Assembly (NCBI GenBank): GCA_038321865.1
Contig: JBBQFH010000006.1
Location: 65,199 to 129,198 of the forward strand
Reading direction: 5' to 3'
DNA: 64,000 bases
DNA from: Gemmatimonadales bacterium
Lineage (GTDB): Bacteria > Gemmatimonadota > Gemmatimonadetes > Gemmatimonadales > GWC2-71-9
Shown here piece by piece: positions 1-64,000 of the stretch (position 1 is the stretch's first letter; each line of letters begins with the position of its first letter). The translations under genes were made by a program, and so were the position numbers. The notes under the pieces are model-generated. The model saw nothing but the letters and a program-made list of their open reading frames with translations. It was not told the origin of the DNA and ran no database searches.

Positions 1-378
1 GGTAAGCCAGCCCTCTTCCAGCATCGCGCCCGGCGTGACCGTTTCCACGACCGCGCGCCGCACGATGCCCTTGGCCTGACGCGGATCCTCCACCTGCTCG
101 CAGATGGCGACCCGATGCCCCGCCGCCACCAGCTGGCGCACGTAGTCGGCCGCAGCCTTTACCGGCACTCCCGCCAGCGGCACGCCGTCGCCCCGGGCGG
201 TGAGCGTGATGCTCAGCACCCGGGCGCCGAGCTCGGCGTCCTCGAAGAACATTTCGTAGAAGTCGCCCATGCGAAAGAAGAGGATCGCGTCCCGATGGCG
301 GGACTTGATCTCGCGGTACTGCTGCATGAGCGGCGTACCGCGGCCCTCGCCGGTCGATTCACTGGCCCGGGCGGTCAT
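1..378 (-). CDS. mutS: DNA mismatch repair protein MutS, N-terminal fragment (gene runs off window start)
   Basis: Reverse translation from ATG (378..376) reads [60 protein letters not shown], the canonical MutS domain I N-terminus. It is absent from the ORF track because it has no stop inside the window. Its start overlaps the stop of the upstream SPOR gene. Confidence 0.93.
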
Positions 379-1370
379 TCGCCGACCACGAAGGGCCCGC
401 CGCCGAGCCGTGCCCTGAGTTGCGTGGCGAGCGCCTGAGCGTCTCGGCGGCTGGCAAAATGGCCGGTGCGGACCTTGAAGTATCCCTTCTCCGGCACCAC
501 GTCGGCATCGATGTGCTGGCCCCTGAGGCTCCGCACGATCCCGTCCGCCTCCGCCTGTGTCGCCGCCGCCGCCAACTGCACGCGGAACCCGCCCGCTCTG
601 GCGGGGGCAGGCGCCGGCGCGACGCGAACCGTGTCCATCCGGGCGACGAGTGGCGCCGCCTCGCCGCCATTGGCCGGTGGGCGGCCGCTGTCGGCTGCCG
701 CCGCTGGACTCGGCATCGCTGGCGCCGTCGTCGACACCTCCACCGGCACCGGGGCCGGAGCCACGGGGGGCACCTGCACCGTCACCTGGGTGTCGCGCTG
801 CACCAGTGTATCCGACGATGCGATGAGCGCACCGCAGCGCCGCGCCTGCACCGAGAGCTGATCGTGCAGCTCGCCATTCTCACCCGAGCGCACGATGCCG
901 AGCGTGATCCAGCGGCACGCGGCCACCTGATTGCGCATGTCGAAATAGGTCCGCGCGGCCCACAGCGCCGCCCTCGGGATCACCGGCGATCCGACGAAGT
1001 CCTTCCGGATGCGCTCCAGGTCGCGCGTCGTGGCCGGCAGATTACCGTCGGCGTAGTCGGACTCGGCCATGAGCAGGAGGGCGTCGTCGGTCCATGACGA
1101 GATCGGGTATTCGACGACCAGGCGCTGCAGGCTGCGCTCGCGCTCGGCGGCGTCGGGCGCGACGACCGCCATGGCATAGAGTATCTGCGGGTACAGCGAG
1201 TCCGTGCTCGCGGTGGCCGCAAACAGGCGGCGGACCGCCGCGCGCGCCGAGTCGCCCTGGCCCTCCTGCGCCTGGCGCACGGCGCCCAGCAGCCGCGGGT
1301 CCGACTGGGCCCCGAGCGGCGCGGTGAGGGCCACCGCCGCAACGAGCGCCGAAGCCCACCGGATGCTCAC
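375..1370 (-). CDS. Secreted TPR-like protein with C-terminal SPOR (peptidoglycan-binding) domain
   Basis: Signal peptide [23 protein letters not shown] Pro/Ala-rich linker follows. The C-terminal segment [22 protein letters not shown]...[23 protein letters not shown] is typical of SPOR. The GTG start overlaps the holA stop. Confidence 0.8.
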
Positions 1371-2422
1371 GCGGCTTCGGCCCGCGGCAGGGCGAGGCGC
1401 ATGACCAGGTCACTCACCAGGCCACGATCATCGGACAGCGTGGTGCTCTTGAGCATCCGGTCGGTATCCAGTGCGGCACGGAGCGCCGTCCGGATGCGAG
1501 GCATCGGCCACTCCGCGGCCCAGCGCGCCCAGCGCTCTGTCTCCTCCTTCCAGGGGCTCAACCCGGCCGGCCGGGCAGCCCGAAGCGCATCGAAGGCCGC
1601 ACTCTCGAGCGCCCGACCGCGGAGCTTCCGGTCGTAGGCCGCGCGAGTGATGCCGACGCCCACGAGGGAGGTCCCGATGAGGGTCACGAGCTTCACGCCG
1701 GAGACACCCGACTGCTCCAGCACCCGGCCGAGCAGGGTCACGGCGCGGGCGGCGTCACCGCTCATGACCGCATCCCGCCAGTCGAAGATCGTCTCTCCGT
1801 GCCGCACGCCGACCAGTTCGCCGACCCGCTCGAGCGTTATGACCTCTCCGGCCGGCAGGGACGAAAGCTTTTCGATCTCGAGGCGCAGGAGCCCGAGATC
1901 GGGGCCGACGCACTTGAGCAGGTGCTCGGCCGCGCCCGGTCCGAAGCTCACGCCCAGCGCGCCGGCGCGGGTGCCGAGCCACTTCATCGCCTCGGCCGGC
2001 GTCAGGGCGTCGCACTCGACGCTCACCGCAAGCTTCACGAGCTCCTTGTCCGCGTCATTCTCACCGGCACCCTGCACCAGGATGACGAGGGTCTGATCGG
2101 AGGGCCGCTCCAGGTATCGGATGAGCTCCTTCCGCGCCTTGGGCTTCCGCTTCCAGAGCTCGACATCGCGAATCAGCACCACGCGCCGATCGGCCATCAT
2201 CGGGAGGGTGTTGCACAGCGCTTCCACGGCCTCGGGGTCGAGGCTGCCGGCCGAGCGCTGGTCGAAGTTGAAGTCACGGAGCGACGGGTCCACGGCGCGA
2301 TCAACCAGCGCCCGGGAGATCTCTTCCTTGAGAACGTCCTCGGAACCGTGGAGATAGTAGGCGGGCGCCAGCTCGCCCTTCCTGAGACTGGCGGACAGCT
2401 CTTTTCGGGTGTGCACGGGCAT
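1367..2422 (-). CDS. holA: DNA polymerase III delta subunit
   Basis: 351 aa. The N-terminus LAPAYYLHGSEDVLKEEI...RDFNFDQ...RRVVLIRDVELW and the overall length are typical of HolA. Confidence 0.85.
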   Translation of the reverse strand: MPVHTRKELSASLRKGELAPAYYLHGSEDVLKEEISRALVDRAVDPSLRDFNFDQRSAGSLDPEAVEALCNTLPMMADRRVVLIRDVELWKRKPKARKELIRYLERPSDQTLVILVQGAGENDADKELVKLAVSVECDALTPAEAMKWLGTRAGALGVSFGPGAAEHLLKCVGPDLGLLRLEIEKLSSLPAGEVITLERVGELVGVRHGETIFDWRDAVMSGDAARAVTLLGRVLEQSGVSGVKLVTLIGTSLVGVGITRAAYDRKLRGRALESAAFDALRAARPAGLSPWKEETERWARWAAEWPMPRIRTALRAALDTDRMLKSTTLSDDRGLVSDLVMRLALPRAEAA

Positions 2423-2488
2423 GGGGAATGTTACCGCCCCGGCGCGCCTCGTGAAATGGGCACCGGGATCGGCGTGCGACGAGCAGGA

Positions 2489-3094
2489 TCAGTCGAGGAA
2501 GGGCTCGATCAGCTCGGCAAAGGCGCGGCGGGCGCGGTTGAGACGGCTCTTCACCGTACCCAGGTTCGCGTCGGTCGCCTGGGCGATTTCCTCGTAGCTC
2601 CGGCCTTCGAGCTCCCGCATGACGAAGACGGTGCGCTGGTGCTCGGGCAGCCGCGCCACCACCCCGTCCACCAGGGCACGCAGGTGGCGGCGGGCATACA
2701 TGTCGTCGGGCCGGCTCCGGGCGTCCTCAAACTGCAGCGGCTGCTGGTCCTCCTGCCAGGTCGGGCGGACGGACTCGTAGAAGACGAGCGGGCTTCGGTG
2801 CCGGTTCCGCAGCTCGTTCTTGGCCAGATTGGACGCGATGGTGTAGACCCAGGTGGAGAATTTGCGCGCCTGGTCGAACCGGTGCAGGTGGCGGAACACG
2901 CGCACGAAGGCTTCCTGAACCAGGTCCTCCGCCCGCTCACGGTCGCCGATCATTCGATCGATGAAACGGACCAGGCGAGCCTGATACCGCCCTACCAACT
3001 CGGCCGATGCCCGCCCGTCGCCTGAAAGATGGGCCGCCACCAAGGCCCCACTCGCGCGTGGAGCCCGCATTGCCATCATCATCGTGTCGCCCAT
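2489..3094 (-). CDS. ECF-type RNA polymerase sigma-70 family factor
   Basis: Region 2 reads DLVQEAFVRVFRHLHRFDQARKFSTWVYTIASNLAKNELR. Region 4 reads VFVMRELEGRSYEEIAQATDANLGTVKSRLNRAR. I prefer ATG at 3094, which has GGGAG 7 nt upstream. A TTG at 3142 is the alternative start. Confidence 0.88.
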   Translation of the reverse strand: MGDTMMMAMRAPRASGALVAAHLSGDGRASAELVGRYQARLVRFIDRMIGDRERAEDLVQEAFVRVFRHLHRFDQARKFSTWVYTIASNLAKNELRNRHRSPLVFYESVRPTWQEDQQPLQFEDARSRPDDMYARRHLRALVDGVVARLPEHQRTVFVMRELEGRSYEEIAQATDANLGTVKSRLNRARRAFAELIEPFLD

Positions 3095-3166
3095 CGCCTG
3101 CTCCCGCTGCTGGTGATGCCTTCCGCTTGAAGGCTTGACCAACAGTACAGCAAGGTCGGCTATTGT

Positions 3167-3706
3167 TCAAGTTTTTAGTATGTAACATTGAACATACCAG
3201 ATAGCCGACAGTGTCTTGCCATCAACGATCTCGCCGCTCCGCGCCATGGCCATTACGGCCGACCACGCGATGCCTCGAACCTCGATGAACTCATCGCTCT
3301 CGCGGGCGTGGTCACCAGGTTCAAGTCCATGAGCTGTATACAGATGGATGCGCTCATCGGTGAAACCGGGCGTGGTGTACACCGTGGTGAGATGCCGGAG
3401 GGTGGTGGCCGAGTAACCGGTCTCTTCCCGAAGCTCCCGCTCCGCGCAGGCGTCCGGCGACTCGCCGGGCTGCAGCCGCCCGGCCGGGATCTCCCAGATG
3501 AATCCGTCCGCCGCATGGCGGAACTGACGTATCAGCAGCACGGTCGGATCGTCGGCAGTCTCGTCCAGAAACGGCAGGACGGCCGAGGCGCCGGGGTGCC
3601 TGATCATCTCCAGTGTGCCGGTCGAGTCGTTGGGAAACCGGACCGTGTCGAGGTCGAGATTGAGCACGCGGCCGGTATGGACGCGGCGGGTGGACAGAAG
3701 GGTCAT
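3167..3706 (-). CDS. NUDIX hydrolase (ADP-ribose pyrophosphatase-like)
   Basis: NUDIX box GRLQPGESPDACAERELREETGY. I start at ATG 3706 (MTLLSTRR). The upstream part of the 258-aa ORF is low-complexity S/R-rich and overlaps the neighbouring gene. Confidence 0.88.
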   Translation of the reverse strand: MTLLSTRRVHTGRVLNLDLDTVRFPNDSTGTLEMIRHPGASAVLPFLDETADDPTVLLIRQFRHAADGFIWEIPAGRLQPGESPDACAERELREETGYSATTLRHLTTVYTTPGFTDERIHLYTAHGLEPGDHARESDEFIEVRGIAWSAVMAMARSGEIVDGKTLSAIWYVQCYILKT

Positions 3707-3722
3707 GAGACGGCGCGCCCGG

Positions 3723-5183
3723 TCACGGTGTGGGCATGCCGTCCGCGCCGAGCACGGTGATGGGCCCCAGGTGCAACGCCTCGATGGCCGGCTGGATCTT
3801 GGCGAGATCACCGACCACGACGATGACCGAGCTGTCAGGCGCGAGGTACTTCCGGGATACACGGGTGATGTCCGCCGGCTTGACCAGCCGAAGCTTGTCG
3901 AGGTATCCCGTGATCTCGCTCTCCGGCAGCTTGAAGAACGCAATGTCCGCCAGGGTGGCCGCCACCCCGGCGTTGGTCTCGAGTCCCCGCGGGTAGGCCC
4001 GGATCAGCGACGCCTTGGCGAACTCGGTTTCCTCCGCCGTGAGCGGCCGACCCGCCCGGACATCCCGAATCTCCTTCATGAATTCGATCAGCGAGCTGTC
4101 GGTCTTGGCGGTGAAGACCCCGGCGCTGGCGACGAAGGGGCCGTCGCCCCGGCTGAAGGTCATGCCGGTGCGCGCGCCGTAGGTGTACCCCTTCGCTTCC
4201 CGGATGTTGAGGTTGATGCGGGAGGTGAAGGCGCCGCCCAGCGCCGCGTTGAGGACGCGGAGCGCATAGTAGTCCGGCGACGTCGACCGGGCCGCCATCG
4301 CATGTCCGATCCGGATCTCGCTCTGGGCCGCACCCGGCTTGTCCACGAGATAGACGGCCGTCGTCCTTGCGGCGGGACGGGCGGGGATGGCGGCGACGTC
4401 GGCTGGCACGGGCTTCGAATTCCAGCGTCCGAAGGCCCGTGTCGCGAGCACCTGTGCCTCGGCAGCAGTCACGTCGCCGACGACGATCAGCACCGCATTG
4501 TTCGGCCGATAGTAGGAGTCGTAGAACGTGGTCAGATCCTGGCGCGTCAGCGCCTGGATCGTGGCCGGCGAGCCGTTGGCCGCGCGGCCGTACGGGTGAT
4601 CCGCGCCGTACACCAGCCGGGCGAAGGTCTGCGAGGCCACGATCGTCGGCTGGTCCTTCTGCTGCCGGAGCGCCTGCAGTCGCGAGCGGCGCTCGCGGGT
4701 CAGCTCGTCGTCGAGAAACGCCGGACGCGCGACCATGTCGCCCAGGAGCGCGAAGGCGGAGTCGGCGTGTTTCCGGAGCGTGAGCAGGGAGACTTGCGTC
4801 TGCTCGTCGGCCGCCCCCGCGTTCAGGTTGGCGCCGAGGAAGTCGAGCGCGTTGGCGAAGTCGAGCGCGGACCGGCCGCCGGCCCCGTCGTCGAGCAGCG
4901 CCGCGGTGACCTGTGCCAGGCCGGCCCTGGCGCCGTCCATCGCCGAGCCGGCACGGATGACGAGGAGCGCGTTGACGATCGGCAGCTCGCGGCGGGTGAC
5001 GGTCCACACCTGCAGGCCGTTGGGCAGGGTCCGCTTGACGATGGTGGGCGCAGCGACCGCGGCCGCGGGGCCGACACCCGGCTTCCTGCTTCGGTCGACC
5101 TGCTGCCCCATGAGCGACGGGCCGAACAGAAGGGCGAGAACCGCGGCGCCGAGGCCGGTTCGGGTCATGCGCGCGCGGCTCAC
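3723..5183 (-). CDS. M16 family peptidase, non-catalytic (no HxxEH) subunit, secreted
   Basis: Signal peptide is present. The M16 fold signature is present, but GLAQVTAALLDDGAG stands where the zinc motif would be. The start is either GTG 5183 (overlapping the upstream stop) or ATG 5168. Confidence 0.85.
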   Translation of the reverse strand: MSRARMTRTGLGAAVLALLFGPSLMGQQVDRSRKPGVGPAAAVAAPTIVKRTLPNGLQVWTVTRRELPIVNALLVIRAGSAMDGARAGLAQVTAALLDDGAGGRSALDFANALDFLGANLNAGAADEQTQVSLLTLRKHADSAFALLGDMVARPAFLDDELTRERRSRLQALRQQKDQPTIVASQTFARLVYGADHPYGRAANGSPATIQALTRQDLTTFYDSYYRPNNAVLIVVGDVTAAEAQVLATRAFGRWNSKPVPADVAAIPARPAARTTAVYLVDKPGAAQSEIRIGHAMAARSTSPDYYALRVLNAALGGAFTSRINLNIREAKGYTYGARTGMTFSRGDGPFVASAGVFTAKTDSSLIEFMKEIRDVRAGRPLTAEETEFAKASLIRAYPRGLETNAGVAATLADIAFFKLPESEITGYLDKLRLVKPADITRVSRKYLAPDSSVIVVVGDLAKIQPAIEALHLGPITVLGADGMPTP

Positions 5184-6541
5184 GGGTGCACCTCCGGGGC
5201 CTGCGCCGCGAGCTCGAGGTGCCCGTTGGGGACCACGGACAGCACGATGTGCGGCCGGCTGTTGATGTAGGCCTGTGCGACGCGGCGCACGTCGGCGGCA
5301 GTGACGGCGCGGTAATGCGCGAGATCGGCGTTGAACATGTCGGGACTCCCGCGTTCGGTCAGATACTGATTCAGGCGGTCCGCCTTGCCCAGCAGCGTCT
5401 GCAGCCGGTACACCGACTGCGCCTCATTCCCGTTCTTGGCGCGTGCCATCTCATCGGCGGTGGGGCCCTCCGTCGCCAGGCGGGCGATCTCCTCATACAC
5501 CTCCCGCTCCATCTGCGAGAGACTGGTGCCTTCGCGGGCCGTAATCGTCACGCTGAACGTGCCGGCCAGCGCCTGCGAGCCCTGGTTGGCCCCCGCGGTC
5601 TGGGCCGCCTGTTCCTTGTAGACCAGGCGCTGATAGAGGCGGGAGCCTTTCCCCTGGCCCAGCACCGTGGCGAAAATGTCGAGCGCATCGGCATCGGCGT
5701 GCCAGCGCTCTACTGTCGGCCATGCCAGCGTCACGCGCGCGAGGGTCACCCGGTCTTCCATCACATCACGGCGGTCGGCGGCGAGCCTGACCGGCGCCGG
5801 CTTGACCAGTGGCGGCACCTGCCCGGCGGGAATGTCACCGAAGTAGCGCGTGACCAGCCGCCGCACCTCGGCCGGCCTGACGTCACCGGCCACGACCAGG
5901 GACGCGTTGTTGGGCACATACCACTGGCGGAAGAACCCTTCGACGTCCGCGGCCGACGCGGCGGTGAGGTCTTCCTGGAATCCGATGGTCGGCGCATGGT
6001 ACGGGTGGCCGTCGGGGTAGAGCATCTCGTCCAGCTTGATCCGCGACATCCCGTAGGGCGCGTTCTCGTAATTCTGGCGCCGCTCGTTCTTCACGACGTC
6101 CCGCTGGTTGTCCAGCTTTTCCTTGGAGAAGGCATCCAGCAGGTAACCCATCCGGTCCGACTCGAGCCAGAGCGCCTGCTCGAGATAGTTCGACGGCACC
6201 ATCTCGAAGTAGTTCGTGCGATCGCTGTTGGTCGATCCGTTGAGTGTGCCGCCCGCCTCCTGCACGGTGGCGAAGTGCGCACCCTTCTCCACGTCCTTCG
6301 AGCCCTGGAACATCATGTGCTCGAAGAGGTGCGCGAACCCGCTCCGGCCCTTCACCTCACGGCCTGAGCCGACGTGGTACCAGACGTTGACCGCCACCAG
6401 CGGAGCGGAATGGTCCTCGTGCACCACCACCTTCAGCCCGTTCTTCAGCGTGAAGGTGTCGGTGGGCACGCGGAGCTCCTGCGCCCCCGCGGCCGGCGCG
6501 GCAGCAAGTGCCAGCGCGGCCGCGAACAGTCCTGCTCTCAT
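5180..6541 (-). CDS. M16 family zinc peptidase, catalytic (HxxEH) subunit, secreted
   Basis: Signal peptide MRAGLFAAALALAAAPAAGAQ. Inverted zinc motif GFAHLFEHMMFQGS. ATGA overlap with the upstream gene at 6538..6541. Confidence 0.9.
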   Translation of the reverse strand: MRAGLFAAALALAAAPAAGAQELRVPTDTFTLKNGLKVVVHEDHSAPLVAVNVWYHVGSGREVKGRSGFAHLFEHMMFQGSKDVEKGAHFATVQEAGGTLNGSTNSDRTNYFEMVPSNYLEQALWLESDRMGYLLDAFSKEKLDNQRDVVKNERRQNYENAPYGMSRIKLDEMLYPDGHPYHAPTIGFQEDLTAASAADVEGFFRQWYVPNNASLVVAGDVRPAEVRRLVTRYFGDIPAGQVPPLVKPAPVRLAADRRDVMEDRVTLARVTLAWPTVERWHADADALDIFATVLGQGKGSRLYQRLVYKEQAAQTAGANQGSQALAGTFSVTITAREGTSLSQMEREVYEEIARLATEGPTADEMARAKNGNEAQSVYRLQTLLGKADRLNQYLTERGSPDMFNADLAHYRAVTAADVRRVAQAYINSRPHIVLSVVPNGHLELAAQAPEVHP

Positions 6542-7986
6542 CGTGTCACCTCGTTCCCGTTGTAGTCCCGCACCTCGATCGGCCCGATGCCGAGCGCTTC
6601 GATGCCGGGGCGGATCTTCGCAATGTCGCCGACCACGACGACGGTCAGATGGTCGGGGTCGAGATAGGTACGCGCCGCGCGCTGGACGTCGGCGGCGGAG
6701 AGCTGCTGGACCGCCGCGAGGTCGTGCGGGATGGTCGCCAGCGGCAGGCCGAAGAGCGAGAGCGACGCGAGTTGCGATGCCACCTGGCCGGTCGTCTCGA
6801 AATTGCCGAGCGAGCCCAGCACGACGTACGATCGTCCGCGCTGCAGCTCGGCCGCGGTGACACCGCTGTCACGAATGCGGCGAAATTCCCGAAAGAAGAT
6901 GGCGAGGGAACTGTCGGTGGCGTTGCTTCGGACCTGCGCGCTGGCGACGAACGGCCCCGGGAGCGGGCGCCAGGAATAGCCCGATCCGGCCCCGTAGGTG
7001 AAGCCTCTCTGCTCCCGGAGAATGTCGTTGAGCCGCGATGAGAACGAGCCGCCGAGGATGGTGTTCATCAGCGTGATCGTCGCATAGTCGGCCGAGGTAC
7101 GGGGCACGCCGGGAGCGCCGATGTTGATGACGCTCTGGGCGGCGCCGGGCTTGTCCACCAGCACGATGTGAGTGGCGGGGCGCGGTGCGCTCATCCCGGC
7201 AGCGGGGGCGGGGAACGGATTGGCCGGTGCCTTCCACCCGCCGAACAGCTTCCGGGCGAGTGCCTGCACTTCCGCGAGCGTCACATCGCCCGCGACGACG
7301 AGGGTCGCGTGGCGCGGATCGGCGGCCCGGGCCCAGAAGGCTCGCACGGCGGCCGAGTCGAGGGCCGCGGTCGCCGCGGAGTCGCCGCTGAGGAGCGCGT
7401 GATAGGGATGGCCCGCCGGAAAGACCATCGCGCTGAAGACGAGCTGGGCCACGGAGCCCGGCTGATCGCGCTGCTGCAGGATGCTGGCCAGGCGGAGGTC
7501 GCGCTGGCGCTTGACGTCGGCCGCGGAGAAGGTGGGCCGAAGCACCACATCCGCCATCAGCCCCATCGCCCGGGCGAACGTGCTCTTGGGCGCGCCGACG
7601 TCCACCGTGATCGCATCCCACCCCGCGCCGGTGTTGAGCGACGCCCCCAGGTACGCCACCTCCGCCGCGAGCGCGAAGGCGTCACGCGTCCCGGCGCCTT
7701 CGTCGAGCATGTTGCCGGTGAAGCTGGCGAGGCCCGGCCGGTTTCCGTCCAGCCGGCCGCCGCCGCCGATCAGCAGCGACGCCTGCACCAGCGGCACCTC
7801 GTGCATCGGCACCACTTCGATCCGGAGGCCGTTGGCCAGACGTGCGACCTGCACCGCCGGCATGACCAGCCGCGGCGGCGGTCCCAGCGTGGGCTGGGTG
7901 GCGACGGCGGGAGTCTGGGCCGCCAGCGGTGCGGCCGCGGCGAGAGTGGCGAGCGCGAGCCATGCGCCCCGATTGCGCGAGATCAT
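6538..7986 (-). CDS. M16 family peptidase, non-catalytic subunit, secreted
   Basis: Signal peptide is present. GLASFTGNMLDEGAG stands in place of HxxEH. It is a paralog of 3723..5183. ATGA overlap at 7983..7986. Confidence 0.85.
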   Translation of the reverse strand: MISRNRGAWLALATLAAAAPLAAQTPAVATQPTLGPPPRLVMPAVQVARLANGLRIEVVPMHEVPLVQASLLIGGGGRLDGNRPGLASFTGNMLDEGAGTRDAFALAAEVAYLGASLNTGAGWDAITVDVGAPKSTFARAMGLMADVVLRPTFSAADVKRQRDLRLASILQQRDQPGSVAQLVFSAMVFPAGHPYHALLSGDSAATAALDSAAVRAFWARAADPRHATLVVAGDVTLAEVQALARKLFGGWKAPANPFPAPAAGMSAPRPATHIVLVDKPGAAQSVINIGAPGVPRTSADYATITLMNTILGGSFSSRLNDILREQRGFTYGAGSGYSWRPLPGPFVASAQVRSNATDSSLAIFFREFRRIRDSGVTAAELQRGRSYVVLGSLGNFETTGQVASQLASLSLFGLPLATIPHDLAAVQQLSAADVQRAARTYLDPDHLTVVVVGDIAKIRPGIEALGIGPIEVRDYNGNEVTR

Positions 7987-9350
7987 GGTGTGCTCCTCCC
8001 CTGCGCGGCCAGCTCGCGCTTCCCCTGCGGAACGATGCTGAGTGTCACGCGCGGTCCGGTGAGATAGGCGCGGGTGACGCGCTGAATGTCGGCGGCGGTG
8101 ACCGCGCGATACCGATCGAGGTCGCGCTGGAAGCCGTCCGGCACGCCGATCTGGTAATAGTAGGCATTGAGCGCGTCCCCCTTCCTGCCAATGCGCTCCA
8201 TGCCGCGGAGGAAGCCGGCTTCGCGCGCATTCTTCGCCTGTTGCAGCTCCCGCGCGCTCGGGCCCTCGGCGGCGAGGCGCCTCAGCTCGGCGTCCACCAC
8301 CCGCTGCAGCTCGGCCAGATTGTGGCCCGGCCGCGCCGTGGCGATCACGTCGAACTGCCCGTCCAGCCGCCGGCTGTCATGAAAGGACTGCACCTGGCTG
8401 GCGATCTGCTGGTCGTAGACCAGCTGCTGCGTGAGCCGCGAGTTCTTGGCCCCGGTGAGCAGATATGCCGTGAGATCGAGCGCCGCGTCGTCCGGCGCCC
8501 ACGCCTTTACGGTGTGCCAGCTGTAGTAGAGCCGCGGCAGCTGCACCCGGTCCTCGAGCACCGCCATCGTGTCGGCGCTGAGGGTGAAGGGCGCCGGCGC
8601 GTTCCGTGTGATGGCCGGGCCGCGCGGGATCTCCCCGAAATACTTGACCACGAGCGCCTTCACCTCGGCGGGCTTCACGTCGCCGGCGACGGCGATCGTG
8701 GTGTTGTTCGGCGCGTAATAGCGGCGAAAAAAATTCTTGACGTCTTCCAGCGATGCCGCCGAGAGGTCGGTCATCGAGCCGATCACGTCCCAGGAGTAGG
8801 GATGGCCCCTGGGATAGAGCATGGCAGCGATCGTTTCGCCGGCCAGACCATAGGGCTGATTGTCGACGCCCTGGCGGCGCTCGTTCTTCACGACGTCGCG
8901 CTGGAGATCCACCTTGGCCGAATCCATCGTGGGGAGGAGCCAGCCGGTGCGGTCGGCCTCGAGCCAGAGCATCAGCGGCAGCGCGTTGGCCGGCCCTTCC
9001 TCGTAGTAGTTGGTCCGGTCGTTGTCGGTCGAGCCGTTGTTGTCGCCGCCGGCCGCCTCGAGCAGCCGGTCGAACTGGGGATACACGGCATGCTCCGAAC
9101 CCATGAACATCAGGTGCTCGAACAGGTGGGCGAAGCCGGTGCGGCCGAGCGTTTCGTCACCGGAGCCGACGTGGCGCCAGGTGTTGACGTTGACGATGGG
9201 GGCCGAGTGATCTTCGTGGACGATCAGGGTGAGCCCGTTGGGCAGCGTGTCGATCACGTACGGCACGTGCAGCGACGGCGCCTGCGCCCGGGCCGGAAGC
9301 GCGGGTGCCGCCAGGAGCGCGGCCGCCAGGATGATCCGGCGTGTGAACAT
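7983..9350 (-). CDS. M16 family zinc peptidase, catalytic (HxxEH) subunit, secreted
   Basis: I start at ATG 9350 (MFTRRIILAAALLAAPALPARAQ, a signal peptide). Zinc motif GFAHLFEHLMFMGS. The longer ORF-track N-terminus is R/P-rich and unlikely to be real. Confidence 0.9.
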   Translation of the reverse strand: MFTRRIILAAALLAAPALPARAQAPSLHVPYVIDTLPNGLTLIVHEDHSAPIVNVNTWRHVGSGDETLGRTGFAHLFEHLMFMGSEHAVYPQFDRLLEAAGGDNNGSTDNDRTNYYEEGPANALPLMLWLEADRTGWLLPTMDSAKVDLQRDVVKNERRQGVDNQPYGLAGETIAAMLYPRGHPYSWDVIGSMTDLSAASLEDVKNFFRRYYAPNNTTIAVAGDVKPAEVKALVVKYFGEIPRGPAITRNAPAPFTLSADTMAVLEDRVQLPRLYYSWHTVKAWAPDDAALDLTAYLLTGAKNSRLTQQLVYDQQIASQVQSFHDSRRLDGQFDVIATARPGHNLAELQRVVDAELRRLAAEGPSARELQQAKNAREAGFLRGMERIGRKGDALNAYYYQIGVPDGFQRDLDRYRAVTAADIQRVTRAYLTGPRVTLSIVPQGKRELAAQGRSTP

Positions 9351-9373
9351 CGGGACCTCGATGGAAGTGTGAT

Positions 9374-9985
9374 TCAGCGGAGCCATTCCCAGCTGCGAAT
9401 CCAGGCGACGGGGACCTTGAGCGCCTCCCGGGCGAGGTAGACCAGTTCCAGGTTCGGGTTGTCGGAGATCGGGCTGGACGGCGTCGGCGACGTGTAGGCG
9501 ATCAGCTGGGTGCGGCGGGCTTCGAAGCGCAGGCGGCACATGTGAAACGGATCGCTCACCAGCAGGACGGAGCCGAGACCTCGCGGTCGGAGCCACTGGG
9601 CGACCGCCGTCATCGACGTGTAAGTCGAGCGCCCCTGCGGCTGGACCACGATGGCCGTGTCCCGTACGCCACGCCACAGCAGGTAGCTCCGGCTCACGAC
9701 CGCCTCGCTGAGCGTGTCACCGCGGCCGACGCCGCCGGTGACGATGATGCGCGGCGCCAAATTGTCGCGGTACAGGTCGACCGCATGGTCCAGCCGGGCG
9801 CGAAGCACCGGCGAGGGCCGGCCATTGTACTGCGCGGCGCCGAGGACGACGATCGCGTCGACCGACCGCCGCTGGTCCTGCTGGCTCACCACCAGCACCA
9901 TGATGAGCGCGACGGTATAGGCGATACCGGCCGCGAGCAGCAGCACACCGAACAGTTTGAAGAGGCCGCGAGCGAGTTGTCGCAC
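9374..9985 (-). CDS. DUF218 / YdcF-ElyC-like membrane-anchored protein
   Basis: N-terminal TM helix. Motifs DAIVVLGAAQYNGRPSPVLRARLDHAVDLYR...IIVTGG and LLVSDPFHMCR are typical of DUF218. Confidence 0.75.
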   Translation of the reverse strand: MRQLARGLFKLFGVLLLAAGIAYTVALIMVLVVSQQDQRRSVDAIVVLGAAQYNGRPSPVLRARLDHAVDLYRDNLAPRIIVTGGVGRGDTLSEAVVSRSYLLWRGVRDTAIVVQPQGRSTYTSMTAVAQWLRPRGLGSVLLVSDPFHMCRLRFEARRTQLIAYTSPTPSSPISDNPNLELVYLAREALKVPVAWIRSWEWLR

Positions 9986-10011
9986 TCCCGGAAGCTACCG
10001 TTCGAACCGCC

Positions 10012-11406
10012 TCACGACAATTCGAACGACTCGCCGTGTGCCGGCACCCGCACGTCGGGGATCCCTTCCTCGCGCAGGATCGCCGCCATGGCCTCGAGTG
10101 CGGTCGGCTCGCCGTGGACGCAGAACGCGCGCCTGATGGGCCCGCCGATGCGCTTCACCCAGGCGCGCAGCTCGTCGCGATCGGCGTGGGCGGAGTAGCC
10201 GCCTATCGTTCCGGTCGAGGCACGCACCTCGTGGTCCTGGCCGAAGATCTTCACCAGCCTGGCGCCGTCCTGGATCCGCCGGCCAAGCGTACCCTCCGCC
10301 TGGAATCCGACGAAGAGCACCAGCGTCCGGTGGTCGCCCACGTTGTTCGCCAGATGGTGCAGGATCCGGCCGTTCTCCGCCATGCCCGACGCGGCGATGA
10401 TCACCGCCGGGCCCTGCAGCCGGTTCAGCGCCTTCGATTCCGCGACGTCGCGGACGTAGCGCACCAGCGGGACGTCGAAGATCGGCGCGCCCGACTCCAC
10501 GAGGACTTCACTCCGGTCGAACGTCTCGGGGTGCATCCGGAATACCGACGTCACCTCGACCGCCAGGGGGCTGTCGATGTAGACCGGAATCTCCGGGATC
10601 TTCTTCTGCCGATAGAGCTGGTTGATGCTGTACACCAGCTCCTGCACGCGACCGACGGCGAAGGCCGGCACCAGCACCTTGCCGCCGGCCGCGGCGGTCC
10701 GGCGAATCGCCTCGCCCAGCCGCTCCTCCGAGCCGGCCACCGAATCATGCAGGCGTTCAGCGTAGGTGGACTCGATGATCAGCGTGTCGATCGGGCCGGC
10801 GGGAGGCTCGGGGTCCCGGATGATCGGCAGGCCCTTGCGGCCGATGTCTCCCGAGAAAACGAGACGGTGCGATCCGCCCTCGGTGATACGCAGGTCCACC
10901 GAGGCTGACCCCAGGATGTGGCCGGCATCGAGATATTCGAGCGTCATGTTCTTCCGGATGTGGTGAATCCGGTGATACGGAATCGCCACCATGAGCTTCT
11001 GCACCCGCACCGCATCGGCCATGGTGTACAGCGGGTGGGCATCGGGGCCGGCCCGGCCCCGGCGCTCCAGAAACTCGAAGTCCTTCTCCTGGATGTGCGC
11101 CGAGTCGGCCAGCATGACTGCGCACAGATCACGCGTGGCCGGCGTGACGAAGATGTTGCCGTGATAGCCCTGGTTGGCCAGCAGCGGGAGCCGGCCGGTG
11201 TGATCGATGTGGGCATGGCTCACCACGATCGAGTCGATCCGCCGGGGATCGAACGGCAGCTCGGCGTTGAGCTTCCGGGCATCGGTGCGATGACCCTGGA
11301 AGAGGCCGGCATCGAGCAGCACCCGGGCGCCCGCCGCCTCCAGCAGGTGCATCGAGCCCGTGACCTGTCCGGCCGCTCCCCAGAACGTCAGCCTGATTGG
11401 ACTCAT
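10012..11406 (-). CDS. MBL-fold metallo-hydrolase with beta-CASP/RNA-specificity domain (RNase J/CPSF-like)
   Basis: I start at ATG 11406 (MSPIRLTFWGAAGQVTGS). Metal-binding motif VVSHAHIDHTGRLP. The C-terminal GGYSAHADRDEL matches the beta-CASP motif C region. Confidence 0.88.
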   Translation of the reverse strand: MSPIRLTFWGAAGQVTGSMHLLEAAGARVLLDAGLFQGHRTDARKLNAELPFDPRRIDSIVVSHAHIDHTGRLPLLANQGYHGNIFVTPATRDLCAVMLADSAHIQEKDFEFLERRGRAGPDAHPLYTMADAVRVQKLMVAIPYHRIHHIRKNMTLEYLDAGHILGSASVDLRITEGGSHRLVFSGDIGRKGLPIIRDPEPPAGPIDTLIIESTYAERLHDSVAGSEERLGEAIRRTAAAGGKVLVPAFAVGRVQELVYSINQLYRQKKIPEIPVYIDSPLAVEVTSVFRMHPETFDRSEVLVESGAPIFDVPLVRYVRDVAESKALNRLQGPAVIIAASGMAENGRILHHLANNVGDHRTLVLFVGFQAEGTLGRRIQDGARLVKIFGQDHEVRASTGTIGGYSAHADRDELRAWVKRIGGPIRRAFCVHGEPTALEAMAAILREEGIPDVRVPAHGESFELS

Positions 11407-11422
11407 GAGTCGCTTTCGATGG

Positions 11423-12070
11423 CTAGCGGGTACCGAAGAGCCGGTCGCCGGCGTCGCCGAGCCCGGGGAGGATGTAGCCGACCGAACTGAGCTCGCGGTC
11501 GAGCGCGGCGGTGAAAATGGCCACGTCGGGATGGTGCTCGAGCATGCGCTGCACGCCTTCCGGCGCCGCGACGAGACACAGGAACCGGATGCGCTGGGCG
11601 CCGGCATGCTTCAGCGCCGCCACGGCGGCCACGGCGCTGCCGCCGGTGGCCAGCATCGGGTCGAGGACGAAGAAGTCGCGCTCGATTTCGTCGGCGGGAA
11701 TCTTGAAGTAGTAGTCGATCGGCTGCAGGGTGTCGTGATCGCGGTACAAACCAATGTGTCCCACGCGGGCCGAGGGGATCAGCTGTGCGATGCCCTCGAC
11801 CATGCCGAGTCCGGCGCGAAGGATCGGCACCAGCGTGAGCTTCTTGCCCGAGACCTGCCGGCCCTCCATCGATTCGAGCGGTGTCTCGATGGTCACCGAC
11901 TCGGTCGGCAGGTCCTTGGTCGCCTCGTACGCCATCAGCGTGGCGATCTCGTTCACCAGCTGCTTGAAGTCGCGGGTGGGGGTCCGGCGATCGCGCAGAA
12001 TGGTGAGCTTGTGCTGGATGAGCGGATGGGTGACGGTCGTGAGGTTCGGGAAGTCGCGTGGGGCAGGCAT
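11423..12070 (-). CDS. upp: Uracil phosphoribosyltransferase
   Basis: [13 protein letters not shown]...[11 protein letters not shown]...[11 protein letters not shown]...[16 protein letters not shown] are canonical Upp motifs. I start at ATG 12070. Confidence 0.93.
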
Positions 12071-12147
12071 GGCAGTAAGATGGCCGCGGCATCCGGCAGG
12101 CGGTAGGCGGGAGCCGCGATGGTCCGCGGTCCCGCCCTGCGCGCCGG

Positions 12148-13305
12148 TTATTTGACGGTGAACGGAATTGAATACTCGGTCCCGGCCCACCGCATTCGCA
12201 TCACGCCGCCCGTGCCGGCCGGCTCCAGCATCATGGTGAACTGCTCCACCGGCTGCGCCAGCGCCGTGCTGGTGAGGTCGAAGCGGCCGAAATCCTGGGC
12301 CGCGTCATACTCGGTGCCCCACTGGCCGTGCTGCCTGTTGATGATGAGCTTCGCGCCCGATTTGCCGGGCAGTGTCCAGAGCGTGTAGGTGCCGGCGGGC
12401 ACCGTGGTGCCGCCGATCACGAGGTCGCGATCGGTGACGAGCTGGGTGGCGGCGTTGGCGCCGGTCCGCCAGACCTGGTCCCAGGGCACGACGTCGCCGA
12501 AGATGACGCGCCCGCGCTGATGCGGCCGGCCGTAATCCACCAGGACCGTCGCGCCCCCCACCGAGGTGCGGGCGGTGTCGCGCGGGGAGAGCTGGCCCAT
12601 CGCCCCCGACGCGGCCTCGCGCGCGGCAAACATCCTGGCGATGCCATCGGCATCGACGTTGTCCACCCGTTCGACCAGCACCTTGTCGGTGGTCTGGCGG
12701 CCGTCGAGGTTGAGCACCCGGCCGACGTTGTCCAGCCGGGCGAAGGCCGGCAGGCCGAACAGGTCGATGACCGCCGAGTCGCGCCGCATGATCAGCTTCG
12801 TCTGGGTGGTCTGGGGCGCACCGGGGAACACCATGTCCACCATGAGCGAGTCGCGCTTCTCGGCGCGGGCCTGGCGGATCATCTGCTCGTAGAAGGCGAA
12901 GGTGAGCGGCGGCATGGGGACCGCACCGGGGCGGACCGCCAGCTTCATCGTACGGTCGCCGCGTGCGCCATGTATCTCGACCACGGCGGTATCGCCGACG
13001 ATCGTGACGACGCTGTTCTGCACGGCGGGTCCGGCCAGCCCGCCGGCGCCGGGGTGCATCGCGGCTTCGTATCGAGTGATCCGGCCGGTGGGGCCGAGCG
13101 TCGCGACGTAATGCAGGATGGTGGTGCGGGGGCTCCGGCTGACGACATCGCCCTCGAGCTGGGTGCGGGTGCGGGAGAACCGCTCCACGGCGACGGTGTC
13201 GTTGCCCAGCTTGACGATGAAGCCGCCGCGTTCCGGCGCCTGGCCGGCCAGCGCGAGCGGGAGGAGCAGCGCGGGCGCTGCGAGCGCGAACACGGAACGG
13301 AACAT
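12148..13305 (-). CDS. Secreted protein with C-terminal DUF2911-like domain
   Basis: Signal peptide [22 protein letters not shown] (ATG 13305). The C-terminal [36 protein letters not shown] pattern is characteristic of DUF2911. Confidence 0.7.
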
Positions 13306-13433
13306 GGAACCTCCGAAGGGAACGGGTCGGACCGGCAGGCGTAATATGGCTGACGGGGGCCAGCCAGGCGAGGATTCAGCGGTTCCACCCACCTTCCCTG
13401 GTGCGGGGGCGCCTCGCTAGATTTGGCGCCCGC

Positions 13434-13506
13434 GGCCAGGTAGCTCAGTTGGTAGAGCACTGCACTGAAAATGCAGGTGTCGACAGTTCGATTCTGTCCC
13501 TGGCCA
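13434..13506 (+). tRNA. tRNA-Phe (anticodon GAA)
   Basis: Hand-folded 73-nt cloverleaf. Acceptor GGCCAGG/CCTGGCC, D arm GCTC-AGTTGGTA-GAGC, anticodon arm CTGCA-CTGAAAA-TGCAG, T arm GACAG-TTCGATT-CTGTC, discriminator A. CCA is not encoded. Confidence 0.93.
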
Positions 13507-13524
13507 CTTCGTTCTTCGCAGCCG

Positions 13525-14829
13525 TCAGTGTCCCACCGCCAGATCACCGGCCCGGCCGCCAGGCCGAAGGTGCCAGCCCGGCGCCAGCGTCAATGTCCAG
13601 CCGCTCCCGTGGATCGTCGAGCCAGCCGTCGTGTCTGCCGGAAGCGCGACCCTGACCGAACGGAAATCACCCGCCACCAGCGCCCCTCCCGCCGTCACGT
13701 CGAGTGATCCCCACTCCGCGCCGAACGCGCCCGTGGGGTATACCGTCCCATTCGATCGCAGCGGCACCAGCGTATTGGGATTGAAGCTTCGGCTGAGCCG
13801 CGGCTGCTCGAGTACAAGCACCGGGCCGGTCACCAGCTGCGACCGGAACTCCGACAGGCGGCTCTGGCGGCTGACCTCGCGCGCGTCCTCGGCGGCGGCG
13901 AGCCGGGCCGCCTCGTAGGAGCCGGCGCGAGCGGCAGCGGGCTCCGCCGGATCAGACGGCGGCACGAAGCGCAGCGCTCGGGCCAGTTCGGTGGCAAGAC
14001 CGTGCTGCTTCATCCGCCCGCGCCATCCGGTGTCGTAGCGATCGAGCAGCAATCCCAGCACGGGACCGGTTCCGTAACCCAGCGAGCGCACGTAGGTGGT
14101 CCGGCCCTCGAAGCGCTGGACATCATCGGCGACGCGAGACAGTGGTGCGCCGGTTTCGCGAAGTGCGATCCGGACTCCGGTGTATTCCGCCAGCCCCTCC
14201 TGACGCTCCAGTGCCGTCTCCAGCGTGTCGGCGCCGGGGTAGAGCTGGTGCCGGCGCGCGCGGAAGAGGAGCGCGTCACGCGCCGCCGCCCGGCCAGGGG
14301 CGCCGGTCCCCCAGAGCGCGGCCGCCAGCGCACGGAGCTCAAGCCGAAGCCAGTAGCGACCGTCCCGCTCGTCGAGGTGCGGATTGAGCGGGTCGGTTCC
14401 CCAGAGTCCCAGGGTGGGCTGAATCCGGTGGAACGACTCGTGAGCCATCAGCGCGATCCGGGTGAAGCGGTCGGCCGGCAGGGGCAGGAGGACCGTCGCC
14501 CAGCGGCGGCCGCCCCATTCCACCGACGTATTCGCGAGCGGCATGTCGGCGGGAAGCTGGCCGACGAAGACCGTTCCCTGCCGGCGGAAGGCCGAGTCCG
14601 GCGGCAGCTGGCTCGCGACCGCGAAGCGCGACGCCGGATCGGCCACGACGATCGGGCCACAGAGCGAGACGCCCCACAGGGCGCCGTGGTCCCGCCGGCA
14701 CGCGGTGCCGAACTCCGACACGGCGAGCCGGGCGGCGGCACTGTCCACGGTCTGGGCCCTGGCCGAGGGCGTGAGAATCCCGGCCATCATGATCGCCCGC
14801 CGGATCGACCGGCTCAGTCGCTGCTGCAT
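13525..14829 (-). CDS. Secreted hypothetical protein with HEXXH motif (putative metallopeptidase)
   Basis: I start at ATG 14829 (MQQRLSRSIRRAIMMAGILTPSARAQ). It contains ALMAHESFHRIQP, an HExxH motif. The upstream 215 codons of the ORF-track entry overlap the preceding gene and are R/P-rich. The start lies 20 nt downstream of the DUF5916 gene stop. Confidence 0.7.
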   Translation of the reverse strand: MQQRLSRSIRRAIMMAGILTPSARAQTVDSAAARLAVSEFGTACRRDHGALWGVSLCGPIVVADPASRFAVASQLPPDSAFRRQGTVFVGQLPADMPLANTSVEWGGRRWATVLLPLPADRFTRIALMAHESFHRIQPTLGLWGTDPLNPHLDERDGRYWLRLELRALAAALWGTGAPGRAAARDALLFRARRHQLYPGADTLETALERQEGLAEYTGVRIALRETGAPLSRVADDVQRFEGRTTYVRSLGYGTGPVLGLLLDRYDTGWRGRMKQHGLATELARALRFVPPSDPAEPAAARAGSYEAARLAAAEDAREVSRQSRLSEFRSQLVTGPVLVLEQPRLSRSFNPNTLVPLRSNGTVYPTGAFGAEWGSLDVTAGGALVAGDFRSVRVALPADTTAGSTIHGSGWTLTLAPGWHLRPGGRAGDLAVGH

Positions 14830-14849
14830 GCAAATCCCTCGCAAGCTCG

Positions 14850-17501
14850 TCAGAGTCCCAGCCAGTAGGTCGCCTTCACGGCCAGCACATTGGTGGCGGC
14901 GTTGTCGAAGATGGCGCCGAAGTCCCGGCGGAAGCTGAAGTCGCCGATCGGCGCGGACCCTGCCCGCTGCTGCTGCCAGACCAGGAAGAGGGTCGAGCCG
15001 GGCCGATACTCCCAGCGAAAGACCAGGTTGGCCCGGAGCGAGCGGAAGTTGAAATTCTGGGGCGGGATGGTGAATGCCGCCGCGGGGCCGTTCCCGTCCG
15101 GGTCGACGGCAAACCCGCCGGCGGGATCGGGGCTGATGGTCCCGATGTCCCGTCCGTACACATCGAACGCGAACGTCTTCGGCGCGTGCAGCTCCTTGTA
15201 GTCGGTGTAATCCCCCGACACGATCAGCGGCTGGACGTAGAGCTGGAGACTCATCTTTGGAGAGAACGTCCAGTTGAGCCGCGTGTCGAGCGCCAGGTCT
15301 GTTTCCTTGATGGTCGCGAAGACGTTGCGCTGTCCGAAGGTCGCCGTGGCCAGCGGATCGGGGACGGTGGTGATGAACTGCGACACGTTGCGCGAGCGGG
15401 AGTAGGACGGCCCGACTGAAAGCTGGAAATTGGGCCCGGGATGCACCGTGGCGCTGATGCCCGCCGTCCGGCTCCACCCACCGGCCGGGTTCCAGTTGAT
15501 GTTGCCGCTGAGATGCAGCGACACGAGCCCGCGGTTGGACGAGGACAAATCGGCGTCGACGTCATTCCGCGCCGGCAGCTTCACCAGCGGGCCGCCGCGG
15601 GTGAGCTGGTCGTCGAGTGTTGCAATGTTGTGCAGGCTGAAGGTGTTCAGCTGCCAGAAGTTGTGGAACCGCACGTTGATCACGTTGCCGATGTAGCTCC
15701 CGACGTGATTCCCGTCCCAGTTCCAGTCATGCCCGGTGAGAATGCCGACGATGTAGTCCCGGAACAGCGCCCCAGGCTTCGTTTCCTGATAATGGATGTC
15801 GGTCGAGATCGTCCGGCGGTTGACGGTCTGGGTCAGACCGATGTCGTTGGTCTCATACCCCGGGCTCTTTTCCTGATAGGCGAGGTTTCCGCCCCAGTGG
15901 CGGCCGGACAGCTTGGTGAGGGCGATCTGAGCCGCGTGGCCGCCGAGCGAGGTGCGTGTCGGGTCGTAGACCAGGCTGGTCGCGTCCGGCCGCTGGAAAT
16001 ACCGTGCGCTCAGGCGCTGCGTCCGTGCGATTGCATTCTCGCTGCCGTGAATCGTGCTCGCGGCGAACGACGCGTCGAGTGCCCAGGTCCGGTTGCCCCA
16101 CGAATGATTCATGTCGAGTCCGCCAAGATAGGCCTGGGAACGGAGCAGATCCTCGAGCCCCGGGTCGTTCAGCCGGCGGTTGACCGCGGTCACGATTCCC
16201 CCGATCACCGTGTTGCCCGCGCGGAGCTCGCGACGGACCCGGCCGACGAGGTAGTTGGAGAGCGGCTCCACCCGGCCCCGTTGAATGACGCCGCCGCCGT
16301 CGACGAATCGGCCGGTCTCATCCGGCGTGACCGCGTCGAGGAAGGCGATCGACCAGCCCCGCCGGGTCTTGCCGGTCAGCTTCACCGCGGCCGCGATCGT
16401 GGTCTGGTCAGGCGACTCGCTGAACGTCGATCCCGGTGCGCCGATCGAGCCCTGTGGGGGCCGGCCGATGCGCCGCGAAAAAAAGGTCGCCGGGGTGCCC
16501 GCCGAGTTGAACGTGCGGAGCTGACCGAAGGCGAAGAGATCCGCGCTCTCCACGAAGAACGGCCGCTTTTCCTGAAAGACCGTCTCGAAGGCTGACAGGT
16601 TCACGACCGCCGGGTCGACCTCCACCTGACCGAAGTCGGGGTTGATCGTCGCGTCGAGTGTGAGGTCGCTGGTAATGCCGTACTTGAGATCAGCGCCGGC
16701 GGAGCCGGCATAGTCGTGCCCGCTCCGGAATGGATCGCCCGCGTCGGTGGGAGCGTACGTGGCGCGCGACGAAACGTACGGTGTGACCTCGAGCCGGCGG
16801 GCCTCCGGCAGCCCGCCCATGCCGGCGAGGTGCCCGAAGCGGTTCACGCCGCTTTGCTCGCTCTTCGGCACGAACGACAGGACGTTGCGTTCCTGCTTGC
16901 GCTGGATGAATCGTTCTACCTGGATCCCCCACCGATCGACACCGGTACTGTAGCGCAGCTGGGAGAGCGGAATACGCAGCTCGGCGGTCCAGCCCAGCGA
17001 ATCGATCGACGTCGCGAGATCCCAGATCGGGTCCCACGAGTAGTCCTGCCTGCCGTCAGAGCCGATCGCGGCATCGCCCTTGTTGCCGGCTGGGAAGACG
17101 TCGAACAGGAACGCCGTGAGATGATCGTGCCGGGCATCGAGCCGGATGGTCAACCGGTCACTGGCCGGCTGATCGTCCCGTCGGCCCAGCCGCCTGACGA
17201 TCCGCCCCGGCTCGTGGTCGAACATGCGCGCCCCGATGTAGATCGCATCGTGCGCCACCAGCACGCGGATCTCCGTGCGCTCGCTGGCCGGCTTGCCCTC
17301 GTCGGGATCGGTCTGGGTCGCGAGACTGGCGGGAGACGCCATCGCCCAGGCCGCGTCATCCAGCCGGCCGTCTACCCGGATCTCTCCGCTGAGCGGAGCT
17401 GCCGCGATGGTGGGTACCGATTCGTGCCCTGCCGTGGCCTGGGCGGCCAGTACGGGGGCACACAGGAATGACAGCAGCCCGGAGAGGTGGGCCCAGCGCA
17501 T
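14850..17501 (-). CDS. CBM9-like / DUF5916 family outer-membrane-type protein
   Basis: Signal peptide MRWAHLSGLLSFLCAPVLAAQA (ATG 17501; TTG 17528 is an alternative). The N-terminal IRVDGRLDDAAW...WTAELRIPLSQLRY is CBM9-like. A long beta-rich C-terminus ends in an aromatic-rich strand, KATYWLGL. It is a paralog of 55698..58232. Confidence 0.8.
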   Translation of the reverse strand: MRWAHLSGLLSFLCAPVLAAQATAGHESVPTIAAAPLSGEIRVDGRLDDAAWAMASPASLATQTDPDEGKPASERTEIRVLVAHDAIYIGARMFDHEPGRIVRRLGRRDDQPASDRLTIRLDARHDHLTAFLFDVFPAGNKGDAAIGSDGRQDYSWDPIWDLATSIDSLGWTAELRIPLSQLRYSTGVDRWGIQVERFIQRKQERNVLSFVPKSEQSGVNRFGHLAGMGGLPEARRLEVTPYVSSRATYAPTDAGDPFRSGHDYAGSAGADLKYGITSDLTLDATINPDFGQVEVDPAVVNLSAFETVFQEKRPFFVESADLFAFGQLRTFNSAGTPATFFSRRIGRPPQGSIGAPGSTFSESPDQTTIAAAVKLTGKTRRGWSIAFLDAVTPDETGRFVDGGGVIQRGRVEPLSNYLVGRVRRELRAGNTVIGGIVTAVNRRLNDPGLEDLLRSQAYLGGLDMNHSWGNRTWALDASFAASTIHGSENAIARTQRLSARYFQRPDATSLVYDPTRTSLGGHAAQIALTKLSGRHWGGNLAYQEKSPGYETNDIGLTQTVNRRTISTDIHYQETKPGALFRDYIVGILTGHDWNWDGNHVGSYIGNVINVRFHNFWQLNTFSLHNIATLDDQLTRGGPLVKLPARNDVDADLSSSNRGLVSLHLSGNINWNPAGGWSRTAGISATVHPGPNFQLSVGPSYSRSRNVSQFITTVPDPLATATFGQRNVFATIKETDLALDTRLNWTFSPKMSLQLYVQPLIVSGDYTDYKELHAPKTFAFDVYGRDIGTISPDPAGGFAVDPDGNGPAAAFTIPPQNFNFRSLRANLVFRWEYRPGSTLFLVWQQQRAGSAPIGDFSFRRDFGAIFDNAATNVLAVKATYWLGL

Positions 17502-17622
17502 CGGCGACTCTGAATGAAGGGAAGTCAATCACGCCCGTTCCCTATCTCGACGAAGGGTGCGGCAGAATGGTTGCAGCCATCCCCGGATTGACATTCGTGT
17601 CCTGACCCGGCTGGATTCCGCG

Positions 17623-19230
17623 ATGCTCGCTTCCGGAGAATCGGAGTCCGCCTGGGCGCCGCTCCGCCATCCGGTGTTCCGCGCGCTCTGGATCGCGACG
17701 GTCGCGTCGAGCGTGGGCACCTGGATGCACGACACCGCGGCGGTCTGGCTGATGACGTCGCTCACCACGTCGACGCTGCTCGTCGCGCTGATGCAGACCG
17801 CCACGAGTCTCCCGGTCCTCTTTCTCGCGCTTCCCGCCGGCGCGCTCGCCGATATCGTGGACCGTCGCCGCCTGCTGCTCGTCACCCAGGCCTGGATGCT
17901 GGCGGCGGCCGCGCTGCTCGGCCTGCTCACGCTGACCGGGCACGTATCGCCCGGTCTCCTGCTCGGCCTCACGTTCGTGCTGGGACTCGGGGCGGCACTC
18001 AACACGCCGGCATGGCAGGCCACGACCCCCGACCTCGTGCCTCGGAGCGAGCTGCCCGCGGCGGTCGCGCTCGGCGGCGTTGCGACCAACATCGCCCGGG
18101 CCGTCGGCCCGGCGATCGGCGGACTCCTGGTCGCCGCGATCGGATCGGGCGGCGTCTTTCTGCTGAACGCGACCTCGTTCGTGGCCGTGCTCGTGGTACT
18201 CTACCGCTGGCGCAACGCCGCCCCCGAAAGCGTCATGCCGGCCGAGCGCGTCGTCGGGGCCATGCGCGCGGGGGTGCGCTACCTGCGGCACGCGCCGGCG
18301 GTGCGGGCGGTGATGGTGCGCTGCGCCACCTTCATTCTCGGCGCAAGCGCCCTCTGGGCGCTCCTGCCGGCGCTCGCCCGCCACCAGCTCGGCCTCGGCG
18401 CGGTCGGCTACGGCGGATTGCTGGGAAGTCTCGGCGTCGGCGCCATCGCCGGCGGCGCCGTGCTGGGCCCGGTGCGGCGGCGGATGGCGACCGACCGGCT
18501 TGTCGCGGCCGCCACCATCGTCTACGCCGCGGCCACGCTCGCGCTCGGCTGGGTCCGGGTCGTCCCGCTGCTGTGGGCCGCGCTTTTCCTCGCCGGTACG
18601 GCCTGGATGACGGCGATGCCGCTCTTCAACGTCGCGACCCAACGCGCCTCCCCCGACTGGGCGCGCGCACGCATCCTCGCCGTCTACGTGCTCGCCTTCA
18701 TGGGAGGGATGGCGGTGGGGAGTGCCTTCTGGGGCGTCGTCGCATCCCGCCTCGGCATCGCAACGGCACTCAGCCTCGCGGCCGGGGTACTGGTAGCCGG
18801 GCTCCTCACCCAGCGCCGCTTTCCGCTGGCCGTCTGGGAGGGTCTCGACCTCACTCCCTCGGACCACTGGCGCGAGCCGGTGGTGCACGGTGACGTGGGG
18901 CCCGATGAAGGGCCGGTGCTGGTGACCGTCGAGTACCGGATCGCCGTGGAGGATGCGGACGCCTTCGCCGAAGCGATGCGCGGGGTCTCGCTGCTCCGCC
19001 GCCGCGACGGTGCCATTACCTGGGGCCTGTACCGCGATACGGCCGATCCCTGCCGCTACCTCGAAACGTTCGCGGCCGAATCCTGGATCGAGCACCTGCG
19101 CCAGCACGCCCGAGCGACCATGTCGGACAAGCGGATCGAAGCGCGCGCCCGGCAGTTTCACCGCGGGCCGGCGCCGCCAGTGGCCTCGCACCTGCTGCAC
19201 GTACCTGTCTCAAGCAAAAGAAACGATTGA
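17623..19230 (+). CDS. MFS transporter with C-terminal soluble extension
   Basis: [19 protein letters not shown]...[16 protein letters not shown] is typical of the MFS_3/EntS-like family, with about 12 TM segments. About 140 non-membrane residues follow the last TM. I start at ATG 17623. Confidence 0.85.
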
Positions 19231-19289
19231 CAATCTATGGAATTGCCTTTCATTAACGGTGTCATGGGCAGGATCGCCAGGGAGCCGCT

Positions 19290-20855
19290 GTGAGCGAACA
19301 GGGAGCAGGGCCACCACCGGGACCGGATCTGGAGCGGGGCATCCCCGCCGCCGACATCGCCGATGGCGGGATGATCACCGGGCATGTCGGCGCGGAGGCC
19401 GTGCTGCTCGCGCGCCGCGGGGAGGAGTGGTTTGCGGTCGGGGCCACCTGCACCCATTACGGGGGTCCACTTGGCGAAGGACTGCTGGTGGGCGACACGG
19501 TGCGCTGTCCCTGGCACCACGCCTGTTTCGACCTCCGGACCGGACGTGTGCTCCGCGCGCCGGCGCTGTTCGACCTGCCCTGCTGGAGTGTCGAGCGCCG
19601 GGGCGATCTGGTGGCGGTCGGCGCACGGGTGCAGGCGCCGCCGCCCAAGCCGGTGAGGAACGCCCCGACCCGAATCGTGCTCGTCGGTGCCGGGGCGGCC
19701 GGAAACAGCGCCGCCGAAACGCTGCGCCGGGAGGGGTACGAAGGCAGCATCATCATGATCGATCCCGATCGGGATGCGCCGTACGACCGGCCGAATCTCT
19801 CCAAGGACTATCTCGCGGGCACGGCGCCCGAGGAATGGATTCCGCTGCACCCGCCCGAGTTCTACGAAGAGCTCGATGTGGAGATCGTGCGGGCCCGGGC
19901 CCGGCGGATCGAGCGCGCCGGCCGGCGGGTCGTGCTCGACGACGGCCGCGCGCTGCCGTACGACGCGCTGCTGCTCGCCCCGGGCGCCGAGCCGAACCGG
20001 CTGTCCATTCCGGTGCGGGGCGAGGTCCGCTATCTGCGCTCGCTCGCGGACAGCCGCGCGATCATCCGTGCCGCCGGAAGCGCCAGGCGCGCCGCGGTGA
20101 TCGGCGCCAGCTTCATCGGCATGGAGGTGGCGGCGGCGCTTCGAAGCCGGGGCCTCGACGTGCACGTCATCGCCCCCGACGAGCGGCCGCTCGAGCGGGT
20201 CCTGGGCCCGGCGCTCGGCGATGCGGTGCGGGCCGTGCACGAGGCACACGGGGTCGTGTTTCACCTGCAGCAGAGTCCCGCCGCCGTCGAGCGGGACGCG
20301 GTGGTGCTCGAGAGTGGCGAGCGGGTCGAGGCGGATCTCGTAGTCGCCGGGATCGGCGTGAAGCCGCGGCTCGAGCTGGCCGACTCCGCCGGCCTGGCGC
20401 AGGATCGCGGGGTGACCGTCAACGAGTTTCTCGAGACCACCGTCGCCGGGATCTATGCCGCCGGCGACATCGCCCGCTGGCCCGATCCGCACAGCGGCGC
20501 GCGGATTCGGGTCGAGCACTGGGTCGTGGCGGAGCGCCAGGGACAGACCGCCGCGCGCAACATGCTGGGGCGGCGCGAGCGATTCGATGCGGTGCCGTTT
20601 TTCTGGAGCGTGCATTTCGAGTTGGGTATCACCTACAGCGGATTCGCCGAGCACTGGGACCACATCGAGCTCGCCGGCAATCTGGAGGGGAGGGACGCGG
20701 TGATGTTCTACCAGGACAAGGGGCGCACGCTGGCCACCGTGACCGTCGCCACGGTCGGCGCGGCAGGTGCATTCGCGCGCGACCGGCAGAATCTTCGGGC
20801 GGAGGCGGCGTTGGAGCAGGGCGCCGACCCGATCGCCGCCGCTGGGGCACCATGA
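19290..20855 (+). CDS. Rieske [2Fe-2S] domain fused to FAD/NAD(P)-dependent pyridine nucleotide-disulfide oxidoreductase
   Basis: Rieske motifs CTHYGGPL and CPWHHACF. The dinucleotide fold [18 protein letters not shown] appears, followed by a second one, [18 protein letters not shown] start. Confidence 0.88.
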
Positions 20856-21448
20856 CGGCGCTCGCGTTCAGCGGCGCGCCGGCGCCGGGTCCGGCGGAGG
20901 AGCTGGCTGCGCTGGTGCGGCGCCAGCTGGAGCTGGTCGGCGAGGATCCCGATCGAGCCGGATTGCTGAGCACGCCGGACCGCGTCGCCCGATCGCTGGC
21001 CTTCCTCACCCGGGGATATGGCGAGACGGCCGCCGACGTGATCGGCGACGCCCTGTTCGAGGAAGCGCACGACAACATGATCCTGGTGCGCGACGTCGAG
21101 TTCTATTCGCTGTGCGAACATCACCTGTTGCCGTTCTTCGGGCGGGCCCACGTGGCGTACATCCCGAACGGGCGCATCGTGGGGCTGTCGAAGCTGGCGC
21201 GGGTCGTCGATGTCTACGCCCGCCGGCTGCAGGTCCAGGAGCGGCTCACCGATCAGATCGCGACGGCGCTCACCGACGTGCTCGAGCCGCGCGGGGTCGG
21301 GGTGGTGCTCGAGGCGTCGCACCTCTGCATGATGATGCGGGGCGTGGAGAAGCAGAACTCGAAGACGATCACCTCGTCGCTGACCGGCGTGTTCCGCCAC
21401 GACGCCAGTACCCGGGACGAGTTCCTGCGGCTGACCCGGTCGTCCTGA
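20852..21448 (+). CDS. folE: GTP cyclohydrolase I
   Basis: [50 protein letters not shown] and [14 protein letters not shown] are canonical FolE motifs. ATG 20852 overlaps the preceding stop (ATGA). Confidence 0.93.
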
Positions 21449-21467
21449 CTTGCACCGCTCGGCTGAC

Positions 21468-21492
21468 CGGCCCGGCTGGCGCCGGGCCTTTT
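21468..21492 (+). terminator. Rho-independent terminator after folE
   Basis: GGCCCGGC-tggc-GCCGGGCC forms a perfect 8-bp GC stem, followed by TTTTT. Confidence 0.7.
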
Positions 21493-21524
21493 TATTGCTC
21501 TGTGTCATGCCGGATATGCGCAAT

Positions 21525-21542
21525 CTGCACCAAATGACGTGC
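21525..21542 (+). promoter_or_regulatory. Candidate NtrC-like palindrome upstream of glnN
   Basis: TGCACCAAATGACGTGCA has half-sites TGCAC/GTGCA separated by 8 nt. The enteric NtrC consensus has 7 nt. It lies in an AT-enriched 190-bp leader. Confidence 0.3.
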
Positions 21543-21685
21543 AGACCCGTAATTCTTCGGCTCACGGCAACAAAGTGTCGCACCGCGCCTGCAGAATTTG
21601 CACATCCGGCGCGACACAATTACATTCTCGGCCTTCCGGGACCGCCCCCGACCGCCGCCGCCACCTCCACCAGGGATCCGCCACC

Positions 21686-23836
21686 GTGAGCACACCGTCC
21701 GAGTCCGTCAGTACCGCCGCGTCCGGGCGCATCGACAGCATCTTCGGCGCCGACGTGTTCTCCCGCCGGCTGATGCGCCAGCGACTGCCCAAGGACGTCT
21801 TTCGGAGCCTGATGCGGACAATCGAGCTCGGCGAGCGGCTCGATCCCCAGGTGGCGGGCGTGGTCGCGGCGACAATGAAGGACTGGGCCATCGAGAATGG
21901 CGCCACCCACTTCACCCACTGGTTCCAGCCGCTCACCGGACTCACGGCCGAGAAGCATGATTCGCTGATCGCGCCGGACGGGGCGGGCGGGGTGATGTTC
22001 AACTTCTCCGGCACGGACCTGGTGCAGGGCGAGCCGGATGCCTCGAGCTTCCCGAGCGGCGGGCTCCGCGCCACCTTCGAAGCCCGCGGCTACACGGCGT
22101 GGGATCCGACCAGCCCGGCCTTCCTGATGCGGGGCGAAAACAACGTCACCCTCTGCATTCCGACGGCCTTCGTCTCCTGGACCGGCGAGGCGCTCGACAC
22201 CAAGATCCCCCTCCTCCGCTCCATGGAAGCGATCTCCACCCAGGCGATGCGCGTCCTGAAGATCTTCGGCACCGATGCCGGCGTCTCGCGGGTGCACACG
22301 ACGGTCGGCCCGGAGCAGGAGTATTTCCTGGTGGATCGCGAGCTGTTCTACGAGCGTCCCGACCTCCTCACCTGCGAGCGCACCCTGTTCGGCGCCAAGC
22401 CGCCCAAGGGCCAGCAGCTGGAGGACCACTACTTCGGCACCATCCCCCCTCGCGTGCTCGCGTTCATGTCCGAGGTCGAGCGCGAGCTCTACCGGGTGGG
22501 CGTGCCGGTCAAGACGCGGCACAACGAAGTCGCACCGGGCCAGTACGAGATCGCGCCGCTCTTCGAGGAGAGCCACATCGCCAGCGACCATCAGATGGTC
22601 CTGATGGAAACGATCAAGCGGGTCGCCCCGCGCTACGGCCTCCAGGCGCTGCTGCACGAGAAGCCGTTTGCCGGCGTCAACGGGTCGGGCAAGCACAACA
22701 ACTGGTCGCTGTCCACCGACACCGGCGTCAACCTGCTGGATCCGCAGGACGAGACGCACACCAACATGCAGTTCCTGGTTTTCCTCTGCGCCGTCATCCG
22801 CGCGGTGGACCTCCACGCCGACCTGCTTCGCTCCTCGATCACCTCGGCGGCGAACGAGCACCGCCTCGGCGCCAATGAGGCGCCACCGGCCATCATCTCG
22901 ATCTTCCTCGGCAGCATGCTGTCGGACATTCTCGAGCAGGTGGAGAAGGGGCTGCCGAAGCGGACGATTCGCGGGGGCACGCTCGACCTGGGCGCGCGCT
23001 CGCTGCCGCAGCTTCCCCGCCACTCGGGTGATCGCAACCGCACGTCGCCGTTCGCGTTCACGGGCAACAAGTTCGAATTCCGTGCCGTGGGCTCCAGCGC
23101 GAGCATCGCGTGGCCCAACACCGTGCTCAACACGATCGTCGCCGAGTCGCTGGACGTGATCGCCACCGAGCTGGAGCGGGCCGTCGGGGCGAAGCCGACG
23201 CCGGCCAAGCTGCAGAGCGCGGTGCTGGCCGTGCTCAAGCGACTGATGAAGCAGCACAAGCGCGTGATCTTCGATGGGGACGGATACACAACCGAGTGGC
23301 ACGCGGAGGCCGCGCGGCGCGGGCTGCCGGTGCTGGAAGACTCCACGGCGGCGTTCCGTGTCATGAAATCGCGCAAGAACGCCGACCTGTTCAAGAAATA
23401 CGGTGTGCTCACCAGGCCGGAGCTCGAAAGCCGGATGCACATCGCGGTCGAGAAGTACATCAAGCAGATCACGATCGAGGCGGAAACGATGGTCTCTATC
23501 GCGCGAAGCATGATTCTGCCGGCCGCGCTGCAGCATCAGGCGCTGGTGGCGGAAGCCGTCGCGGCGACCGATGCCGCCGGCGTGGAATGCCAGGACACCC
23601 GGGAGGCGCTGGCCGATTTCGTGGCGCTGGTGACGCAGCTCCGGCTGGCCACGAGCTCGCTGGAGCGGGCCTGCGCCCATCAGGACGAGGACCCGATGCG
23701 GCATGCCTCGCACATGGGCTCCGCGGTCCGGGCGGCGATGGCCGGGCTCCGGACGGTGGTGGATACGCTGGAGACGTGGGTGGCGGCCGACCTCTGGCCC
23801 CTGCCGACCTACCGGCAGATGCTGCATTTGAAGTAA
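21686..23836 (+). CDS. glnN: Glutamine synthetase type III
   Basis: About 716 aa. [23 protein letters not shown]...[23 protein letters not shown] and [11 protein letters not shown] are GSIII hallmarks. I propose the GTG at 21686, since the upstream part of the ORF is not GS-like. Confidence 0.9.
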
Positions 23837-23879
23837 GTTCCGGGGGCAGCCTCTGGCCGTGAATCCGCTGTCCCGCGGG

Positions 23880-23915
23880 GGCCGTATGGATGTCATACGG
23901 CCTCCTGATTTCTTT
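23880..23915 (+). terminator. Candidate terminator after glnN
   Basis: GGCCGTATG-gatgt-CATACGGCC forms a perfect 9-bp stem, followed by the T-rich tcctgatttcttt. Confidence 0.55.
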
Positions 23916-23930
23916 CCCCCTGGATACCTC

Positions 23931-25511
23931 ATGCGACGCAAACTTCTCTGGATCCTCGCGCCTCTGGCGCTGATTCCGGTTCTCGCCGGGCTGGCGGCCC
24001 GCGGCCATGCCGCCGTGGACGGCCAGCTTCTGTTCGACGAGGTCCGCGCCCGTATCGCGCGCGGCGCGGTCGATTCCCTCTCCGACGATCAGATTTACGA
24101 AGACGCGGCCCGCGGCCTCGTGGACAAGCTCAACGACCCCTACGCCGAGCTGTACTCGCCGGAGGAGCTGGCCAGCTTTTCCCGCAACACGCTGCGCAAC
24201 GACTACGCCGGCGTGGGCATGCAGATCCAGGATCAGCTCGGCATCGTCGTCGTGGCGAGCGTGTTCCCCAACTCGCCCGCCGCCCAGGGCGGCGTCCAGG
24301 CCGGTGACCGCATCGTATCGGTGGACACGACTGCGGTGGCCGGCCTCAAGATCGACCAGGTCTCGGCCCGGCTGGTTGGCAAGCCGGGCACGGCGGTCGC
24401 GGTCACGTTTGCCCGCGCGGGAATCGAGACGCCGATCCAGCGGCGCTTCATCCGGGCGGTGGTGCACGTGCCGGCGGTGCCCTACGCGCTGATGATGGAC
24501 AACGGAGTCGGCTACATCCCGCTCCAGCGCTTCAACGAGGCGTCCGCCGCCGACGTGATCAATGCGGTCACGCGGCTCCGGAGCGCCGGCGCCCACGCCT
24601 TCGTCCTCGACATGCGGGGCAACCCCGGCGGCAGCGTCGACGAGTCGCTGGCGATCAGCAATCTCTTCCTGCAGCCAGGGCAGGAAATCGTCTCCGTGCG
24701 GTATCGTGACCGCCAGCCCGAGGTGCGCCGCACCGAACCGAGCGGCGTGCACATCACCGAGCCGATGATCGTGATGGTGGACGGTGGCGCCGCCTCGGCG
24801 TCCGAGATCGTGGCCGGCGCGCTGCAGGATCACGATCGCGCGCTGGTGGTGGGCACGACGTCGTTCGGCAAGGGGCTGATGCAGAGCATCTACCCGCTGC
24901 ACCAGGGTTGGGCGCTCAAGCTCACCACGGCAAAGTGGTTCACCCCCAGCGGCCGCAGCATCCAGCGCGAGCGGGTGCTCCGGAACGGCCAGCTGGTCGA
25001 GGTGCACCCGGATTCGCTGGAGACGGACTCGTCGCGGCGGTCGCGGCCGGCGTACAAGTCGGATGCCGGCCGCGTCGTCTACGGCGGCGGCGGCATCGCT
25101 CCCGATGTGGTGATTCCCGCCGACACCATCACGACGGCTGAGCAGGCGTTCCTCCGGGCGCTGGGGCCGAAGTCGCGCGAAAGCTACCGCGCGCTCTACG
25201 ATCTGGCGCTTGGCTTGAAGCCGCGCGTCCGGTCGGACTTCACCGTGCTGCCCCAGTGGCGCGAGGATTACTACCATCGCCTCGAGACGGTCGGCGCGCC
25301 GGTGACGCGTCCGCAGTTCGACGCGGCGGCCCCGCTGGTGGACCGTCTCATCGAGCAGCAGATCGCCAGCCTCGCCTTCGGCGACTCGAGCGCCTTCCGC
25401 CGGACGGTCCGCGTGGACGCCCAGCTCCAGCGGGCGATCGACCTGCTGAAGGATGCCCACAGCCAGCCCGCGCTCTTCGTGAGCGCGGCGGCCGCCCGCA
25501 CCAAGGGCTGA
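23931..25511 (+). CDS. S41 family C-terminal processing (tail-specific) peptidase with PDZ domain
   Basis: Signal/TM segment MRRKLLWILAPLALIPVLAGL. PDZ segment VFPNSPAAQGGVQAGDRIVSVD. Catalytic region DMRGNPGGSV...GGAASASEIVAGALQDHDRALVVGTTSFGKG. Confidence 0.9.
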   Translation: MRRKLLWILAPLALIPVLAGLAARGHAAVDGQLLFDEVRARIARGAVDSLSDDQIYEDAARGLVDKLNDPYAELYSPEELASFSRNTLRNDYAGVGMQIQDQLGIVVVASVFPNSPAAQGGVQAGDRIVSVDTTAVAGLKIDQVSARLVGKPGTAVAVTFARAGIETPIQRRFIRAVVHVPAVPYALMMDNGVGYIPLQRFNEASAADVINAVTRLRSAGAHAFVLDMRGNPGGSVDESLAISNLFLQPGQEIVSVRYRDRQPEVRRTEPSGVHITEPMIVMVDGGAASASEIVAGALQDHDRALVVGTTSFGKGLMQSIYPLHQGWALKLTTAKWFTPSGRSIQRERVLRNGQLVEVHPDSLETDSSRRSRPAYKSDAGRVVYGGGGIAPDVVIPADTITTAEQAFLRALGPKSRESYRALYDLALGLKPRVRSDFTVLPQWREDYYHRLETVGAPVTRPQFDAAAPLVDRLIEQQIASLAFGDSSAFRRTVRVDAQLQRAIDLLKDAHSQPALFVSAAAARTKG

Positions 25512-25534
25512 TCGCGCCGGGCAGGAAGGAGAAA

Positions 25535-25567
25535 GGGCGCGGAGACACCGGTCTCCGCGCCCTTTTT
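25535..25567 (+). terminator. Rho-independent terminator after S41 peptidase gene
   Basis: GGGCGCGGAGAC-accg-GTCTCCGCGCCC forms a perfect 12-bp stem, followed by TTTTT. Confidence 0.8.
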
Positions 25568-25806
25568 CCGCGTCCACCCCTGTGACCCAGCCCACTGCTC
25601 CGCACCCGCCGGCCCGCCATTATCATCGTCGTAAGTTGTTGCTGGCCAATGGTTTATGTTGACAACTCTGTGGAAACAATGTGGGTTGCTGTGGAGAAGC
25701 GTTTCCAATCGGTGGAAAACCCACCGAACTGGAACCGGCACCACACCGCCGGTGTGCGCGGTGGCCCCACAATGTCCACAGAGATTCCACCATCGAGGAG
25801 CGGACG

Positions 25807-26649
25807 ATGGCCAAAGCGATGTGGAGTGGCGTGATCAGCTTCGGCATGGTGAGCATCCCCGTCAAGCTGTATTCCGCCACGCAGAGCCGGGACATCAGCT
25901 TCAATTTGCTGCATGCCGCCTGCGGCACGCGGCTCCAGCAGAAGCGCTGGTGTCCCGCCGACGACGTCGAGGTGCCCTGGAGCGAGACAGTCCGCGGCTA
26001 TGAATACGCCAAGGGCGAGTACGTCACGCTGACCGACGAGGATTTCGAGCGGCTTCCGCTCCCAAGCAAGCACACGATCGAGCTCTCGGCGTTCGTCGAG
26101 GAATCCGAGATCGATCCGGTGTTCTACGAGAAGAGCTATTACCTCGAGCCGGACGCGAAAGGGGAGAAGCCGTACGCCCTGCTGCTCAAGGCGCTGGAAA
26201 AGAAGCGGCTCACCGCCATCGCGACGATCACGATCCGGAAGAAGGAGCAGCTCTGCACGATCCGCCCCCGGGAGGGCACGATCATGCTCGAGACGCTCTA
26301 CTATCCTGACGAAATCAATGCCGAGCGCGGCGTGGATCTCGGCAGCACCAAGATCACCGATCGTGAGCTGGACATGGCCTTCACGCTCATCGAGCTGCTT
26401 CGCAAGCCGTTTGAGCCGGAGGTGTACCACGATCATTACCGTGAGGCCCTCGGCGAGCTGATCGAAGCCAAGCTCGACGGGAAGCAGGTCGTCAAATCGC
26501 CCGCGCCGCGCGACAGCAAGATCATCGACCTGGCCGAAGCGCTGAAGCGGAGCGTGGCGGCGGCGAAGAAGGGCGGGAAATCGAAGGCGGCCCGGCCCGC
26601 CCCGCGGCCAGCGGCGCGTGCCCTCAAGCATCGGCGGAAAGCGGGATGA
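25807..26649 (+). CDS. ku: Ku protein (bacterial NHEJ DNA end-binding)
   Basis: MAKAMWSGVISFGMVSIPVKLYSAT...YYLEPD...LLLKALE is the canonical bacterial Ku N-terminus, with a Lys/Arg-rich tail. GAGGAG lies 6 nt upstream of ATG 25807. Confidence 0.93.
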   Translation: MAKAMWSGVISFGMVSIPVKLYSATQSRDISFNLLHAACGTRLQQKRWCPADDVEVPWSETVRGYEYAKGEYVTLTDEDFERLPLPSKHTIELSAFVEESEIDPVFYEKSYYLEPDAKGEKPYALLLKALEKKRLTAIATITIRKKEQLCTIRPREGTIMLETLYYPDEINAERGVDLGSTKITDRELDMAFTLIELLRKPFEPEVYHDHYREALGELIEAKLDGKQVVKSPAPRDSKIIDLAEALKRSVAAAKKGGKSKAARPAPRPAARALKHRRKAG

Positions 26650-27695
26650 CCGCCCGCGCCGTCGCGGCGGTGCTGAAACAGCTCGCGGCGGCGGGCCCGG
26701 CGGCAACGCTGACCGTCGAGGGGCATGAACTGGCGGTCACCAATCTCGACAAGAAGCTCTGGCCCGGGCACACCAAGCGCGACCTTCTGGTCTACCTCGC
26801 GTCCGTGTCGCCGTGGCTGCTTCCGCATCTCGCGGGGCGGCCGGTGTTCGTCACCCGCTGGCCCAACGGGATCGCCGGCAAGAGCTTCTACCAGAAGGTG
26901 TGGGAAGATCCGCCGCCGTTCGTGAAGACGGTCTCCATCTGGTCGAGCGACAACGACGGCGCCCGCGACTACCTGCTCTGCGCCAATCTTGCCACCCTGC
27001 TCTGGCTGGGGCAGCAGGCGTCGCTGGAGCTGCACGTGTGGTTCTCCAGCACGCTTGCCGGCGCCGACGGCCGCTCGCTCCGCACCGGATACGGGGTGTC
27101 GGAAGCGTCGCTGGATGCGTCGCGGCTCAATTATCCCGACTTCATGGTCTTCGATCTCGACCCGTACGTGTACTCGGGAAGGGAGACAAAGGGCGAGGAG
27201 CCCGAGTTGTACCGGCCTGCTTTCAAGCGGGCCCGGAAGCTGGCGCTCGACCTTCGCGACATTGCCGCGACGCTGGGGCTGGAGGCGTTCGTCAAGACGT
27301 CGGGGCGCACCGGCCTGCATCTCTACCTCCCGATCCGCCGCCGCTTCACCTTCGACGAGGTGCGGGCGATGGCGCAGGCCGTCGGCGAGCATCTTCGCGC
27401 GCGGCATCCGAAGGAGGTCACCCTCGAGTGGTCGGTGGAGGCGCGGCGGGGGAAGATCTTCTTCGACTACAACCAGAACGTCCGCGGGAAGTCGCTGGCC
27501 GCCACGTTCTCGCCGAGGCGGCAGCCCGGCGCGACGGTGTCGATGCCGCTCGAGTGGGATGAGCTCGAATCGGCCTACCCCACCGACTTCACGATCAGCA
27601 ACGTTCCGGGAATCCTGTCCGAGCGCGGCGACCCATGGGCCGATATTCTGGGCGCCAAGGGTGACCTCGAAGCGGGCTTGGCGAAGGCCGGATGA
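26646..27695 (+). CDS. ligD: LigD-type NHEJ polymerase/primase domain protein (stand-alone PolDom)
   Basis: AVTNLDKKLWP...FVTRWPNGIAGKSFYQK...DFMVFDLDP...FVKTSGRTGLHLYLPI...KIFFDYNQN are typical LigD PolDom motifs. ATGA overlap with ku. Confidence 0.9.
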   Translation: MTARAVAAVLKQLAAAGPAATLTVEGHELAVTNLDKKLWPGHTKRDLLVYLASVSPWLLPHLAGRPVFVTRWPNGIAGKSFYQKVWEDPPPFVKTVSIWSSDNDGARDYLLCANLATLLWLGQQASLELHVWFSSTLAGADGRSLRTGYGVSEASLDASRLNYPDFMVFDLDPYVYSGRETKGEEPELYRPAFKRARKLALDLRDIAATLGLEAFVKTSGRTGLHLYLPIRRRFTFDEVRAMAQAVGEHLRARHPKEVTLEWSVEARRGKIFFDYNQNVRGKSLAATFSPRRQPGATVSMPLEWDELESAYPTDFTISNVPGILSERGDPWADILGAKGDLEAGLAKAG

Positions 27696-28726
27696 CCCGC
27701 CTGCTCAAGCTGCTGCCCGAGGACGCGCGCTCGCGGCTCCGCCCCCGCGCGCAGCCGGTGTGGATGGCGCCGATGCTCGCGACCCTCGCCGCCGAGCGTC
27801 CCAGGGGTGAGGGCTGGCTGTACGAGCCGAAGCTCGACGGCGTACGCTGCCTCGTCTTCGTCCGCGACGGCGAAGTGCACCTCCTGTCGCGGAACCGGAA
27901 GCCGCTCGATGCCGCATATCCGGAGCTGGTGGACGCGCTCGCGGCCGGCGTGAGGGGCGACGCGATTCTCGATGGGGAGATCGTGGCGGTGGATCCGGCG
28001 ACCGGCCTGCCGAGCTTTTCGCTGCTGCAGCGGCGCTTGGGGATCCGGAACGCGACCGCCGCTCTCCGGAGCGGAGTCGCGATCCAGCTGTATCTGTTCG
28101 ACTGTCTGTACTATGAAGGGGTGGATCTCACCTCGCTCGCGCTGGTGGACCGGAAGTCGGTGCTGCGCGATGTGGTCTGGTTTGACGACCGGCTGCGCTT
28201 CACGCCGTTCAAGGCGACCGGATCCGAAGCGATGTACCTCGAAGCGTGTGCCCGCGGAGCCGAGGGCATCATCGCCAAGCGGGCGGCCGCGCCATACGTC
28301 GGGCGCCGTTCGGCGGACTGGCTCAAGATCAAGTGCGTCAACGAGCAGGAGCTCGTCATCGGCGGGTACACCGACCGGAAGGGGGAGCGCGAGGGCTTCG
28401 GCGCGCTGCTGGTCGGGTACTACGAGAACGGCGTGCTGCGGTATGCGGGCAAGGTCGGTACCGGGTACGACCGGCAGACCCTGCGGCTGCTGCACAACGC
28501 CCTGCAGGAGCTCGGGCGGCGGACCCCGCCGTTCGGCGGCCTCGTGCCGTCGGGGCCCGACGTCCACTGGGTGATCCCCGCGCTCGTCGCCCAGATCGGC
28601 TTCGCCGAGTGGACGCCGGGAGGATTGCTGCGGCACCCGCGCTTCATCGGCATCCGGCTCGACAAGGCGCCGGGCGATGTGACGCGCGAGCGCGCTGCGG
28701 AGGTCCGGCCTCGGGCTGGAATGTAG
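27692..28726 (+). CDS. ligD: ATP-dependent DNA ligase (LigD ligase domain, stand-alone)
   Basis: Adenylation motif I WLYEPKLDGVRCL. Also EGIIAKR, DWLKIKC, and an OB-fold C-terminus. ATGA overlap with the PolDom gene. Confidence 0.92.
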   Translation: MTRLLKLLPEDARSRLRPRAQPVWMAPMLATLAAERPRGEGWLYEPKLDGVRCLVFVRDGEVHLLSRNRKPLDAAYPELVDALAAGVRGDAILDGEIVAVDPATGLPSFSLLQRRLGIRNATAALRSGVAIQLYLFDCLYYEGVDLTSLALVDRKSVLRDVVWFDDRLRFTPFKATGSEAMYLEACARGAEGIIAKRAAAPYVGRRSADWLKIKCVNEQELVIGGYTDRKGEREGFGALLVGYYENGVLRYAGKVGTGYDRQTLRLLHNALQELGRRTPPFGGLVPSGPDVHWVIPALVAQIGFAEWTPGGLLRHPRFIGIRLDKAPGDVTRERAAEVRPRAGM

Positions 28727-28988
28727 GCTTTCAACCACAGGATGGCTGTGGCGCGGGGGAAACGCGCCTCGCCCCCCGGGTCACTCCGACTGTGAAGAAA
28801 TGTGACGGCTCGGCCCGGAAACGCCGTCATGGCCGCAGGCCGGTGTCTCCCGCAAGCCCCTTGCGCCACTGCGGTTCAGACTGCCCGGTCGGGCAAGTGT
28901 TCGATTCATCGACACAAGTGACGCCGTTTCCGGTACCTGACTTGCCTCACCCTCCGTCGGGTAAGGGCTTCCTCTCGGAGTGGGGCGC

Positions 28989-29498
28989 ATGCAGCCAGCG
29001 AGCCGGGCACTCGATGAGATGACGGGAGCGGCGCACCACGCCCGGGGGCTCCACTACGCCGATCGGGCGCGGTGGGCCGAGGCGTATCGGCATTTTCGCC
29101 ACGGTCTGTGGGAAGCCCGGCATCAGGGCGACGCCGAGCTCGAGGCCCGCTGCCTGATGGGCCAGGCCGAGGTGCACATGGCACTCGGGCGCTGGGAGGA
29201 CGCGCGGGAAGGCGCCGAGCGGGCGCTGGTGCTGTTCGATCTCATCGCATCGCCCGGCGGGATGGCCGACGCGTCGCGCCTGCTCGGCGTGGTGTTCCGT
29301 GAGACCAGCCGGCCGGCGCTGGCGGAATCGCGGCTGCGCTGCGCCGTCGAGATTGCGCTGTCGAGCGGCAGTCCCCGCAGCGAAGCGGCCGCCCGGCACG
29401 AACTGGCGGAGTTGTACCGGCAAAGCGGCCGCTCGGCCGAAGCGCTGGAGCAGGTCAACGCCGCATCGGCGCTCTCACCGCATCTCGCCACAGCCTAG
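28989..29498 (+). CDS. TPR-repeat protein
   Basis: TPR-like helices WAEAYRHFRHGLWEARHQGD, EARCLMGQAEVHMALGRWEDA and ARHELAELYRQSGRSAEALE. ATG 28989 has GGAG 8 nt upstream. GTG 28980 is an alternative. Confidence 0.65.
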   Translation: MQPASRALDEMTGAAHHARGLHYADRARWAEAYRHFRHGLWEARHQGDAELEARCLMGQAEVHMALGRWEDAREGAERALVLFDLIASPGGMADASRLLGVVFRETSRPALAESRLRCAVEIALSSGSPRSEAAARHELAELYRQSGRSAEALEQVNAASALSPHLATA

Positions 29499-29532
29499 CG
29501 CCTGAGGCCGGCCGCGATATACTCAACCGGTC

Positions 29533-31362
29533 ATGACTGCAGACTTCCAGCACGAAATCCAGCAGGCACTCGGCGGCAGCTACGCGCTCGAGCGTGAATT
29601 GGGCCGGGGCGGGATGGGCAGCGTGTATCTCGCGCGTGATCTCGCCCTCGATCGCCCGGTCGCCATCAAGGTGCTCCCGCCCGAGCTGGCCGTGCGGCCC
29701 GAGCTGCGCGAGCGGTTTCTCCGCGAGACGCGCACCGCCGCATCGTTCTCCCATCCCAACATCGTGCCGGTCCATGCCGTCGAAGAGCGCGGCGCCGTGC
29801 TCTGCTTCGTCATGGGGTACGTGGACGGCGAGACACTGGCACAGCGCATCCGGCGGGTGGGACCGCTGCCCGCGGCGGAGATCGTGCGCATGCTGCAGGA
29901 GGTGGCGTGGGCGCTCTCCTACGCGCACGGCCGCGGCGTGGTCCATCGGGACATCAAGCCGGACAATATCCTGATCGAGCGCGCGACGGGCCGGGCGATG
30001 GTCACCGACTTCGGGATCGCCCGCTCGACGACGAGCACCGCGGCGGGGCTCACGCGCGTGGGCGAGGTCGTGGGCACGCCCCATTTCATGAGTCCGGAGC
30101 AGGCCTCCGGCGACGCGATCGACGGACGCAGCGATCTCTACTCGCTCGGCGTCGTCGCCTTCTGTGCCGCCACCGGCCACGTGCCGTTCGACGCCACGAG
30201 CACGCCGGCGATTCTCGCGATGCACCTGACGCGTCCGGCGCCGTCCGCGGCCGGCGAGCGGAGCGACCTGCCGGCGCCGCTGGCGGCCGCGATCGACCGG
30301 CTGCTGGCCAAGGATCCGGCGGACCGGTTCGCCACTGGTGAGGCGCTGGTCGAAGCGATCGACGTCGCCCGGAGCTCGCGGCCGGAGGTCTCGCCCGCCG
30401 TGCGGCTGTTCCACGCGAAGGCGAGCCAGATCCTCCGGAACGTCATCATGCTGTTGCTGGTGTCGCCCTACCTGACCAGCCGCCCGAAATACGATGGCGA
30501 CCAGTTCCTCCTGCGCGCGATCATCTTCTCGGCGGTCGTCGCGCTGCTGCTGCAGGTCGCCGCCGGGCTGCGCGAGCTGGCCCGCCAGGGTTTTCGCTAC
30601 GACGATCTCCGCAACGGCCTCCGCGCGATCGGCGCGGAACAGGATGACGCGCGCGCCCGAAGCCGTGCCGCGCCCGACTGGTCGCGGCGCCGGCGCAAGC
30701 GCTGGGCATTCTCCGCGGCGGGACTGGCGCTGAGCGTGGCGACCATGGTCTACGCGGCGTCGCTGCGGGTGCGGATCAGCCCGACGATGTTTCGGAGCCC
30801 GCCGCTGGCACTCTGGCTGTCGGTGTTCGGTGTCGCGCTATTCATTCTCGTGCTGGTGTTCACGGTGGCCAGCGCGGGTGGCGGTGCGCGTATCGACCGC
30901 GCACTGCAGCTGCTCTGGATCGGCCCGGCCGGCCGCTGGCTCTTCGAAGTAATGGCGAGGGGAATCAGCCGTGGCGCTGCACCGGCCGGCTCGACCACGC
31001 TGTCCGGCGGCCGGAGCCCGCTGAGCGTGCTGGCCGGACTGCCGAAACCGCTCCGGCGAGGCCTTGGCAGCGCGGAGATGGCGATCCGCCGCCTCGAGGC
31101 GGAAGCCTCAGCACTCGCGCAGCGCGAGGCGGAGCTCGACGGTGCGCTCGCCGAGGCGACCAATACCGGCGGCGGGGCCGGGGATTCCGCCGCCTCCGAG
31201 CGGCGCTCCCTCGTCAACGAGCTGAGCGAGGCGCGCCGCGCCGCCGGCACTCGTCGGGAAGCCATCGCGGCGGCGCTCGAACGCGTTCGGCTCCAGCTGC
31301 TCCGGCTCAAGAGCGGGCTCGGTAATTCCGCCGACGTCTCGCGCGAGCTCGACGCGGCGTAA
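29533..31362 (+). CDS. Ser/Thr protein kinase with TM segments and C-terminal coiled coil
   Basis: LGRGGMGSVYLARD...VAIKVL, HRDIKPDNILI, DFGIA and GTPHFMSPEQ are Hanks kinase motifs. Hydrophobic helices and an Ala/Glu/Arg-rich coil follow. Confidence 0.9.
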   Translation: MTADFQHEIQQALGGSYALERELGRGGMGSVYLARDLALDRPVAIKVLPPELAVRPELRERFLRETRTAASFSHPNIVPVHAVEERGAVLCFVMGYVDGETLAQRIRRVGPLPAAEIVRMLQEVAWALSYAHGRGVVHRDIKPDNILIERATGRAMVTDFGIARSTTSTAAGLTRVGEVVGTPHFMSPEQASGDAIDGRSDLYSLGVVAFCAATGHVPFDATSTPAILAMHLTRPAPSAAGERSDLPAPLAAAIDRLLAKDPADRFATGEALVEAIDVARSSRPEVSPAVRLFHAKASQILRNVIMLLLVSPYLTSRPKYDGDQFLLRAIIFSAVVALLLQVAAGLRELARQGFRYDDLRNGLRAIGAEQDDARARSRAAPDWSRRRRKRWAFSAAGLALSVATMVYAASLRVRISPTMFRSPPLALWLSVFGVALFILVLVFTVASAGGGARIDRALQLLWIGPAGRWLFEVMARGISRGAAPAGSTTLSGGRSPLSVLAGLPKPLRRGLGSAEMAIRRLEAEASALAQREAELDGALAEATNTGGGAGDSAASERRSLVNELSEARRAAGTRREAIAAALERVRLQLLRLKSGLGNSADVSRELDAA

Positions 31363-31426
31363 TACATTACTGTACGCCCCGCCGGCCTGGTCCGGGCGCA
31401 CCACCTACTCCATTTCCGGATTCATC

Positions 31427-33454
31427 ATGCTGCTCTCCACACTCGTCGTGCTGGCCGCCTTCCAGCAGCCGGTCGCCGGTTCCCCGGCGCCTGCTCCCAC
31501 GCTCGCGGTCTCGCCGATCGCGTCCATCTACGTCGCCTCCGGTCCGCGGATGACGGTGACCGCCGGCGATAGCGTGCGCATCGTCGCCGAGCCGCGGGAT
31601 GCGGCGGGTCATCCGGTGGCGAACGCGTCGATGCGCTACTTCGCGTCGGGTGCCGCCCGCTTCGAGGGGCGGGTGGACTCGACCGGCTACGTCCGGTCCG
31701 GCTCGACGGGCACCATCCCCGTGACCATCGTGGCCTCGGTACCAGGCACGCGGCCGGTGATCGAGCATGTGGACGTCGTCATGGTGCCTGGCGCCGCGTC
31801 GCGGGTGGATGTGGCGCCGCGGGTCGGACGCCTGGCGCAGGGGCAGCGGCTTCGGCTGAGTGGCGTGAGCTATTCCGCCACCGGCGATTCGCGCGACGAC
31901 CACGTCACCTGGCGAAGCTCGGCGCCGGGCGTGGTGCGGGTGTCGGCCGAGGGGGTGGTCACGGCGGTCGCGCCCGGCCGCGCGACCGTGACCGCCACGG
32001 CAGGGTCCGTCCATGAGTCGGTGCCAGTGCAGGTCGTCGCGACGCCAGTCGCGTCGGTCGAGCTGAAGCCGGCGAAGGCGAACGCGAGGCAGGGCGACGT
32101 GGTGCGCTTCAGCGCAATCCCGCGTGATGCGGCCGGCCGGGAGATCACCGGGTTGTCCCCGCAGTGGAGCATCTCGCCGGGTGACGGACAGATCGGTCCC
32201 GACGGCGTCTTCGTGGGATACAACACCGGCGACTACGTCGTCACGGCGAACTTCGGCACCCGGAGCGCCGACGCCCCCATTACCCTGGCTCCGCGCGACG
32301 TCCGCCGGCCGGCGACGGTGGTCGGGCGGCTGCCGCGCACGCTCTTCGGCACCCAGGAGGTCTGGGTGCATCCCGACGGGAAGCATGTGTACCTGGGCAG
32401 CGGCGGCGACCGGATGTACGCCATCGACGTGAGCAATCCCGCGACCCCGACGGTGACCGATTCACTGGTGGCGAATACCCGCCGGGTCAACGACATCATG
32501 ACGACGCCGGACGGCAAGTTTCTCGTCTTCACCCGCGAGGGTGCGTCCGACCGGAAGAACGGGATCGTCATCGCGTCACTCGAGGATCCGGCCCACCCGA
32601 AGGCGATCTCGGAGTTCACCGAGGGCGTCAACTCGGGGGTGCACTCCGCCTTCATCTTCCGGCAGGAGAAGTACGGCACGCACATCTACCTGACCAACGA
32701 CGGCACCGGCGCGATGCACGTGATCGATATCAACGATCCGTACCATCCGAAGGAGGTCGCCCAGTGGCGGACCGCCCGGCCCGACGCGGGACGGACCCTG
32801 CACGACATCGACATCAAGGACGGCCTAGCCTACCTCAGCTACTGGAACGACGGGCTCGTCATCCTCGATATCGGCAACGGGATGAAGGGCGGCAGTCCGT
32901 CCAATCCGCAGCTCGTCACCCAATACAAGTACGATCTCAACACCCTCTATCGTGACGTCGAGGCGAGCTTCGGCCCCGGCTTCATCCGCGGCACCCACAC
33001 CGCGTGGCGGCACAAGAACTACATCTTCATCGCCGACGAGGTCTTTCCCGGCTCGCAGGTGAAAGGCGCCAAGGACGCCGCAGCGGGGCGTGCCTACGGC
33101 CGGCTCCAGGTCCTCGACGTGAGCGACCTGCAGCATCCCCGGTCGGTCGCGTGGTACGAGCCCGAGTACGGCGGCGTGCACAACGTCTGGGTGGCGGGGG
33201 ACACCCTCTACATGGGCGCCTACAACGCCGGCTTCCGCGCCTTCGACATCTCCGGCGAGCTGCGCGGTGACCTGCGGGCACAGGCCCGCGAGATGGTGCA
33301 CGTGAACACGGCCGACATGGACGGACACGTCGCCAACTCGGCGATGACCTGGGGCGTGGTGGTCAGCAACGGGCTCGCCTACGTGAACGACGACAACAAC
33401 GGACTCTGGATCGTGAGAATGGAGCCGGTGCGCGGGAAGCCGATGACGCCGTAG
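31427..33454 (+). CDS. Secreted Big_2 (Ig-like) repeats plus LVIVD-repeat beta-propeller protein
   Basis: Several segments of the type VTWRSSAPGVVRVSAEGVVTAVAPGRATVTATAG are Big_2. The C-terminal half carries repeats of the type AYLSYWNDGLVILDI, LYMGAYNAGFRAFDI and AYVNDDNNGLWIV, which are LVIVD-like. Confidence 0.8.
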   Translation: MLLSTLVVLAAFQQPVAGSPAPAPTLAVSPIASIYVASGPRMTVTAGDSVRIVAEPRDAAGHPVANASMRYFASGAARFEGRVDSTGYVRSGSTGTIPVTIVASVPGTRPVIEHVDVVMVPGAASRVDVAPRVGRLAQGQRLRLSGVSYSATGDSRDDHVTWRSSAPGVVRVSAEGVVTAVAPGRATVTATAGSVHESVPVQVVATPVASVELKPAKANARQGDVVRFSAIPRDAAGREITGLSPQWSISPGDGQIGPDGVFVGYNTGDYVVTANFGTRSADAPITLAPRDVRRPATVVGRLPRTLFGTQEVWVHPDGKHVYLGSGGDRMYAIDVSNPATPTVTDSLVANTRRVNDIMTTPDGKFLVFTREGASDRKNGIVIASLEDPAHPKAISEFTEGVNSGVHSAFIFRQEKYGTHIYLTNDGTGAMHVIDINDPYHPKEVAQWRTARPDAGRTLHDIDIKDGLAYLSYWNDGLVILDIGNGMKGGSPSNPQLVTQYKYDLNTLYRDVEASFGPGFIRGTHTAWRHKNYIFIADEVFPGSQVKGAKDAAAGRAYGRLQVLDVSDLQHPRSVAWYEPEYGGVHNVWVAGDTLYMGAYNAGFRAFDISGELRGDLRAQAREMVHVNTADMDGHVANSAMTWGVVVSNGLAYVNDDNNGLWIVRMEPVRGKPMTP

Positions 33455-33487
33455 GTCGACCCGTCCAACCCTGGAGGCCGTTCTCGC

Positions 33488-34291
33488 ATGGGGCAAGTGA
33501 TCGTTCCGCTGACCCGCCGCCGCTTCGGCGAAACTGCGCGCCGCGACGCCTGGTGGGTGCAGCCGCTGGTGGTGTTCATCATCCTGTCGTCGTTTCTGGT
33601 GTACGCGACGTGGGCGGCATTCCAGAACGCGCACTACCAGGCCGGGCCCTACCTCTCGCCGTTCTATTCGCCGGTGCTGTTCGGCGATTCGCCGCATGCC
33701 TGGTTTGGTCCGAAGCCGGTGTGGTGGCCGGCGCTGCTGCCGTTCTCACCGGCGCTGATCATCCTGCCGTTTCCCGCGCTCTTCCGCTTCACCTGCTACT
33801 ACTACCGCGGCGCCTACTACAAGGCGTTCTGGGCCGATCCGGTGGCCTGTACCGTCGGGGAGCCGCGCCACACCTACTGGGGTGAGAAGACGTTTCCGCT
33901 GATCGTGCAGAACGTCCATCGGTATTTTCTCTACATCGCGCTGATCTTCCTGGTGATCCTGGCGAGCGACGTGTGGCATGCGCTGTGGTTCACCGATGCC
34001 GTGACGGGCGTGACCACCTTCGGCGTGGGGGTCGGCACGCTCGTCCTCGCGCTCAACGTCTTCCTGCTCGGCTCCTACACGCTGGGCTGCCACTCAATGC
34101 GCCACATCGCCGGCGGGTATCTCGACCGGCTGGCCGGCCGGCCGCTCCGGAAGGCAGCCTACGACTGTTCGAGCTGCCTCAACCGCTGGCACACGCGCTG
34201 GGCGTGGCTGAGCCTGTTTGGCGTCGCCTTCACCGACCTTTATGTGCGGATGTGCTCGATGGGGATCTGGCATGACTGGAGACTCTTCTGA
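33488..34291 (+). CDS. Succinate dehydrogenase/fumarate reductase membrane anchor (single large cytochrome b-type subunit)
   Basis: 267 aa with about 5 TM helices and conserved His residues. It sits immediately upstream of, and overlaps, the flavoprotein gene (TGATG). The gene order anchor, flavoprotein, FeS matches actinobacterial Sdh1-type operons. Confidence 0.75.
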   Translation: MGQVIVPLTRRRFGETARRDAWWVQPLVVFIILSSFLVYATWAAFQNAHYQAGPYLSPFYSPVLFGDSPHAWFGPKPVWWPALLPFSPALIILPFPALFRFTCYYYRGAYYKAFWADPVACTVGEPRHTYWGEKTFPLIVQNVHRYFLYIALIFLVILASDVWHALWFTDAVTGVTTFGVGVGTLVLALNVFLLGSYTLGCHSMRHIAGGYLDRLAGRPLRKAAYDCSSCLNRWHTRWAWLSLFGVAFTDLYVRMCSMGIWHDWRLF

Positions 34292-36105
34292 TGACGGAGT
34301 ACCAGACGCACGAGCACGACGTCCTGGTGATCGGCGCCGGCGGCGCCGGCCTCCGCGCGGCGATCGAGGCCGCCTCGGCCGGTGTGTCGGTCGGCCTCGT
34401 CTGCAAGTCGCTCCTCGGCAAGGCGCACACCGTCATGGCCGAGGGCGGTGTCGCCGCGGCGCTCGGCAACGTGGACGATCGCGACAACTGGCGGGTCCAC
34501 TTCGCCGACACCATGCGCGGCGGACAGTATCTCAACAACTGGCGGATGGCCGAGCTGCACGCGCAGGAGGCGCCCGACCGGGTGCGGGAGCTCGAGGCGT
34601 GGGGCGCGGTCTTCGACCGCACACCGGACGGCCGCATTCTCCAGCGCAATTTCGGCGGCCACCGGTATCCGCGCCTGGCCCACGTCGGCGACCGCACCGG
34701 CCTCGAGATGATCCGCACGCTGCAGGATCATGCGATTCATCAGGGCATCGACGTGCACATGGAGGTGACGGTCCTCAGCCTGCTCAGGGACGGGGACCGG
34801 GTCGTCGGCGCCTTTGCCTACGACCGGGAGCGCGGCCGCTTCCGGGTCTTCCGCGCGAAGGCGGTGATTCTCGCAACCGGCGGTGTCGGCCGCGCGTTCA
34901 CCATCACGAGCAACAGCTGGGAATACACCGGTGACGGTCACGCGCTCGCCTACGAGGCCGGCGCCGAGCTGATGGACATGGAGTTCGTGCAGTTTCACCC
35001 CACCGGCATGGTCTGGCCGCCGAGCGTGCGGGGGATCCTGGTGACGGAAGGGGTGCGGGGAGAAGGCGGCGTGCTGCTCAACCGCGAAGGCCGACGGTTC
35101 ATGTTCGACGACATCCCGGCCAACTATCGGGACCAGACGGCCGATACGCCCGAGGAGGGCTGGCGCTACACCCAGGGCGACAAGACGGCCCGGCGCCCGC
35201 CCGAGCTGCTCACCCGCGACCACGTGGCCCGCTGCATCATGCGCGAGGTGCGCGAAGGCCGCGGCAGCCCGCACGGCGGGGTGTTTCTCGACATCGCGTG
35301 GATCAGGGACAAGGTTCCCAACGGCGCCGACGTGATCCGGAAGAAGCTGCCGAGCATGTATCACCAGTTCAAGCAGCTGGCGGACATCGACATCACCACG
35401 ACGCCAATGGAGGTGGGCCCGACCACCCATTACATGATGGGCGGCGTCCGGGTGGATGGGGACACCCAGATGTCGTCGGTGCCGGGGCTGTTCGCCGCCG
35501 GCGAAGTCGCCGCCGGGCTGCACGGGGCCAACCGGCTCGGTGGCAACTCGCTCTCGGACCTGCTGGTGTTCGGGCAGCGGGCCGGCCGGCACGCCGCCGA
35601 ATACGCCAGCACGCATCCGGCGGGCAATCTCCCCGCCGACGAGGTGGAGCGCTGGGCCGGCCGCGCGCTCGCCCCGTTCGAGCGCGGTGGATCGGGCGAG
35701 GGCGCCTACCAGATTCAGCATGACCTTCAGGTGCGCATGCAGGATCTCGTGGGCATCGTACGGCGGGAATCGGAGATGCGGGAGGCGCTCGACGTCATCA
35801 CGCAGCTGAAGCAGCGGGCCGGGCAGGTCGGCGTGCCGGGCAACCGGGAATACAATCCCGGCTGGCACACCGCGCTCGACCTTCCCAACCTGCTGACGGT
35901 CAGCGAGGCGATCGCCCGGGCGGCGATTGAACGCAGGGAAAGCCGGGGCGGCCACTTCCGCGACGACTATCCGGAGAAGGACGCGGCGTACGGATCGTTC
36001 AACATCGTCCTGAGCCGGGGAGGTGACGGCAGCATGCAGATTCGGCGCGAACCGATTCCCCCGATGCGGCCGGAGCTGAAGCAGATCATCGAGGAGATGA
36101 AATGA
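34291..36105 (+). CDS. sdhA: Succinate dehydrogenase/fumarate reductase flavoprotein subunit
   Basis: HDVLVIGAGGAGLRAAIEA, the covalent-FAD His region KAHTVMAEGG, and HPTGM...EGVRGEGG...HYMMGGV...RLGGNSL. Confidence 0.93.
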   Translation: MTEYQTHEHDVLVIGAGGAGLRAAIEAASAGVSVGLVCKSLLGKAHTVMAEGGVAAALGNVDDRDNWRVHFADTMRGGQYLNNWRMAELHAQEAPDRVRELEAWGAVFDRTPDGRILQRNFGGHRYPRLAHVGDRTGLEMIRTLQDHAIHQGIDVHMEVTVLSLLRDGDRVVGAFAYDRERGRFRVFRAKAVILATGGVGRAFTITSNSWEYTGDGHALAYEAGAELMDMEFVQFHPTGMVWPPSVRGILVTEGVRGEGGVLLNREGRRFMFDDIPANYRDQTADTPEEGWRYTQGDKTARRPPELLTRDHVARCIMREVREGRGSPHGGVFLDIAWIRDKVPNGADVIRKKLPSMYHQFKQLADIDITTTPMEVGPTTHYMMGGVRVDGDTQMSSVPGLFAAGEVAAGLHGANRLGGNSLSDLLVFGQRAGRHAAEYASTHPAGNLPADEVERWAGRALAPFERGGSGEGAYQIQHDLQVRMQDLVGIVRRESEMREALDVITQLKQRAGQVGVPGNREYNPGWHTALDLPNLLTVSEAIARAAIERRESRGGHFRDDYPEKDAAYGSFNIVLSRGGDGSMQIRREPIPPMRPELKQIIEEMK

Positions 36106-36851
36106 GCGCCGCGACGTTTCGCGTCTGGCGCGGCGACGCCTCCGGTGGCGAGCTCGTGGATTACACGACCGAGGTGTCCGAAGGGATGGTCGTACTCGAC
36201 GCGGTGCACCACATTCAGGCGGAGCACGCCAACGATCTCGCGGTGCGCTGGAACTGCAAGGCCGGCAAGTGCGGCTCCTGCTCGGCCGAGATCAACGGAA
36301 AGCCCCGGCTGATGTGCATGACCCGGCTGAGCGAGCTCGATCTCACCCAGCCGGTCACGGTCGAGCCGATGAAGGCATTTCCCGCGCTGCGTGACCTGGT
36401 GACCGACGTGAGCTGGAACTTCCGCGTGAAGAAAGGCATTCGGCCGTTCAAGCCCCGCGCGCCCGACGCGGCTGACGGCACCTGGCGGGTCCAGCAGTCC
36501 GATGTCGACCGGGTGCAGGAGTTCCGGAAGTGCATCGAGTGCTTCCTCTGCCAGGATGTCTGCCACGTGCTCCGCGACCATCACCTGCATGAGGAGTTCA
36601 TCGGGCCGAGATACCTGGTGTACACCGCGGCGCTGGAGATGCACCCGCTGGACGTCGAGGATCGTGTGCCCGAGCTGCGGCAGGCGCAGGGCATAGGCTA
36701 CTGCAATATCACGAAATGCTGTACGACCGTCTGTCCGGAAGGGATCAAGATCACGGACAACGCGATCATTCCGCTCAAGGAACGGGTCGCGGACCAGTTC
36801 TTTGATCCCCTCGGGAAGCTGGTGAATATCTTCTCGCGGCGGCAGAGCTGA
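36102..36851 (+). CDS. sdhB: Succinate dehydrogenase/fumarate reductase iron-sulfur subunit
   Basis: Cys clusters CKAGKCGSCSAEINGKPRLMC, CIECFLCQDVC and CNITKCCTTVCP. ATGA overlap with sdhA. Confidence 0.92.
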   Translation: MSAATFRVWRGDASGGELVDYTTEVSEGMVVLDAVHHIQAEHANDLAVRWNCKAGKCGSCSAEINGKPRLMCMTRLSELDLTQPVTVEPMKAFPALRDLVTDVSWNFRVKKGIRPFKPRAPDAADGTWRVQQSDVDRVQEFRKCIECFLCQDVCHVLRDHHLHEEFIGPRYLVYTAALEMHPLDVEDRVPELRQAQGIGYCNITKCCTTVCPEGIKITDNAIIPLKERVADQFFDPLGKLVNIFSRRQS

Positions 36852-36870
36852 GGCCGCATCGGAGCACCTC

Positions 36871-37371
36871 ATGCATGACCTGAAGCACATCACCGTGGCC
36901 GGCGTCGCGGCGGCGCTGCAGAAGGCCGAGCGGTATCGTCTGCTGAACGAGCCGTCGGCGGCGGAGAGCATCTGCCTCGACGTGCTCGCGGTAGACCCCG
37001 ACAATCAGCAGGCGCTGATCCAGCTCGCGCTCTCCCGCACCGACCAGTTCAGTGGCGACCTGGCGGGCGCCGTCGAGCGCGCGCGCGAGCCGCTGGCCCG
37101 GGTGCGGGATGACTACAAGCGGGCCTACTATCTCGGGATCGTGTGTGAACGGCGGGGCAAGGCGCAGCTTCGGTCCCAGTCGCCGGGCGGGCACGCGATC
37201 GCCTGGGACTGGCTGCGCCGGGCGATGGACCTCTACGAGCAGGCCGAGCAGCTCAGGCAGCCGGGCAACGACGAATCGCTGCTCCGCTGGAACACCTGTG
37301 CCCGGATCATCGACCGGCACCATCTGACGGCGCCGGCGATCGAGCCGATGGACCCCGCGATCGGCGAGTGA
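36871..37371 (+). CDS. Conserved hypothetical helical (TPR-like) protein
   Basis: 166-aa ORF starting 19 nt after sdhB with normal-looking composition (AERYRLLNEPSAAESICLDVLAVDPDNQQALIQLAL). I recognise no family. Confidence 0.6.
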   Translation: MHDLKHITVAGVAAALQKAERYRLLNEPSAAESICLDVLAVDPDNQQALIQLALSRTDQFSGDLAGAVERAREPLARVRDDYKRAYYLGIVCERRGKAQLRSQSPGGHAIAWDWLRRAMDLYEQAEQLRQPGNDESLLRWNTCARIIDRHHLTAPAIEPMDPAIGE

Positions 37372-37533
37372 ATCGCCCCGCCAGCGGAGACTGGCTGGCC
37401 CGGGTTCGTGGCGGTATCATCTCTGGCAGAGATCCCCTCCACCAGAACGAGCGCCTGTGATCGATCTTCACGACCGCGCCCAGCCGGCGGTGAAGGATTG
37501 CGGCTTGTGCCTTGGCATCGCAGAGGCGCGGGC

Positions 37534-40191
37534 GTGACGGCGGCGCCCGACCGCCTGACCGCGGCCCTCGCCGATCGCTATCGGATCGGGCGCGAGCTGG
37601 GGCAGGGCGGCATGGCGACGGTGTACCTGGCGGAGGACCTGCGGCACGACCGCAAGGTCGCGGTGAAGGTCCTGCGGCCCGAGCTCGCCGCGGTCATCGG
37701 CGCCGAACGCTTCCTGTCCGAGATCAAGACCACCGCCAACCTCCAGCACCCGCACATCCTGCCGCTGCACGACTCCGGCACCGTGAACGGCACGGTGTTC
37801 TACGTGATGCCGTACGTCGAGGGCGAGTCGCTCCGCGACCGGCTCACCCGCGAGAAGCAGCTTCCCATCGCCGACACGGTGCGGATCGCGTCCGAGGTGG
37901 CGAGCGCCCTCGACTACGCCCACCGCCACGGCGTGATCCACCGCGACATCAAGCCGGAGAACATCCTGCTGCACGACGGCCGCGCGCTGGTGGCGGATTT
38001 CGGCATCGCGCTCGCCGCGAGCACGTCGGGGACGCGCATGACCGAAACCGGGATGTCGCTCGGCACGCCGCATTACATGAGTCCCGAGCAGGCGATGGGG
38101 GAGCGCGAGATCACGGCGAGGAGCGACGTCTACGCCCTCGGCGCGATGACCTACGAGATGCTGGTGGGGGAGCCGCCGTTCACGGGGCCGACGGCGCAGG
38201 CGATCATCGCGCGGGTGCTGACCACGGAACCGGTTCCCCTCAGCCAGATCCGGAGGACGGTGCCGGCGCACGTCGAGGATGCCGTGCTCACGGCGCTCCA
38301 GAAGCTGCCGGCGGATCGATTCGCCTCAGCGGCCGACTTCGCCGCGGCGCTCGGCGATGCGAACACGACCAGCCGGCGGACGCCGCCGGCATCGCCGGTT
38401 GACCGAACGCACCGGCGCGCCCGGCTCCTCTGGCCGGCCGCGGCGGCGCTGCTCGGCGCCGCCGCGCTCTGGGGCTGGTTGCGCCCGGCGCCCGTGACTC
38501 CGCCCAGCCGCCAGCGCGTCGTGCTGTGGAAGACGCCGTATCCCGACTTCCTGCTGCCCGGCTCGGTGCGGGTAGAAACCCGGGTCGCCATCTCGCCGGA
38601 TGGAGCGAATATCGTCTTCGCCGATTCCGTCGGTGACGACACCCAGCTCTTCCTCAAGACGGGGAACGAAGCCCGGCCGATTGCGATCGAGGGCACGGCG
38701 GGTGCGGCCGGACCCTTCTTCTCGCCGGATGGCGCCTGGATCGGGTACTTCGCGCATGGCGGCATCCTCCGCAAGATTCGCCTTTCCGGTGGCGGCTCCA
38801 TTCAGCTTGCCACCTCGGCCAATGAGACGTATCCGGTCGGGTCCTGGTTCGACGACGGGACCATCGCGTTCGTCGATGCCGCCAACTCCCTGGTTCGTAT
38901 TCCGGGTGACGGAGGGACAGTTGAGACCCTGCGCCCTGCGACCCCCGGTCATCCTGACGATCCGTCGGTCGTGACGGCGCTTCCAGGCAGCCGGGGCCTG
39001 CTGTTCACCGGCTGTCCCGGCAACTGCGCCAGCGGCTCCGCCGTCTACGTCTTCGACCGTGCGCGGCACACCACCCGGCTCCTGGTCCCGAACGCGACGG
39101 GCGGATGGTACTCGCCGACCGGGCATCTGCTCTATACCGGCCGGGACGGCGGGCTCTATGCGGTTGGCTTCGACCTGAAGCGCATGGCGGTCGTCGCCGG
39201 CGCCGTCTCGGTCGCCGACGGCGTGGCACCGAACGGCCTGGCCCTCTCGGCTTCCGGCACGGCCCTCCTCTCCTTCGGCACCCAGGATCTTCGGAAGTCG
39301 ACGCTCGTTCGGGTCGCGCGCGACGGAACGGCGGAACCCTTCGCACCGGACTGGACGGGAAACTTCGAGTATCCCAGCCTGTCCCCAGACGGAAAGACCC
39401 TCGCGGTCAGTGTGCGCGACCGCGTGACGCAGCTCTGGGTCCGCCGCGCCGACGGATCCCGCCTGCGGATCTCCCGTGGCGAGCTCGGCAGCTGGCGCCC
39501 GAGCTGGGCCGCCGACGGGCGAAGCTTCGCCTTCGTGACCACCAACGGGGTCTCACCGGGTGCCGGCACGAACGAGGTCTACCAGTCGCCGACCGACGGC
39601 AGCTCGCCACCGCGCCTCCTGGTCCACATCCGCACCAACATCTGGGAAGCCGAATTCAGCCGCGACGGGCAATGGCTGGTGGTGCGCGCCGACAACCAGG
39701 CCTCGTTCGGCGACGTGCACGCTCGGCGGCTTCTGGGCGATACCACGCTCCGCCTGATCTACTCCGACAGCAGCTTCAACACTCAGATCTCGCTTTCGCC
39801 GGACAGCCGGTGGCTGGCGTTCACGTCCGACCACTCGGGCTCGTCCGAGGTGTATGTCGCTTCGTTTCCCGACATGCAGGTGAAGTACCTCATCTCGCAG
39901 GGCGGGGGGAGCGAGCCCCGGTGGGCGCGCAGCGGGCGGGAGCTCTTCTTCAGGAGCCGCGGGCAGCTGATGAGTCTGCCGGTGGCGGCCGGGACCGGAT
40001 TTGCGGCCGGCAGTGCCCGCGCGCTCTTCCCGGTCGCGGCCTACGCCAACGCGGTCAACCGGCCGCAGTACGACGTCGAACCGGATGATCGTCACTTCAT
40101 CATGATTCGCCGGCCGGCCCGCGAGGCGGCGCAGGAGCTCGTGCTGGTCGAGGGATTCTTCGCCGATCTCGTGTCGAAGGTGAGCCGATGA
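37534..40191 (+). CDS. Ser/Thr protein kinase fused to TM segment and PD40/TolB-like beta-propeller sensor (STK paralog 1)
   Basis: LGQGGMATVYLAEDLRHDRKVAVKVLRPEL, HRDIKPENILL and DFGIALA. The C-terminal half contains SPDG-type repeats (FFSPDGAWIGY, LSPDGKTLAV, SLSPDSRWLAFTSDHSGSSEVYV). GTG 37534 is chosen by alignment with paralog N-termini. GTG 37408 is the alternative. Confidence 0.88.
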   Translation: MTAAPDRLTAALADRYRIGRELGQGGMATVYLAEDLRHDRKVAVKVLRPELAAVIGAERFLSEIKTTANLQHPHILPLHDSGTVNGTVFYVMPYVEGESLRDRLTREKQLPIADTVRIASEVASALDYAHRHGVIHRDIKPENILLHDGRALVADFGIALAASTSGTRMTETGMSLGTPHYMSPEQAMGEREITARSDVYALGAMTYEMLVGEPPFTGPTAQAIIARVLTTEPVPLSQIRRTVPAHVEDAVLTALQKLPADRFASAADFAAALGDANTTSRRTPPASPVDRTHRRARLLWPAAAALLGAAALWGWLRPAPVTPPSRQRVVLWKTPYPDFLLPGSVRVETRVAISPDGANIVFADSVGDDTQLFLKTGNEARPIAIEGTAGAAGPFFSPDGAWIGYFAHGGILRKIRLSGGGSIQLATSANETYPVGSWFDDGTIAFVDAANSLVRIPGDGGTVETLRPATPGHPDDPSVVTALPGSRGLLFTGCPGNCASGSAVYVFDRARHTTRLLVPNATGGWYSPTGHLLYTGRDGGLYAVGFDLKRMAVVAGAVSVADGVAPNGLALSASGTALLSFGTQDLRKSTLVRVARDGTAEPFAPDWTGNFEYPSLSPDGKTLAVSVRDRVTQLWVRRADGSRLRISRGELGSWRPSWAADGRSFAFVTTNGVSPGAGTNEVYQSPTDGSSPPRLLVHIRTNIWEAEFSRDGQWLVVRADNQASFGDVHARRLLGDTTLRLIYSDSSFNTQISLSPDSRWLAFTSDHSGSSEVYVASFPDMQVKYLISQGGGSEPRWARSGRELFFRSRGQLMSLPVAAGTGFAAGSARALFPVAAYANAVNRPQYDVEPDDRHFIMIRRPAREAAQELVLVEGFFADLVSKVSR

Positions 40192-40216
40192 GTGGCGAAC
40201 CGGGGCTCGGGCCGGT

Positions 40217-42901
40217 GTGAGCGAGTGGTCGCGCCTCGCGGGCGCGCTCGCCGACCGGTACGTCGTCGAACGGGAGCTCGGCGCCGGCGGCATGGCCACC
40301 GTCTATCTCGCCCGCGACCTCCGCCACGACCGCCGAGTCGCCCTCAAGGTGCTCCGGCCCGAGCTCTCCGCCATCCTGGGCGGCGAGCGGTTTCTGCAGG
40401 AGATCCGTACCACCGCCAACCTCCAGCATCCGCACATTCTCTCGCTCTTCGACTCAGGCAGCGCGGACGGCTTCGTCTTCTACGTCATGCCGTACGTCGA
40501 GGGCGAATCGCTAAGGGACCGCTTGAACCGGGAGCACCAGCTCCCGGTCGACGACGCGGTCCGCATCGCGAGCGAGATCGCCGACGCGCTGTAGTACGCG
40601 CACGCCCAGGGCGTCATCCACCGCGACATCAAGCCCGAGAACGTCCTGCTCCACGGCGGCCACGCCATGGTCGCCGACTTCGGCATCGCGCTCGCCGCCA
40701 GCCGGAGCGACGGCTCCGCCCGCATGACCGAGACCGGCCTCAGCCTCGGCACGCCGGCCTACATGGCGCCCGAGCAGGCGATGGGCGAGCGCGAGATCTC
40801 GCCCCGCGCCGACATCTTCGCCCTCGGCGCCGTGCTGTACGAGATGCTCTCGGGCGAGCCGCCCTTTGCCGGCGCCACCGCGCAGGCGATCGTCGCCCGG
40901 ATGATGACCGAGGAGCCGCGCTCGCTGGTGATGCAGCGCCACTCGGTGCCGCCCAACGTCGAGGCCGCCACGCGGCGCGCGCTCGAGAAGTTGCCGGCCG
41001 ATCGGTTCGGCTCGGCGGCGGAGTTCCGGGTGGCGCTCAACGACCCGCGCTTCATCGGCGGCGGCGGCACGCTCATAGGTCCGGCCTACTCGCGCCCCAC
41101 GCCGCGCCGCCGCGCGCTCGCCGCGCTGCCGTGGGGAATCGCGGCGGCGGCGCTGGCGCTGGCTGGCGTGGTGCTGTTCCGCCCCCGGCGCGAGCCGCCG
41201 GTCACCCGCTACACGGTGACGCTCCCCGACAACCAGACAATCCTCCAGTACCGGGCGACCCCCTCGCCCGACGGCGCGCTGCTCCTGTTCGTGGGGCCGA
41301 GTCCGGGCCAGACGTCTGATGGCGTGCACCAGCTCTGGCTCAAGCATCGCGACCGCTTCGACGCGGAGCCGATCACCGGCACCAACGGTGCCTGGAACGC
41401 GACCTTCTCGCCCGACAGCCGCTGGATCGCATTCATCCGCGAGCGGCGCCTCTACAAGGTGGCCGTCGTCGGCGGCACGCCAGTGGCGCTGGCCGACTCG
41501 GCGGCGCCGGCGCGGCCCGGCATCGCCTGGCTCGACGACGGCAGCATCGTGTTCATGAAGGTGGGCGGCAAGACGCTGATGCAGGTGCCATCCGGCGGTG
41601 GCGCCGCCGAAAAGGTGTACGAGTCGGCGTTCACCATCGAAGAGCCGGGGCCGTTGCCCGGCTCGCGCGCGGTGCTCGCCGGCATCTGCGTGGACGCAGC
41701 ATGTAGCTCGTCCAACGTCATCGCGGTCGACCTGCGCGCGCACACTGCGAGCGTCGTCGTTCGCGGCGCCCGGTGGGGGCGCTACCTCGCCGGCAGCCGA
41801 CTGCTCTACGTCACGGACGCCAATGCCGCCTTCGCCGCCCCGTTCGACGCGGGAAAGCGGCAGGTGAGCGGATCGGCGGTCGCGGTCATCGACACCGTGG
41901 GATACGGCACCGGGACCGCGGAGATCGCCGTGTCGGATGCGGGCACGCTGGTCTACCGCCGAGGCTCCGGGGTTAACGGCGAGTACGAGATGGTGTGGGT
42001 GGACCGGTCGGGGAGCGCCGTGCCGATCGACATGGGGGGCCTGCTCAGGATCGACCCGGGAAACGGAAATCCGGGGTGGACGCTGTCGCCGGACGGCCGG
42101 CGTCTGGCGATCGGGCTCCTGACCGCGTCGGGCGGCGACGTGTGGGTGAAGGAGCTGCCCAACGGACCGCTGTCGCGTGCGACGTTCGACTCGGCGGCCG
42201 AGATCCGTCCGCGCTGGCTTCCCGACGGGCGCCATTTCGCCTTCGTCTCCGTTCCGGGCCGGACCCCCAACGAGCTGCACCAGGCGAGCGCCGACGGAAC
42301 CGGCCCGAACACGGTCCTCGCGCGGAATCCGGACGGCATCTACGAGGGCGCCGGGTCCCCGGACGGCAAGTGGATCGTGGCCCGGATCCGGGGCGGGCTG
42401 GGCCACCAGGGCCGGGACATCATCGGGTATCACATGGGCGACACGACCGCCGTGCCGCTGATCGCGAGTGCGGCGTTCGACGAGGACGCGTTCCGGCTGT
42501 CGCCGGACGGGCACTGGATCGCATACGAGTCGGACGAGTCGGGGCGGCGCGAGATCTACGTCCGGCCGTTTCCCAATACGAATGACGGGAAGTGGCAGGC
42601 GTCGACGCAGGGTGGCTTCGCGCCGCTCTGGGCGCCGGGCGGGCGGGAGCTGCTCTTCGTGGATGCGCAGCGGCGGATGACGTCGATGGCGTTCGCGCCG
42701 GGGCCGACACCGATGCTCGGCGAGCGGCGGGTGCTGTTTACGCTGACGGCGAACCTGTACCTGTCGGAAAACGATTACTACACGCCGTATGACATCAGTT
42801 CCGATGGGCGCCGGTTTATCATGGCGCGCCAGGCGCAGGCGAAGGGGGTGCCGCCGCTGATGGTGGTGGAGAACTGGACGACGGAGCTGCGGGCCAGGTA
42901 G
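40217..42901 (+). pseudogene. Ser/Thr protein kinase plus PD40-like propeller (STK paralog 2) interrupted by one in-frame TAG
   Basis: ORFs 40217..40594 and 40667..42901 are in the same frame. Codon 126 (40592..40594) is TAG within ...IASEIADAL*YAHAQGVIHRDIKPENVLL. Paralog 1 has ALDYAH and paralog 3 has ALEAAH at this position. There is no other disruption across 894 codons. Confidence 0.8.
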
Positions 42902-43021
42902 CGTCCTTGCGAGGAGCGAAGCGACGAAGCAATCGGGTCGGTGATGCGGAGCTCCGCGCATGCGCCGGCGCTCCGCCATATCCCACCCGATTGCTTCGTC
43001 GCTCCGCTCCTCGCAAGGACG
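42902..43021. repeat. 120-bp near-perfect palindromic (hairpin) element
   Basis: Arm 42902..42938 (CGTCCTTGCGAGGAGCGAAGCGACGAAGCAATCGGGT) is the reverse complement of 42985..43021 with 1 mismatch in 37. The inner segment also pairs (ATGCGGAGC with GCTCCGCCAT) around the central GCGCATGCGC. It begins 1 nt after the TAG stop of the kinase pseudogene. Confidence 0.85.
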
Positions 43022-43065
43022 TCGCCCCCCTGACCGCCGAGCCATTCCCCGAGTAGAATCCTCCC

Positions 43066-45438
43066 GTGGACCCCACCCCATCCGATACCCAGCCCCGCCT
43101 CACCGCCGCCCTCACCGGCCGCTACCGTCTCGACCGCGAGCTCGGCGCCGGCGGCATGGCGACTGTATACCTCGCGCACGACCTCCGCCACGACCGCCAG
43201 GTCGCGCTGAAGGTCCTCCGCCCCGAGCTCGCCGCCGCCATCGGCGCCGACCGCTTCCTCGCCGAGATTCGCACCACCGCCAACCTCCAGCACCCCCACA
43301 TCCTCCCGCTGTTCGACTCCGGCGCCGCCGCCGGCCTCCTCTTCTACGTCATGCCCTACGTCGAAGGCGAATCGCTCCGCGCTCGCATCGCCCGCGAGAC
43401 GCAGCTCTCCGTGGACGCGGCGCTCGAGATCGCGGCCGAGGTGGCCGGCGCCCTGGAAGCAGCCCACACGAAAGGCGTCGTGCACCGCGACATCAAGCCG
43501 GAGAACATCATGCTGACCGGTGGTCACGCGCTGGTCGCCGACTTCGGCATCGCGAAGGCGGTGGACGTCGCCGGCGACCGCCGGCTGACCGAGACCGGCC
43601 TGGTCATCGGCACGCCGGCCTACATGAGTCCGGAACAGGCCAGCGGCGAACGGACGGTGGACAGCCGGTCGGATGTGTACGCGCTGGGCTGCGTCCTGTA
43701 CGAGATGCTTGCGGGCGAGCCGCCCTTCACCGGGCCCACGGCGCAGGCCGTCATCGCCAAGCGCTTCAGCGGCGACGTTCCGTCGGTGCGGCGCGGGCGG
43801 CCCGGCGTCGCCGAAACGATTGATCGCATGATCTCGAAAGCCCTCGCGCCGGTGCCGTCGGACCGCTGGCAGAGCGCAGAGGCGTTCAGGCGTGCGATCA
43901 TCGAAGAGCGCAGCTCGGCGTCTGCTCCACCGCCAGGCCCTACCAAAGTGGCGCCACGCGCGCGCCGGCCGATGCTTCTGGGCTCGGTGCTCGCGCTCAT
44001 CGCTGTACTCGGAATCTGGTCCGCGTTCCACTTCTCCCGCGCGTCCCAACCCGCCGCCGCCATCGCCCGCACCATCGCCGTCCTCCCCCTCGTGAACGTC
44101 GGCGGCGACAGCACCCAGGAATTCTTCGCCGACGGCATGACCGACGAGCTCACCAGCACGCTCGGCAAGATCCCCGGCCTGCGCGTCGCCGCCCGCAGCT
44201 CCGCATTCGTATTCAAGGGCCAGTCTGCCGACGCGCGCGACGTGGGCGCGCGCCTGCACGTCGCGTCCGTGCTCGAAGGCAGTGTCCGGCGCGCCGGCTC
44301 GCAGATCCGGGTCTCTGCCCAGCTCATCAATGCGGCCGACGGACTCGCGCTGTGGTCGGAGACCTACGAGCGCGCGGTGGCGAACACATTCGAGATCCAG
44401 GACGACATCGCGAAAGCCGTCGCCGCGGCACTTCGCCTGACACTCGGCGCGGCGGCACGGCGAGCCGTGGGCGATGCCACGGTCAGCGTCGAAGCTCACG
44501 ACCTGTATCTGCAGGGCCGGTACGCGTTCAACACCGGTACGGAAGCTGGCCTCCGGAAGAGTCTGCGCTTGTACGAGCAGGCACTGAGCGTCGATTCCAC
44601 GTATGCGCCGGCCTGGCTGGGGATCGCGGTTACCTGGAGCTATCTCGCCGACGATGTCGTCGCGCCGCGTGAGGGCTATCCGATCGCGAAGGCCGCAGCG
44701 CTCAAGGCGATCGCGCTCGACCCTGACCTCGCCGAGGCCCACGCGATACACGGGGCGATCCTCGCGGGGTATGATTGGGATCGTGCGGCCAGCGCGCGGG
44801 AAGTCTCCCGGGCGCTGGAGCTCAACCCGAGCTCTGCCGACGCCTGGCACTACTCCGGCATCAGCTTGCCGATTACGCCGGCCGGAACCGATTCAGCGGT
44901 CGTGATGCTGCGGCATGCCGCCATGCTGGACCCGCTGTCGGCGGGAATTGTGGGGGACATATCCCTGGCACTGGTGCTAGGCAAGCGTTATGCGGAGGCG
45001 GCGACGGTGGCGCGGGAAGCCATTCAGCTCGATTCGACTGCTGCCCCGGCCTATGAGTGTCTCGGAATGAGCCTCCGCGCGCTCGGCCGGCCTGAGGAAG
45101 CACTCACGGCCTTCGACACTGCCGCCCGCCTGGGTTATCCGGCCGATGCGGATGCGATCGCGGTGCTCATGATGCTCGGCAAGCGAAGCGAGGCGCTCAC
45201 GCGGTTCGACCGGCTCAAAGCCACGGCGCAACAACGATATGTGTCCGGCGATCGGCTGGCGCTTGGATACCTCGCGACGGGTGACACGACTGCCGCGTTC
45301 CATTGGCTCGACGTGGCGTATCGGCAGCGCTCGGCGATGCTCGGGATCCTGCACGCGCTGCCGGCATGGGAGGGAATGCGGGAGGATCCGCGGTTCATTG
45401 CGCTGGTGCGCAAGGTCGGCGTGGCCGGGCGGCAGTAG
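43066..45438 (+). CDS. Ser/Thr protein kinase fused to TM segment, TolB-N-like/periplasmic module and TPR repeats (STK paralog 3)
   Basis: LGAGGMATVYLAHDLRHDRQVALKVLRPEL, HRDIKPENIML and DFGIAKA. Then IAVLPLVNVGGDSTQEFFADGMTDELTSTLGKIPGLRVAARSS...SVLEGSVRRAGSQIRVSAQLI, followed by TPR-like helices. It ends REDPRFIALVRKVG. Confidence 0.9.
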   Translation: MDPTPSDTQPRLTAALTGRYRLDRELGAGGMATVYLAHDLRHDRQVALKVLRPELAAAIGADRFLAEIRTTANLQHPHILPLFDSGAAAGLLFYVMPYVEGESLRARIARETQLSVDAALEIAAEVAGALEAAHTKGVVHRDIKPENIMLTGGHALVADFGIAKAVDVAGDRRLTETGLVIGTPAYMSPEQASGERTVDSRSDVYALGCVLYEMLAGEPPFTGPTAQAVIAKRFSGDVPSVRRGRPGVAETIDRMISKALAPVPSDRWQSAEAFRRAIIEERSSASAPPPGPTKVAPRARRPMLLGSVLALIAVLGIWSAFHFSRASQPAAAIARTIAVLPLVNVGGDSTQEFFADGMTDELTSTLGKIPGLRVAARSSAFVFKGQSADARDVGARLHVASVLEGSVRRAGSQIRVSAQLINAADGLALWSETYERAVANTFEIQDDIAKAVAAALRLTLGAAARRAVGDATVSVEAHDLYLQGRYAFNTGTEAGLRKSLRLYEQALSVDSTYAPAWLGIAVTWSYLADDVVAPREGYPIAKAAALKAIALDPDLAEAHAIHGAILAGYDWDRAASAREVSRALELNPSSADAWHYSGISLPITPAGTDSAVVMLRHAAMLDPLSAGIVGDISLALVLGKRYAEAATVAREAIQLDSTAAPAYECLGMSLRALGRPEEALTAFDTAARLGYPADADAIAVLMMLGKRSEALTRFDRLKATAQQRYVSGDRLALGYLATGDTTAAFHWLDVAYRQRSAMLGILHALPAWEGMREDPRFIALVRKVGVAGRQ

Positions 45439-46018
45439 GGCAGGGTCCATGACCCGCCGACGGTGGCGGTCAGCTACCTCGGCACGCTGGATCGGGTATT
45501 CGGCGTAGCGGTCACGACGCGGAAGTGGAATACGATCGGGGCGATTGCGCGGGCGATCGCCGCAACCGAAAACCGGGCGAGCTGCCGAACCGCGCCGGCT
45601 CACCTCCCGCCGTCGCCGATCCGCTCGAGAAACGCGAGCACCCGAGGCCACGGCTCGCGATCAACGCGGGCGGACGATCTGCGGGGACGTCGTTTGCCTG
45701 ATCCGGACACCTCGAACAACACCTTCGGCTGGAACTTCACTGCTCCCAGCCATTGATGCTTTCGGAGCCCCGCGCAAGCGGGGCTCACTGTTGCAAGGGC
45801 GCCCCGGTCCCGTGAATCTCCGCGAACATTCCCGATAGGTCGAGCACCAGCCCGGTTGCATCCGCCGCCGGCGAGCGCGCAGTCCCTCGTCTGGCTCGGG
45901 ATCGACCGGATCTACGATCCGCTTCGATCCGAGCCCAGGTTCGTGGCCCCGATGAAAAAAGCTGAACTTCCTTCCGTAAGGCGCTGGCCACCCGCGCGTA
46001 GCCGGCGCAGATCGGTGA

Positions 46019-47497
<1,479 letters not shown>

Positions 47498-47511
47498 CGG
47501 TCGGCTCCTCG

Positions 47512-48441
47512 TTAGTGTCGTTTGCGGCCGGTGGCCGCGAACAGTATCGGTCCCTTCGCATCCGGGTCGGGCGGGAGCGCGTGATAGCGGAATCCCTCGA
47601 GCCCGGCCTCGTCCATCCACCCGCCGATCGTGTCGGCGGAAAAGCCCTGCCAGACGTGCCCCATGCGCTGACGATACTCTTCGCGCTCGTGCGGCATCAT
47701 GTCGACCACCAGCACCCGGCCGCCCGGCTTCAGCACCCGCTCGACTTCGGCCAGGGCGCGCGCCGGTTCCACGACGTAGTGGAGCACGAGGAACAGCACC
47801 GCGGCGTCAAGCTCCCGGTCGGCGACGGGCAGCGACTCGAGCTCGCCCGCGCGCAGATCCACATTGTCATGCTCGGCCACCCGGCGGCGCGCGGCGGCCA
47901 GCATGGACTTCGACGCGTCCACCCCCACGACCCGCTGCACGAACGGGGCAAGGGAGGCAGTGAGCTGTCCCGTCCCGCAGCCGAGATCACCGACGATCCA
48001 GTGATCGTCGAGGAGGCCCGGCAGGGCGGCGAGATCGGTACGGCTGCCGAACAATTCGGCGCGGAGCCCGTCCCACTGGCCCGCGGCCGTCGAGAAAAAC
48101 TCACGGGACGCAGTGCGCCGGCGGGCAAGGACGCCGCGGAGCCGCTCCGCATCATGTGCCGCCTGGCTGCCGGCGCCGAGCTGTTCCTTGACCACCTGCC
48201 AGAGACGGCGGTCGGCAGCGTCGAGGGACGCCGTGAGGCGATACTGCCGGCTGGTGCCTTCGGCCCGGGCGCTGACCCACCCTTCATCGTGCAGGATACG
48301 CAGATGGCGGCTGACCGTCGACTGCGGCAGCTGGGTGACGGCGCAGAGCTCCGACACCGTCAGCTCGTGCCGGTCGAGCACGAGGAGCAGACGGCTCCGC
48401 GTGGCGTCGGCCAGCGCGCTGAGGGCATCGAAGACGCTCAT
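47512..48441 (-). CDS. sahR: ArsR-family HTH fused to SAM-dependent methyltransferase-like domain (SahR-type regulator architecture)
   Basis: I start at ATG 48441 ([56 protein letters not shown], an ArsR HTH). Then the methyltransferase motif [12 protein letters not shown] and [11 protein letters not shown]. The stop is 14 nt upstream of the ahcY start. The symbol is assigned from domain architecture and context only. Confidence 0.8.
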
Positions 48442-48448
48442 TCCACTC

Positions 48449-48475
48449 CGTTCATCCGTATATCCGGATGGAACG
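48449..48475. promoter_or_regulatory. Candidate operator (imperfect inverted repeat) in the sahR-like/ALDH divergent region
   Basis: CGTTCATCCG-TATAT-CCGGATGGAACG has the perfect core CATCCG-N6-CGGATG. It lies 8-34 nt upstream of the regulator start codon, in a locally AT-rich patch. Confidence 0.35.
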
Positions 48476-48598
48476 ATACAATAACTGGCCCCCGGGCGCA
48501 AGCCGGGGCTGGGCTGGCCTGCCCGCGCGGGGGGTCCTATGTTGCATGCGCCTGCCATTCCGCCGCGATTTTCACGGGACAGCCGAACCGATGCCCAC

Positions 48599-50014
48599 AT
48601 GACAGACCATCCTTTTCTGCTGGCCGGCGACCTCAGGACGGGGGACGCCGCCTGGGACGTCAGAAGCCCGTTTTCGGGCGACGTGCTGGGGCGCGCGTCG
48701 CTGGCCACGAAGGCCGATGTCGCCGCCGCGATCGATGCGGCGGCGGCGACCGCGCCAACCGCCGCCGCCCTGCCGAGCCACGCCCGGGCCGCAGCGCTGG
48801 AACGGATCCGGGCTGCGGTCGTCGCCCGGAAGGAAGAGCTGGCTCGTCTGCTGGCGGCCGAGGCGGGGAAGCCGCTGAGCGCGGCGCGGACGGAGCTCGA
48901 CCGGACGGCCTTCGTATTCCAGCAGGGGGCGGAAGAGGCCAAGCGAATCGGCGGTGAGGTGCTGTCGATGGATCTCATGCCGCACGGAGAGCATCGCTGG
49001 GGTCTCACGCGTCGTTTCCCGCTCGCCCCCATCTCGGCCATCACCCCGTTCAACTTTCCGTTGCTGCTTGCGGCGCACAAGCTCGCCCCCGCGATGGCGT
49101 GCGGCGCCACCCTCGTGCTCAAGCCGCCGCCGCAGGACCCGCTGTCCACCATGCTGCTGGCCCAGATCGTCCGGGACAGCGGGTATCCCGCGGGCGCCAT
49201 TTCGATCCTGCCGTGCACCAATGACGACGCCGCTCCCTTGCTGGACGATCCGCGGGTCCGCATGATCAGCTTCACCGGCTCGGCACGAGTCGGCTGGATG
49301 ATCCGCCAGCGGGCGCCGATGAAGCGGGTGACCCTGGAGCTGGGCGGGAACGCCGCAGTGCTCATCGAGCCGGACGCCGATCTCGACCACGCGGTCAAGC
49401 GCTGCGTCTTCGGCGGGTACTCGTATTCGGGGCAATCCTGCATCTCGACGCAACGCATCATGGTGCACGAACGCGTCTACGATGCGTTCGTGGAGCGGTT
49501 CGTCGCTGCCGTGCGGGCGCTCAGGACCGGAGACCCGCTGGACGACGCGACCGACGTCGGTCCGATGATCGACGAGGCCAATGCGATCCGCGCCGAGTCG
49601 TGGATCGGTGAGGCCGTGGCGGCCGGCGCGACGCTCGCGGTGGGCGGCGGGCGGAAGGGCGCCGTCCTCGAGCCCGCCGTGGTGCTCGGCACGACGAGCG
49701 CGATGAAGGTGAACTGTGAAGAGCTCTTCGCGCCGGTGACCACCGTGCGGAAATACGCCGATTTCGACGAGGCGCTGGCGACGGTAAACGATTCGCCCTA
49801 CGGGCTTCAGGCCGGCCTGTTCAGCAACGACATGCGCCGGATCCTGCGGGCCTTCGAGCGGGTGGAGGTCGGCGGGCTGATCATCAACGACGTATCCGGC
49901 TTCCGGGTGGACCACATGCCCTACGGCGGCGTGAAGCAGTCGGGGCAGGGGCGCGAGGGGATTCGATATGCCATCGAGGACATGACGGAGCTTCGGCTTC
50001 TGGTGCTGGGGTAG
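48599..50014 (+). CDS. NAD(P)-dependent aldehyde dehydrogenase family protein
   Basis: ITPFNFPLLLAAHKLAPAMACGATLVLKP, the general-base region TLELGGNA, the catalytic Cys in YSGQSCIS, and EELFAPV. I start at ATG 48599. Confidence 0.9.
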   Translation: MTDHPFLLAGDLRTGDAAWDVRSPFSGDVLGRASLATKADVAAAIDAAAATAPTAAALPSHARAAALERIRAAVVARKEELARLLAAEAGKPLSAARTELDRTAFVFQQGAEEAKRIGGEVLSMDLMPHGEHRWGLTRRFPLAPISAITPFNFPLLLAAHKLAPAMACGATLVLKPPPQDPLSTMLLAQIVRDSGYPAGAISILPCTNDDAAPLLDDPRVRMISFTGSARVGWMIRQRAPMKRVTLELGGNAAVLIEPDADLDHAVKRCVFGGYSYSGQSCISTQRIMVHERVYDAFVERFVAAVRALRTGDPLDDATDVGPMIDEANAIRAESWIGEAVAAGATLAVGGGRKGAVLEPAVVLGTTSAMKVNCEELFAPVTTVRKYADFDEALATVNDSPYGLQAGLFSNDMRRILRAFERVEVGGLIINDVSGFRVDHMPYGGVKQSGQGREGIRYAIEDMTELRLLVLG

Positions 50015-50036
50015 GACCAACACTCAAGGAGATACA

Positions 50037-51053
50037 ATGATCCGACCGATATTCGTGTCCGCACTTGGCCTCGCGCTCACCGCCGGCCTCCAGGCCCAGA
50101 ATCCGGCGCCCACCGCCGCGCAGCAGAGCGCCGCGCAGGCGCGCACGGCCCTGTTCCGTGCCAAGCGCATTCCGCACGAGTCCGGCTTCCGCGTCTTCAT
50201 CGTGCCGGACATGGAGGGGATGGGGAGCGTCGTGGACATCCACGAGGTGATCGCCGGCAACGAGGGCGAGCGCTACAAGACGCTGACGAGCCCGGACTAC
50301 TGGGATCGGTTCCGTCTGCTGCTCACCAAAGAAGTCAATTCCACCATCGCCGGCGCCCGGCTGGCGGGGGCGCGAAGCTTCGTGGTGAACGAGGGCCATG
50401 GCGGGAACATGTTCGCCAACGTGCTCCCCTGGGACCTCGATACCGCGGCGGTGCTGGTGCGCGGGTTTCCCAAGCCGCTGGTCATGATCACGGGGCTCGA
50501 CAGCACCTTCGGCACGCTGATGTTCACCGGCGCCCACGCGGGGGCGGGCAGCCCGGGCGTCATGGCGCACAACTTCGCCTTTGACTCGTTCACCGTGAAT
50601 GGCAAGACGCTCAACGAGGTCGGTATCAACGCGCTGATGGCGGGTGAGATGGGTGTATCGGTGTCGCTGGTGAGTGGCGACGACGTGCTGATCAACGAGA
50701 CCAAGGCCATGCTGAACAACGGCTTCGTCGCCATCGTGACCAAGCGGGCGGTGGGGCGCATGGCGGCGATCACCTACAGCCCGGCACGGGTGCGCGCCAT
50801 GCTCAGGAGCGGCGCCGCGGAGGCGGTGCGGCGGGAGCGCGCCGGAGCGTTCAAGCCGTTCACGATGGAGCGGCCGTACCGGGTCGAGTTCACCATGCGG
50901 AGCAGTTATCCCGACAGCATGATCACGGCGGTATCGAAGTTGCCGGAATTCAAGCTCGAGAAGACCGGCGACCGGAGCTTCCGGCTGGTCACCGACAGCG
51001 CGCGCGAGATGGGGTATCTGCTCGATGCGATCGAACAGGTGGTGCTCCGATGA
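50037..51053 (+). CDS. M55 family metallopeptidase (D-aminopeptidase DppA-like), secreted
   Basis: Signal peptide is present. VFIVPDMEGMGSV, VVNEGHGGNM, TGAHAGAGSPGVMAHNF and VSLVSGDD match the DppA/M55 pattern. Confidence 0.85.
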   Translation: MIRPIFVSALGLALTAGLQAQNPAPTAAQQSAAQARTALFRAKRIPHESGFRVFIVPDMEGMGSVVDIHEVIAGNEGERYKTLTSPDYWDRFRLLLTKEVNSTIAGARLAGARSFVVNEGHGGNMFANVLPWDLDTAAVLVRGFPKPLVMITGLDSTFGTLMFTGAHAGAGSPGVMAHNFAFDSFTVNGKTLNEVGINALMAGEMGVSVSLVSGDDVLINETKAMLNNGFVAIVTKRAVGRMAAITYSPARVRAMLRSGAAEAVRRERAGAFKPFTMERPYRVEFTMRSSYPDSMITAVSKLPEFKLEKTGDRSFRLVTDSAREMGYLLDAIEQVVLR

Positions 51054-52087
51054 GCCGGCTGCTGCTCGCGGCGCTGGCGCTGGCGCTGCCCTCCGCCCTG
51101 GCCGCGCAGGGACAACCGGCATCAGCGGCGGCGCCGGCGGCCGCGCCCCGGGACACGACGCCCCCAGGCGCGTACTTCGGCGTGACCGAGTACCGGATGG
51201 CACGGGAGAAGCTCGAAAAGGACATGCGGCCGGGCTTCAGTGTGTACATCGTCGGCGACATGGAGGGGCTCGCGTCGGTGGTGCGGAACGCGACGGAGAT
51301 GCGGCCGGTGGACCGCGGCGGCACGCCGCAGCATGAGCGGTTCCGCCAGGAGCTGACGGACGAGATCAACGCGGTGATCGCCGGCGCGCGCGCGGCCGGG
51401 GCGACGCAGTTCATCGTGAACGAAGGTCACGGCGGCACGCTGTTCCGGAACGTGCTCGTCGAGCAGCTCGATCCCGAGGCCATCCTGATCCGCGGGTATC
51501 CCAAGCCGATCGTGATGTCCACCGGCCTCAACCCGAAGGTCAGTGCCATGATGATCGTCGGGGCGCACGCGAACGCCGGCAGTCCCGGTGTCATCTCGCA
51601 CAGTTTCGCCTTCGATTCGTTCACGGTGAACGGCCGGATGCTGAACGAGACCGGGATCGTGGCGTTCATCGGCGGCGAGATGGGCGTGCCGATGATCCTG
51701 GCGTCGGGGGACGATGCGCTCACCCGGGAAACGAAGGAGATGCTCGGACCGCTGGAGACCGTCACCGTGAAGACGGTCTTCTCGGGCTCGGCGGCCGCGA
51801 CGGTCGCACCGGCGAAGGTGCACCGCCAGCTGCGCGAGGCGGCGGCGCGCGCCGTTCGCCGGGCCAGGGCCGGACAGCTGCATCCGCTCGTGCTGGAGAA
51901 GCCATACAACGTTCGCTTCTGCCTCCGCCAGGGCTACGTGCGGGACGAGTGGGTCCGGACGACCGTGGGCCGCCTGCCGGGGGTCCACGACGGCGGAACG
52001 CCGGGCTGCTTCACCTTCACGACGTCATCCGCCGAGGAGGTGGGGAACCTGCTGAACGGCGTCGAATGGACCGTGCTCAAGCCGTGA
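51050..52087 (+). CDS. M55 family metallopeptidase (DppA-like), secreted, tandem paralog
   Basis: VYIVGDMEGLASV, IVNEGHGGTL, VGAHANAGSPGVISHSF and MILASGDD. ATGA overlap with the preceding paralog. Confidence 0.85.
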   Translation: MSRLLLAALALALPSALAAQGQPASAAAPAAAPRDTTPPGAYFGVTEYRMAREKLEKDMRPGFSVYIVGDMEGLASVVRNATEMRPVDRGGTPQHERFRQELTDEINAVIAGARAAGATQFIVNEGHGGTLFRNVLVEQLDPEAILIRGYPKPIVMSTGLNPKVSAMMIVGAHANAGSPGVISHSFAFDSFTVNGRMLNETGIVAFIGGEMGVPMILASGDDALTRETKEMLGPLETVTVKTVFSGSAAATVAPAKVHRQLREAAARAVRRARAGQLHPLVLEKPYNVRFCLRQGYVRDEWVRTTVGRLPGVHDGGTPGCFTFTTSSAEEVGNLLNGVEWTVLKP

Positions 52088-52587
52088 CGGTACCGATCCA
52101 GGCCACGGCGGATCTCTGCGACGCGCATGCCGAAGAGATGCGTGTCGCGACACCGCTGCTGCGCGACTATGGCGGAGCGCGGAGCTTCCGGGGCGAAATC
52201 ACCACGCTGCGGTCGGTGGAGGACTATCGGCCGGTGCTTCGAGCGCTGGAGGAGCCCGGCCGCGGGCGGGTGCTCGTGGTGGACGGCGGCGGGTCGCTTC
52301 GGCGCGCGATCCTCGGTGAGCGCCTGCTGCACACGGCGCGCCGAAACGGGTGGGCCGGAGTGGTCATCAATGGCGCGGTGCGTGATTCGGCGATGACGCT
52401 CGAGATCCCCATCGGGCTCCGGGCGCTGGGGACGGTGCCCTGCCGGGGCGAATCGGGCGCGGTCGGTGTGCGGGACATGCCGGTGGAATTCGCCGGTGTC
52501 GTCTTCCGGCCGGGCGAGTGGCTCTGGTCCGATCCGGATGGCATGGTGGTCGGTGACGCATCGCTGGGCGCCGGTGAGGTGGCATGA
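52084..52587 (+). CDS. rraA: RraA family protein (RNase E regulator / HMG-aldolase-like)
   Basis: ATADLCDAH...FRGEITTLRSVEDYRPVLRALEEPGRGRVLVVDGGGSLRRAILGERLL...GWAGVVINGAVRD is the typical RraA pattern. GTG 52084 overlaps the previous stop. Confidence 0.85.
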   Translation: MTVPIQATADLCDAHAEEMRVATPLLRDYGGARSFRGEITTLRSVEDYRPVLRALEEPGRGRVLVVDGGGSLRRAILGERLLHTARRNGWAGVVINGAVRDSAMTLEIPIGLRALGTVPCRGESGAVGVRDMPVEFAGVVFRPGEWLWSDPDGMVVGDASLGAGEVA

Positions 52588-53357
52588 CGCCGGTCGTCCG
52601 TTTTCTCCTCGTCGCCAACGGCCTCGCGTACCTCCTGATCAACCTCATGTTTCCGCAGCTGGGGCTGTCCGACCTGCTCGCCTTCCAGCCGCTCGCCTTG
52701 CTGCTCCGCCCGTGGACGCCCATCACGTACATGTTCGTTCACGCGGACTTCGGCCACATCTTCTTCAACATGCTTGCGCTCTTCTTCTTCGGGCCGCGGG
52801 TCGAGTCGCGGCTGGGGAGCGCGCGGTTTGCCGGCCTGTATCTGGTCAGCGGGCTGGCCGGCGCGGGGCTCTCGTTCATCGAGCCGGTGGCCGCGATCAT
52901 CGGCGCGTCGGGCGCCGTGTTCGGCGTCCAGCTCGCCTTCGCGCGCTACTGGCCACGCGATCGGATCCTGATCTGGGGGGTCCTGCCGGTGGAGGCGTGG
53001 GTACTGGTGATCGTGATGACCGGCATCTCGATCTTCGGCGGTATCGGCCGGACGGGGAACGTGGCGCACTGGGCCCACCTGGGAGGCTTCGCGGGCGCGG
53101 CCATCTACCTGGCACTGATGGAGCGCATCTCGCCCGCCCGGAAATTCCGTGAAGAGAGCCGGCCGGTCACCCGCGTGCCGGGCATTCTGGGCGAGCGGGC
53201 CTCGCTCGAGCGCTGGAATCGGATCAGCGGCGCCGACATGCACGAGGTCAACCGGGAGGAGCTCGACCGCATCCGCTCCGTGCTCTCGCAGCGGGGACTG
53301 GCCGGCCTCACGGCGGAAGACCGGGCGTTTCTCGAGCGATTCAGCGCCGGAAAGTGA
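52584..53357 (+). CDS. Rhomboid family intramembrane serine protease with C-terminal soluble extension
   Basis: HADFGHIFFNMLALFFFGPRVE, the catalytic-Ser motif IGASGAVFG, and AHLGGFAGAAIY. About 75 soluble residues follow the last TM. Confidence 0.85.
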   Translation: MTPVVRFLLVANGLAYLLINLMFPQLGLSDLLAFQPLALLLRPWTPITYMFVHADFGHIFFNMLALFFFGPRVESRLGSARFAGLYLVSGLAGAGLSFIEPVAAIIGASGAVFGVQLAFARYWPRDRILIWGVLPVEAWVLVIVMTGISIFGGIGRTGNVAHWAHLGGFAGAAIYLALMERISPARKFREESRPVTRVPGILGERASLERWNRISGADMHEVNREELDRIRSVLSQRGLAGLTAEDRAFLERFSAGK

Positions 53358-53401
53358 CCAACGCTTCCGGCTGACCGTCCAACTTCAATACCGGCTCGCC
53401 C

Positions 53402-53674
53402 ATGCCCTGCCTCGTCGTCCTGCTTGCGCTGGCCCTGCCCCGCCTGGCGATCGCGCTGCTCTGGTTCCTGACCACCTGGTTTCACGGGATGTTCGGGACG
53501 CTGCTGTGGCCCATCCTCGGATTCGTTTTTCTGCCGACCACGCTCCTCTGGTACAGCGCGGTGCAGCACTGGTTCGGCGGCCAGTGGACCTTGTGGCCGG
53601 TGATCGGCATCGTGGTCGCGATGCTGATCGACCTGTCACCGGCCAAGCGGCGCCGGCCGGCCCGCGCCGAGTGA
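53402..53674 (+). CDS. Small hypothetical membrane protein (about 3 TM)
   Basis: The 90-aa ORF is hydrophobic and W/L-rich (LLWFLTTWFHGMFGTLLWPILGFVFLPTTLLWY). Its composition is unlike the antisense artefacts. No family recognised. Confidence 0.55.
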   Translation: MPCLVVLLALALPRLAIALLWFLTTWFHGMFGTLLWPILGFVFLPTTLLWYSAVQHWFGGQWTLWPVIGIVVAMLIDLSPAKRRRPARAE

Positions 53675-53696
53675 CACGACCGACGGCGGCGCATCA

Positions 53697-54365
53697 ATGA
53701 GGCGTGCGGCCTCAGCCGGCCGGTGGAGCTGGATCGGCATCGCCGCCGCGGCCGGGTTCGCGGTGTCATCGGTCGGAGCCGGAGTGTTGCAGTGGCCGCG
53801 GGATCGCTTCGTGGCGGGCTGGGCACTCGTCGCGGCACTTCTTTCTGCGGTGTTCGGGCGCGCGATCGGGGTCCGCTGGCGGACGCAGCTGCGCCGCCGC
53901 TGGACGGCGGGACTGGCCATGGGCCTGCTGACCGGCGGGTTGCTCGCCCTTACGGTGCTCCGGCAGCCGTCGTCGGCGCATCGCGGCGGTGCGGCCCTCG
54001 CGCTCGATCTGGTGTGGCTCGCCGTGATCTATGGGGCGGCCGACGCGCTCGTGCTGAGCGTCATTCCCGTACTGGCGATCTACGGCAGCCGGCCGGCCGA
54101 CGAGCTGGCCCAGCCGGGCCGACGGCTTCGCTGGGCCGGCGCGGCCCTGCTGGCGAGCCTGGCGGTGACCGCCGCGTATCACCTGGGATTTGCCGAATTT
54201 CGCGATGGCCGGCTGCTGCAGCCGCTGATCGGCAACGCGCTCATCACGATGGCATATCTGCTGAGTGGAAGTCCGGTGGCGCCGGTGGTGGCGCATATCG
54301 TCATGCATGCGGCGGCGCTGCTGCACGGAGCGGCGACGACGGCGCAGCTGCCACCGCATTACTAG
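53697..54365 (+). CDS. Hypothetical integral membrane protein
   Basis: 222 aa with about 6 hydrophobic helices and plausible codon and amino-acid composition. No family recognised. Confidence 0.6.
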   Translation: MRRAASAGRWSWIGIAAAAGFAVSSVGAGVLQWPRDRFVAGWALVAALLSAVFGRAIGVRWRTQLRRRWTAGLAMGLLTGGLLALTVLRQPSSAHRGGAALALDLVWLAVIYGAADALVLSVIPVLAIYGSRPADELAQPGRRLRWAGAALLASLAVTAAYHLGFAEFRDGRLLQPLIGNALITMAYLLSGSPVAPVVAHIVMHAAALLHGAATTAQLPPHY

Positions 54366-54383
54366 CTCGAGGCGGGCCGGTCG

Positions 54384-54779
54384 ATGGACTATCACCTGAG
54401 CGAGACGCCGATCACAGTCGTCGGTGAGCTGACTCGCGTCCCCATCGCGTTCATCGTGGACCGCGTCCTCGACGTGAGTCCATGCGACGCCGGGCTCGGC
54501 GGCATGCTGCTCCGCGAGCGCTCGCTGGCCACGCCGTACACGAAGGATTATGACGCCGTCGACGGCCCGGCCAGCTGGGCGCGCCGCTTCGACACGTCGC
54601 CGTGGGCGGCCGTGCGAGGATACCGGCAGCTCAAGATCGAAACCCAGAACATCAACGTGCCCGCCTGCCGCTTCTACGCCGCCCGGGGATGCACGCTGGG
54701 GTCGATCGACCGGCATGCCTATCCCGGTCTGCCCAACGAGGTGCGGCTTTGCTGGTACAAGGAGCTCCCGGCGTGCTAG
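54384..54779 (+). CDS. Streptothricin-acetyltransferase-like GNAT, apparently lacking the central acetyl-CoA-binding segment
   Basis: The N-terminus (PIAFIVDRVLDVS...YTKDYD) and C-terminus (LKIETQNINVPACRFYAARGCTLGSIDRHAYPG...LCWYKEL) match the SatA-type GNAT pattern. Only about 4 residues link them, where about 55 are expected. Confidence 0.6.
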   Translation: MDYHLSETPITVVGELTRVPIAFIVDRVLDVSPCDAGLGGMLLRERSLATPYTKDYDAVDGPASWARRFDTSPWAAVRGYRQLKIETQNINVPACRFYAARGCTLGSIDRHAYPGLPNEVRLCWYKELPAC

Positions 54780-55213
54780 CCGATCGGCCAATCGAGTTTC
54801 ACCGCGGACCCTGCCTGTTGACGACAGACCGCCGCCGAATCCCGCGGGAAGCGGCGCTGGCGCTGCTGGCGGACACCCACTGGGCACAGCAGATCCGGGC
54901 GGCGACCTTCGGACGCGCGATGGATCACTCGGTGTGCTTCGGCATGCTGCTGGACGGCAGCCTCGTGGGGTTCGCCCGCGCGGTGACCGATCTCGCGACC
55001 TATGCGTACTGGACCGACGTCGTCATCGCCTCCCGCCATCGCGGCGAGGGACTCGGCCATTGGCTGGTCGAGTGCATGCTGGCGCATCCCGAGCTGCAGG
55101 GGTTCCGCCGCATCGCGCTGCTCACTCGAGACGCGCAGCCGCTCTATGCCGAATTCGGCTTCACGACGAGTCTCGGCCCCAGCACCTACATGGAGCGGGC
55201 CCCGGGGCCGTAG
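54773..55213 (+). CDS. GNAT family N-acetyltransferase
   Basis: VGFARAVTDLATYAYWTDVVIASRHRGEGLGHWLVECMLAHPEL...PLYAEFGF carries GNAT motif A (RGxGLG). GTG 54773 overlaps the previous gene end. Confidence 0.8.
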   Translation: MLADRPIEFHRGPCLLTTDRRRIPREAALALLADTHWAQQIRAATFGRAMDHSVCFGMLLDGSLVGFARAVTDLATYAYWTDVVIASRHRGEGLGHWLVECMLAHPELQGFRRIALLTRDAQPLYAEFGFTTSLGPSTYMERAPGP

Positions 55214-55239
55214 GCCGCCGCGGCTCCCGTGCACCGGCC

Positions 55240-55698
55240 TCAGTTGGCCGGCTTCTGCTGCAGCAGCGTGGCCACGTCCAGGTTCCTGTGCGCGAGGGCG
55301 ACGTCTTCCGGAAGCTGGCCCTGCTCGTTGGCCACGGACCGATCGGCCCCGGCGGCGAGCAGCGCCGCCGCGGCGTCCCGTGAGCCGGATTCGGCCGCGT
55401 GGTGGAGCGCGGTGTTCCCCGTCAGATTGGTCGCGTCGATGCCGGCGCCCCGGGCGAGGAGCACCCGGATCGCCGCGGGCCGGTTGTACCATGCGGCCCA
55501 GTTGAGCGCGCGCCGGCCGTTGGGAGAACGCCGGACATCGAGCGAATCGACTCTCGCTCCGTCATCCAGCGCGCGGGTGATCGCAACCGTGTCACCCGCC
55601 ATCGCGGCATCCCAGAGACGGCTCTGCGGAGTCTGGGCCAGGGCCGGATGCGCTCCGGTGACGCAGAGTCCGACGAGCACGAGCAGCGCGCGCGTCAT
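55240..55698 (-). CDS. Secreted ankyrin-repeat protein
   Basis: Signal peptide MTRALLVLVGLCVTGAHPALAQ. Ankyrin repeats include GRRALNWAAWYNRPAAIRVLLARGAGIDA and GNTALHHAAESGSRDAAAALLAAGAD. The ATG overlaps the TAA of the upstream gene by 1 nt (TAATG). Confidence 0.85.
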   Translation of the reverse strand: MTRALLVLVGLCVTGAHPALAQTPQSRLWDAAMAGDTVAITRALDDGARVDSLDVRRSPNGRRALNWAAWYNRPAAIRVLLARGAGIDATNLTGNTALHHAAESGSRDAAAALLAAGADRSVANEQGQLPEDVALAHRNLDVATLLQQKPAN

Positions 55699-58232
55699 TA
55701 CCGCGCGAACCAGTACGACACCTTCACCAGGAAGGTGTCGTTCGCTCGCTGGCGGAAGAGGTCGCCCAGATCGCCGGCGAACGACCTCACCCCTTCGATC
55801 GGCGCCGACCCCTGGCGTCCCTGGCTCCAGACCAGGAAGAGCGTCGAGCCCGCCCGGTACTCCCAGCGGAACACGACGTTCGAGCGAAACTCCTTGACGT
55901 TGAATCCACCCGGATCGGCGGCGACGGACGGATCGCCGTAGGGCTGGAAGCGCGCGTCATAATCGGCGGCGCGGGCGTCGGCCAGCTCGCGGACGTCGGA
56001 GTACGTGCCCTTGGACACGAAGGGTGAGGCGTAGACCTGGAGCGACGCGGTCGGCGTGAAGGTGTAACCCAGCCGCCAGGTCAGGCTCAGCGTCTGCTGA
56101 TCCAGGTGCGCGAAGGTGTAGTGCGCCACGGCCGTGCTGTCGGTGAAGGTCCCGAAGTACTGCGAGTCATCGCGATTGGTGCTGTAGCTCGCGCTGACCG
56201 AGGTGGTGAATCGCGTCGACACCTTGAGATCCAGCTCGGGCGACAGGTTGAGCCGGCGCGAATGGCCCTGGTCTCCCCGGAAATAGTTGAACCAGAGCGA
56301 GGGCACCAGCCCCTTGCGATCGTCGCCCACGATGCCGCCCCACGGGGCGATATACGGATCCTGCCGGATGGCCGGCCCTCCGCGTGCGCACCGGTCGCAG
56401 AAGGTCGTGCCGACCTGGCCGAGCGTGCCGCCGGTGTGCAGCCACCAGCGATTGTTGAACTGAGTGTGGATGTTGGTGTTGAAGGCGCGCTCGGTCGGCA
56501 GCCCCGCCAGCGTCCAGTACTCCCAGTTGTTGAAGTTCCAGCGGAACTGCTGGAACACCCGGTTGGGCTTCCGGAACGCCAGCGCCGCCCAGCTGGTCCA
56601 CTGCTGCTGGTCGGCCTGGCGAAGGAAGCCGATGTCGTTGATCTCGAATCCCGGCGAGCGGCGCTGGTAGGCCGTCTCGAACTGGAGACGATTGCCGCCG
56701 ACCTTGGCGAACCGCATCTCCATGTTGGTGCCGCTGAGCGACGTACGCGTGGAGTCGAATGTGAGCGGGCCGTCGGGGCGCTGGTACAGGTGCACCGGAT
56801 CGCGCTGGGTCGACGCGATGGCCTCGGGTGTGCCGCCGATGCGGCTGAAGTCGAGCGAAGCCGACGCCTCGAACCGGCCGGCGAAGCGCCGACGGGCGTC
56901 GAGCCCGCCGCTGTATGCCTCACGATGGAGGTACGGTTCACTCGACGGATCGAGTGAACGATTCACGCCGGTCAGGATGAAGCCGACGCTGCCGTTGCCG
57001 TTGGCGTAGTCCTGGTTGCCGCGGATGACACCGTAGTTGGTGGTCGGCTCGAGTGTGCTGCCGGCGGGACCGTCGACCCGATCCGTCACCGCATCCAGAA
57101 TCCCGAGCGAGAAGCCGCCCGGCAGGCGACCGGTCACCTTGCCGGCGCCAAGAATTCGGGTGGACGTCGCGGAGGACTCGTCGCCGTACCGGCCGCCCAG
57201 CTGAGGTGACCGGCCGATTCGCCGGGAGTAGAAGAGTCCCTCACCAGTGTTGCAGTCGACGACGATGACGCAGTTCACGCTGAAGGTGAAGAGCCCTTTC
57301 CCCTCGACGAAGAAGGGCCGGCGCTCGCTGAAGAAGGTCTCGAACGCCCCCAGGTTGAGCACCGAGGGATCGGCCTCGACCTGACCGAAGTCCGGATTGA
57401 CCGTGGCATTCAGGAGCAAATTGGACGCAATGCGGTATTTCAGGTCGCCACCGACCGTCAGCTTCTGGTCGCGTCCGAAGCTGCTCGACGCCGGCCGCTG
57501 TACGTTCTGGGTCACGACATAGGGTGTAATCTCGGCGTGGCCGGGACTGCTGAGGGTGTCCAGTCCGCTCAGGCTGCCGAACTGGGAGACGAGCCCCGAT
57601 CTGGAGCCGCGGTAGAGCGGCCACGTGATGGTTTCGGTGTAGCGCTGCACGACCCGCCAGATCAGAATGCCGAACGTTCCCGCGCCCTGCTTCCGGGAGT
57701 AGCGCATTTGCGAGAGCGGCAGCCGGTATTCGGCGGTCCATCCCAGCGAATCGATCCTTGTCGCGACATCCCAGATCGCATCCCAGGCATCGTCCTCGTT
57801 GCCGTCGTTGTAGATGGCATAGTCCGCCTTGACCCCGACCGGGTTCACCGAGAACTCGTAGCCGGTTCGCCGGTCGTGATACGAATCGAGCATGACGGTG
57901 ATGTGGTCGGACGCCGTCTGCTCATCCCGTCGGGAGAGGAGCCTGACGATGCTGTCGGGGTGGGGATCGAAGGCCCGCACGAACACGTACAGATTGTGGT
58001 CGTCGTAGGCGACGCGCGCTGCGGTCCGCAGTTTGGGCGGGGCGCCTTCGGTCGGGCGCGCCTCGAGGAACTGGTCGATCACCGGGGCTTCCCGCCACAC
58101 GGCATCGTCGTCCCGCCCGTCGAGGACGGGCGCGACGACGGCGCGCGTGGCATGCACCGTGGCCGGGATCGGTGTCGCGAGCGGCGCCGATTGCACCTGC
58201 AGCATCAGCAGCATGCCCATCAATGCAGTCAT
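55698..58232 (-). CDS. CBM9-like / DUF5916 family outer-membrane-type protein (paralog 2)
   Basis: I start at ATG 58232 (MTALMGMLLMLQVQSA). PVLDGRDDDAVW...WTAEYRLPLSQMRY aligns with 14850..17501. The beta-rich C-terminus ends VKVSYWFAR. The longer ORF-track start would overlap the upstream gene by 50 nt. Confidence 0.8.
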   Translation of the reverse strand: MTALMGMLLMLQVQSAPLATPIPATVHATRAVVAPVLDGRDDDAVWREAPVIDQFLEARPTEGAPPKLRTAARVAYDDHNLYVFVRAFDPHPDSIVRLLSRRDEQTASDHITVMLDSYHDRRTGYEFSVNPVGVKADYAIYNDGNEDDAWDAIWDVATRIDSLGWTAEYRLPLSQMRYSRKQGAGTFGILIWRVVQRYTETITWPLYRGSRSGLVSQFGSLSGLDTLSSPGHAEITPYVVTQNVQRPASSSFGRDQKLTVGGDLKYRIASNLLLNATVNPDFGQVEADPSVLNLGAFETFFSERRPFFVEGKGLFTFSVNCVIVVDCNTGEGLFYSRRIGRSPQLGGRYGDESSATSTRILGAGKVTGRLPGGFSLGILDAVTDRVDGPAGSTLEPTTNYGVIRGNQDYANGNGSVGFILTGVNRSLDPSSEPYLHREAYSGGLDARRRFAGRFEASASLDFSRIGGTPEAIASTQRDPVHLYQRPDGPLTFDSTRTSLSGTNMEMRFAKVGGNRLQFETAYQRRSPGFEINDIGFLRQADQQQWTSWAALAFRKPNRVFQQFRWNFNNWEYWTLAGLPTERAFNTNIHTQFNNRWWLHTGGTLGQVGTTFCDRCARGGPAIRQDPYIAPWGGIVGDDRKGLVPSLWFNYFRGDQGHSRRLNLSPELDLKVSTRFTTSVSASYSTNRDDSQYFGTFTDSTAVAHYTFAHLDQQTLSLTWRLGYTFTPTASLQVYASPFVSKGTYSDVRELADARAADYDARFQPYGDPSVAADPGGFNVKEFRSNVVFRWEYRAGSTLFLVWSQGRQGSAPIEGVRSFAGDLGDLFRQRANDTFLVKVSYWFAR

Positions 58233-58308
58233 CGGTAGCGGTCCGTGCGAATGGTGGAACTTGGACAGCCGAAGCGCCCAAAGGGTTGCATGGTCCGGGC
58301 GGATTGAC

Positions 58309-59652
58309 TCACGGGAACGGGCGCGGGCGTGGCTGAGGCCACGGCCACGGATCGACACCGCTCCGGCCTGCGATGCCGCGGATCGCGGCGGCGCGCACCT
58401 CGGGATCCTTCGATTCGAGGAGCTCGGTCAGCCGCTCGGACCGCTCGCCGGAATGAATGAGTGCCCGGATCTCGGCTTTGCGGCCTCGCGGATCCTGTTC
58501 GCGCGCCAGCGCGGTGCGGAGCGCCGGGATCGCCGCGCCGTCCCCAATTTCCGAGAGCGCCCATGCCGCTTTCATCCTGACGCCCGCATCGCTGTCGCTC
58601 AGCGCGTCGATCAGGCCCTTGGGAGCAGGCTGCACACCCAGCTGGCCCAGGGCCCAGGCCAGCGTGCCGCGGACGCGCGCGCTCCGCTCCGACGCAATCA
58701 TCTCTCCCAGGCCTGCCACCGCGGCGTGGTCATCGCGCTCGGCGATAGCCCAGGCCGCCATCTCCCGAACCGATTCGTCGACATCGCTGCGCGCCGCCTG
58801 CAGCAGCGCGGGTGCGCTCGTCCGGTCATTGATGGTGCCGATGGCCCAGGCGCACATTTCCCTGACGGTGGGGTCGCGATCGCCTTTCAGCGCGGCCGCG
58901 AGCCCGTCCATCGATTCGCGCGCTTCGAGCTGTCCCAGCGCCCAGGCCGCGGTGCGGCGTACCGCCGCCACCGTGTCATCGCGGAGCAGGCGCAGCAGCG
59001 CGGGCGCCGCGCTGGCCGAATCGAGTTGTCCCAGCGTCCCGGCCGCCGCCTGCCGTACCAGCGCGGAGCGGTCGCCGATGACCGCGCTCACCGGGCGGAC
59101 CGCGCGGCCGTCGCCGATCCGTCCGAGGGCCCAGACCGCATCGGCCCTGGTGCCGGCGGCGGGATCCTGGATGGCGCGGATCAGCGGCGCCACCGCGCTC
59201 TTCGCACCGACGAGTCCAAGCCCCAGCGCGCCGAGCATGCGGACGGTGGAGTCCGGCGCCGTCAGCCGCTGGGTCAGGCCGCCCGCGACCTGGCTGGTGT
59301 CCTGGATGCCCAGCAGCCGGACCGCGAGTTCGCGCACGCACGCATCATCGGTGGACAGGCTCTCAAGGAGGAACTGGACATCCTCCGGTGACGCCGTTGC
59401 CCGTCCGTCCCGGCGCGAATGCCACCAGTCGGAGCGAGGCAGGGCCGTGGCGGGTGCGTCGTACCATCCGCCCCACCCGTTGCCGACCGCGCCCGCTGCG
59501 AGGGCGCAGACCGCGGCGGGAGCCCCCTGCGCCGCTGCGATGAGATCTCGAATGCCGCCGGGCGCCGCCGCGACATCCACGGACGACGCCGGCTGCGCCG
59601 CGGGGGACAGGGTGACGGCCGCCGCGAGCGCGGCTCCGATGAGGCGTATCAT
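58309..59652 (-). CDS. Secreted HEAT-repeat protein ending in PWPWPQPRPRPFP
   Basis: Signal peptide MIRLIGAALAAAVTLSPAAQP (ATG 59652, with GGGAG 5 nt upstream; ATG 59664 is the alternative). It has about 10 HEAT/PBS-lyase-type repeats (VRRTAAWALGQL, VREMCAWAIGTI, VREMAAWAIAE, VRMKAAWALSEIGD). Confidence 0.85.
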   Translation of the reverse strand: MIRLIGAALAAAVTLSPAAQPASSVDVAAAPGGIRDLIAAAQGAPAAVCALAAGAVGNGWGGWYDAPATALPRSDWWHSRRDGRATASPEDVQFLLESLSTDDACVRELAVRLLGIQDTSQVAGGLTQRLTAPDSTVRMLGALGLGLVGAKSAVAPLIRAIQDPAAGTRADAVWALGRIGDGRAVRPVSAVIGDRSALVRQAAAGTLGQLDSASAAPALLRLLRDDTVAAVRRTAAWALGQLEARESMDGLAAALKGDRDPTVREMCAWAIGTINDRTSAPALLQAARSDVDESVREMAAWAIAERDDHAAVAGLGEMIASERSARVRGTLAWALGQLGVQPAPKGLIDALSDSDAGVRMKAAWALSEIGDGAAIPALRTALAREQDPRGRKAEIRALIHSGERSERLTELLESKDPEVRAAAIRGIAGRSGVDPWPWPQPRPRPFP

Positions 59653-59684
59653 GTTCGCTCCCATGAATGAAGACTCCGGTGTGG

Positions 59685-59714
59685 TGAAATTTCAGCACTA
59701 CAGTGCAAAAGAAA
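59685..59714 (-). promoter_or_regulatory. AT-rich 30-bp motif copy A (candidate operator/promoter) upstream of the HEAT gene
   Basis: TGAAATTTCAGCACTACAGTGCAAAAGAAA matches 62177..62206 at 20 of 30 ungapped positions. The blocks TGAnATTTCAnCAC and AAAAG are shared. It contains the inverted repeat GCACT-ac-AGTGC. Confidence 0.45.
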
Positions 59715-59761
59715 TGGGCGACGCGCGAGTCACGCGGCGCCCATGTATCCGGGCGCCTGGC

Positions 59762-61729
59762 TCAGGGGAAGGGGCGCGGCTGGGGTCGCGGCCACGGCCA
59801 CGGGCCAGTTGCACCGCCGCCCGCGAGCGCCCGGATGGCGACATTCCGCACCGCGGTGTCCGGTGAGGCGACCAGTCGTTCGAGTTCGCTGACCGATCCG
59901 TCGCCCAGGCTGCCGAGCGCGCGGATGAGGCCGACCTGCACATCGCTGTCGGTTTCCCGGCGCACCGCGCTCGCCACCGCGGCCGACGTCTCCGTGTCCC
60001 TGATGGTGTACAGCGCCCAGGCCACCGATTCGCGCACGTCCCGGTCGCGATCGTTGAGCGCGGCGACGAGTGGCGCGGGTGCCCGATCCGGGCGGCAGGA
60101 GCCGATCGACCAGGCTGCCATGTCGCGGGTGACTGCGCTGCTGTCGCGCAGCGCCTCGACCAGCGGTCCGATCGCCTCGCCACAGCCCATCGATCCCAGC
60201 GCCCAGGCGGCGGTGGCACGCACCTCGGAGTCGTGATCCTGCCGTATCGCCTTCCCCAGTGCGTCGGCGGCGTCGGCGCTGCGCCGGGCGCTGGCCAGGG
60301 CCCACGCCGCCATCTCGCGAACCGATGCGTCCGCGTCACTCCCCACCGCGCCGACGAGGGCCAAGCGTCCGACATCCTCGCGGGCGTATCGCTGCAGTCC
60401 CCACGCCGCCACCCGGCGGACCGACGCGTTCGGGTCGCTGCGGAGCGTCCTGGCCAGGACCGCGGCGCGGTCATCGGCGGAAGTCGCCGGGATGGTGTCG
60501 CGCATGGCACCATCGCCTGTATGCGCTCGTTGGCCCGGAAGCACCGGCACATGGGGAACGGCTGGCGGAGCTGTTTCCAGCGACAGCCGCGTGTGTCCCG
60601 TGTCGGCCCGGTCCGGGGCGGCGGCGGGATTGGGCCGGGACGTGACCACCGGTGACTGCGGAGCCTCGCGAGGCACCGGAGCGGCGGCGCCGACCAGCAG
60701 CGACACCAAAGCGAGACTGCCGATGATCGACGCGCTCTGACTGCGGCTCGGGCCCCGGCGGCGAAGCTCGGGGTTCAGGATGGCGAGCATGCGGCCCTCG
60801 AATTCCTTGCGGTGCGCCATGGCCAGCGCCACCGACGGGGTATAGTGATCGCGAACGCACGTCACGATCTCGAGCAGGTGCTCGGCGTAATCGCTCGGAC
60901 GGGCGCCGAACACCAGCGCGAGATCGTCGCAGGCGCGCTCGCTCTCGGCCCGGAGCCGGCGCGCCGCGGTCCATACGAGCGGATGGAACCAGTAGAGCGC
61001 GCAGCTGATGCGGCCGACGGTGTGGCCAATGAGATCGCGCCGGCGCACATGCCCCAGCTCGTGAATCAGCACCGCGCTCCGGCGCTCGGCGCTCCACTCG
61101 TCACTCTCGGCGGGGAGGACGATGGTGGCCGAGAACACGCCGGCGGCGAACGGCATCTTCACGTCCTCACTGCGCACCAGGCGCGGCGCGTGGTCCAGCT
61201 CCAGGCGGTCGGCGATCTCGTACAGCGGCGTCTGCCAGGCGGCATCATCCAGCGGGCGCGCGCGCCGGACGATGCGGCGGACGGCATACGCTCCGTACGC
61301 GAGCCGCCCGGCCAGCACGAGCGCCATGACCGCCCAGCCGAGGACAAGCATGCTGCCGATCGAGAGTGCGCGGACGCCGGCGAATCCCGTCGGTTCGGAG
61401 CCAGTCACCGTCGAGGGGCTCGAAGCGGCGGAGCTCTCCTCCGGCCTTGTCGCGTCAGGGCCGGCGCCTGGCTGATGCAGCTCACGATTCAGCGGCGCGG
61501 CCGCCAGCGCCGGAAGCACGCGGATCGAAAGCGGGCTCCAGGCGGCGAGCGCCGGCATGACGAGCAGGGCAGCGAGCACCACCAGCCAGACGAGGTGTCG
61601 CGAGCCGGCCGACGCACGCGACATGGCCAGTGATGCCGCCAGCGCAGCGAGAAGCAGGCAGGTAACTTTGAGCAGCATCAGCAGAAGGGAGAGTGCCGCT
61701 GGCGGGGTGACGGGCAGCGTGAGCATCAT
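59762..61729 (-). CDS. M56 family (BlaR1/MecR1-like) membrane metallopeptidase with C-terminal HEAT-repeat sensor domain ending in PWPWPRPQPRPFP
   Basis: N-terminal TM helices are present. The zinc motif reads SAVLIHELGHVRRRDL...YWFHPLVW, the M56 signature. A further TM (IIGSLALVSLLVGAAA) is followed by HEAT repeats (VRRVAAWGL, VREMAAWAL, VRATAAWALGSMG, VRESVAWAL). ATGA overlap with the BlaI-like gene. Confidence 0.88.
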   Translation of the reverse strand: MMLTLPVTPPAALSLLLMLLKVTCLLLAALAASLAMSRASAGSRHLVWLVVLAALLVMPALAAWSPLSIRVLPALAAAPLNRELHQPGAGPDATRPEESSAASSPSTVTGSEPTGFAGVRALSIGSMLVLGWAVMALVLAGRLAYGAYAVRRIVRRARPLDDAAWQTPLYEIADRLELDHAPRLVRSEDVKMPFAAGVFSATIVLPAESDEWSAERRSAVLIHELGHVRRRDLIGHTVGRISCALYWFHPLVWTAARRLRAESERACDDLALVFGARPSDYAEHLLEIVTCVRDHYTPSVALAMAHRKEFEGRMLAILNPELRRRGPSRSQSASIIGSLALVSLLVGAAAPVPREAPQSPVVTSRPNPAAAPDRADTGHTRLSLETAPPAVPHVPVLPGQRAHTGDGAMRDTIPATSADDRAAVLARTLRSDPNASVRRVAAWGLQRYAREDVGRLALVGAVGSDADASVREMAAWALASARRSADAADALGKAIRQDHDSEVRATAAWALGSMGCGEAIGPLVEALRDSSAVTRDMAAWSIGSCRPDRAPAPLVAALNDRDRDVRESVAWALYTIRDTETSAAVASAVRRETDSDVQVGLIRALGSLGDGSVSELERLVASPDTAVRNVAIRALAGGGATGPWPWPRPQPRPFP

Positions 61730-62124
61730 GACCTCTCGTTCCGCCGGGCCCGGCGAATCCTGTCGCGCAGCCGCGCGATCTCGGCATCGTCCACGTCGGC
61801 ATCCGACAGCCGGAGGAGTGCCGTCACCGCCTGCTCGGCGGAGCCGCCGAAGTAGGTGTGGACCACGTGGGCGAGCACGTCGTCGCGCGCCTTGTCGGTC
61901 GGCCGGGCGGGCGAATAGACGTAGCGCGGGCCATCTTCCTTGTGCGCGATGAGCGCCTTCTCCCCCAGGATGCGCAGGATGGAGCGCACGGCGGAGTAGC
62001 TCGGTGGATCGGGCAATGCCTGCATGATCTCCGTCACGGTCGCCTCGCCTCGGCGGTGGAGAATCTCCATGACCTGCCGTTCGCGGCGGGACAGTTGTTC
62101 GGTCGAAGGGGGGCGCTGCGTCAT
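61726..62124 (-). CDS. BlaI/MecI/CopY family transcriptional repressor
   Basis: LSRRERQVMEILHRRGEATVTEIMQALPDPPSYSAVRSILRILGEKALI...YVYSP is the winged-helix BlaI family pattern. I start at ATG 62124. Confidence 0.88.
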   Translation of the reverse strand: MTQRPPSTEQLSRRERQVMEILHRRGEATVTEIMQALPDPPSYSAVRSILRILGEKALIAHKEDGPRYVYSPARPTDKARDDVLAHVVHTYFGGSAEQAVTALLRLSDADVDDAEIARLRDRIRRARRNERS

Positions 62125-62176
62125 GTGGCTCTCCTGGGGCGGATCCTGCGCGCCGCGGGTCGGCCCGGCGCTATGC

Positions 62177-62206
62177 TGATATTTCAACACATCTGCTGAA
62201 AAGTCA
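62177..62206 (-). promoter_or_regulatory. AT-rich 30-bp motif copy B (candidate operator/promoter) in the blaI-like / NTF2-like divergent region
   Basis: TGATATTTCAACACATCTGCTGAAAAGTCA. On the minus strand it reads TTGACT-17 nt-AAATAT, which is sigma70-like. It lies 53 nt upstream of the blaI-like ATG and 23 nt upstream of the GTG at 62229 on the other strand. Confidence 0.45.
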
Positions 62207-62228
62207 ACCCCCTGCGGAGGAACTCCTC

Positions 62229-62663
62229 GTGAAAGGTGCCGGCCTGCTGGTGTTCGTCGCGCTGCTGGCGGGAACCGCGCCGTCGGCGGCCCAGGTGCCT
62301 GCCCCCGTCGACAGTACCGCCGTACGCTTGGTGGTCGAGCGCTACCTGCACGGACTCAGGTTCAACGACGTCGCCAGCCTGAAGGAGGCGTTCTGGCCCG
62401 GCGCCAAACTGTTCTGGATCCGGCGTGACGGTCAGCTCGGCCAGCTGAGCCAGGACGATTGGTATCGCGGCTTTGCCGGAAGTGCGGGGAAGGAGGAGGC
62501 GGGCAGTCTGCGCGTGGCCGCGCTCGACGTCACCGGCGACGCGGCGTCGGTCAAGGTCGTGGAGGAGTATGCGCAGTCCACGTATACCGATTATCTGTCG
62601 CTGCTCAGGCTGGGTGGCCGCTGGTGGATCGTCCACAAGATCTATACCGTCGCCCGACGTTAG
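62229..62663 (+). CDS. Secreted NTF2-fold (SnoaL/lumazine-binding-like) protein
   Basis: Signal peptide MKGAGLLVFVALLAGTAPSAAQ. VVERYLHGLRFNDVASLKEAF...DYLSLLRLGGRWWIVHKIY is typical of the NTF2-like fold. The GTG start has GGAGG 9 nt upstream. Confidence 0.75.
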   Translation: MKGAGLLVFVALLAGTAPSAAQVPAPVDSTAVRLVVERYLHGLRFNDVASLKEAFWPGAKLFWIRRDGQLGQLSQDDWYRGFAGSAGKEEAGSLRVAALDVTGDAASVKVVEEYAQSTYTDYLSLLRLGGRWWIVHKIYTVARR

Positions 62664-62684
62664 CATCTCCAGGGGACCACGCCG

Positions 62685-63062
62685 ATGCTTATTGGCGCTC
62701 ACACGCTCATCTATTCGTCCGACCCGGCCAGGCTGCGGGCCTTCTTTCGCGAGACCCTCGGGCTCGCCTCGGTGGACGCCGGCCGCGGATGGCTCATCTT
62801 TGCGCTTCCGCCCGGCGAGCTGGCCGTGCATCCGACCGATGAAACGGATGGATCGGGCCCGCGCCACGAGCTCTACCTGATGTGTGACGATCTCACCGCG
62901 ACGATGACGGAACTCGCGGCCAGGGGCGTGACCTTCGCCCGACCGGTGGTCGAAGCCGGCTTCGGCCGCATGACCGCGATCAGCCTGCCCGATGGGGGCG
63001 AACTCGGATTGTACGAGCCGAGGCACCCGACGGCGCTGGGCCTGTCCGGAGAAGGGCGCTAG
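62685..63062 (+). CDS. VOC family (glyoxalase/bleomycin-resistance-like) protein
   Basis: 125 aa. LIYSSDPARLRAFFRETLGL...ELAVHP...MCDDLTATMTELAARGVTF...ISLPDGGELGLYEP is the typical VOC beta-alpha-beta-beta-beta pattern. Confidence 0.8.
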   Translation: MLIGAHTLIYSSDPARLRAFFRETLGLASVDAGRGWLIFALPPGELAVHPTDETDGSGPRHELYLMCDDLTATMTELAARGVTFARPVVEAGFGRMTAISLPDGGELGLYEPRHPTALGLSGEGR

Positions 63063-63072
63063 TGGGGAAGCC

Positions 63073-64000
63073 ATGACCACCTTCGCGCTCGTGCTGACCG
63101 TCCTGGTCGCCTCCACCTCGTCTCCGCAGCAGCATCCGCCGGCGGTCGCCGTGACCGGGCTGCGGACCGAGTATCTGGCGAACCCCGTCGGGACGGATGA
63201 GCGGCACCCGCGCCTGAGCTGGCGGCTGGTGAGCTCCGGTCGGAACGTCATGCAGTCCGCCTACCAGATCGCCGTCACCACCGACTCGGCCGGCTTCGAC
63301 GCAGCCCGGGAGCTGATCTGGAATTCGGGACGCACGGCGTCCGGCGAGTCGGTCTTCGTGCCGTACCGCGGGCCGGCGTTGCGTTCAGGTACGCGCTACT
63401 ACTGGCGCGTGCGCGTCTGGGACGCGGCGGGGCACGCCTCGCCGTGGAGCGAGCCGGCGTTCTGGGAGACCGGGCTGCTCGAGCGCCGCGACTGGACCGC
63501 GAGCTGGATCCGGCCGCCCGACGCCGACCACGATTCGGCCGGCGGCGTGGCGCCGATGCTCCGCCGGGCGTTCGCCCTCAGCGGGCCGGTGCGGTCCGCG
63601 CGGCTGTACGTGACCAGTCTCGGACTCTATGAGCTGGAGCTCAATGGCCGGCGAGTGGGCACGGACCGGTTCACGCCCGGATGGACCAGCTACGGCAAGC
63701 GGCTGCAATACCAGACGTACGACGTGACCCGGCTGCTGCAGCCCGGCGCCAATGCGGTCGGCGCCACGCTCGGTGACGGCTGGTACCGCGGCCACCTGGG
63801 TTTCGCCGATCGGCAGAACCTGTACGGGCGCCGGGTCGCGCTGCTGCTGCAGCTCGATGTGCGGTACGCGGACGGACACACCGACCGTGTCGTCAGCGAC
63901 GGCGCCTGGACGGCGTCAGCCGGGCCGATCATCATGTCCGATATCTACGGTGGCGAAACCTACGATGCCCGGCGCGAGCGCACCGGCTGGACCACCGCGA
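63073..64000 (+). CDS. Alpha-L-rhamnosidase (GH78) N-terminal part; gene runs off window end
   Basis: Translation from ATG 63073 reads GLRTEYLANPVGTDERHPRLSWRL...QSAYQIAVT...TRYYWRVRVWD...WSEPAFWETGLL...APMLRRAF...ARLYVTSLGLYELELNGRRVG...FTPGWTSY. These are typical GH78 N-terminal domains. It is absent from the ORF track because there is no stop inside the window. Confidence 0.88.
   Translation, partial: MTTFALVLTVLVASTSSPQQHPPAVAVTGLRTEYLANPVGTDERHPRLSWRLVSSGRNVMQSAYQIAVTTDSAGFDAARELIWNSGRTASGESVFVPYRGPALRSGTRYYWRVRVWDAAGHASPWSEPAFWETGLLERRDWTASWIRPPDADHDSAGGVAPMLRRAFALSGPVRSARLYVTSLGLYELELNGRRVGTDRFTPGWTSYGKRLQYQTYDVTRLLQPGANAVGATLGDGWYRGHLGFADRQNLYGRRVALLLQLDVRYADGHTDRVVSDGAWTASAGPIIMSDIYGGETYDARRERTGWTTA

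What the first reader, a model, noticed from the sequence alone, without database searches (positions are those of the whole stretch)
55240..62124. BlaI / BlaR1-type signalling cluster with a HEAT-repeat sensor, linked to a second HEAT protein, a CBM9/DUF5916 outer-membrane-type protein and a secreted ankyrin protein
Five same-strand genes are tightly packed. The BlaI-like repressor (61726..62124) overlaps the M56 BlaR1-like protease (59762..61729) by ATGA. After a 97-nt spacer comes a signal-peptide HEAT protein (58309..59652). After 76 nt comes a DUF5916/CBM9-like protein (55698..58232). Its TAA overlaps the ATG of a signal-peptide ankyrin protein (55240..55698). Classical BlaR1/MecR1 sense beta-lactams through a penicillin-binding extracytoplasmic domain. 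Here the domain after the last TM helix is a HEAT-repeat array, and a paralogous HEAT array is encoded separately with its own signal peptide. Both would therefore be periplasmic. The arrangement suggests an envelope-spanning sense-and-derepress system with an unknown ligand. The divergent neighbours (NTF2-like, VOC, GH78 rhamnosidase) and the CBM9-like module hint at a glycan cue. I know of no characterised system with this composition.
Basis: partly seen in the sequence, partly recalled or inferred. Interest (0 to 1): 0.72.

Follow-up and report, generated by a model that had tools for sequence, protein, structure and literature searches.

The report
BlaI/BlaR-type switch with HEAT sensor
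This is an uncharacterised, Gemmatimonadota-wide relative of the BlaI/BlaR1 antibiotic-sensing switch in which the penicillin-binding sensor is replaced by a periplasmic HEAT-repeat domain, and the gene it controls encodes a secreted copy of that same domain.

Summary
All five minus-strand genes exist at the stated coordinates, and every family assignment holds. These are BlaI-like repressor, M56 protease plus HEAT array, free HEAT protein, CBM9/DUF5916 and ankyrin.

Synteny cuts the unit down. Among 80 species-representative loci:
- blaI lies directly upstream in 77 of 77 readable loci.
- The free HEAT paralogue lies directly downstream in 67 of 68.
- DUF5916 follows in 19 of 59.
- The ankyrin, NTF2-like, VOC, GNAT and GH78 genes appear in none.

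- **Operator.** A 16-bp palindrome, TGYTGA-N4-TCARCA, overlaps the blaI promoter. It recurs, after a terminator-like hairpin, in front of the free HEAT gene. That gives two repressor-controlled units, with the free HEAT protein as the output.
- **Tail.** Sensor and output both end in a (X-Pro)7 tail, PWPWPxPxPRPFP. It is conserved at the protein level and found nowhere else in the DNA examined.
- **Paralogue.** A second DUF5916 gene in the window is unlinked to this system.

Best reading: a non-beta-lactam BlaIR-family envelope sensor whose output is a periplasmic paralogue of its own sensor domain, acting as a decoy or feedback binder. The ligand is unknown. The glycan cue and five-gene machine are not supported. 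This is a new variant of a known kind, of moderate interest.

The parts
61726..62124 (-). BlaI-like winged-helix repressor, 132 aa
   Evidence: Pfam Penicillinase_R, E = 5e-24, covering 1-114 of the 115 model positions. It is 65-87% identical to the orthologue directly upstream of the sensor gene in 77/77 loci. It has no cysteines in its C-terminus, so it is not CopY-type (sequence).
59762..61729 (-). M56 (BlaR-like) membrane zinc protease fused to a C-terminal HEAT array, 655 aa
   Evidence: Pfam M56, E = 5e-35, over aa 16-316; HEAT_2, E = 4e-37. Four hydrophobic helices lie at about 12-36, 46-64, 121-139 and 334-352, with an Arg-rich stretch after the third. HELGH and ESERACDD are invariant in 24 homologues. 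HELGH aligns with HEYAH of the BlaR1 structure 8EXS.
61049..61063 (-). Codons for the HELGH zinc-binding motif (aa 223-227)
   Evidence: Invariant H223, E224, H227 in alignment A1. Aligned to the HEXXH of BlaR1.
59765..59803 (-). C-terminal tail of the sensor, PWPWPRPQPRPFP
   Evidence: Present in 118 of the 120 best homologues. All seven Pro are invariant in 76 loci although all four Pro codons are used.
58309..59652 (-). Free exported HEAT-repeat protein, 447 aa; paralogue of the sensor domain and proposed output of the system
   Evidence: HEAT_2, E = 8e-61. It is 41% identical to sensor aa 425-648. It lies directly downstream in 67/68 loci. AF2 gives pLDDT 86.8 with about 11 repeats. An N-terminal hydrophobic segment occurs in 84/92 homologues, 8 of them lipobox-like. 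Two cysteines are invariant.
58312..58350 (-). C-terminal tail of the free HEAT protein, PWPWPQPRPRPFP
   Evidence: The motif occurs exactly twice per locus, in the sensor and the free HEAT protein, and nowhere else in 1.3 Mb of related loci or in the window.
62174..62189 (.). Operator O1, a perfect palindrome TGTTGAAATATCAGCA overlapping the -10 region of the blaI promoter
   Evidence: 3 hits in the window against 0.13 expected. The same motif is found upstream of blaI in 77 of 81 loci.
62194..62209 (.). Second, one-mismatch operator copy overlapping the -35 box (TTGACT, 62202-62207)
   Evidence: Tandem operator pairs occur upstream of blaI in most loci.
59714..59744 (-). GC-rich hairpin followed by a T-run; intrinsic-terminator-like, after the sensor gene
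   Evidence: Free energy -22.7 kcal/mol, z = -3.7, 7 T in 8. Also picked up weakly by the scan. Hairpins of different sequence occupy the same place in other loci, with a median of -25 kcal/mol over 73 loci.
59682..59697 (.). Operator O2 (TGCTGAAATTTCACCA on the minus strand) in front of the free HEAT gene
   Evidence: The operator occupies this spacer in 65 of 69 loci with a free HEAT hit, plus 8 truncated loci.
55698..58232 (-). CBM9-like plus DUF5916 predicted outer-membrane beta-barrel, 844 aa; accessory, clade-specific member
   Evidence: Pfam DUF5916, E = 1e-60; CBM9_1, E = 2e-7. AF2 gives pLDDT 63.5, a beta-sandwich plus about 22 long strands. Foldseek matches MtrB, TonB-dependent barrels and CBM9. 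It follows the free HEAT gene in 19/59 loci. No operator or clear terminator lies in the 76-nt spacer.
55240..55698 (-). Signal-peptide ankyrin protein, 152 aa; lineage-specific passenger, not part of the conserved system
   Evidence: Ank_2, E = 1e-14. It has an N-terminal hydrophobic segment ending ALA-QT. There are no homologues in any of 84 related loci.

Best explanation
This is a non-canonical BlaI/BlaR-family signalling switch made of two transcription units, both guarded by the same repressor.

**Unit 1 is blaI plus the M56-HEAT sensor gene.** Its promoter (TTGACT, 17 nt, AAATAT) is overlaid by one perfect and one imperfect copy of a 16-bp palindrome, TGYTGA-N4-TCARCA.

**Unit 2 starts after a terminator-like hairpin.** It has its own copy of the palindrome. 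It encodes an exported HEAT protein that is a paralogue of the sensor's periplasmic domain. In this lineage it continues into a DUF5916 outer-membrane barrel gene and an ankyrin gene.

**Shown by sequence and comparison:**
- the gene order;
- the operators;
- the hairpin;
- the intact HEXXH protease;
- the BlaR1-like four-helix layout, which places the HEAT array outside the cytoplasm;
- the paralogy of sensor domain and output protein;
- the shared C-terminal (X-Pro)7 tail.

**Inferred by analogy with BlaR1/BlaI, PetP/PetR and CenR/CenI:** a periplasmic cue acting on the HEAT domain switches on the cytoplasmic zinc protease. The protease cleaves the repressor. Both units are then derepressed.

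**Inferred more weakly:** the output is a soluble copy of the sensor domain, so it probably binds what the sensor binds. That ligand is a protein, peptide or envelope component, as expected for an alphaRep- or importin-like solenoid. The output would therefore work as a periplasmic decoy or sequestering protein that also resets the sensor. The tail would be a shared docking or lid element. The ligand is unknown.
For: - **Domains:**
- **Protease core:** HELGH and ESERACDD are invariant. HELGH aligns with the HEXXH of BlaR1 structure 8EXS.
- **Topology:** four helices and the positive-inside pattern. The Pfam M56 model is matched end to end.
- **Operator:** 3 hits in the window against 0.13 expected. 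It lies upstream of blaI in 77/81 loci and before the free HEAT gene in 65/69. Only 2 weak hits occur elsewhere in 1.32 Mb.
- **Promoter:** a conserved TTGAC[AT] box sits 12 nt before the operator.
- **Terminator:** a hairpin plus T-run lies between the two units.
- **Synteny:** 77/77 and 67/68.
- **Paralogy:** 41% identity, E = 8e-24.
- **Export of the free HEAT protein:** a hydrophobic N-terminus in 84/92 homologues, lipobox-like in 8, and two invariant cysteines.
- **Fold:** a high-confidence solenoid whose nearest solved folds are the protein- and peptide-binding alphaRep, importin-alpha and PP2A-A.
- **Tail:** under protein-level selection and unique to these two proteins.
- **Precedents for non-beta-lactam BlaIR systems:** PMC13492132 (CenIR; only about 6% of M56 proteins carry a transpeptidase domain) and bioRxiv 10.1101/2020.07.31.226407 (PetRP).
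Against: - No experiment shows that the repressor binds the palindrome or that the protease cleaves it.
- The BlaI cleavage-site residues (Asn-Phe in S. aureus, from memory) are not recognisably conserved.
- The loop between helices 2 and 3 and the 60-100-residue linker after helix 4 are variable and Pro/Ala-rich. The BlaR1 mode of coupling sensor to protease may therefore not apply.
- Helix-B (concave-face) positions of the repeats are poorly conserved among orthologues.
- Cognate sensor/output pairs are no more alike than non-cognate pairs, 42.4% against 42.3%. Nothing in the sequences directly shows that the two bind the same ligand.
- The promoter of unit 2 is only weakly recognisable.
- The signal peptide of the free HEAT protein has no clean AXA site. 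It might be membrane-anchored rather than soluble.
Confidence: 0.6

Rival explanations
1. The free HEAT protein is a feedback inhibitor or co-sensor that acts directly on the sensor, in the manner of CpxP on CpxA or MgrB on PhoQ. It would not sequester an external ligand. One form of this: the tail of one protein occupies the groove of the other, and the system measures how much free HEAT protein is present or intact in the periplasm.
For: - The output is a paralogue of the sensor domain and sits under the sensor's own control.
- Both carry the same conserved tail.
- Solenoids of this fold typically bind extended peptides, and importin-alpha is auto-inhibited by such a peptide (plus general knowledge).
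Against: - No co-variation between cognate pairs was detected.
- The tail pLDDT is only about 65.
Confidence: 0.2
2. One reading: a five-gene, envelope-spanning machine that senses a glycan. Its parts are the repressor, sensor, free HEAT protein, DUF5916 barrel and ankyrin protein. The CBM9-like domain would capture the sugar and the HEAT proteins would relay the signal.
For: - The genes are tightly packed and co-directional.
- DUF5916 is recurrently placed right after the free HEAT gene: 19/59 loci, in two divergent subfamilies, against about 2 background copies in 1.3 Mb of flanks.
- The fold is an outer-membrane barrel plus CBM9.
- The long flexible linker of the sensor could span the periplasm.
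Against: - Ankyrin, NTF2-like, VOC, GNAT and GH78 are found in 0 of 80-84 loci.
- DUF5916 is absent from two thirds of loci, where a small lipoprotein or unrelated genes follow instead.
- DUF5916 is multi-copy, with an unlinked paralogue in the window.
- There is no evidence that the CBM9-like domain binds sugar.
Confidence: 0.1
3. A metal-responsive switch of the CopY or PetR/PetP type, for example responding to copper.
For: - The best NCBIfam hit of the repressor is CopY_TcrY, but at 35 bits against a cut-off of 122.
- PetRP shows that an M56-type protease can respond to copper (bioRxiv 10.1101/2020.07.31.226407).
- The free HEAT protein has two invariant cysteines.
Against: - The repressor has no C-terminal cysteine motif (sequence).
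- The loop between helices 2 and 3 is not conserved and has no conserved Met/His/Cys.
- The neighbourhood holds no conserved metal transporter or chaperone.
- A large conserved HEAT domain is unnecessary for that mechanism.
Confidence: 0.05
4. A canonical beta-lactam-sensing BlaR1/BlaI resistance system.
For: Sources name the sensor 'beta-lactamase regulating signal transducer'. The M56 and Penicillinase_R domains are present.
Against: - There is no transpeptidase or penicillin-binding domain.
- NCBIfam blaR1_generic scores 85 bits against a cut-off of 400 and covers only the protease part.
- No beta-lactamase or PBP gene is under the operator.
Confidence: 0.02

Closest known systems
BlaI/BlaR1 and MecI/MecR1 of Staphylococcus aureus and Bacillus licheniformis
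   Same: - A winged-helix repressor of the Penicillinase_R family is paired with a four-helix M56 zinc protease.
- The extracytoplasmic domain follows the last helix.
- Palindromic operators lie in an autoregulated promoter and in front of the output gene.
- The sensor domain is a structural relative of the induced output: a PBP/beta-lactamase fold there, a HEAT solenoid here.
   Different: - The sensor is a HEAT array, not a penicillin-binding domain.
- Gene order is blaI then blaR, with the output co-directional downstream rather than divergent.
- The operator sequence differs.
- The linker and the extracellular loop are long and variable.
- The cue is unknown.
CenI/CenR of Clostridioides difficile (PMC13492132)
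   Same: - A BlaIR-family pair without a beta-lactam-binding domain.
- The most strongly induced regulon member is an adjacent exported protein of unknown function.
- The signal is unknown.
- The paper documents that most M56 proteins carry other C-terminal domains.
   Different: - The C-terminus of CenR is short and predicted disordered.
- The output protein is not a paralogue of the sensor.
- It is a Gram-positive system.
- HEAT is not among the nine architectures with 100 or more InterPro entries listed there.
PetR/PetP of Synechocystis (bioRxiv 10.1101/2020.07.31.226407)
   Same: A BlaI/CopY-family regulator and an M48/M56 protease with overlapping stop and start codons. Regulation works through controlled proteolysis of the regulator. 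The regulon is small and local.
   Different: PetP has no extracytoplasmic domain. Its signal is copper.
M56 proteins with a C-terminal TonB_C domain (second most common M56 architecture, PMC13492132)
   Same: An M56 protease is joined by a Pro-rich linker to a periplasmic protein-interaction domain that could reach outer-membrane proteins.
   Different: The domain is HEAT, not TonB_C. Linkage to an outer-membrane barrel (DUF5916) is only partial. No TonB box is known.
CpxP/CpxA and similar induced periplasmic feedback proteins
   Same: A periplasmic protein encoded in the regulon of an envelope sensor is the likely modulator of that sensor.
   Different: The signalling chemistry is unrelated: a two-component kinase there, a protease and repressor here. 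CpxP is not a paralogue of the sensor domain.
PBS-lyase-type HEAT-like repeats and alphaRep binders
   Same: 31-residue repeats of the form VRxxAAxALG. The best PDB sequence and fold matches are alphaRep proteins.
   Different: These proteins are exported. They carry a unique (X-Pro)7 C-terminal tail. The free protein also has an N-terminal cap with two invariant cysteines.

Membership tests
BlaI/MecI/CopY repressors (Pfam PF03965) | Full-length match to the winged-helix plus dimerisation domain model | tested here: met
   E = 5e-24, 85 bits against a cut-off of 22.6, covering model positions 1-114 of 115.
BlaI/MecI/CopY repressors (Pfam PF03965) | Gene paired with an M56 protease gene | tested here: met
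   ATGA overlap in the window. Adjacent in 77/77 loci.
BlaI/MecI/CopY repressors (Pfam PF03965) | Palindromic operator in its own promoter (autoregulation) | tested here: met
   A 16-bp palindrome lies at the -10 region in 77/81 loci. Binding itself was not shown.
BlaI/MecI/CopY repressors (Pfam PF03965) | Signal-dependent cleavage in the dimerisation domain | not testable with these tools
   The residues at the position of the S. aureus site are not conserved (sequence compared with the BlaI sequence from memory).
CopY/TcrY copper repressors | C-terminal CxCxxxxCxC metal-binding motif; NCBIfam equivalog score | tested here: not met
   No cysteine in the C-terminal half. TIGR02698 scores 35.5 bits against a cut-off of 122.
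BlaR1/MecR1 beta-lactam sensor-transducers | M56 protease domain with HEXXH and four transmembrane helices | tested here: met
BlaR1/MecR1 beta-lactam sensor-transducers | C-terminal penicillin-binding (transpeptidase-fold) sensor domain | tested here: not met
   The C-terminus is HEAT repeats. blaR1_generic scores 85 bits against a cut-off of 400 and sensor_MecR1 21 bits against 1200, over the protease part only.
Non-canonical BlaIR-family systems (M56 protease plus BlaI-like regulator, other sensor) | M56 and PF03965 gene pair lacking the transpeptidase domain | tested here: met
   The family is as delimited in PMC13492132.
HEAT / PBS-lyase HEAT-like repeat proteins | Tandem repeats of about 31 residues forming an alpha-solenoid | tested here: met
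   HEAT_2 and HEAT_PBS hits. AF2 solenoid, pLDDT 86.8. AlphaRep matches.
Phycobilin lyases and NblB (CpcE/F type) | Equivalog-level match; cytoplasmic location with phycobiliproteins | tested here: not met
   Scores are far below the cut-offs: 78 against 330, and 59 against 300. The proteins here are exported.
DUF5916 (PF19313) | Match to the family model | tested here: met
   E = 1e-60, 206 bits.
Outer-membrane beta-barrel proteins | Large antiparallel barrel, signal peptide, C-terminal aromatic beta-signal | tested here: inconclusive
   AF2 predicts about 22 long strands, but pLDDT is only 63.5. The best folds are MtrB and TonB-dependent barrels. The C-terminus is ...SYWFAR, not a terminal Phe.
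CBM9 carbohydrate-binding modules | CBM9 fold | tested here: met
   CBM9_1 scores 31.3 bits against a cut-off of 23.4. Foldseek matches to 7NWO and 1I82 have TM-scores of 0.67-0.73 relative to the target.
CBM9 carbohydrate-binding modules | Conserved sugar-stacking tryptophans and demonstrated glycan binding | not tested
   No residue-level comparison was made.
Ankyrin-repeat proteins | Ank repeats | tested here: met
   Ank_2, E = 1e-14.
Anti-phage defence systems (PADLOC) | Specific match to a defence-system protein model | tested here: not met
   Only partial, generic HEAT and ankyrin repeat hits.

The most novel reading that the evidence does not exclude
The HEAT solenoid plus the invariant (X-Pro)7 tail form a previously undescribed periplasmic docking module. 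The membrane protease, tethered by a long flexible linker, would use it to probe an envelope site, for example the lumen or CBM9 domain of the DUF5916 barrel, or another outer-membrane or cell-wall component. The induced free copy would compete for the same site. The system would then report on outer-envelope state by tether and decoy competition rather than by binding a small molecule.
Probability: 0.12. Interest if true: 0.75.

Novelty: new variant of a known kind. Interest (0 to 1): 0.5.

Why it matters
BlaIR-type switches are now known to be mostly not about beta-lactams, yet almost none of the other sensor types has a known signal or output.

This family is present in at least 548 species-level genomes, almost all of them soil and sediment Gemmatimonadota. 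It comes with an unusually complete set of predictions drawn from sequence alone:
- a defined operator;
- two defined promoters;
- a defined output gene;
- a sensor domain and output that are paralogues.

Ligand hunting therefore becomes direct. The soluble output protein can serve as bait for whatever the sensor detects. The invariant Pro-alternating tail is a short, testable element with no described counterpart. It also corrects the annotation 'beta-lactamase regulating signal transducer' that some sources give these proteins.

Tried and rejected
1. **Gene neighbourhood as a clue to the cue.** Ank, NTF2-like, VOC, GNAT, rhomboid, Rce1-like and GH78 have no homologue in any related locus. 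They were dropped.
2. **Co-diversification of sensor and output.** An immunity-like, hypervariable binder was the idea. Cognate and non-cognate identities are equal, so it was rejected.
3. **Conserved concave-face residues as a ligand-site signature.** Conservation is confined to structural helix-A positions. Uninformative.
4. **Tail as a general sorting signal.** It occurs only in these two proteins in 1.3 Mb plus the window. It has no hydrophobic helix, unlike PEP-CTERM, LPXTG or T9SS signals. Rejected.
5. **Tail conservation as a DNA-level artefact.** Rejected by codon usage.
6. **Defence system.** PADLOC gives only generic repeat hits.
7. **RNA element in the spacers.** There is no Rfam match.
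8. **Literature on DUF5916, on the tail motif, or on BlaR1 with HEAT.** Nothing relevant was found.
10. **Small lipoprotein after the free HEAT gene in 17 loci.** There is only a sub-threshold Peptidase_S41 hit, E = 0.006. It is a lead, not a finding.
11. **Tail docking in the AF2 model.** This could not be inspected because coordinates are not exposed.

Full report
**Observation**

The region 55240-62124 carries five co-directional minus-strand ORFs exactly as described. Pfam supports every assignment.

| Coordinates | Pfam family | Score |
|---|---|---|
| 61726-62124 | Penicillinase_R | E = 5e-24, full length |
| 59762-61729 | Peptidase_M56 (aa 16-316, model 4-295 of 296) | E = 5e-35 |
| 59762-61729 | HEAT_2 | E = 4e-37 |
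| 58309-59652 | HEAT_2 | E = 8e-61 |
| 55698-58232 | DUF5916 | E = 1e-60 |
| 55698-58232 | CBM9_1 | 31 bits against a cut-off of 23 |
| 55240-55698 | Ank_2 | E = 1e-14 |

- The blaI/M56 ATGA overlap, the DUF5916/Ank TAATG junction and the 76-nt spacer are correct.
- The quoted 97-nt spacer belongs to an alternative ATG at 59664.
- The two HEAT arrays are true paralogues. Sensor residues 425-648 align with free-protein residues 219-440 at 41% identity, E = 8e-24.
- The divergent neighbours are NTF2-like (Lumazine_bd_2), VOC and a GH78 rhamnosidase N-terminus.

**What is conserved**

The M56-HEAT architecture is abundant. There were 2277 database proteins with E <= 1e-10 in a capped search, and nearly all named ones come from Gemmatimonadota. 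I took the best 80 loci with 10-kb flanks and searched them with the window's proteins.

| Gene | Position relative to the sensor gene | Loci |
|---|---|---|
| blaI | directly upstream | 77 of 77 with readable upstream DNA |
| free HEAT paralogue | directly downstream | 67 of 68 |
| DUF5916 | next after free HEAT | 19 of 59 (15 close orthologues, 4 from a ~35%-identical subfamily) |
| Ank, NTF2-like, VOC, GNAT, rhomboid, Rce1-like, GH78 | anywhere in the locus | 0 |

- In 17 Gemmatimonadaceae-type loci the gene after the free HEAT gene is instead a lipoprotein of about 150 aa with no family assignment.
- The window holds a second DUF5916 paralogue at about 14859-17375, 39% identical. Its context is unrelated.
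- The conserved system is therefore three genes. DUF5916 is a frequent, clade-specific accessory. The ankyrin gene is a local passenger.

- *blaI promoter.* Upstream of blaI lies TTGACT (62202-62207), then 17 nt, then AAATAT (62179-62184).
- *Operator.* The -10 element sits in the centre of a perfect 16-bp palindrome, TGTTGAAATATCAGCA (62174-62189). A one-mismatch copy overlaps the -35 box (62194-62209). A third copy (59682-59697) lies in the spacer before the free HEAT gene.
- *Window statistics.* The window has 3 hits where 0.13 are expected, and none elsewhere in 64 kb.
- *Across loci.* I examined 81 non-redundant loci, 1.32 Mb in all. The motif TGYTGA-N4-TCARCA lies upstream of blaI in 77, usually as a tandem pair behind a conserved TTGAC[AT]. 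It lies in the sensor-to-free-HEAT spacer in 65 of 69 loci, plus 8 truncated ones. Only two weak hits occur anywhere else.
- *Terminator.* Between the sensor stop codon and the second operator there is a GC-rich hairpin followed by a T-run. In the window it spans 59714-59744, with a free energy of -22.7 kcal/mol, z = -3.7. Across 73 loci the median is -25 kcal/mol, with stems of different sequence.
- *Reading.* There are two transcription units, both carrying the operator of a BlaI-type dimeric repressor. One is the autoregulated blaI-sensor pair. The other begins with the free HEAT gene, and in this lineage it probably continues through DUF5916 and Ank. No operator or convincing terminator lies in the 76-nt spacer. 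That the repressor binds this palindrome is an inference from position, symmetry and perfect co-occurrence. It is not a measurement.

**The proteins**

*Sensor.*
- It has four hydrophobic helices, at about 12-36, 46-64, 121-139 and 334-352.
- An Arg-rich segment after the third helix and the HELGH motif (223-227) fall in the long loop between helices 3 and 4.
- HELGH and the downstream ESERACDD and EFEGRML blocks are invariant in 24 diverse homologues.
- HELGH aligns with the HEXXH of the BlaR1 cryo-EM structure 8EXS. That pairwise match is weak (E = 0.3), but the profile matches are strong.
- Transferring the established BlaR1 topology puts the HEAT array in the periplasm.
- The loop between helices 2 and 3, and the 60-100-residue linker after helix 4, are variable and Pro/Ala-rich. 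The HEAT domain therefore hangs on a long flexible tether.

*Free HEAT protein.*
- Its N-terminus is hydrophobic, as in 84 of 92 homologues. Eight of those have a lipobox-like site.
- It has two invariant cysteines, C49 and C105, in an N-terminal cap that the sensor lacks.
- It is predicted with high confidence (pLDDT 86.8) to be a solenoid of about 11 repeats.
- The nearest solved folds are alphaRep binders, importin-alpha and the PP2A A subunit. All of these bind proteins or extended peptides.

*DUF5916 protein.*
- The model has moderate confidence (pLDDT 63.5). It shows an N-terminal beta-sandwich and about 22 long strands.
- Foldseek matches the barrel to the MtrB porin, SlpA and TonB-dependent barrels. 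It matches the N-terminus to CBM9 modules.

**The tail**

- The sensor and the free HEAT protein end in PWPWPRPQPRPFP and PWPWPQPRPRPFP.
- The tail is present in 118 of 120 sensor homologues and 115 of 120 free-protein homologues, usually as the very C-terminus.
- It occurs exactly twice per locus and nowhere else in the loci or the window.
- All seven prolines and the penultimate arginine are invariant across 76 and 64 loci. All four Pro codons and six Arg codons are used, so selection acts on the peptide.
- I found no description of such a motif. Its role is unknown. Candidates are a docking peptide for a shared partner, or a lid on the solenoid acting within one molecule or between molecules.

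**Mechanism**

Three experimentally studied systems serve as analogies. BlaR1/BlaI is textbook knowledge. PetP/PetR is described in bioRxiv 10.1101/2020.07.31.226407. CenR/CenI is described in PMC13492132.

1. A periplasmic event at the HEAT domain activates the cytoplasmic zinc protease.
2. The protease cleaves the repressor, and both units are derepressed.
3. The induced product is a soluble or anchored copy of the sensor domain. The most economical reading is that it binds what the sensor binds. It would then buffer or neutralise that ligand and reset the switch. The classical systems have the same logic: the sensor domain shares a fold with the induced beta-lactamase or PBP.

A close rival is direct feedback of the free protein on the sensor, as with CpxP.

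I looked for sequence support for a shared or co-evolving binding surface and found none. Concave-face positions are poorly conserved. Cognate pairs are no more similar than non-cognate pairs, 42.4% against 42.3%. This leaves the decoy step as inference.

The envelope-spanning idea involving DUF5916 remains possible for the clades that have it. It cannot be the general mechanism.

A glycan cue has no support beyond the CBM9-like fold. Copper sensing of the CopY type, and beta-lactam sensing, are excluded at the level of defining motifs.

**Comparison and novelty**

- The pair belongs to the broad BlaIR family. It is not BlaR1/MecR1 in the strict sense, because it has no penicillin-binding domain and scores far below the equivalog cut-offs.
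- A 2026 survey found that only about 6% of M56 proteins carry a transpeptidase domain and counted 254 architectures. HEAT is not among the nine architectures with 100 or more InterPro entries (PMC13492132).
- The existence of an M56-HEAT protein is thus unsurprising to a specialist, and databases already name the individual genes.
- Four things are new: the definition of the system as a three-gene core; its operator and two promoters; the sensor-paralogue output; and the invariant (X-Pro)7 tail.
- I rate it a new variant of a known kind, with interest about 0.5.

**Limits**

- Nothing was measured. Operator binding, cleavage, localisation and the ligand are all predictions.
- Model coordinates could not be inspected, so the position of the tail relative to the solenoid is unknown.
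- The survey covers the 80 best of at least 548 loci. The more distant relatives may differ.

Noticed in passing
window 14850-17528 (-): A second DUF5916 paralogue, 39% identical to 55698-58232 (Pfam E = 2e-66). It has no BlaI, M56 or HEAT neighbour. Around it are DUF2911 (12148-13392), an MFS_3 transporter (17557-19230), a protein ending in a GTP cyclohydrolase I domain (18953-21448) and a beta-CASP RNase (10012-11607).
   Followed up: partly
L024, L033, L036, L039, L048, L055, L061, L063, L066, L068, L080, L082-L084 and others, immediately after the free HEAT gene: In 17 Gemmatimonadaceae-type loci the gene after the free HEAT gene is a lipoprotein of about 150-180 aa with no Pfam family. 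There is only a sub-threshold Peptidase_S41 hit (E = 0.006). S41 enzymes recognise C-termini, which is suggestive given the conserved tail, but the hit is not significant.
   Followed up: partly
window 58309-59652 (-), residues C49 and C105: Two cysteines are invariant in 61 free HEAT homologues. They lie in an N-terminal cap (DVxxLLxAAxGAPxxxC ... SxDACVRELAV) that the sensor domain lacks. They may form a periplasmic disulfide or a redox or metal site.
   Followed up: no
window 52584-53357 (+) and 53697-54365 (+): A rhomboid protease gene and a weak Rce1-like (CAAX protease) membrane protein gene lie just beyond the cluster. Neither is conserved near the system in other genomes.
   Followed up: partly
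window 63073-64000 (+): The N-terminal part of a GH78 alpha-L-rhamnosidase (Ig_Rha78A_N plus Bac_rhamnosid_N) runs off the window end. It is absent from all related loci.
   Followed up: yes
sensor homologues P0062, P0071, P0072, P0077, P0079, P0086, P0088, P0089, P0091, P0092, P0104, P0105, P0115, P0117: A minority of sensors extend the tail with a short acidic stretch (e.g. ...PRPFPDEGDEE). A free C-terminal carboxylate right after PFP is therefore not strictly required.
   Followed up: no
L070 (8-691, -) and L076 (6858-9302, -): In two loci that lack DUF5916 downstream, a DUF5916 homologue lies upstream on the opposite strand. This is a further hint of a recurrent but loose association.
   Followed up: no
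L049 (Candidatus Eisenbacteria) and L058 (Verrucomicrobiia): Two of the 80 best loci come from bins assigned outside Gemmatimonadota. This may be real transfer or mis-binning.
   Followed up: no

What the first reader, a model, noticed from the sequence alone, without database searches (positions are those of the whole stretch)
58309..59803. Two adjacent proteins end in the same extreme C-terminal tail PWPWP[QR]P[RQ]PRPFP
The stand-alone HEAT protein ends ...AGRSGVDPWPWPQPRPRPFP* (58309..58350). The M56-HEAT protein ends ...AGGGATGPWPWPRPQPRPFP* (59762..59803). Eleven of 13 tail residues are identical, and the DNA core CCGTGGCCGTGGCC is identical in both. The HEAT repeats just upstream are only roughly half identical by eye, so the tail looks more constrained than the domain it hangs on. 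A Trp/Pro/Arg tail with no hydrophobic helix does not look like a known sorting signal of the PEP-CTERM, LPXTG or T9SS type. It resembles Pro-Arg-rich interaction peptides such as PRP repeats and TonB-like Pro-rich spacers. It could be a docking peptide for a shared partner, for example the neighbouring DUF5916 or ankyrin protein, or a protease recognition tag.
Basis: seen in the sequence. Interest (0 to 1): 0.6.

Follow-up and report, generated by a model that had tools for sequence, protein, structure and literature searches.

The report
Invariant Pro-Trp tail on paired HEAT sensors
Two neighbouring periplasmic HEAT-repeat proteins, one fused to a BlaR1-type membrane protease and one soluble, end in the same 13-residue proline/tryptophan/arginine tail, which is nearly invariant in this gene pair across the order Gemmatimonadales and is probably a built-in docking peptide of an undescribed envelope sensor.

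Summary
Both minus-strand ORFs end in PWPWPxPxPRPFP and share 11 of 13 residues.

- **Conservation:** this is not a recent duplication. 116 of 120 homologs of the soluble HEAT protein and 117 of 120 M56-HEAT homologs (41-67% identical to the window's proteins) carry the tail. It is the best-conserved 13-residue stretch of the protein. Synonymous codons vary freely, so selection acts on the peptide.
- **Distribution:** the tail occurs only on these two proteins, twice per genome. They sit in a constant module, BlaI repressor, M56-HEAT, HEAT, in two families of one Gemmatimonadota order.
- **Excluded partners:** DUF5916 is linked only in the window's own clade, and the ankyrin gene is not conserved. 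Neither is the general partner.
- **Not a sorting signal:** there is no hydrophobic helix and there are only two carriers per genome. Twenty homologs have residues after the motif, which argues against a free-carboxylate or Pro-stop mechanism.
- **Structure:** AlphaFold2 leaves both tails unstructured at intermediate confidence. The HEAT concave face carries a family-specific ladder of invariant Trp and Glu.

Best reading, inferred, about 40%: the tail is a docking or pseudo-ligand peptide for that groove, bound in cis or between the two paralogs. It would gate the M56 protease, as loop EL1 does in BlaR1. No literature or family model describes it.

The parts
58309..58350 (-). Tail PWPWPQPRPRPFP plus TGA stop of the soluble periplasmic HEAT protein
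   Evidence: Invariant in 116 of 120 homologs.
59762..59803 (-). Tail PWPWPRPQPRPFP plus TGA stop of the M56-HEAT sensor-protease
   Evidence: Present in 117 of 120 homologs.
58309..59664 (-). Stand-alone HEAT protein, 451 aa. It has an N-terminal signal-peptide-like helix, two invariant Cys (C53, C109) and 11 HEAT-like repeats (residues 93-435), six of them with an invariant Trp at the concave-face position, followed by the tail.
   Evidence: Pfam; AF2 pLDDT 88.4, tail 59-71; conservation.
59762..61729 (-). BlaR1-like M56 metalloprotease, 655 aa. It has four TM helices and an HELGH motif at 223-227. A disordered linker (362-414) leads to the periplasmic HEAT domain (417-635), followed by the tail.
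   Evidence: Pfam PF05569, 121.6 bits against a cut-off of 31; invariant H223, E224, H227; AF2.
61726..62190 (-). BlaI/MecI-type repressor (Penicillinase_R). The real start is probably Met23, at 62124.
   Evidence: Pfam, 84.5 bits. Homologs align from residue 23. Adjacent to M56-HEAT in 11 of 12 and in 28 further loci.
59683..59698 (-). Operator-like inverted repeat GTGCTGAAATTTCACC in the M56-HEAT/HEAT intergenic region, upstream of the HEAT gene
   Evidence: The same motif lies in this intergenic region in 10 of 10 related loci. It is one of only two strict matches in the whole genome.
62174..62188 (-). Second copy of the operator-like motif (GTTGAAATATCAGCA), upstream of blaI and downstream of a TTGAC box
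55698..58232 (-). CBM9-like plus DUF5916 protein, likely an outer-membrane barrel, downstream of the HEAT gene. Linked only in the window's clade.
   Evidence: Pfam; synteny in 9 of 12 loci, and then only in loci whose HEAT protein is 51% or more identical to the window's.
55240..55698 (-). Secreted ankyrin-repeat protein. Not conserved next to the pair.
   Evidence: Pfam; no tblastn match in any related locus.

Best explanation
The tail is a short linear motif, consensus [GDN]-P-W-P-W-P-x-P-x-P-R-P-[FY]-P, with a strict (xP)n register. It belongs to one module found in Gemmatimonadales: BlaI repressor, M56(BlaR1-like)-HEAT sensor-protease, and a soluble periplasmic HEAT paralog.

Shown:
- Both HEAT domains are periplasmic by topology.
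- The tail is under peptide-level purifying selection and is the most conserved element of both proteins.
- It occurs on nothing else.
- The soluble HEAT gene has its own copy of the operator-like motif that also precedes blaI. It is therefore a regulated output of the system.

Inferred:
- The tail is an extended docking or pseudo-ligand peptide. Its non-proline face (W, W, x, R/x, R, F) lies in the concave groove of a HEAT solenoid.
- In this family that groove carries a ladder of invariant Trp and invariant Glu, at about one xP dipeptide per repeat, with Trp/Pro stacking and Arg-Glu or Arg-Trp contacts.
- Binding may be in cis (auto-inhibition) or in trans between the membrane sensor and its soluble paralog.
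- Occupancy or displacement of the tail would set the state of the M56 protease and so BlaI cleavage. This is the role the EL1 loop plays in the sensor groove of S. aureus BlaR1.
- The induced soluble HEAT protein would then act as a feedback competitor or decoy.
For: - **Conservation:** 116 of 120 HEAT and 117 of 120 M56-HEAT homologs carry the tail. The tail ranks first of 439 windows.
- **Peptide-level selection:** all four Pro codons, five Arg codons and both Phe codons are used at the invariant positions.
- **Exclusivity:** every in-frame C-terminal instance follows a HEAT helix. This holds in 401 phylum genomes, in a scan of 185,579 species genomes, and in a profile search of 1.84 billion proteins.
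- **Constant core:** BlaI, M56-HEAT, HEAT.
- **AF2:** in both models the tail has no secondary structure and pLDDT 58-71, above the truly disordered linkers (38-48) but below the solenoid (95 or more). EL1 of BlaR1, which binds the sensor groove in trans and is displaced by ligand, was predicted at pLDDT 60-75 (PMC9834060).
- **Groove:** the residue in AA-x-ALG (alphaRep position 26) and position 22 are hypervariable concave-face binding positions in alphaRep proteins (PMC3754942; alignment). Here x26 is an invariant Trp in six repeats (HEAT) or five (M56-HEAT). x22 is an invariant Glu in two repeats (three more are 80% or more Glu). W occupies x26 in 62-75% of repeats, against 9% in tail-less HEAT proteins.
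- **Periodicity:** the strict two-residue register is never broken, even in divergent tails.
- **Operator:** the motif lies upstream of both blaI and the HEAT gene in the window and in 10 loci, and at only these two sites in the genome.
Against: - No complex was modelled, and no coordinates were available. Tail-groove contact is inferred, not seen.
- AF2 did not dock the tail with high confidence in cis.
- The tail is nearly invariant, so covariation cannot reveal a partner. Mutual information for the few variable tail positions showed nothing clear.
- The Trp ladder and the tail co-occur in a single family, so their association counts as one evolutionary event.
- The groove could bind an external ligand unrelated to the tail.
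- Unlike EL1, a C-terminal tail is not mechanically coupled to a transmembrane helix.
Confidence: 0.4

Rival explanations
1. The tail is a structural C-terminal cap. The Pro/Trp segment packs on the exposed hydrophobic face of the last HEAT repeat and only stabilises the solenoid or protects it from periplasmic exoproteases.
For: - It directly follows the last inner helix, with a linker of 4-5 residues.
- Repeat proteins need caps.
- Its pLDDT is intermediate rather than very low.
- Pro-rich ends resist proteolysis (general knowledge).
Against: - A cap would not require invariant R10, F12 and P13, which lie 10-12 residues from the helix.
- With a deep alignment, AF2 would usually place a true cap at high confidence, but pLDDT is 58-71.
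- The paralogs share the tail at 85% identity, while the repeats it would cap are 35% identical overall.
Confidence: 0.2
2. The tail is an interfacial membrane or envelope anchor. Its Trp/Arg/Phe side chains partition into a membrane interface or bind anionic envelope polymers, as Trp/Pro/Arg-rich peptides of the indolicidin type do. This would hold both HEAT domains at a membrane surface.
For: - The composition (W, W, R, R, F on one face of an extended chain) is typical of interfacial peptides. This is my own knowledge and was not tested.
- Both proteins are periplasmic.
- The tail is not confidently packed on its own domain.
Against: - Membrane anchoring usually tolerates sequence drift, but positions here are invariant and register-exact.
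- Some M56-HEAT tails are followed by strongly acidic extensions such as DEGDDQ or DEHEGE, which would repel anionic lipids.
- The M56-HEAT is already membrane-tethered.
Confidence: 0.15
3. The tail docks on a third protein. This could be the neighbouring DUF5916 barrel or the ankyrin protein, or a housekeeping periplasmic factor such as a PDZ protease, a chaperone or a prolyl isomerase.
For: - DUF5916 follows the HEAT gene in 9 of 12 close loci and shares its operator-controlled transcription unit in the window.
- W-P-W is an aromatic-x-aromatic motif of the kind SurA-type chaperones prefer. This is from memory and was not tested.
Against: - DUF5916 is absent downstream in the whole Gemmatimonadaceae-type clade, although the tail there is unchanged.
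- Ankyrin is never conserved.
- Free-carboxylate (PDZ-type) recognition does not fit the 20 homologs with C-terminal extensions.
- No other gene is constantly linked.
Confidence: 0.12
4. The tail is a sorting signal, or it acts on the ribosome as a nascent-chain arrest or termination-stalling peptide (Pro-stop, Trp-containing, PrAMP-like) that couples translation of the downstream gene.
For: - Both proteins are exported, and most copies end in Pro followed by a stop codon, 75% of them TGA.
- PRPRP-FP resembles proline-rich antimicrobial peptides that bind the exit tunnel. This is from memory.
Against: - There are only two carriers per genome and no hydrophobic helix.
- Twenty of 120 M56-HEAT homologs continue past the motif.
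- There are no PP dipeptides.
- Downstream genes differ between clades.
- TGA is simply the common stop codon in this GC-rich genome.
Confidence: 0.05

Closest known systems
BlaR1/MecR1-BlaI/MecI signalling (Peptidase_M56 plus Penicillinase_R), S. aureus BlaR1 cryo-EM (PMC9834060)
   Same: - An M56 zinc protease with HExxH and four TM helices.
- An adjacent BlaI-type repressor.
- An extracytoplasmic C-terminal sensor domain.
- An auto-regulated operon with a repeated operator.
- A precedent for a flexible peptide (EL1) that occupies the sensor groove in trans and is displaced on signalling.
   Different: - The sensor is a HEAT solenoid, not a penicillin-binding fold.
- The EL1-equivalent loop is poorly conserved here.
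- The candidate groove peptide is a C-terminal tail.
- The only universally co-regulated product is a soluble paralog of the sensor domain that carries the same tail.
- The inducer is unknown.
alphaRep / PBS-lyase HEAT-like repeat proteins and importin-alpha or designed armadillo peptide binders
   Same: - The same repeat fold: Foldseek TM up to 0.91 to alphaRep and phmmer E 1e-54.
- Ligand binding through concave-face positions 18, 19, 22, 23, 26 and 30.
- Importin-alpha and designed armadillo repeats bind extended peptides at about one dipeptide per repeat, using Trp ladders. Importin-alpha is auto-inhibited by its own N-terminal peptide (general knowledge).
   Different: These proteins are periplasmic and bacterial. 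The concave positions are invariant rather than hypervariable. The proposed ligand is a Pro-alternating C-terminal tail. No complex has been shown.
C-terminal sorting or recognition tags (PEP-CTERM, LPXTG, GlyGly-CTERM, T9SS CTD, PDZ-recognised OMP C-termini)
   Same: A short, conserved motif at or near the C-terminus of exported proteins.
   Different: - No transmembrane helix or basic cluster.
- Only two carriers per genome, both paralogs in one operon cluster.
- No linked sortase-like gene.
- The motif is tolerated with C-terminal extensions.
Proline-rich periplasmic or antimicrobial peptides (TonB EP/KP spacer, Bac7/oncocin-type PrAMPs, indolicidin)
   Same: Alternating X-Pro periodicity with Arg and aromatic residues, and a likely extended or PPII-like conformation.
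   Different: It is 13 residues long, position-invariant, and part of a folded protein. It is neither a long spacer nor a free peptide.

Membership tests
Peptidase M56 (BlaR1/MecR1-type sensor-transducer) | M56 domain match above the curated cut-off, with an intact HExxH zinc site | tested here: met
   PF05569, 121.6 bits against a cut-off of 31, residues 16-316. H223, E224 and H227 are invariant in 90 sequences.
Peptidase M56 (BlaR1/MecR1-type sensor-transducer) | Four TM helices with a cytoplasmic protease loop and an extracytoplasmic C-terminal domain | tested here: met
   AF2 helices at 10-35, 41-64, 124-156 and 329-348. Arg clusters follow TM3 and precede TM4 (sequence). The topology is inferred by homology to BlaR1 (PMC9834060).
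Peptidase M56 (BlaR1/MecR1-type sensor-transducer) | Adjacent BlaI/MecI-family repressor | tested here: met
   Penicillinase_R, 84.5 bits. Conserved adjacency.
BlaR1/MecR1 proper (beta-lactam sensors) | C-terminal penicillin-binding (class D beta-lactamase-like) sensor domain with SxxK | tested here: not met
   The C-terminal domain is HEAT_2. NCBIfam blaR1_generic scores only 85 bits against a cut-off of 400 and covers residues 123-318 only.
HEAT_2 / PBS-lyase HEAT-like (alphaRep-type) repeats | Tandem repeats of about 31 residues, xxVRxxAAxALGxxG plus an outer helix, forming an alpha-solenoid | tested here: met
   Pfam HEAT_2, E 9e-61. AF2 all-alpha solenoid, pLDDT 95 or more. Foldseek and phmmer matches to alphaRep.
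Sortase/exosortase/T9SS-type C-terminal sorting signals | The motif is followed by a hydrophobic helix and basic residues (or forms a folded CTD), and is carried by many different cargo proteins per genome | tested here: not met
   No residues, or only short acidic ones, follow the motif. There are exactly two carriers per genome, both HEAT paralogs.
PDZ / tail-specific-protease C-terminal recognition tags | Recognition needs the free alpha-carboxylate of the last residue | tested here: inconclusive
   Most copies are terminal, but 20 of 120 M56-HEAT homologs and a few HEAT homologs carry 1-11 extra residues.
Ribosome arrest / termination-stalling peptides | The arrest motif sits at a fixed distance from the stall codon and controls a specific downstream gene | tested here: inconclusive
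   Pro-stop occurs in most copies, but extensions exist and the downstream genes vary. No biochemical test was possible.

The most novel reading that the evidence does not exclude
The module is a self-contained, previously undescribed envelope sensing and decoy system.
- A Trp-ladder HEAT solenoid recognises Pro/Arg/aromatic-rich extended peptides.
- The invariant (xP)6 tail is a built-in mimic of that ligand and keeps the sensor closed.
- An incoming ligand, for example a proline-rich or Trp-rich antimicrobial peptide or an envelope-derived peptide, displaces the tail and activates the M56 protease.
- BlaI is then cleaved, and the cell overproduces a soluble copy of the sensor domain that soaks up the ligand in the periplasm.
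Probability: 0.12. Interest if true: 0.8.

Novelty: new variant of a known kind. Interest (0 to 1): 0.55.

Why it matters
BlaR1-type M56 proteases are widespread, but they are understood mechanistically only for beta-lactam sensing.

This is a clean, order-wide variant. The sensor is a peptide-binding-type solenoid. The only constant regulated product is a soluble copy of that sensor. Both carry an almost invariant 13-residue tail that no database or paper describes.

If the tail is a pseudo-ligand or a dimerisation peptide, it gives a directly testable model for how non-beta-lactam M56 sensors are gated. It would also define a minimal natural HEAT-peptide recognition pair: a Trp ladder against an (xP)n peptide. 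That could interest people who engineer repeat-protein binders.

The system is present in cultured Gemmatimonadaceae. One hit is titled Roseisolibacter sp. H3M3-2. One complete single-contig genome of 4,636,964 bp (G144) matches, from memory and unverified, the size of Gemmatimonas aurantiaca T-27. Experiments are therefore feasible.

Tried and rejected
1. **Recent duplication or gene conversion:** rejected. The tail is conserved across two families and more than 200 sequences, with free synonymous variation.
2. **Portable sorting tag on diverse cargo:** rejected. A whole-genome six-frame scan, a 401-genome phylum scan, a pattern scan of all GTDB species genomes and a profile search of 1.84 billion proteins found it only after a HEAT helix. 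Hits in other phyla were off-frame or low-complexity PW repeats.
3. **DUF5916 or ankyrin as the universal partner:** rejected by synteny.
4. **Literature:** the terms 'PWPWP' and 'DUF5916' gave nothing relevant. No NCBIfam or Pfam model covers the tail.
5. **Covariation:** mutual information with APC correction between the variable tail positions and the rest of each protein gave no clear signal.
6. **AF2 monomers of both proteins:** the tail was not confidently docked. Coordinates are not exposed, and both prediction slots were used, so no pseudo-complex could be run.
7. **A third operator-like site at C33:30116:** no obvious gene lies downstream.


Full report
**Observation.** On the minus strand, ORF 58309..59664 (451 aa) and ORF 59762..61729 (655 aa) end in DPWPWPQPRPRPFP* and GPWPWPRPQPRPFP*. 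The 13-residue tails are identical at 11 positions, and the first 14 nucleotides are identical. Pfam calls the first protein a pure HEAT_2 protein. It calls the second a Peptidase_M56 (BlaR1-type) domain (16-316) followed by HEAT_2. Upstream lies a BlaI/Penicillinase_R repressor. Downstream lie a CBM9/DUF5916 protein and a small ankyrin protein. The HEAT regions of the two paralogs are 35% identical, against 85% for the tails. A six-frame scan of the whole 3.4-Mb assembly finds the tail on these two ORFs only.

**Is it only a paralog quirk? No.**
- Of the 120 best database homologs of the soluble HEAT protein (41-64% identity), 116 end in [DNG]PWPWPxPRPRP[F..]P. The exceptions are truncated or frame-shifted entries.
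- Of the 120 best homologs of the HEAT part of the M56 protein, 117 carry GPWPWP[RW]PxPRP[FYS]P.
- In an alignment of 117 HEAT proteins, the tail is the most conserved of all 439 13-residue windows. Its mean top-residue frequency is 0.945, against 0.644 for the mature body. P1, W2, P3, W4, P7, R8, P9, R10 and P13 are invariant.
- Across 64 distinct genomic copies, every invariant Pro uses three or four codons, Arg uses five and Phe both. The constraint is therefore on the peptide, not on DNA or RNA.
- Divergent copies (for example PWPRPWPEPRPFPN, SWPWPWPEPRPQP) never break the x-P register. They keep W2 and R10, and usually an aromatic residue at position 12.

**Distribution.**
- A degenerate DNA pattern scanned over 401 genomes of the phylum hit 47 genomes. 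Apart from a few hits inside low-complexity CCNTGG repeats, which occur in this order and in one other, all hits lie in two families of the window's order. They mostly come as two hits about 1450 bp apart. The reversed control pattern hit 7 genomes, once each.
- The same pattern scanned over one genome per GTDB species found in-frame C-terminal tails almost only in records titled Gemmatimonadaceae, Gemmatimonadales or Gemmatimonadota. The exceptions were a pair in a chromosome titled Candidatus Eisenbacteria, one 4-kb contig titled Verrucomicrobiia, and two records titled only 'bacterium' (L082, L089). Hits in other phyla were off-frame or low-complexity PW repeats.
- A profile of the last 32 residues, searched against 1.84 billion representative proteins, gave 234 hits. 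Every hit that contained the tail had it after a HEAT helix.
- Genomes that showed only one strict hit nevertheless have both genes side by side, with a slightly divergent second tail.
- The motif is therefore a hallmark of this gene pair and not a portable tag.

**Context.** tblastn of the window's proteins against 12 long loci and 56 further loci gave these results.
- BlaI, M56-HEAT, HEAT is the constant core.
- DUF5916 follows only in the window's own clade, among loci whose HEAT protein is 51% or more identical to the window's.
- In the Gemmatimonadaceae-type clade the downstream genes are unrelated and often on the other strand.
- The ankyrin gene is never conserved.

An inverted repeat, GTGCTGAAAWWTCAnCA, lies upstream of blaI (one or two copies, just after a TTGAC box). 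It also lies in the M56-HEAT/HEAT intergenic region in the window and in all 10 loci inspected. In the window's genome the strict form occurs at these two places only. The soluble HEAT gene thus looks like a direct target of the repressor and the only universal one. The cross-genome conservation supports it.

**Location and structure.**
- The M56 protein has four predicted TM helices (10-35, 41-64, 124-156, 329-348), with Arg clusters on the cytoplasmic sides, and an invariant HELGH. By homology with BlaR1 (PMC9834060), residues 349-655 are periplasmic.
- The soluble protein starts with a signal-peptide-like helix and has two invariant cysteines.
- AF2 with deep alignments gives confident solenoids (pLDDT 95 or more). 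Both tails are left without secondary structure at pLDDT 58-71. That is clearly above the disordered linkers (38-48) and clearly below the fold.
- Twenty of 120 M56-HEAT homologs continue after the motif. Most continue with short acidic stretches (DEGDDQ, DEHEGE and similar), and a few with other short sequences such as NVSP, TH or ER. A free C-terminal carboxylate or a Pro-stop context therefore cannot be essential.

**A conserved groove.**
- The repeats align with artificial alphaRep proteins (phmmer E 1e-54, Foldseek TM up to 0.91).
- In alphaReps, positions 18, 19, 22, 23, 26 and 30 of the motif x18x19-VR-x22x23-AA-x26-ALG-x30 are the hypervariable residues of the concave binding face (PMC3754942).
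- In the tail-bearing family these positions are not variable. x26 is an invariant Trp in six consecutive-type repeats of the soluble protein (W178, W241, W273, W305, W337, W368) and in five of the M56 protein. It is Arg in the last two repeats.
- x22 is an invariant Glu in two repeats of the soluble protein (E269, E301) and in one of the M56 protein (E472).
- W fills x26 in 62-75% of recognisable repeats here, against 9% in tail-less HEAT proteins from the same search.
- Aromatic ladders are the usual way of recognising xP dipeptides, and Trp ladders on armadillo and importin-alpha solenoids bind extended peptides at roughly a dipeptide per repeat (general knowledge). The tail offers six xP units whose non-Pro face reads W, W, x, R/x, R, F.

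**Most likely mechanism (inferred, about 0.4).**
- The tail is a docking or pseudo-ligand peptide for this groove. It would bind either folded back in cis or exchanged between the membrane sensor and its soluble paralog.
- Its binding state would control the M56 protease and so BlaI cleavage.
- The closest precedent is in the same protease family. In S. aureus BlaR1 the flexible loop EL1 sits in the sensor's ligand groove in trans, is displaced by beta-lactam, and was predicted by AF2 at pLDDT 60-75 (PMC9834060).
- The EL1-equivalent loop is poorly conserved here, while the tail is invariant.
- The induced soluble HEAT protein would act as a competitor or decoy.
- Not shown: any physical tail-groove contact, cis versus trans binding, and the inducer.

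**Rivals.**
- A mere C-cap (0.2) does not explain invariant residues 10-12 positions from the last helix.
- A Trp/Arg interfacial membrane anchor (0.15) fits the composition, but not the positional invariance or the acidic extensions.
- A third-party partner (0.12) lacks any constantly linked gene.
- A sorting signal or ribosome-arrest peptide (0.05) is contradicted by the two-carrier distribution, the extensions and the variable downstream genes.

**Novelty.** Full-text searches for the motif and for DUF5916 found nothing relevant. Pfam and NCBIfam have no model for the tail. Two other first-stage notes saw the same tail in other genomes, which agrees with the distribution found here. I class it as a new variant of a known kind: a BlaI/M56 system with a HEAT sensor, a soluble sensor paralog, and an invariant shared linear motif of unknown, testable function.

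Noticed in passing
window 59683-59698 and 62174-62188; loci L040-L049: A conserved inverted repeat, GTGCTGAAAWWTCAnCA, lies upstream of blaI (often two copies, after a TTGAC box) and upstream of the stand-alone HEAT gene in every locus inspected. It occurs at only these two sites in the 3.4-Mb genome. It is a likely BlaI operator, and it differs from the TACA/TGTA boxes of Firmicutes (the latter from memory).
   Followed up: partly
window 58309-59664 (-), residues C53 and C109: The soluble HEAT protein has two invariant cysteines, one in its N-terminal region and one in the first repeat. They may form a periplasmic disulfide and possibly a redox-sensitive element.
   Followed up: no
window 58232 vs 58358 (-): The longest DUF5916 ORF starts at a GTG that overlaps the HEAT tail codons. 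Homologs align only from the ATG at 58232, which leaves a 76-nt gap. The overlap is therefore probably not real.
   Followed up: partly
window 59762-61729 (-), residues 66-73 and 349-354: Conserved juxtamembrane segments, PLxxRVLP after TM2 and APVPR after TM4, are predicted to form a small periplasmic beta-hairpin (E67-72, E349-353). The rest of the EL1-like loop (81-118) is unconserved and disordered. The hairpin is a possible alternative docking edge for a one-sided (alternating-Pro) strand.
   Followed up: no
L053 (Myxococcota), L094 (Myxococcales), L113 (Acidobacteria), G283:C14:1037325-1037402: Long runs of PW/PWPRP-type repeats (CCNTGG periodicity) occur in unrelated GC-rich genomes. 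Some lie inside long open frames; L113 has an ORF of about 530 aa beginning PWPWPWPWPSPSPWPFP. They are unrelated to the HEAT tail and may be Pro/Trp-rich low-complexity proteins.
   Followed up: no
L050 (G331:C3:796976-797677): A 7.5-Mb genome has a tail-bearing soluble HEAT gene with no M56-HEAT next to it. Its M56-HEAT-like gene lies on another contig (C1:234893-237013). This is a rare uncoupled arrangement.
   Followed up: partly
G000:C3:30630-31001: The genome has a second, shorter M56-family gene (384-aa open frame) without HEAT repeats or the tail.
   Followed up: no
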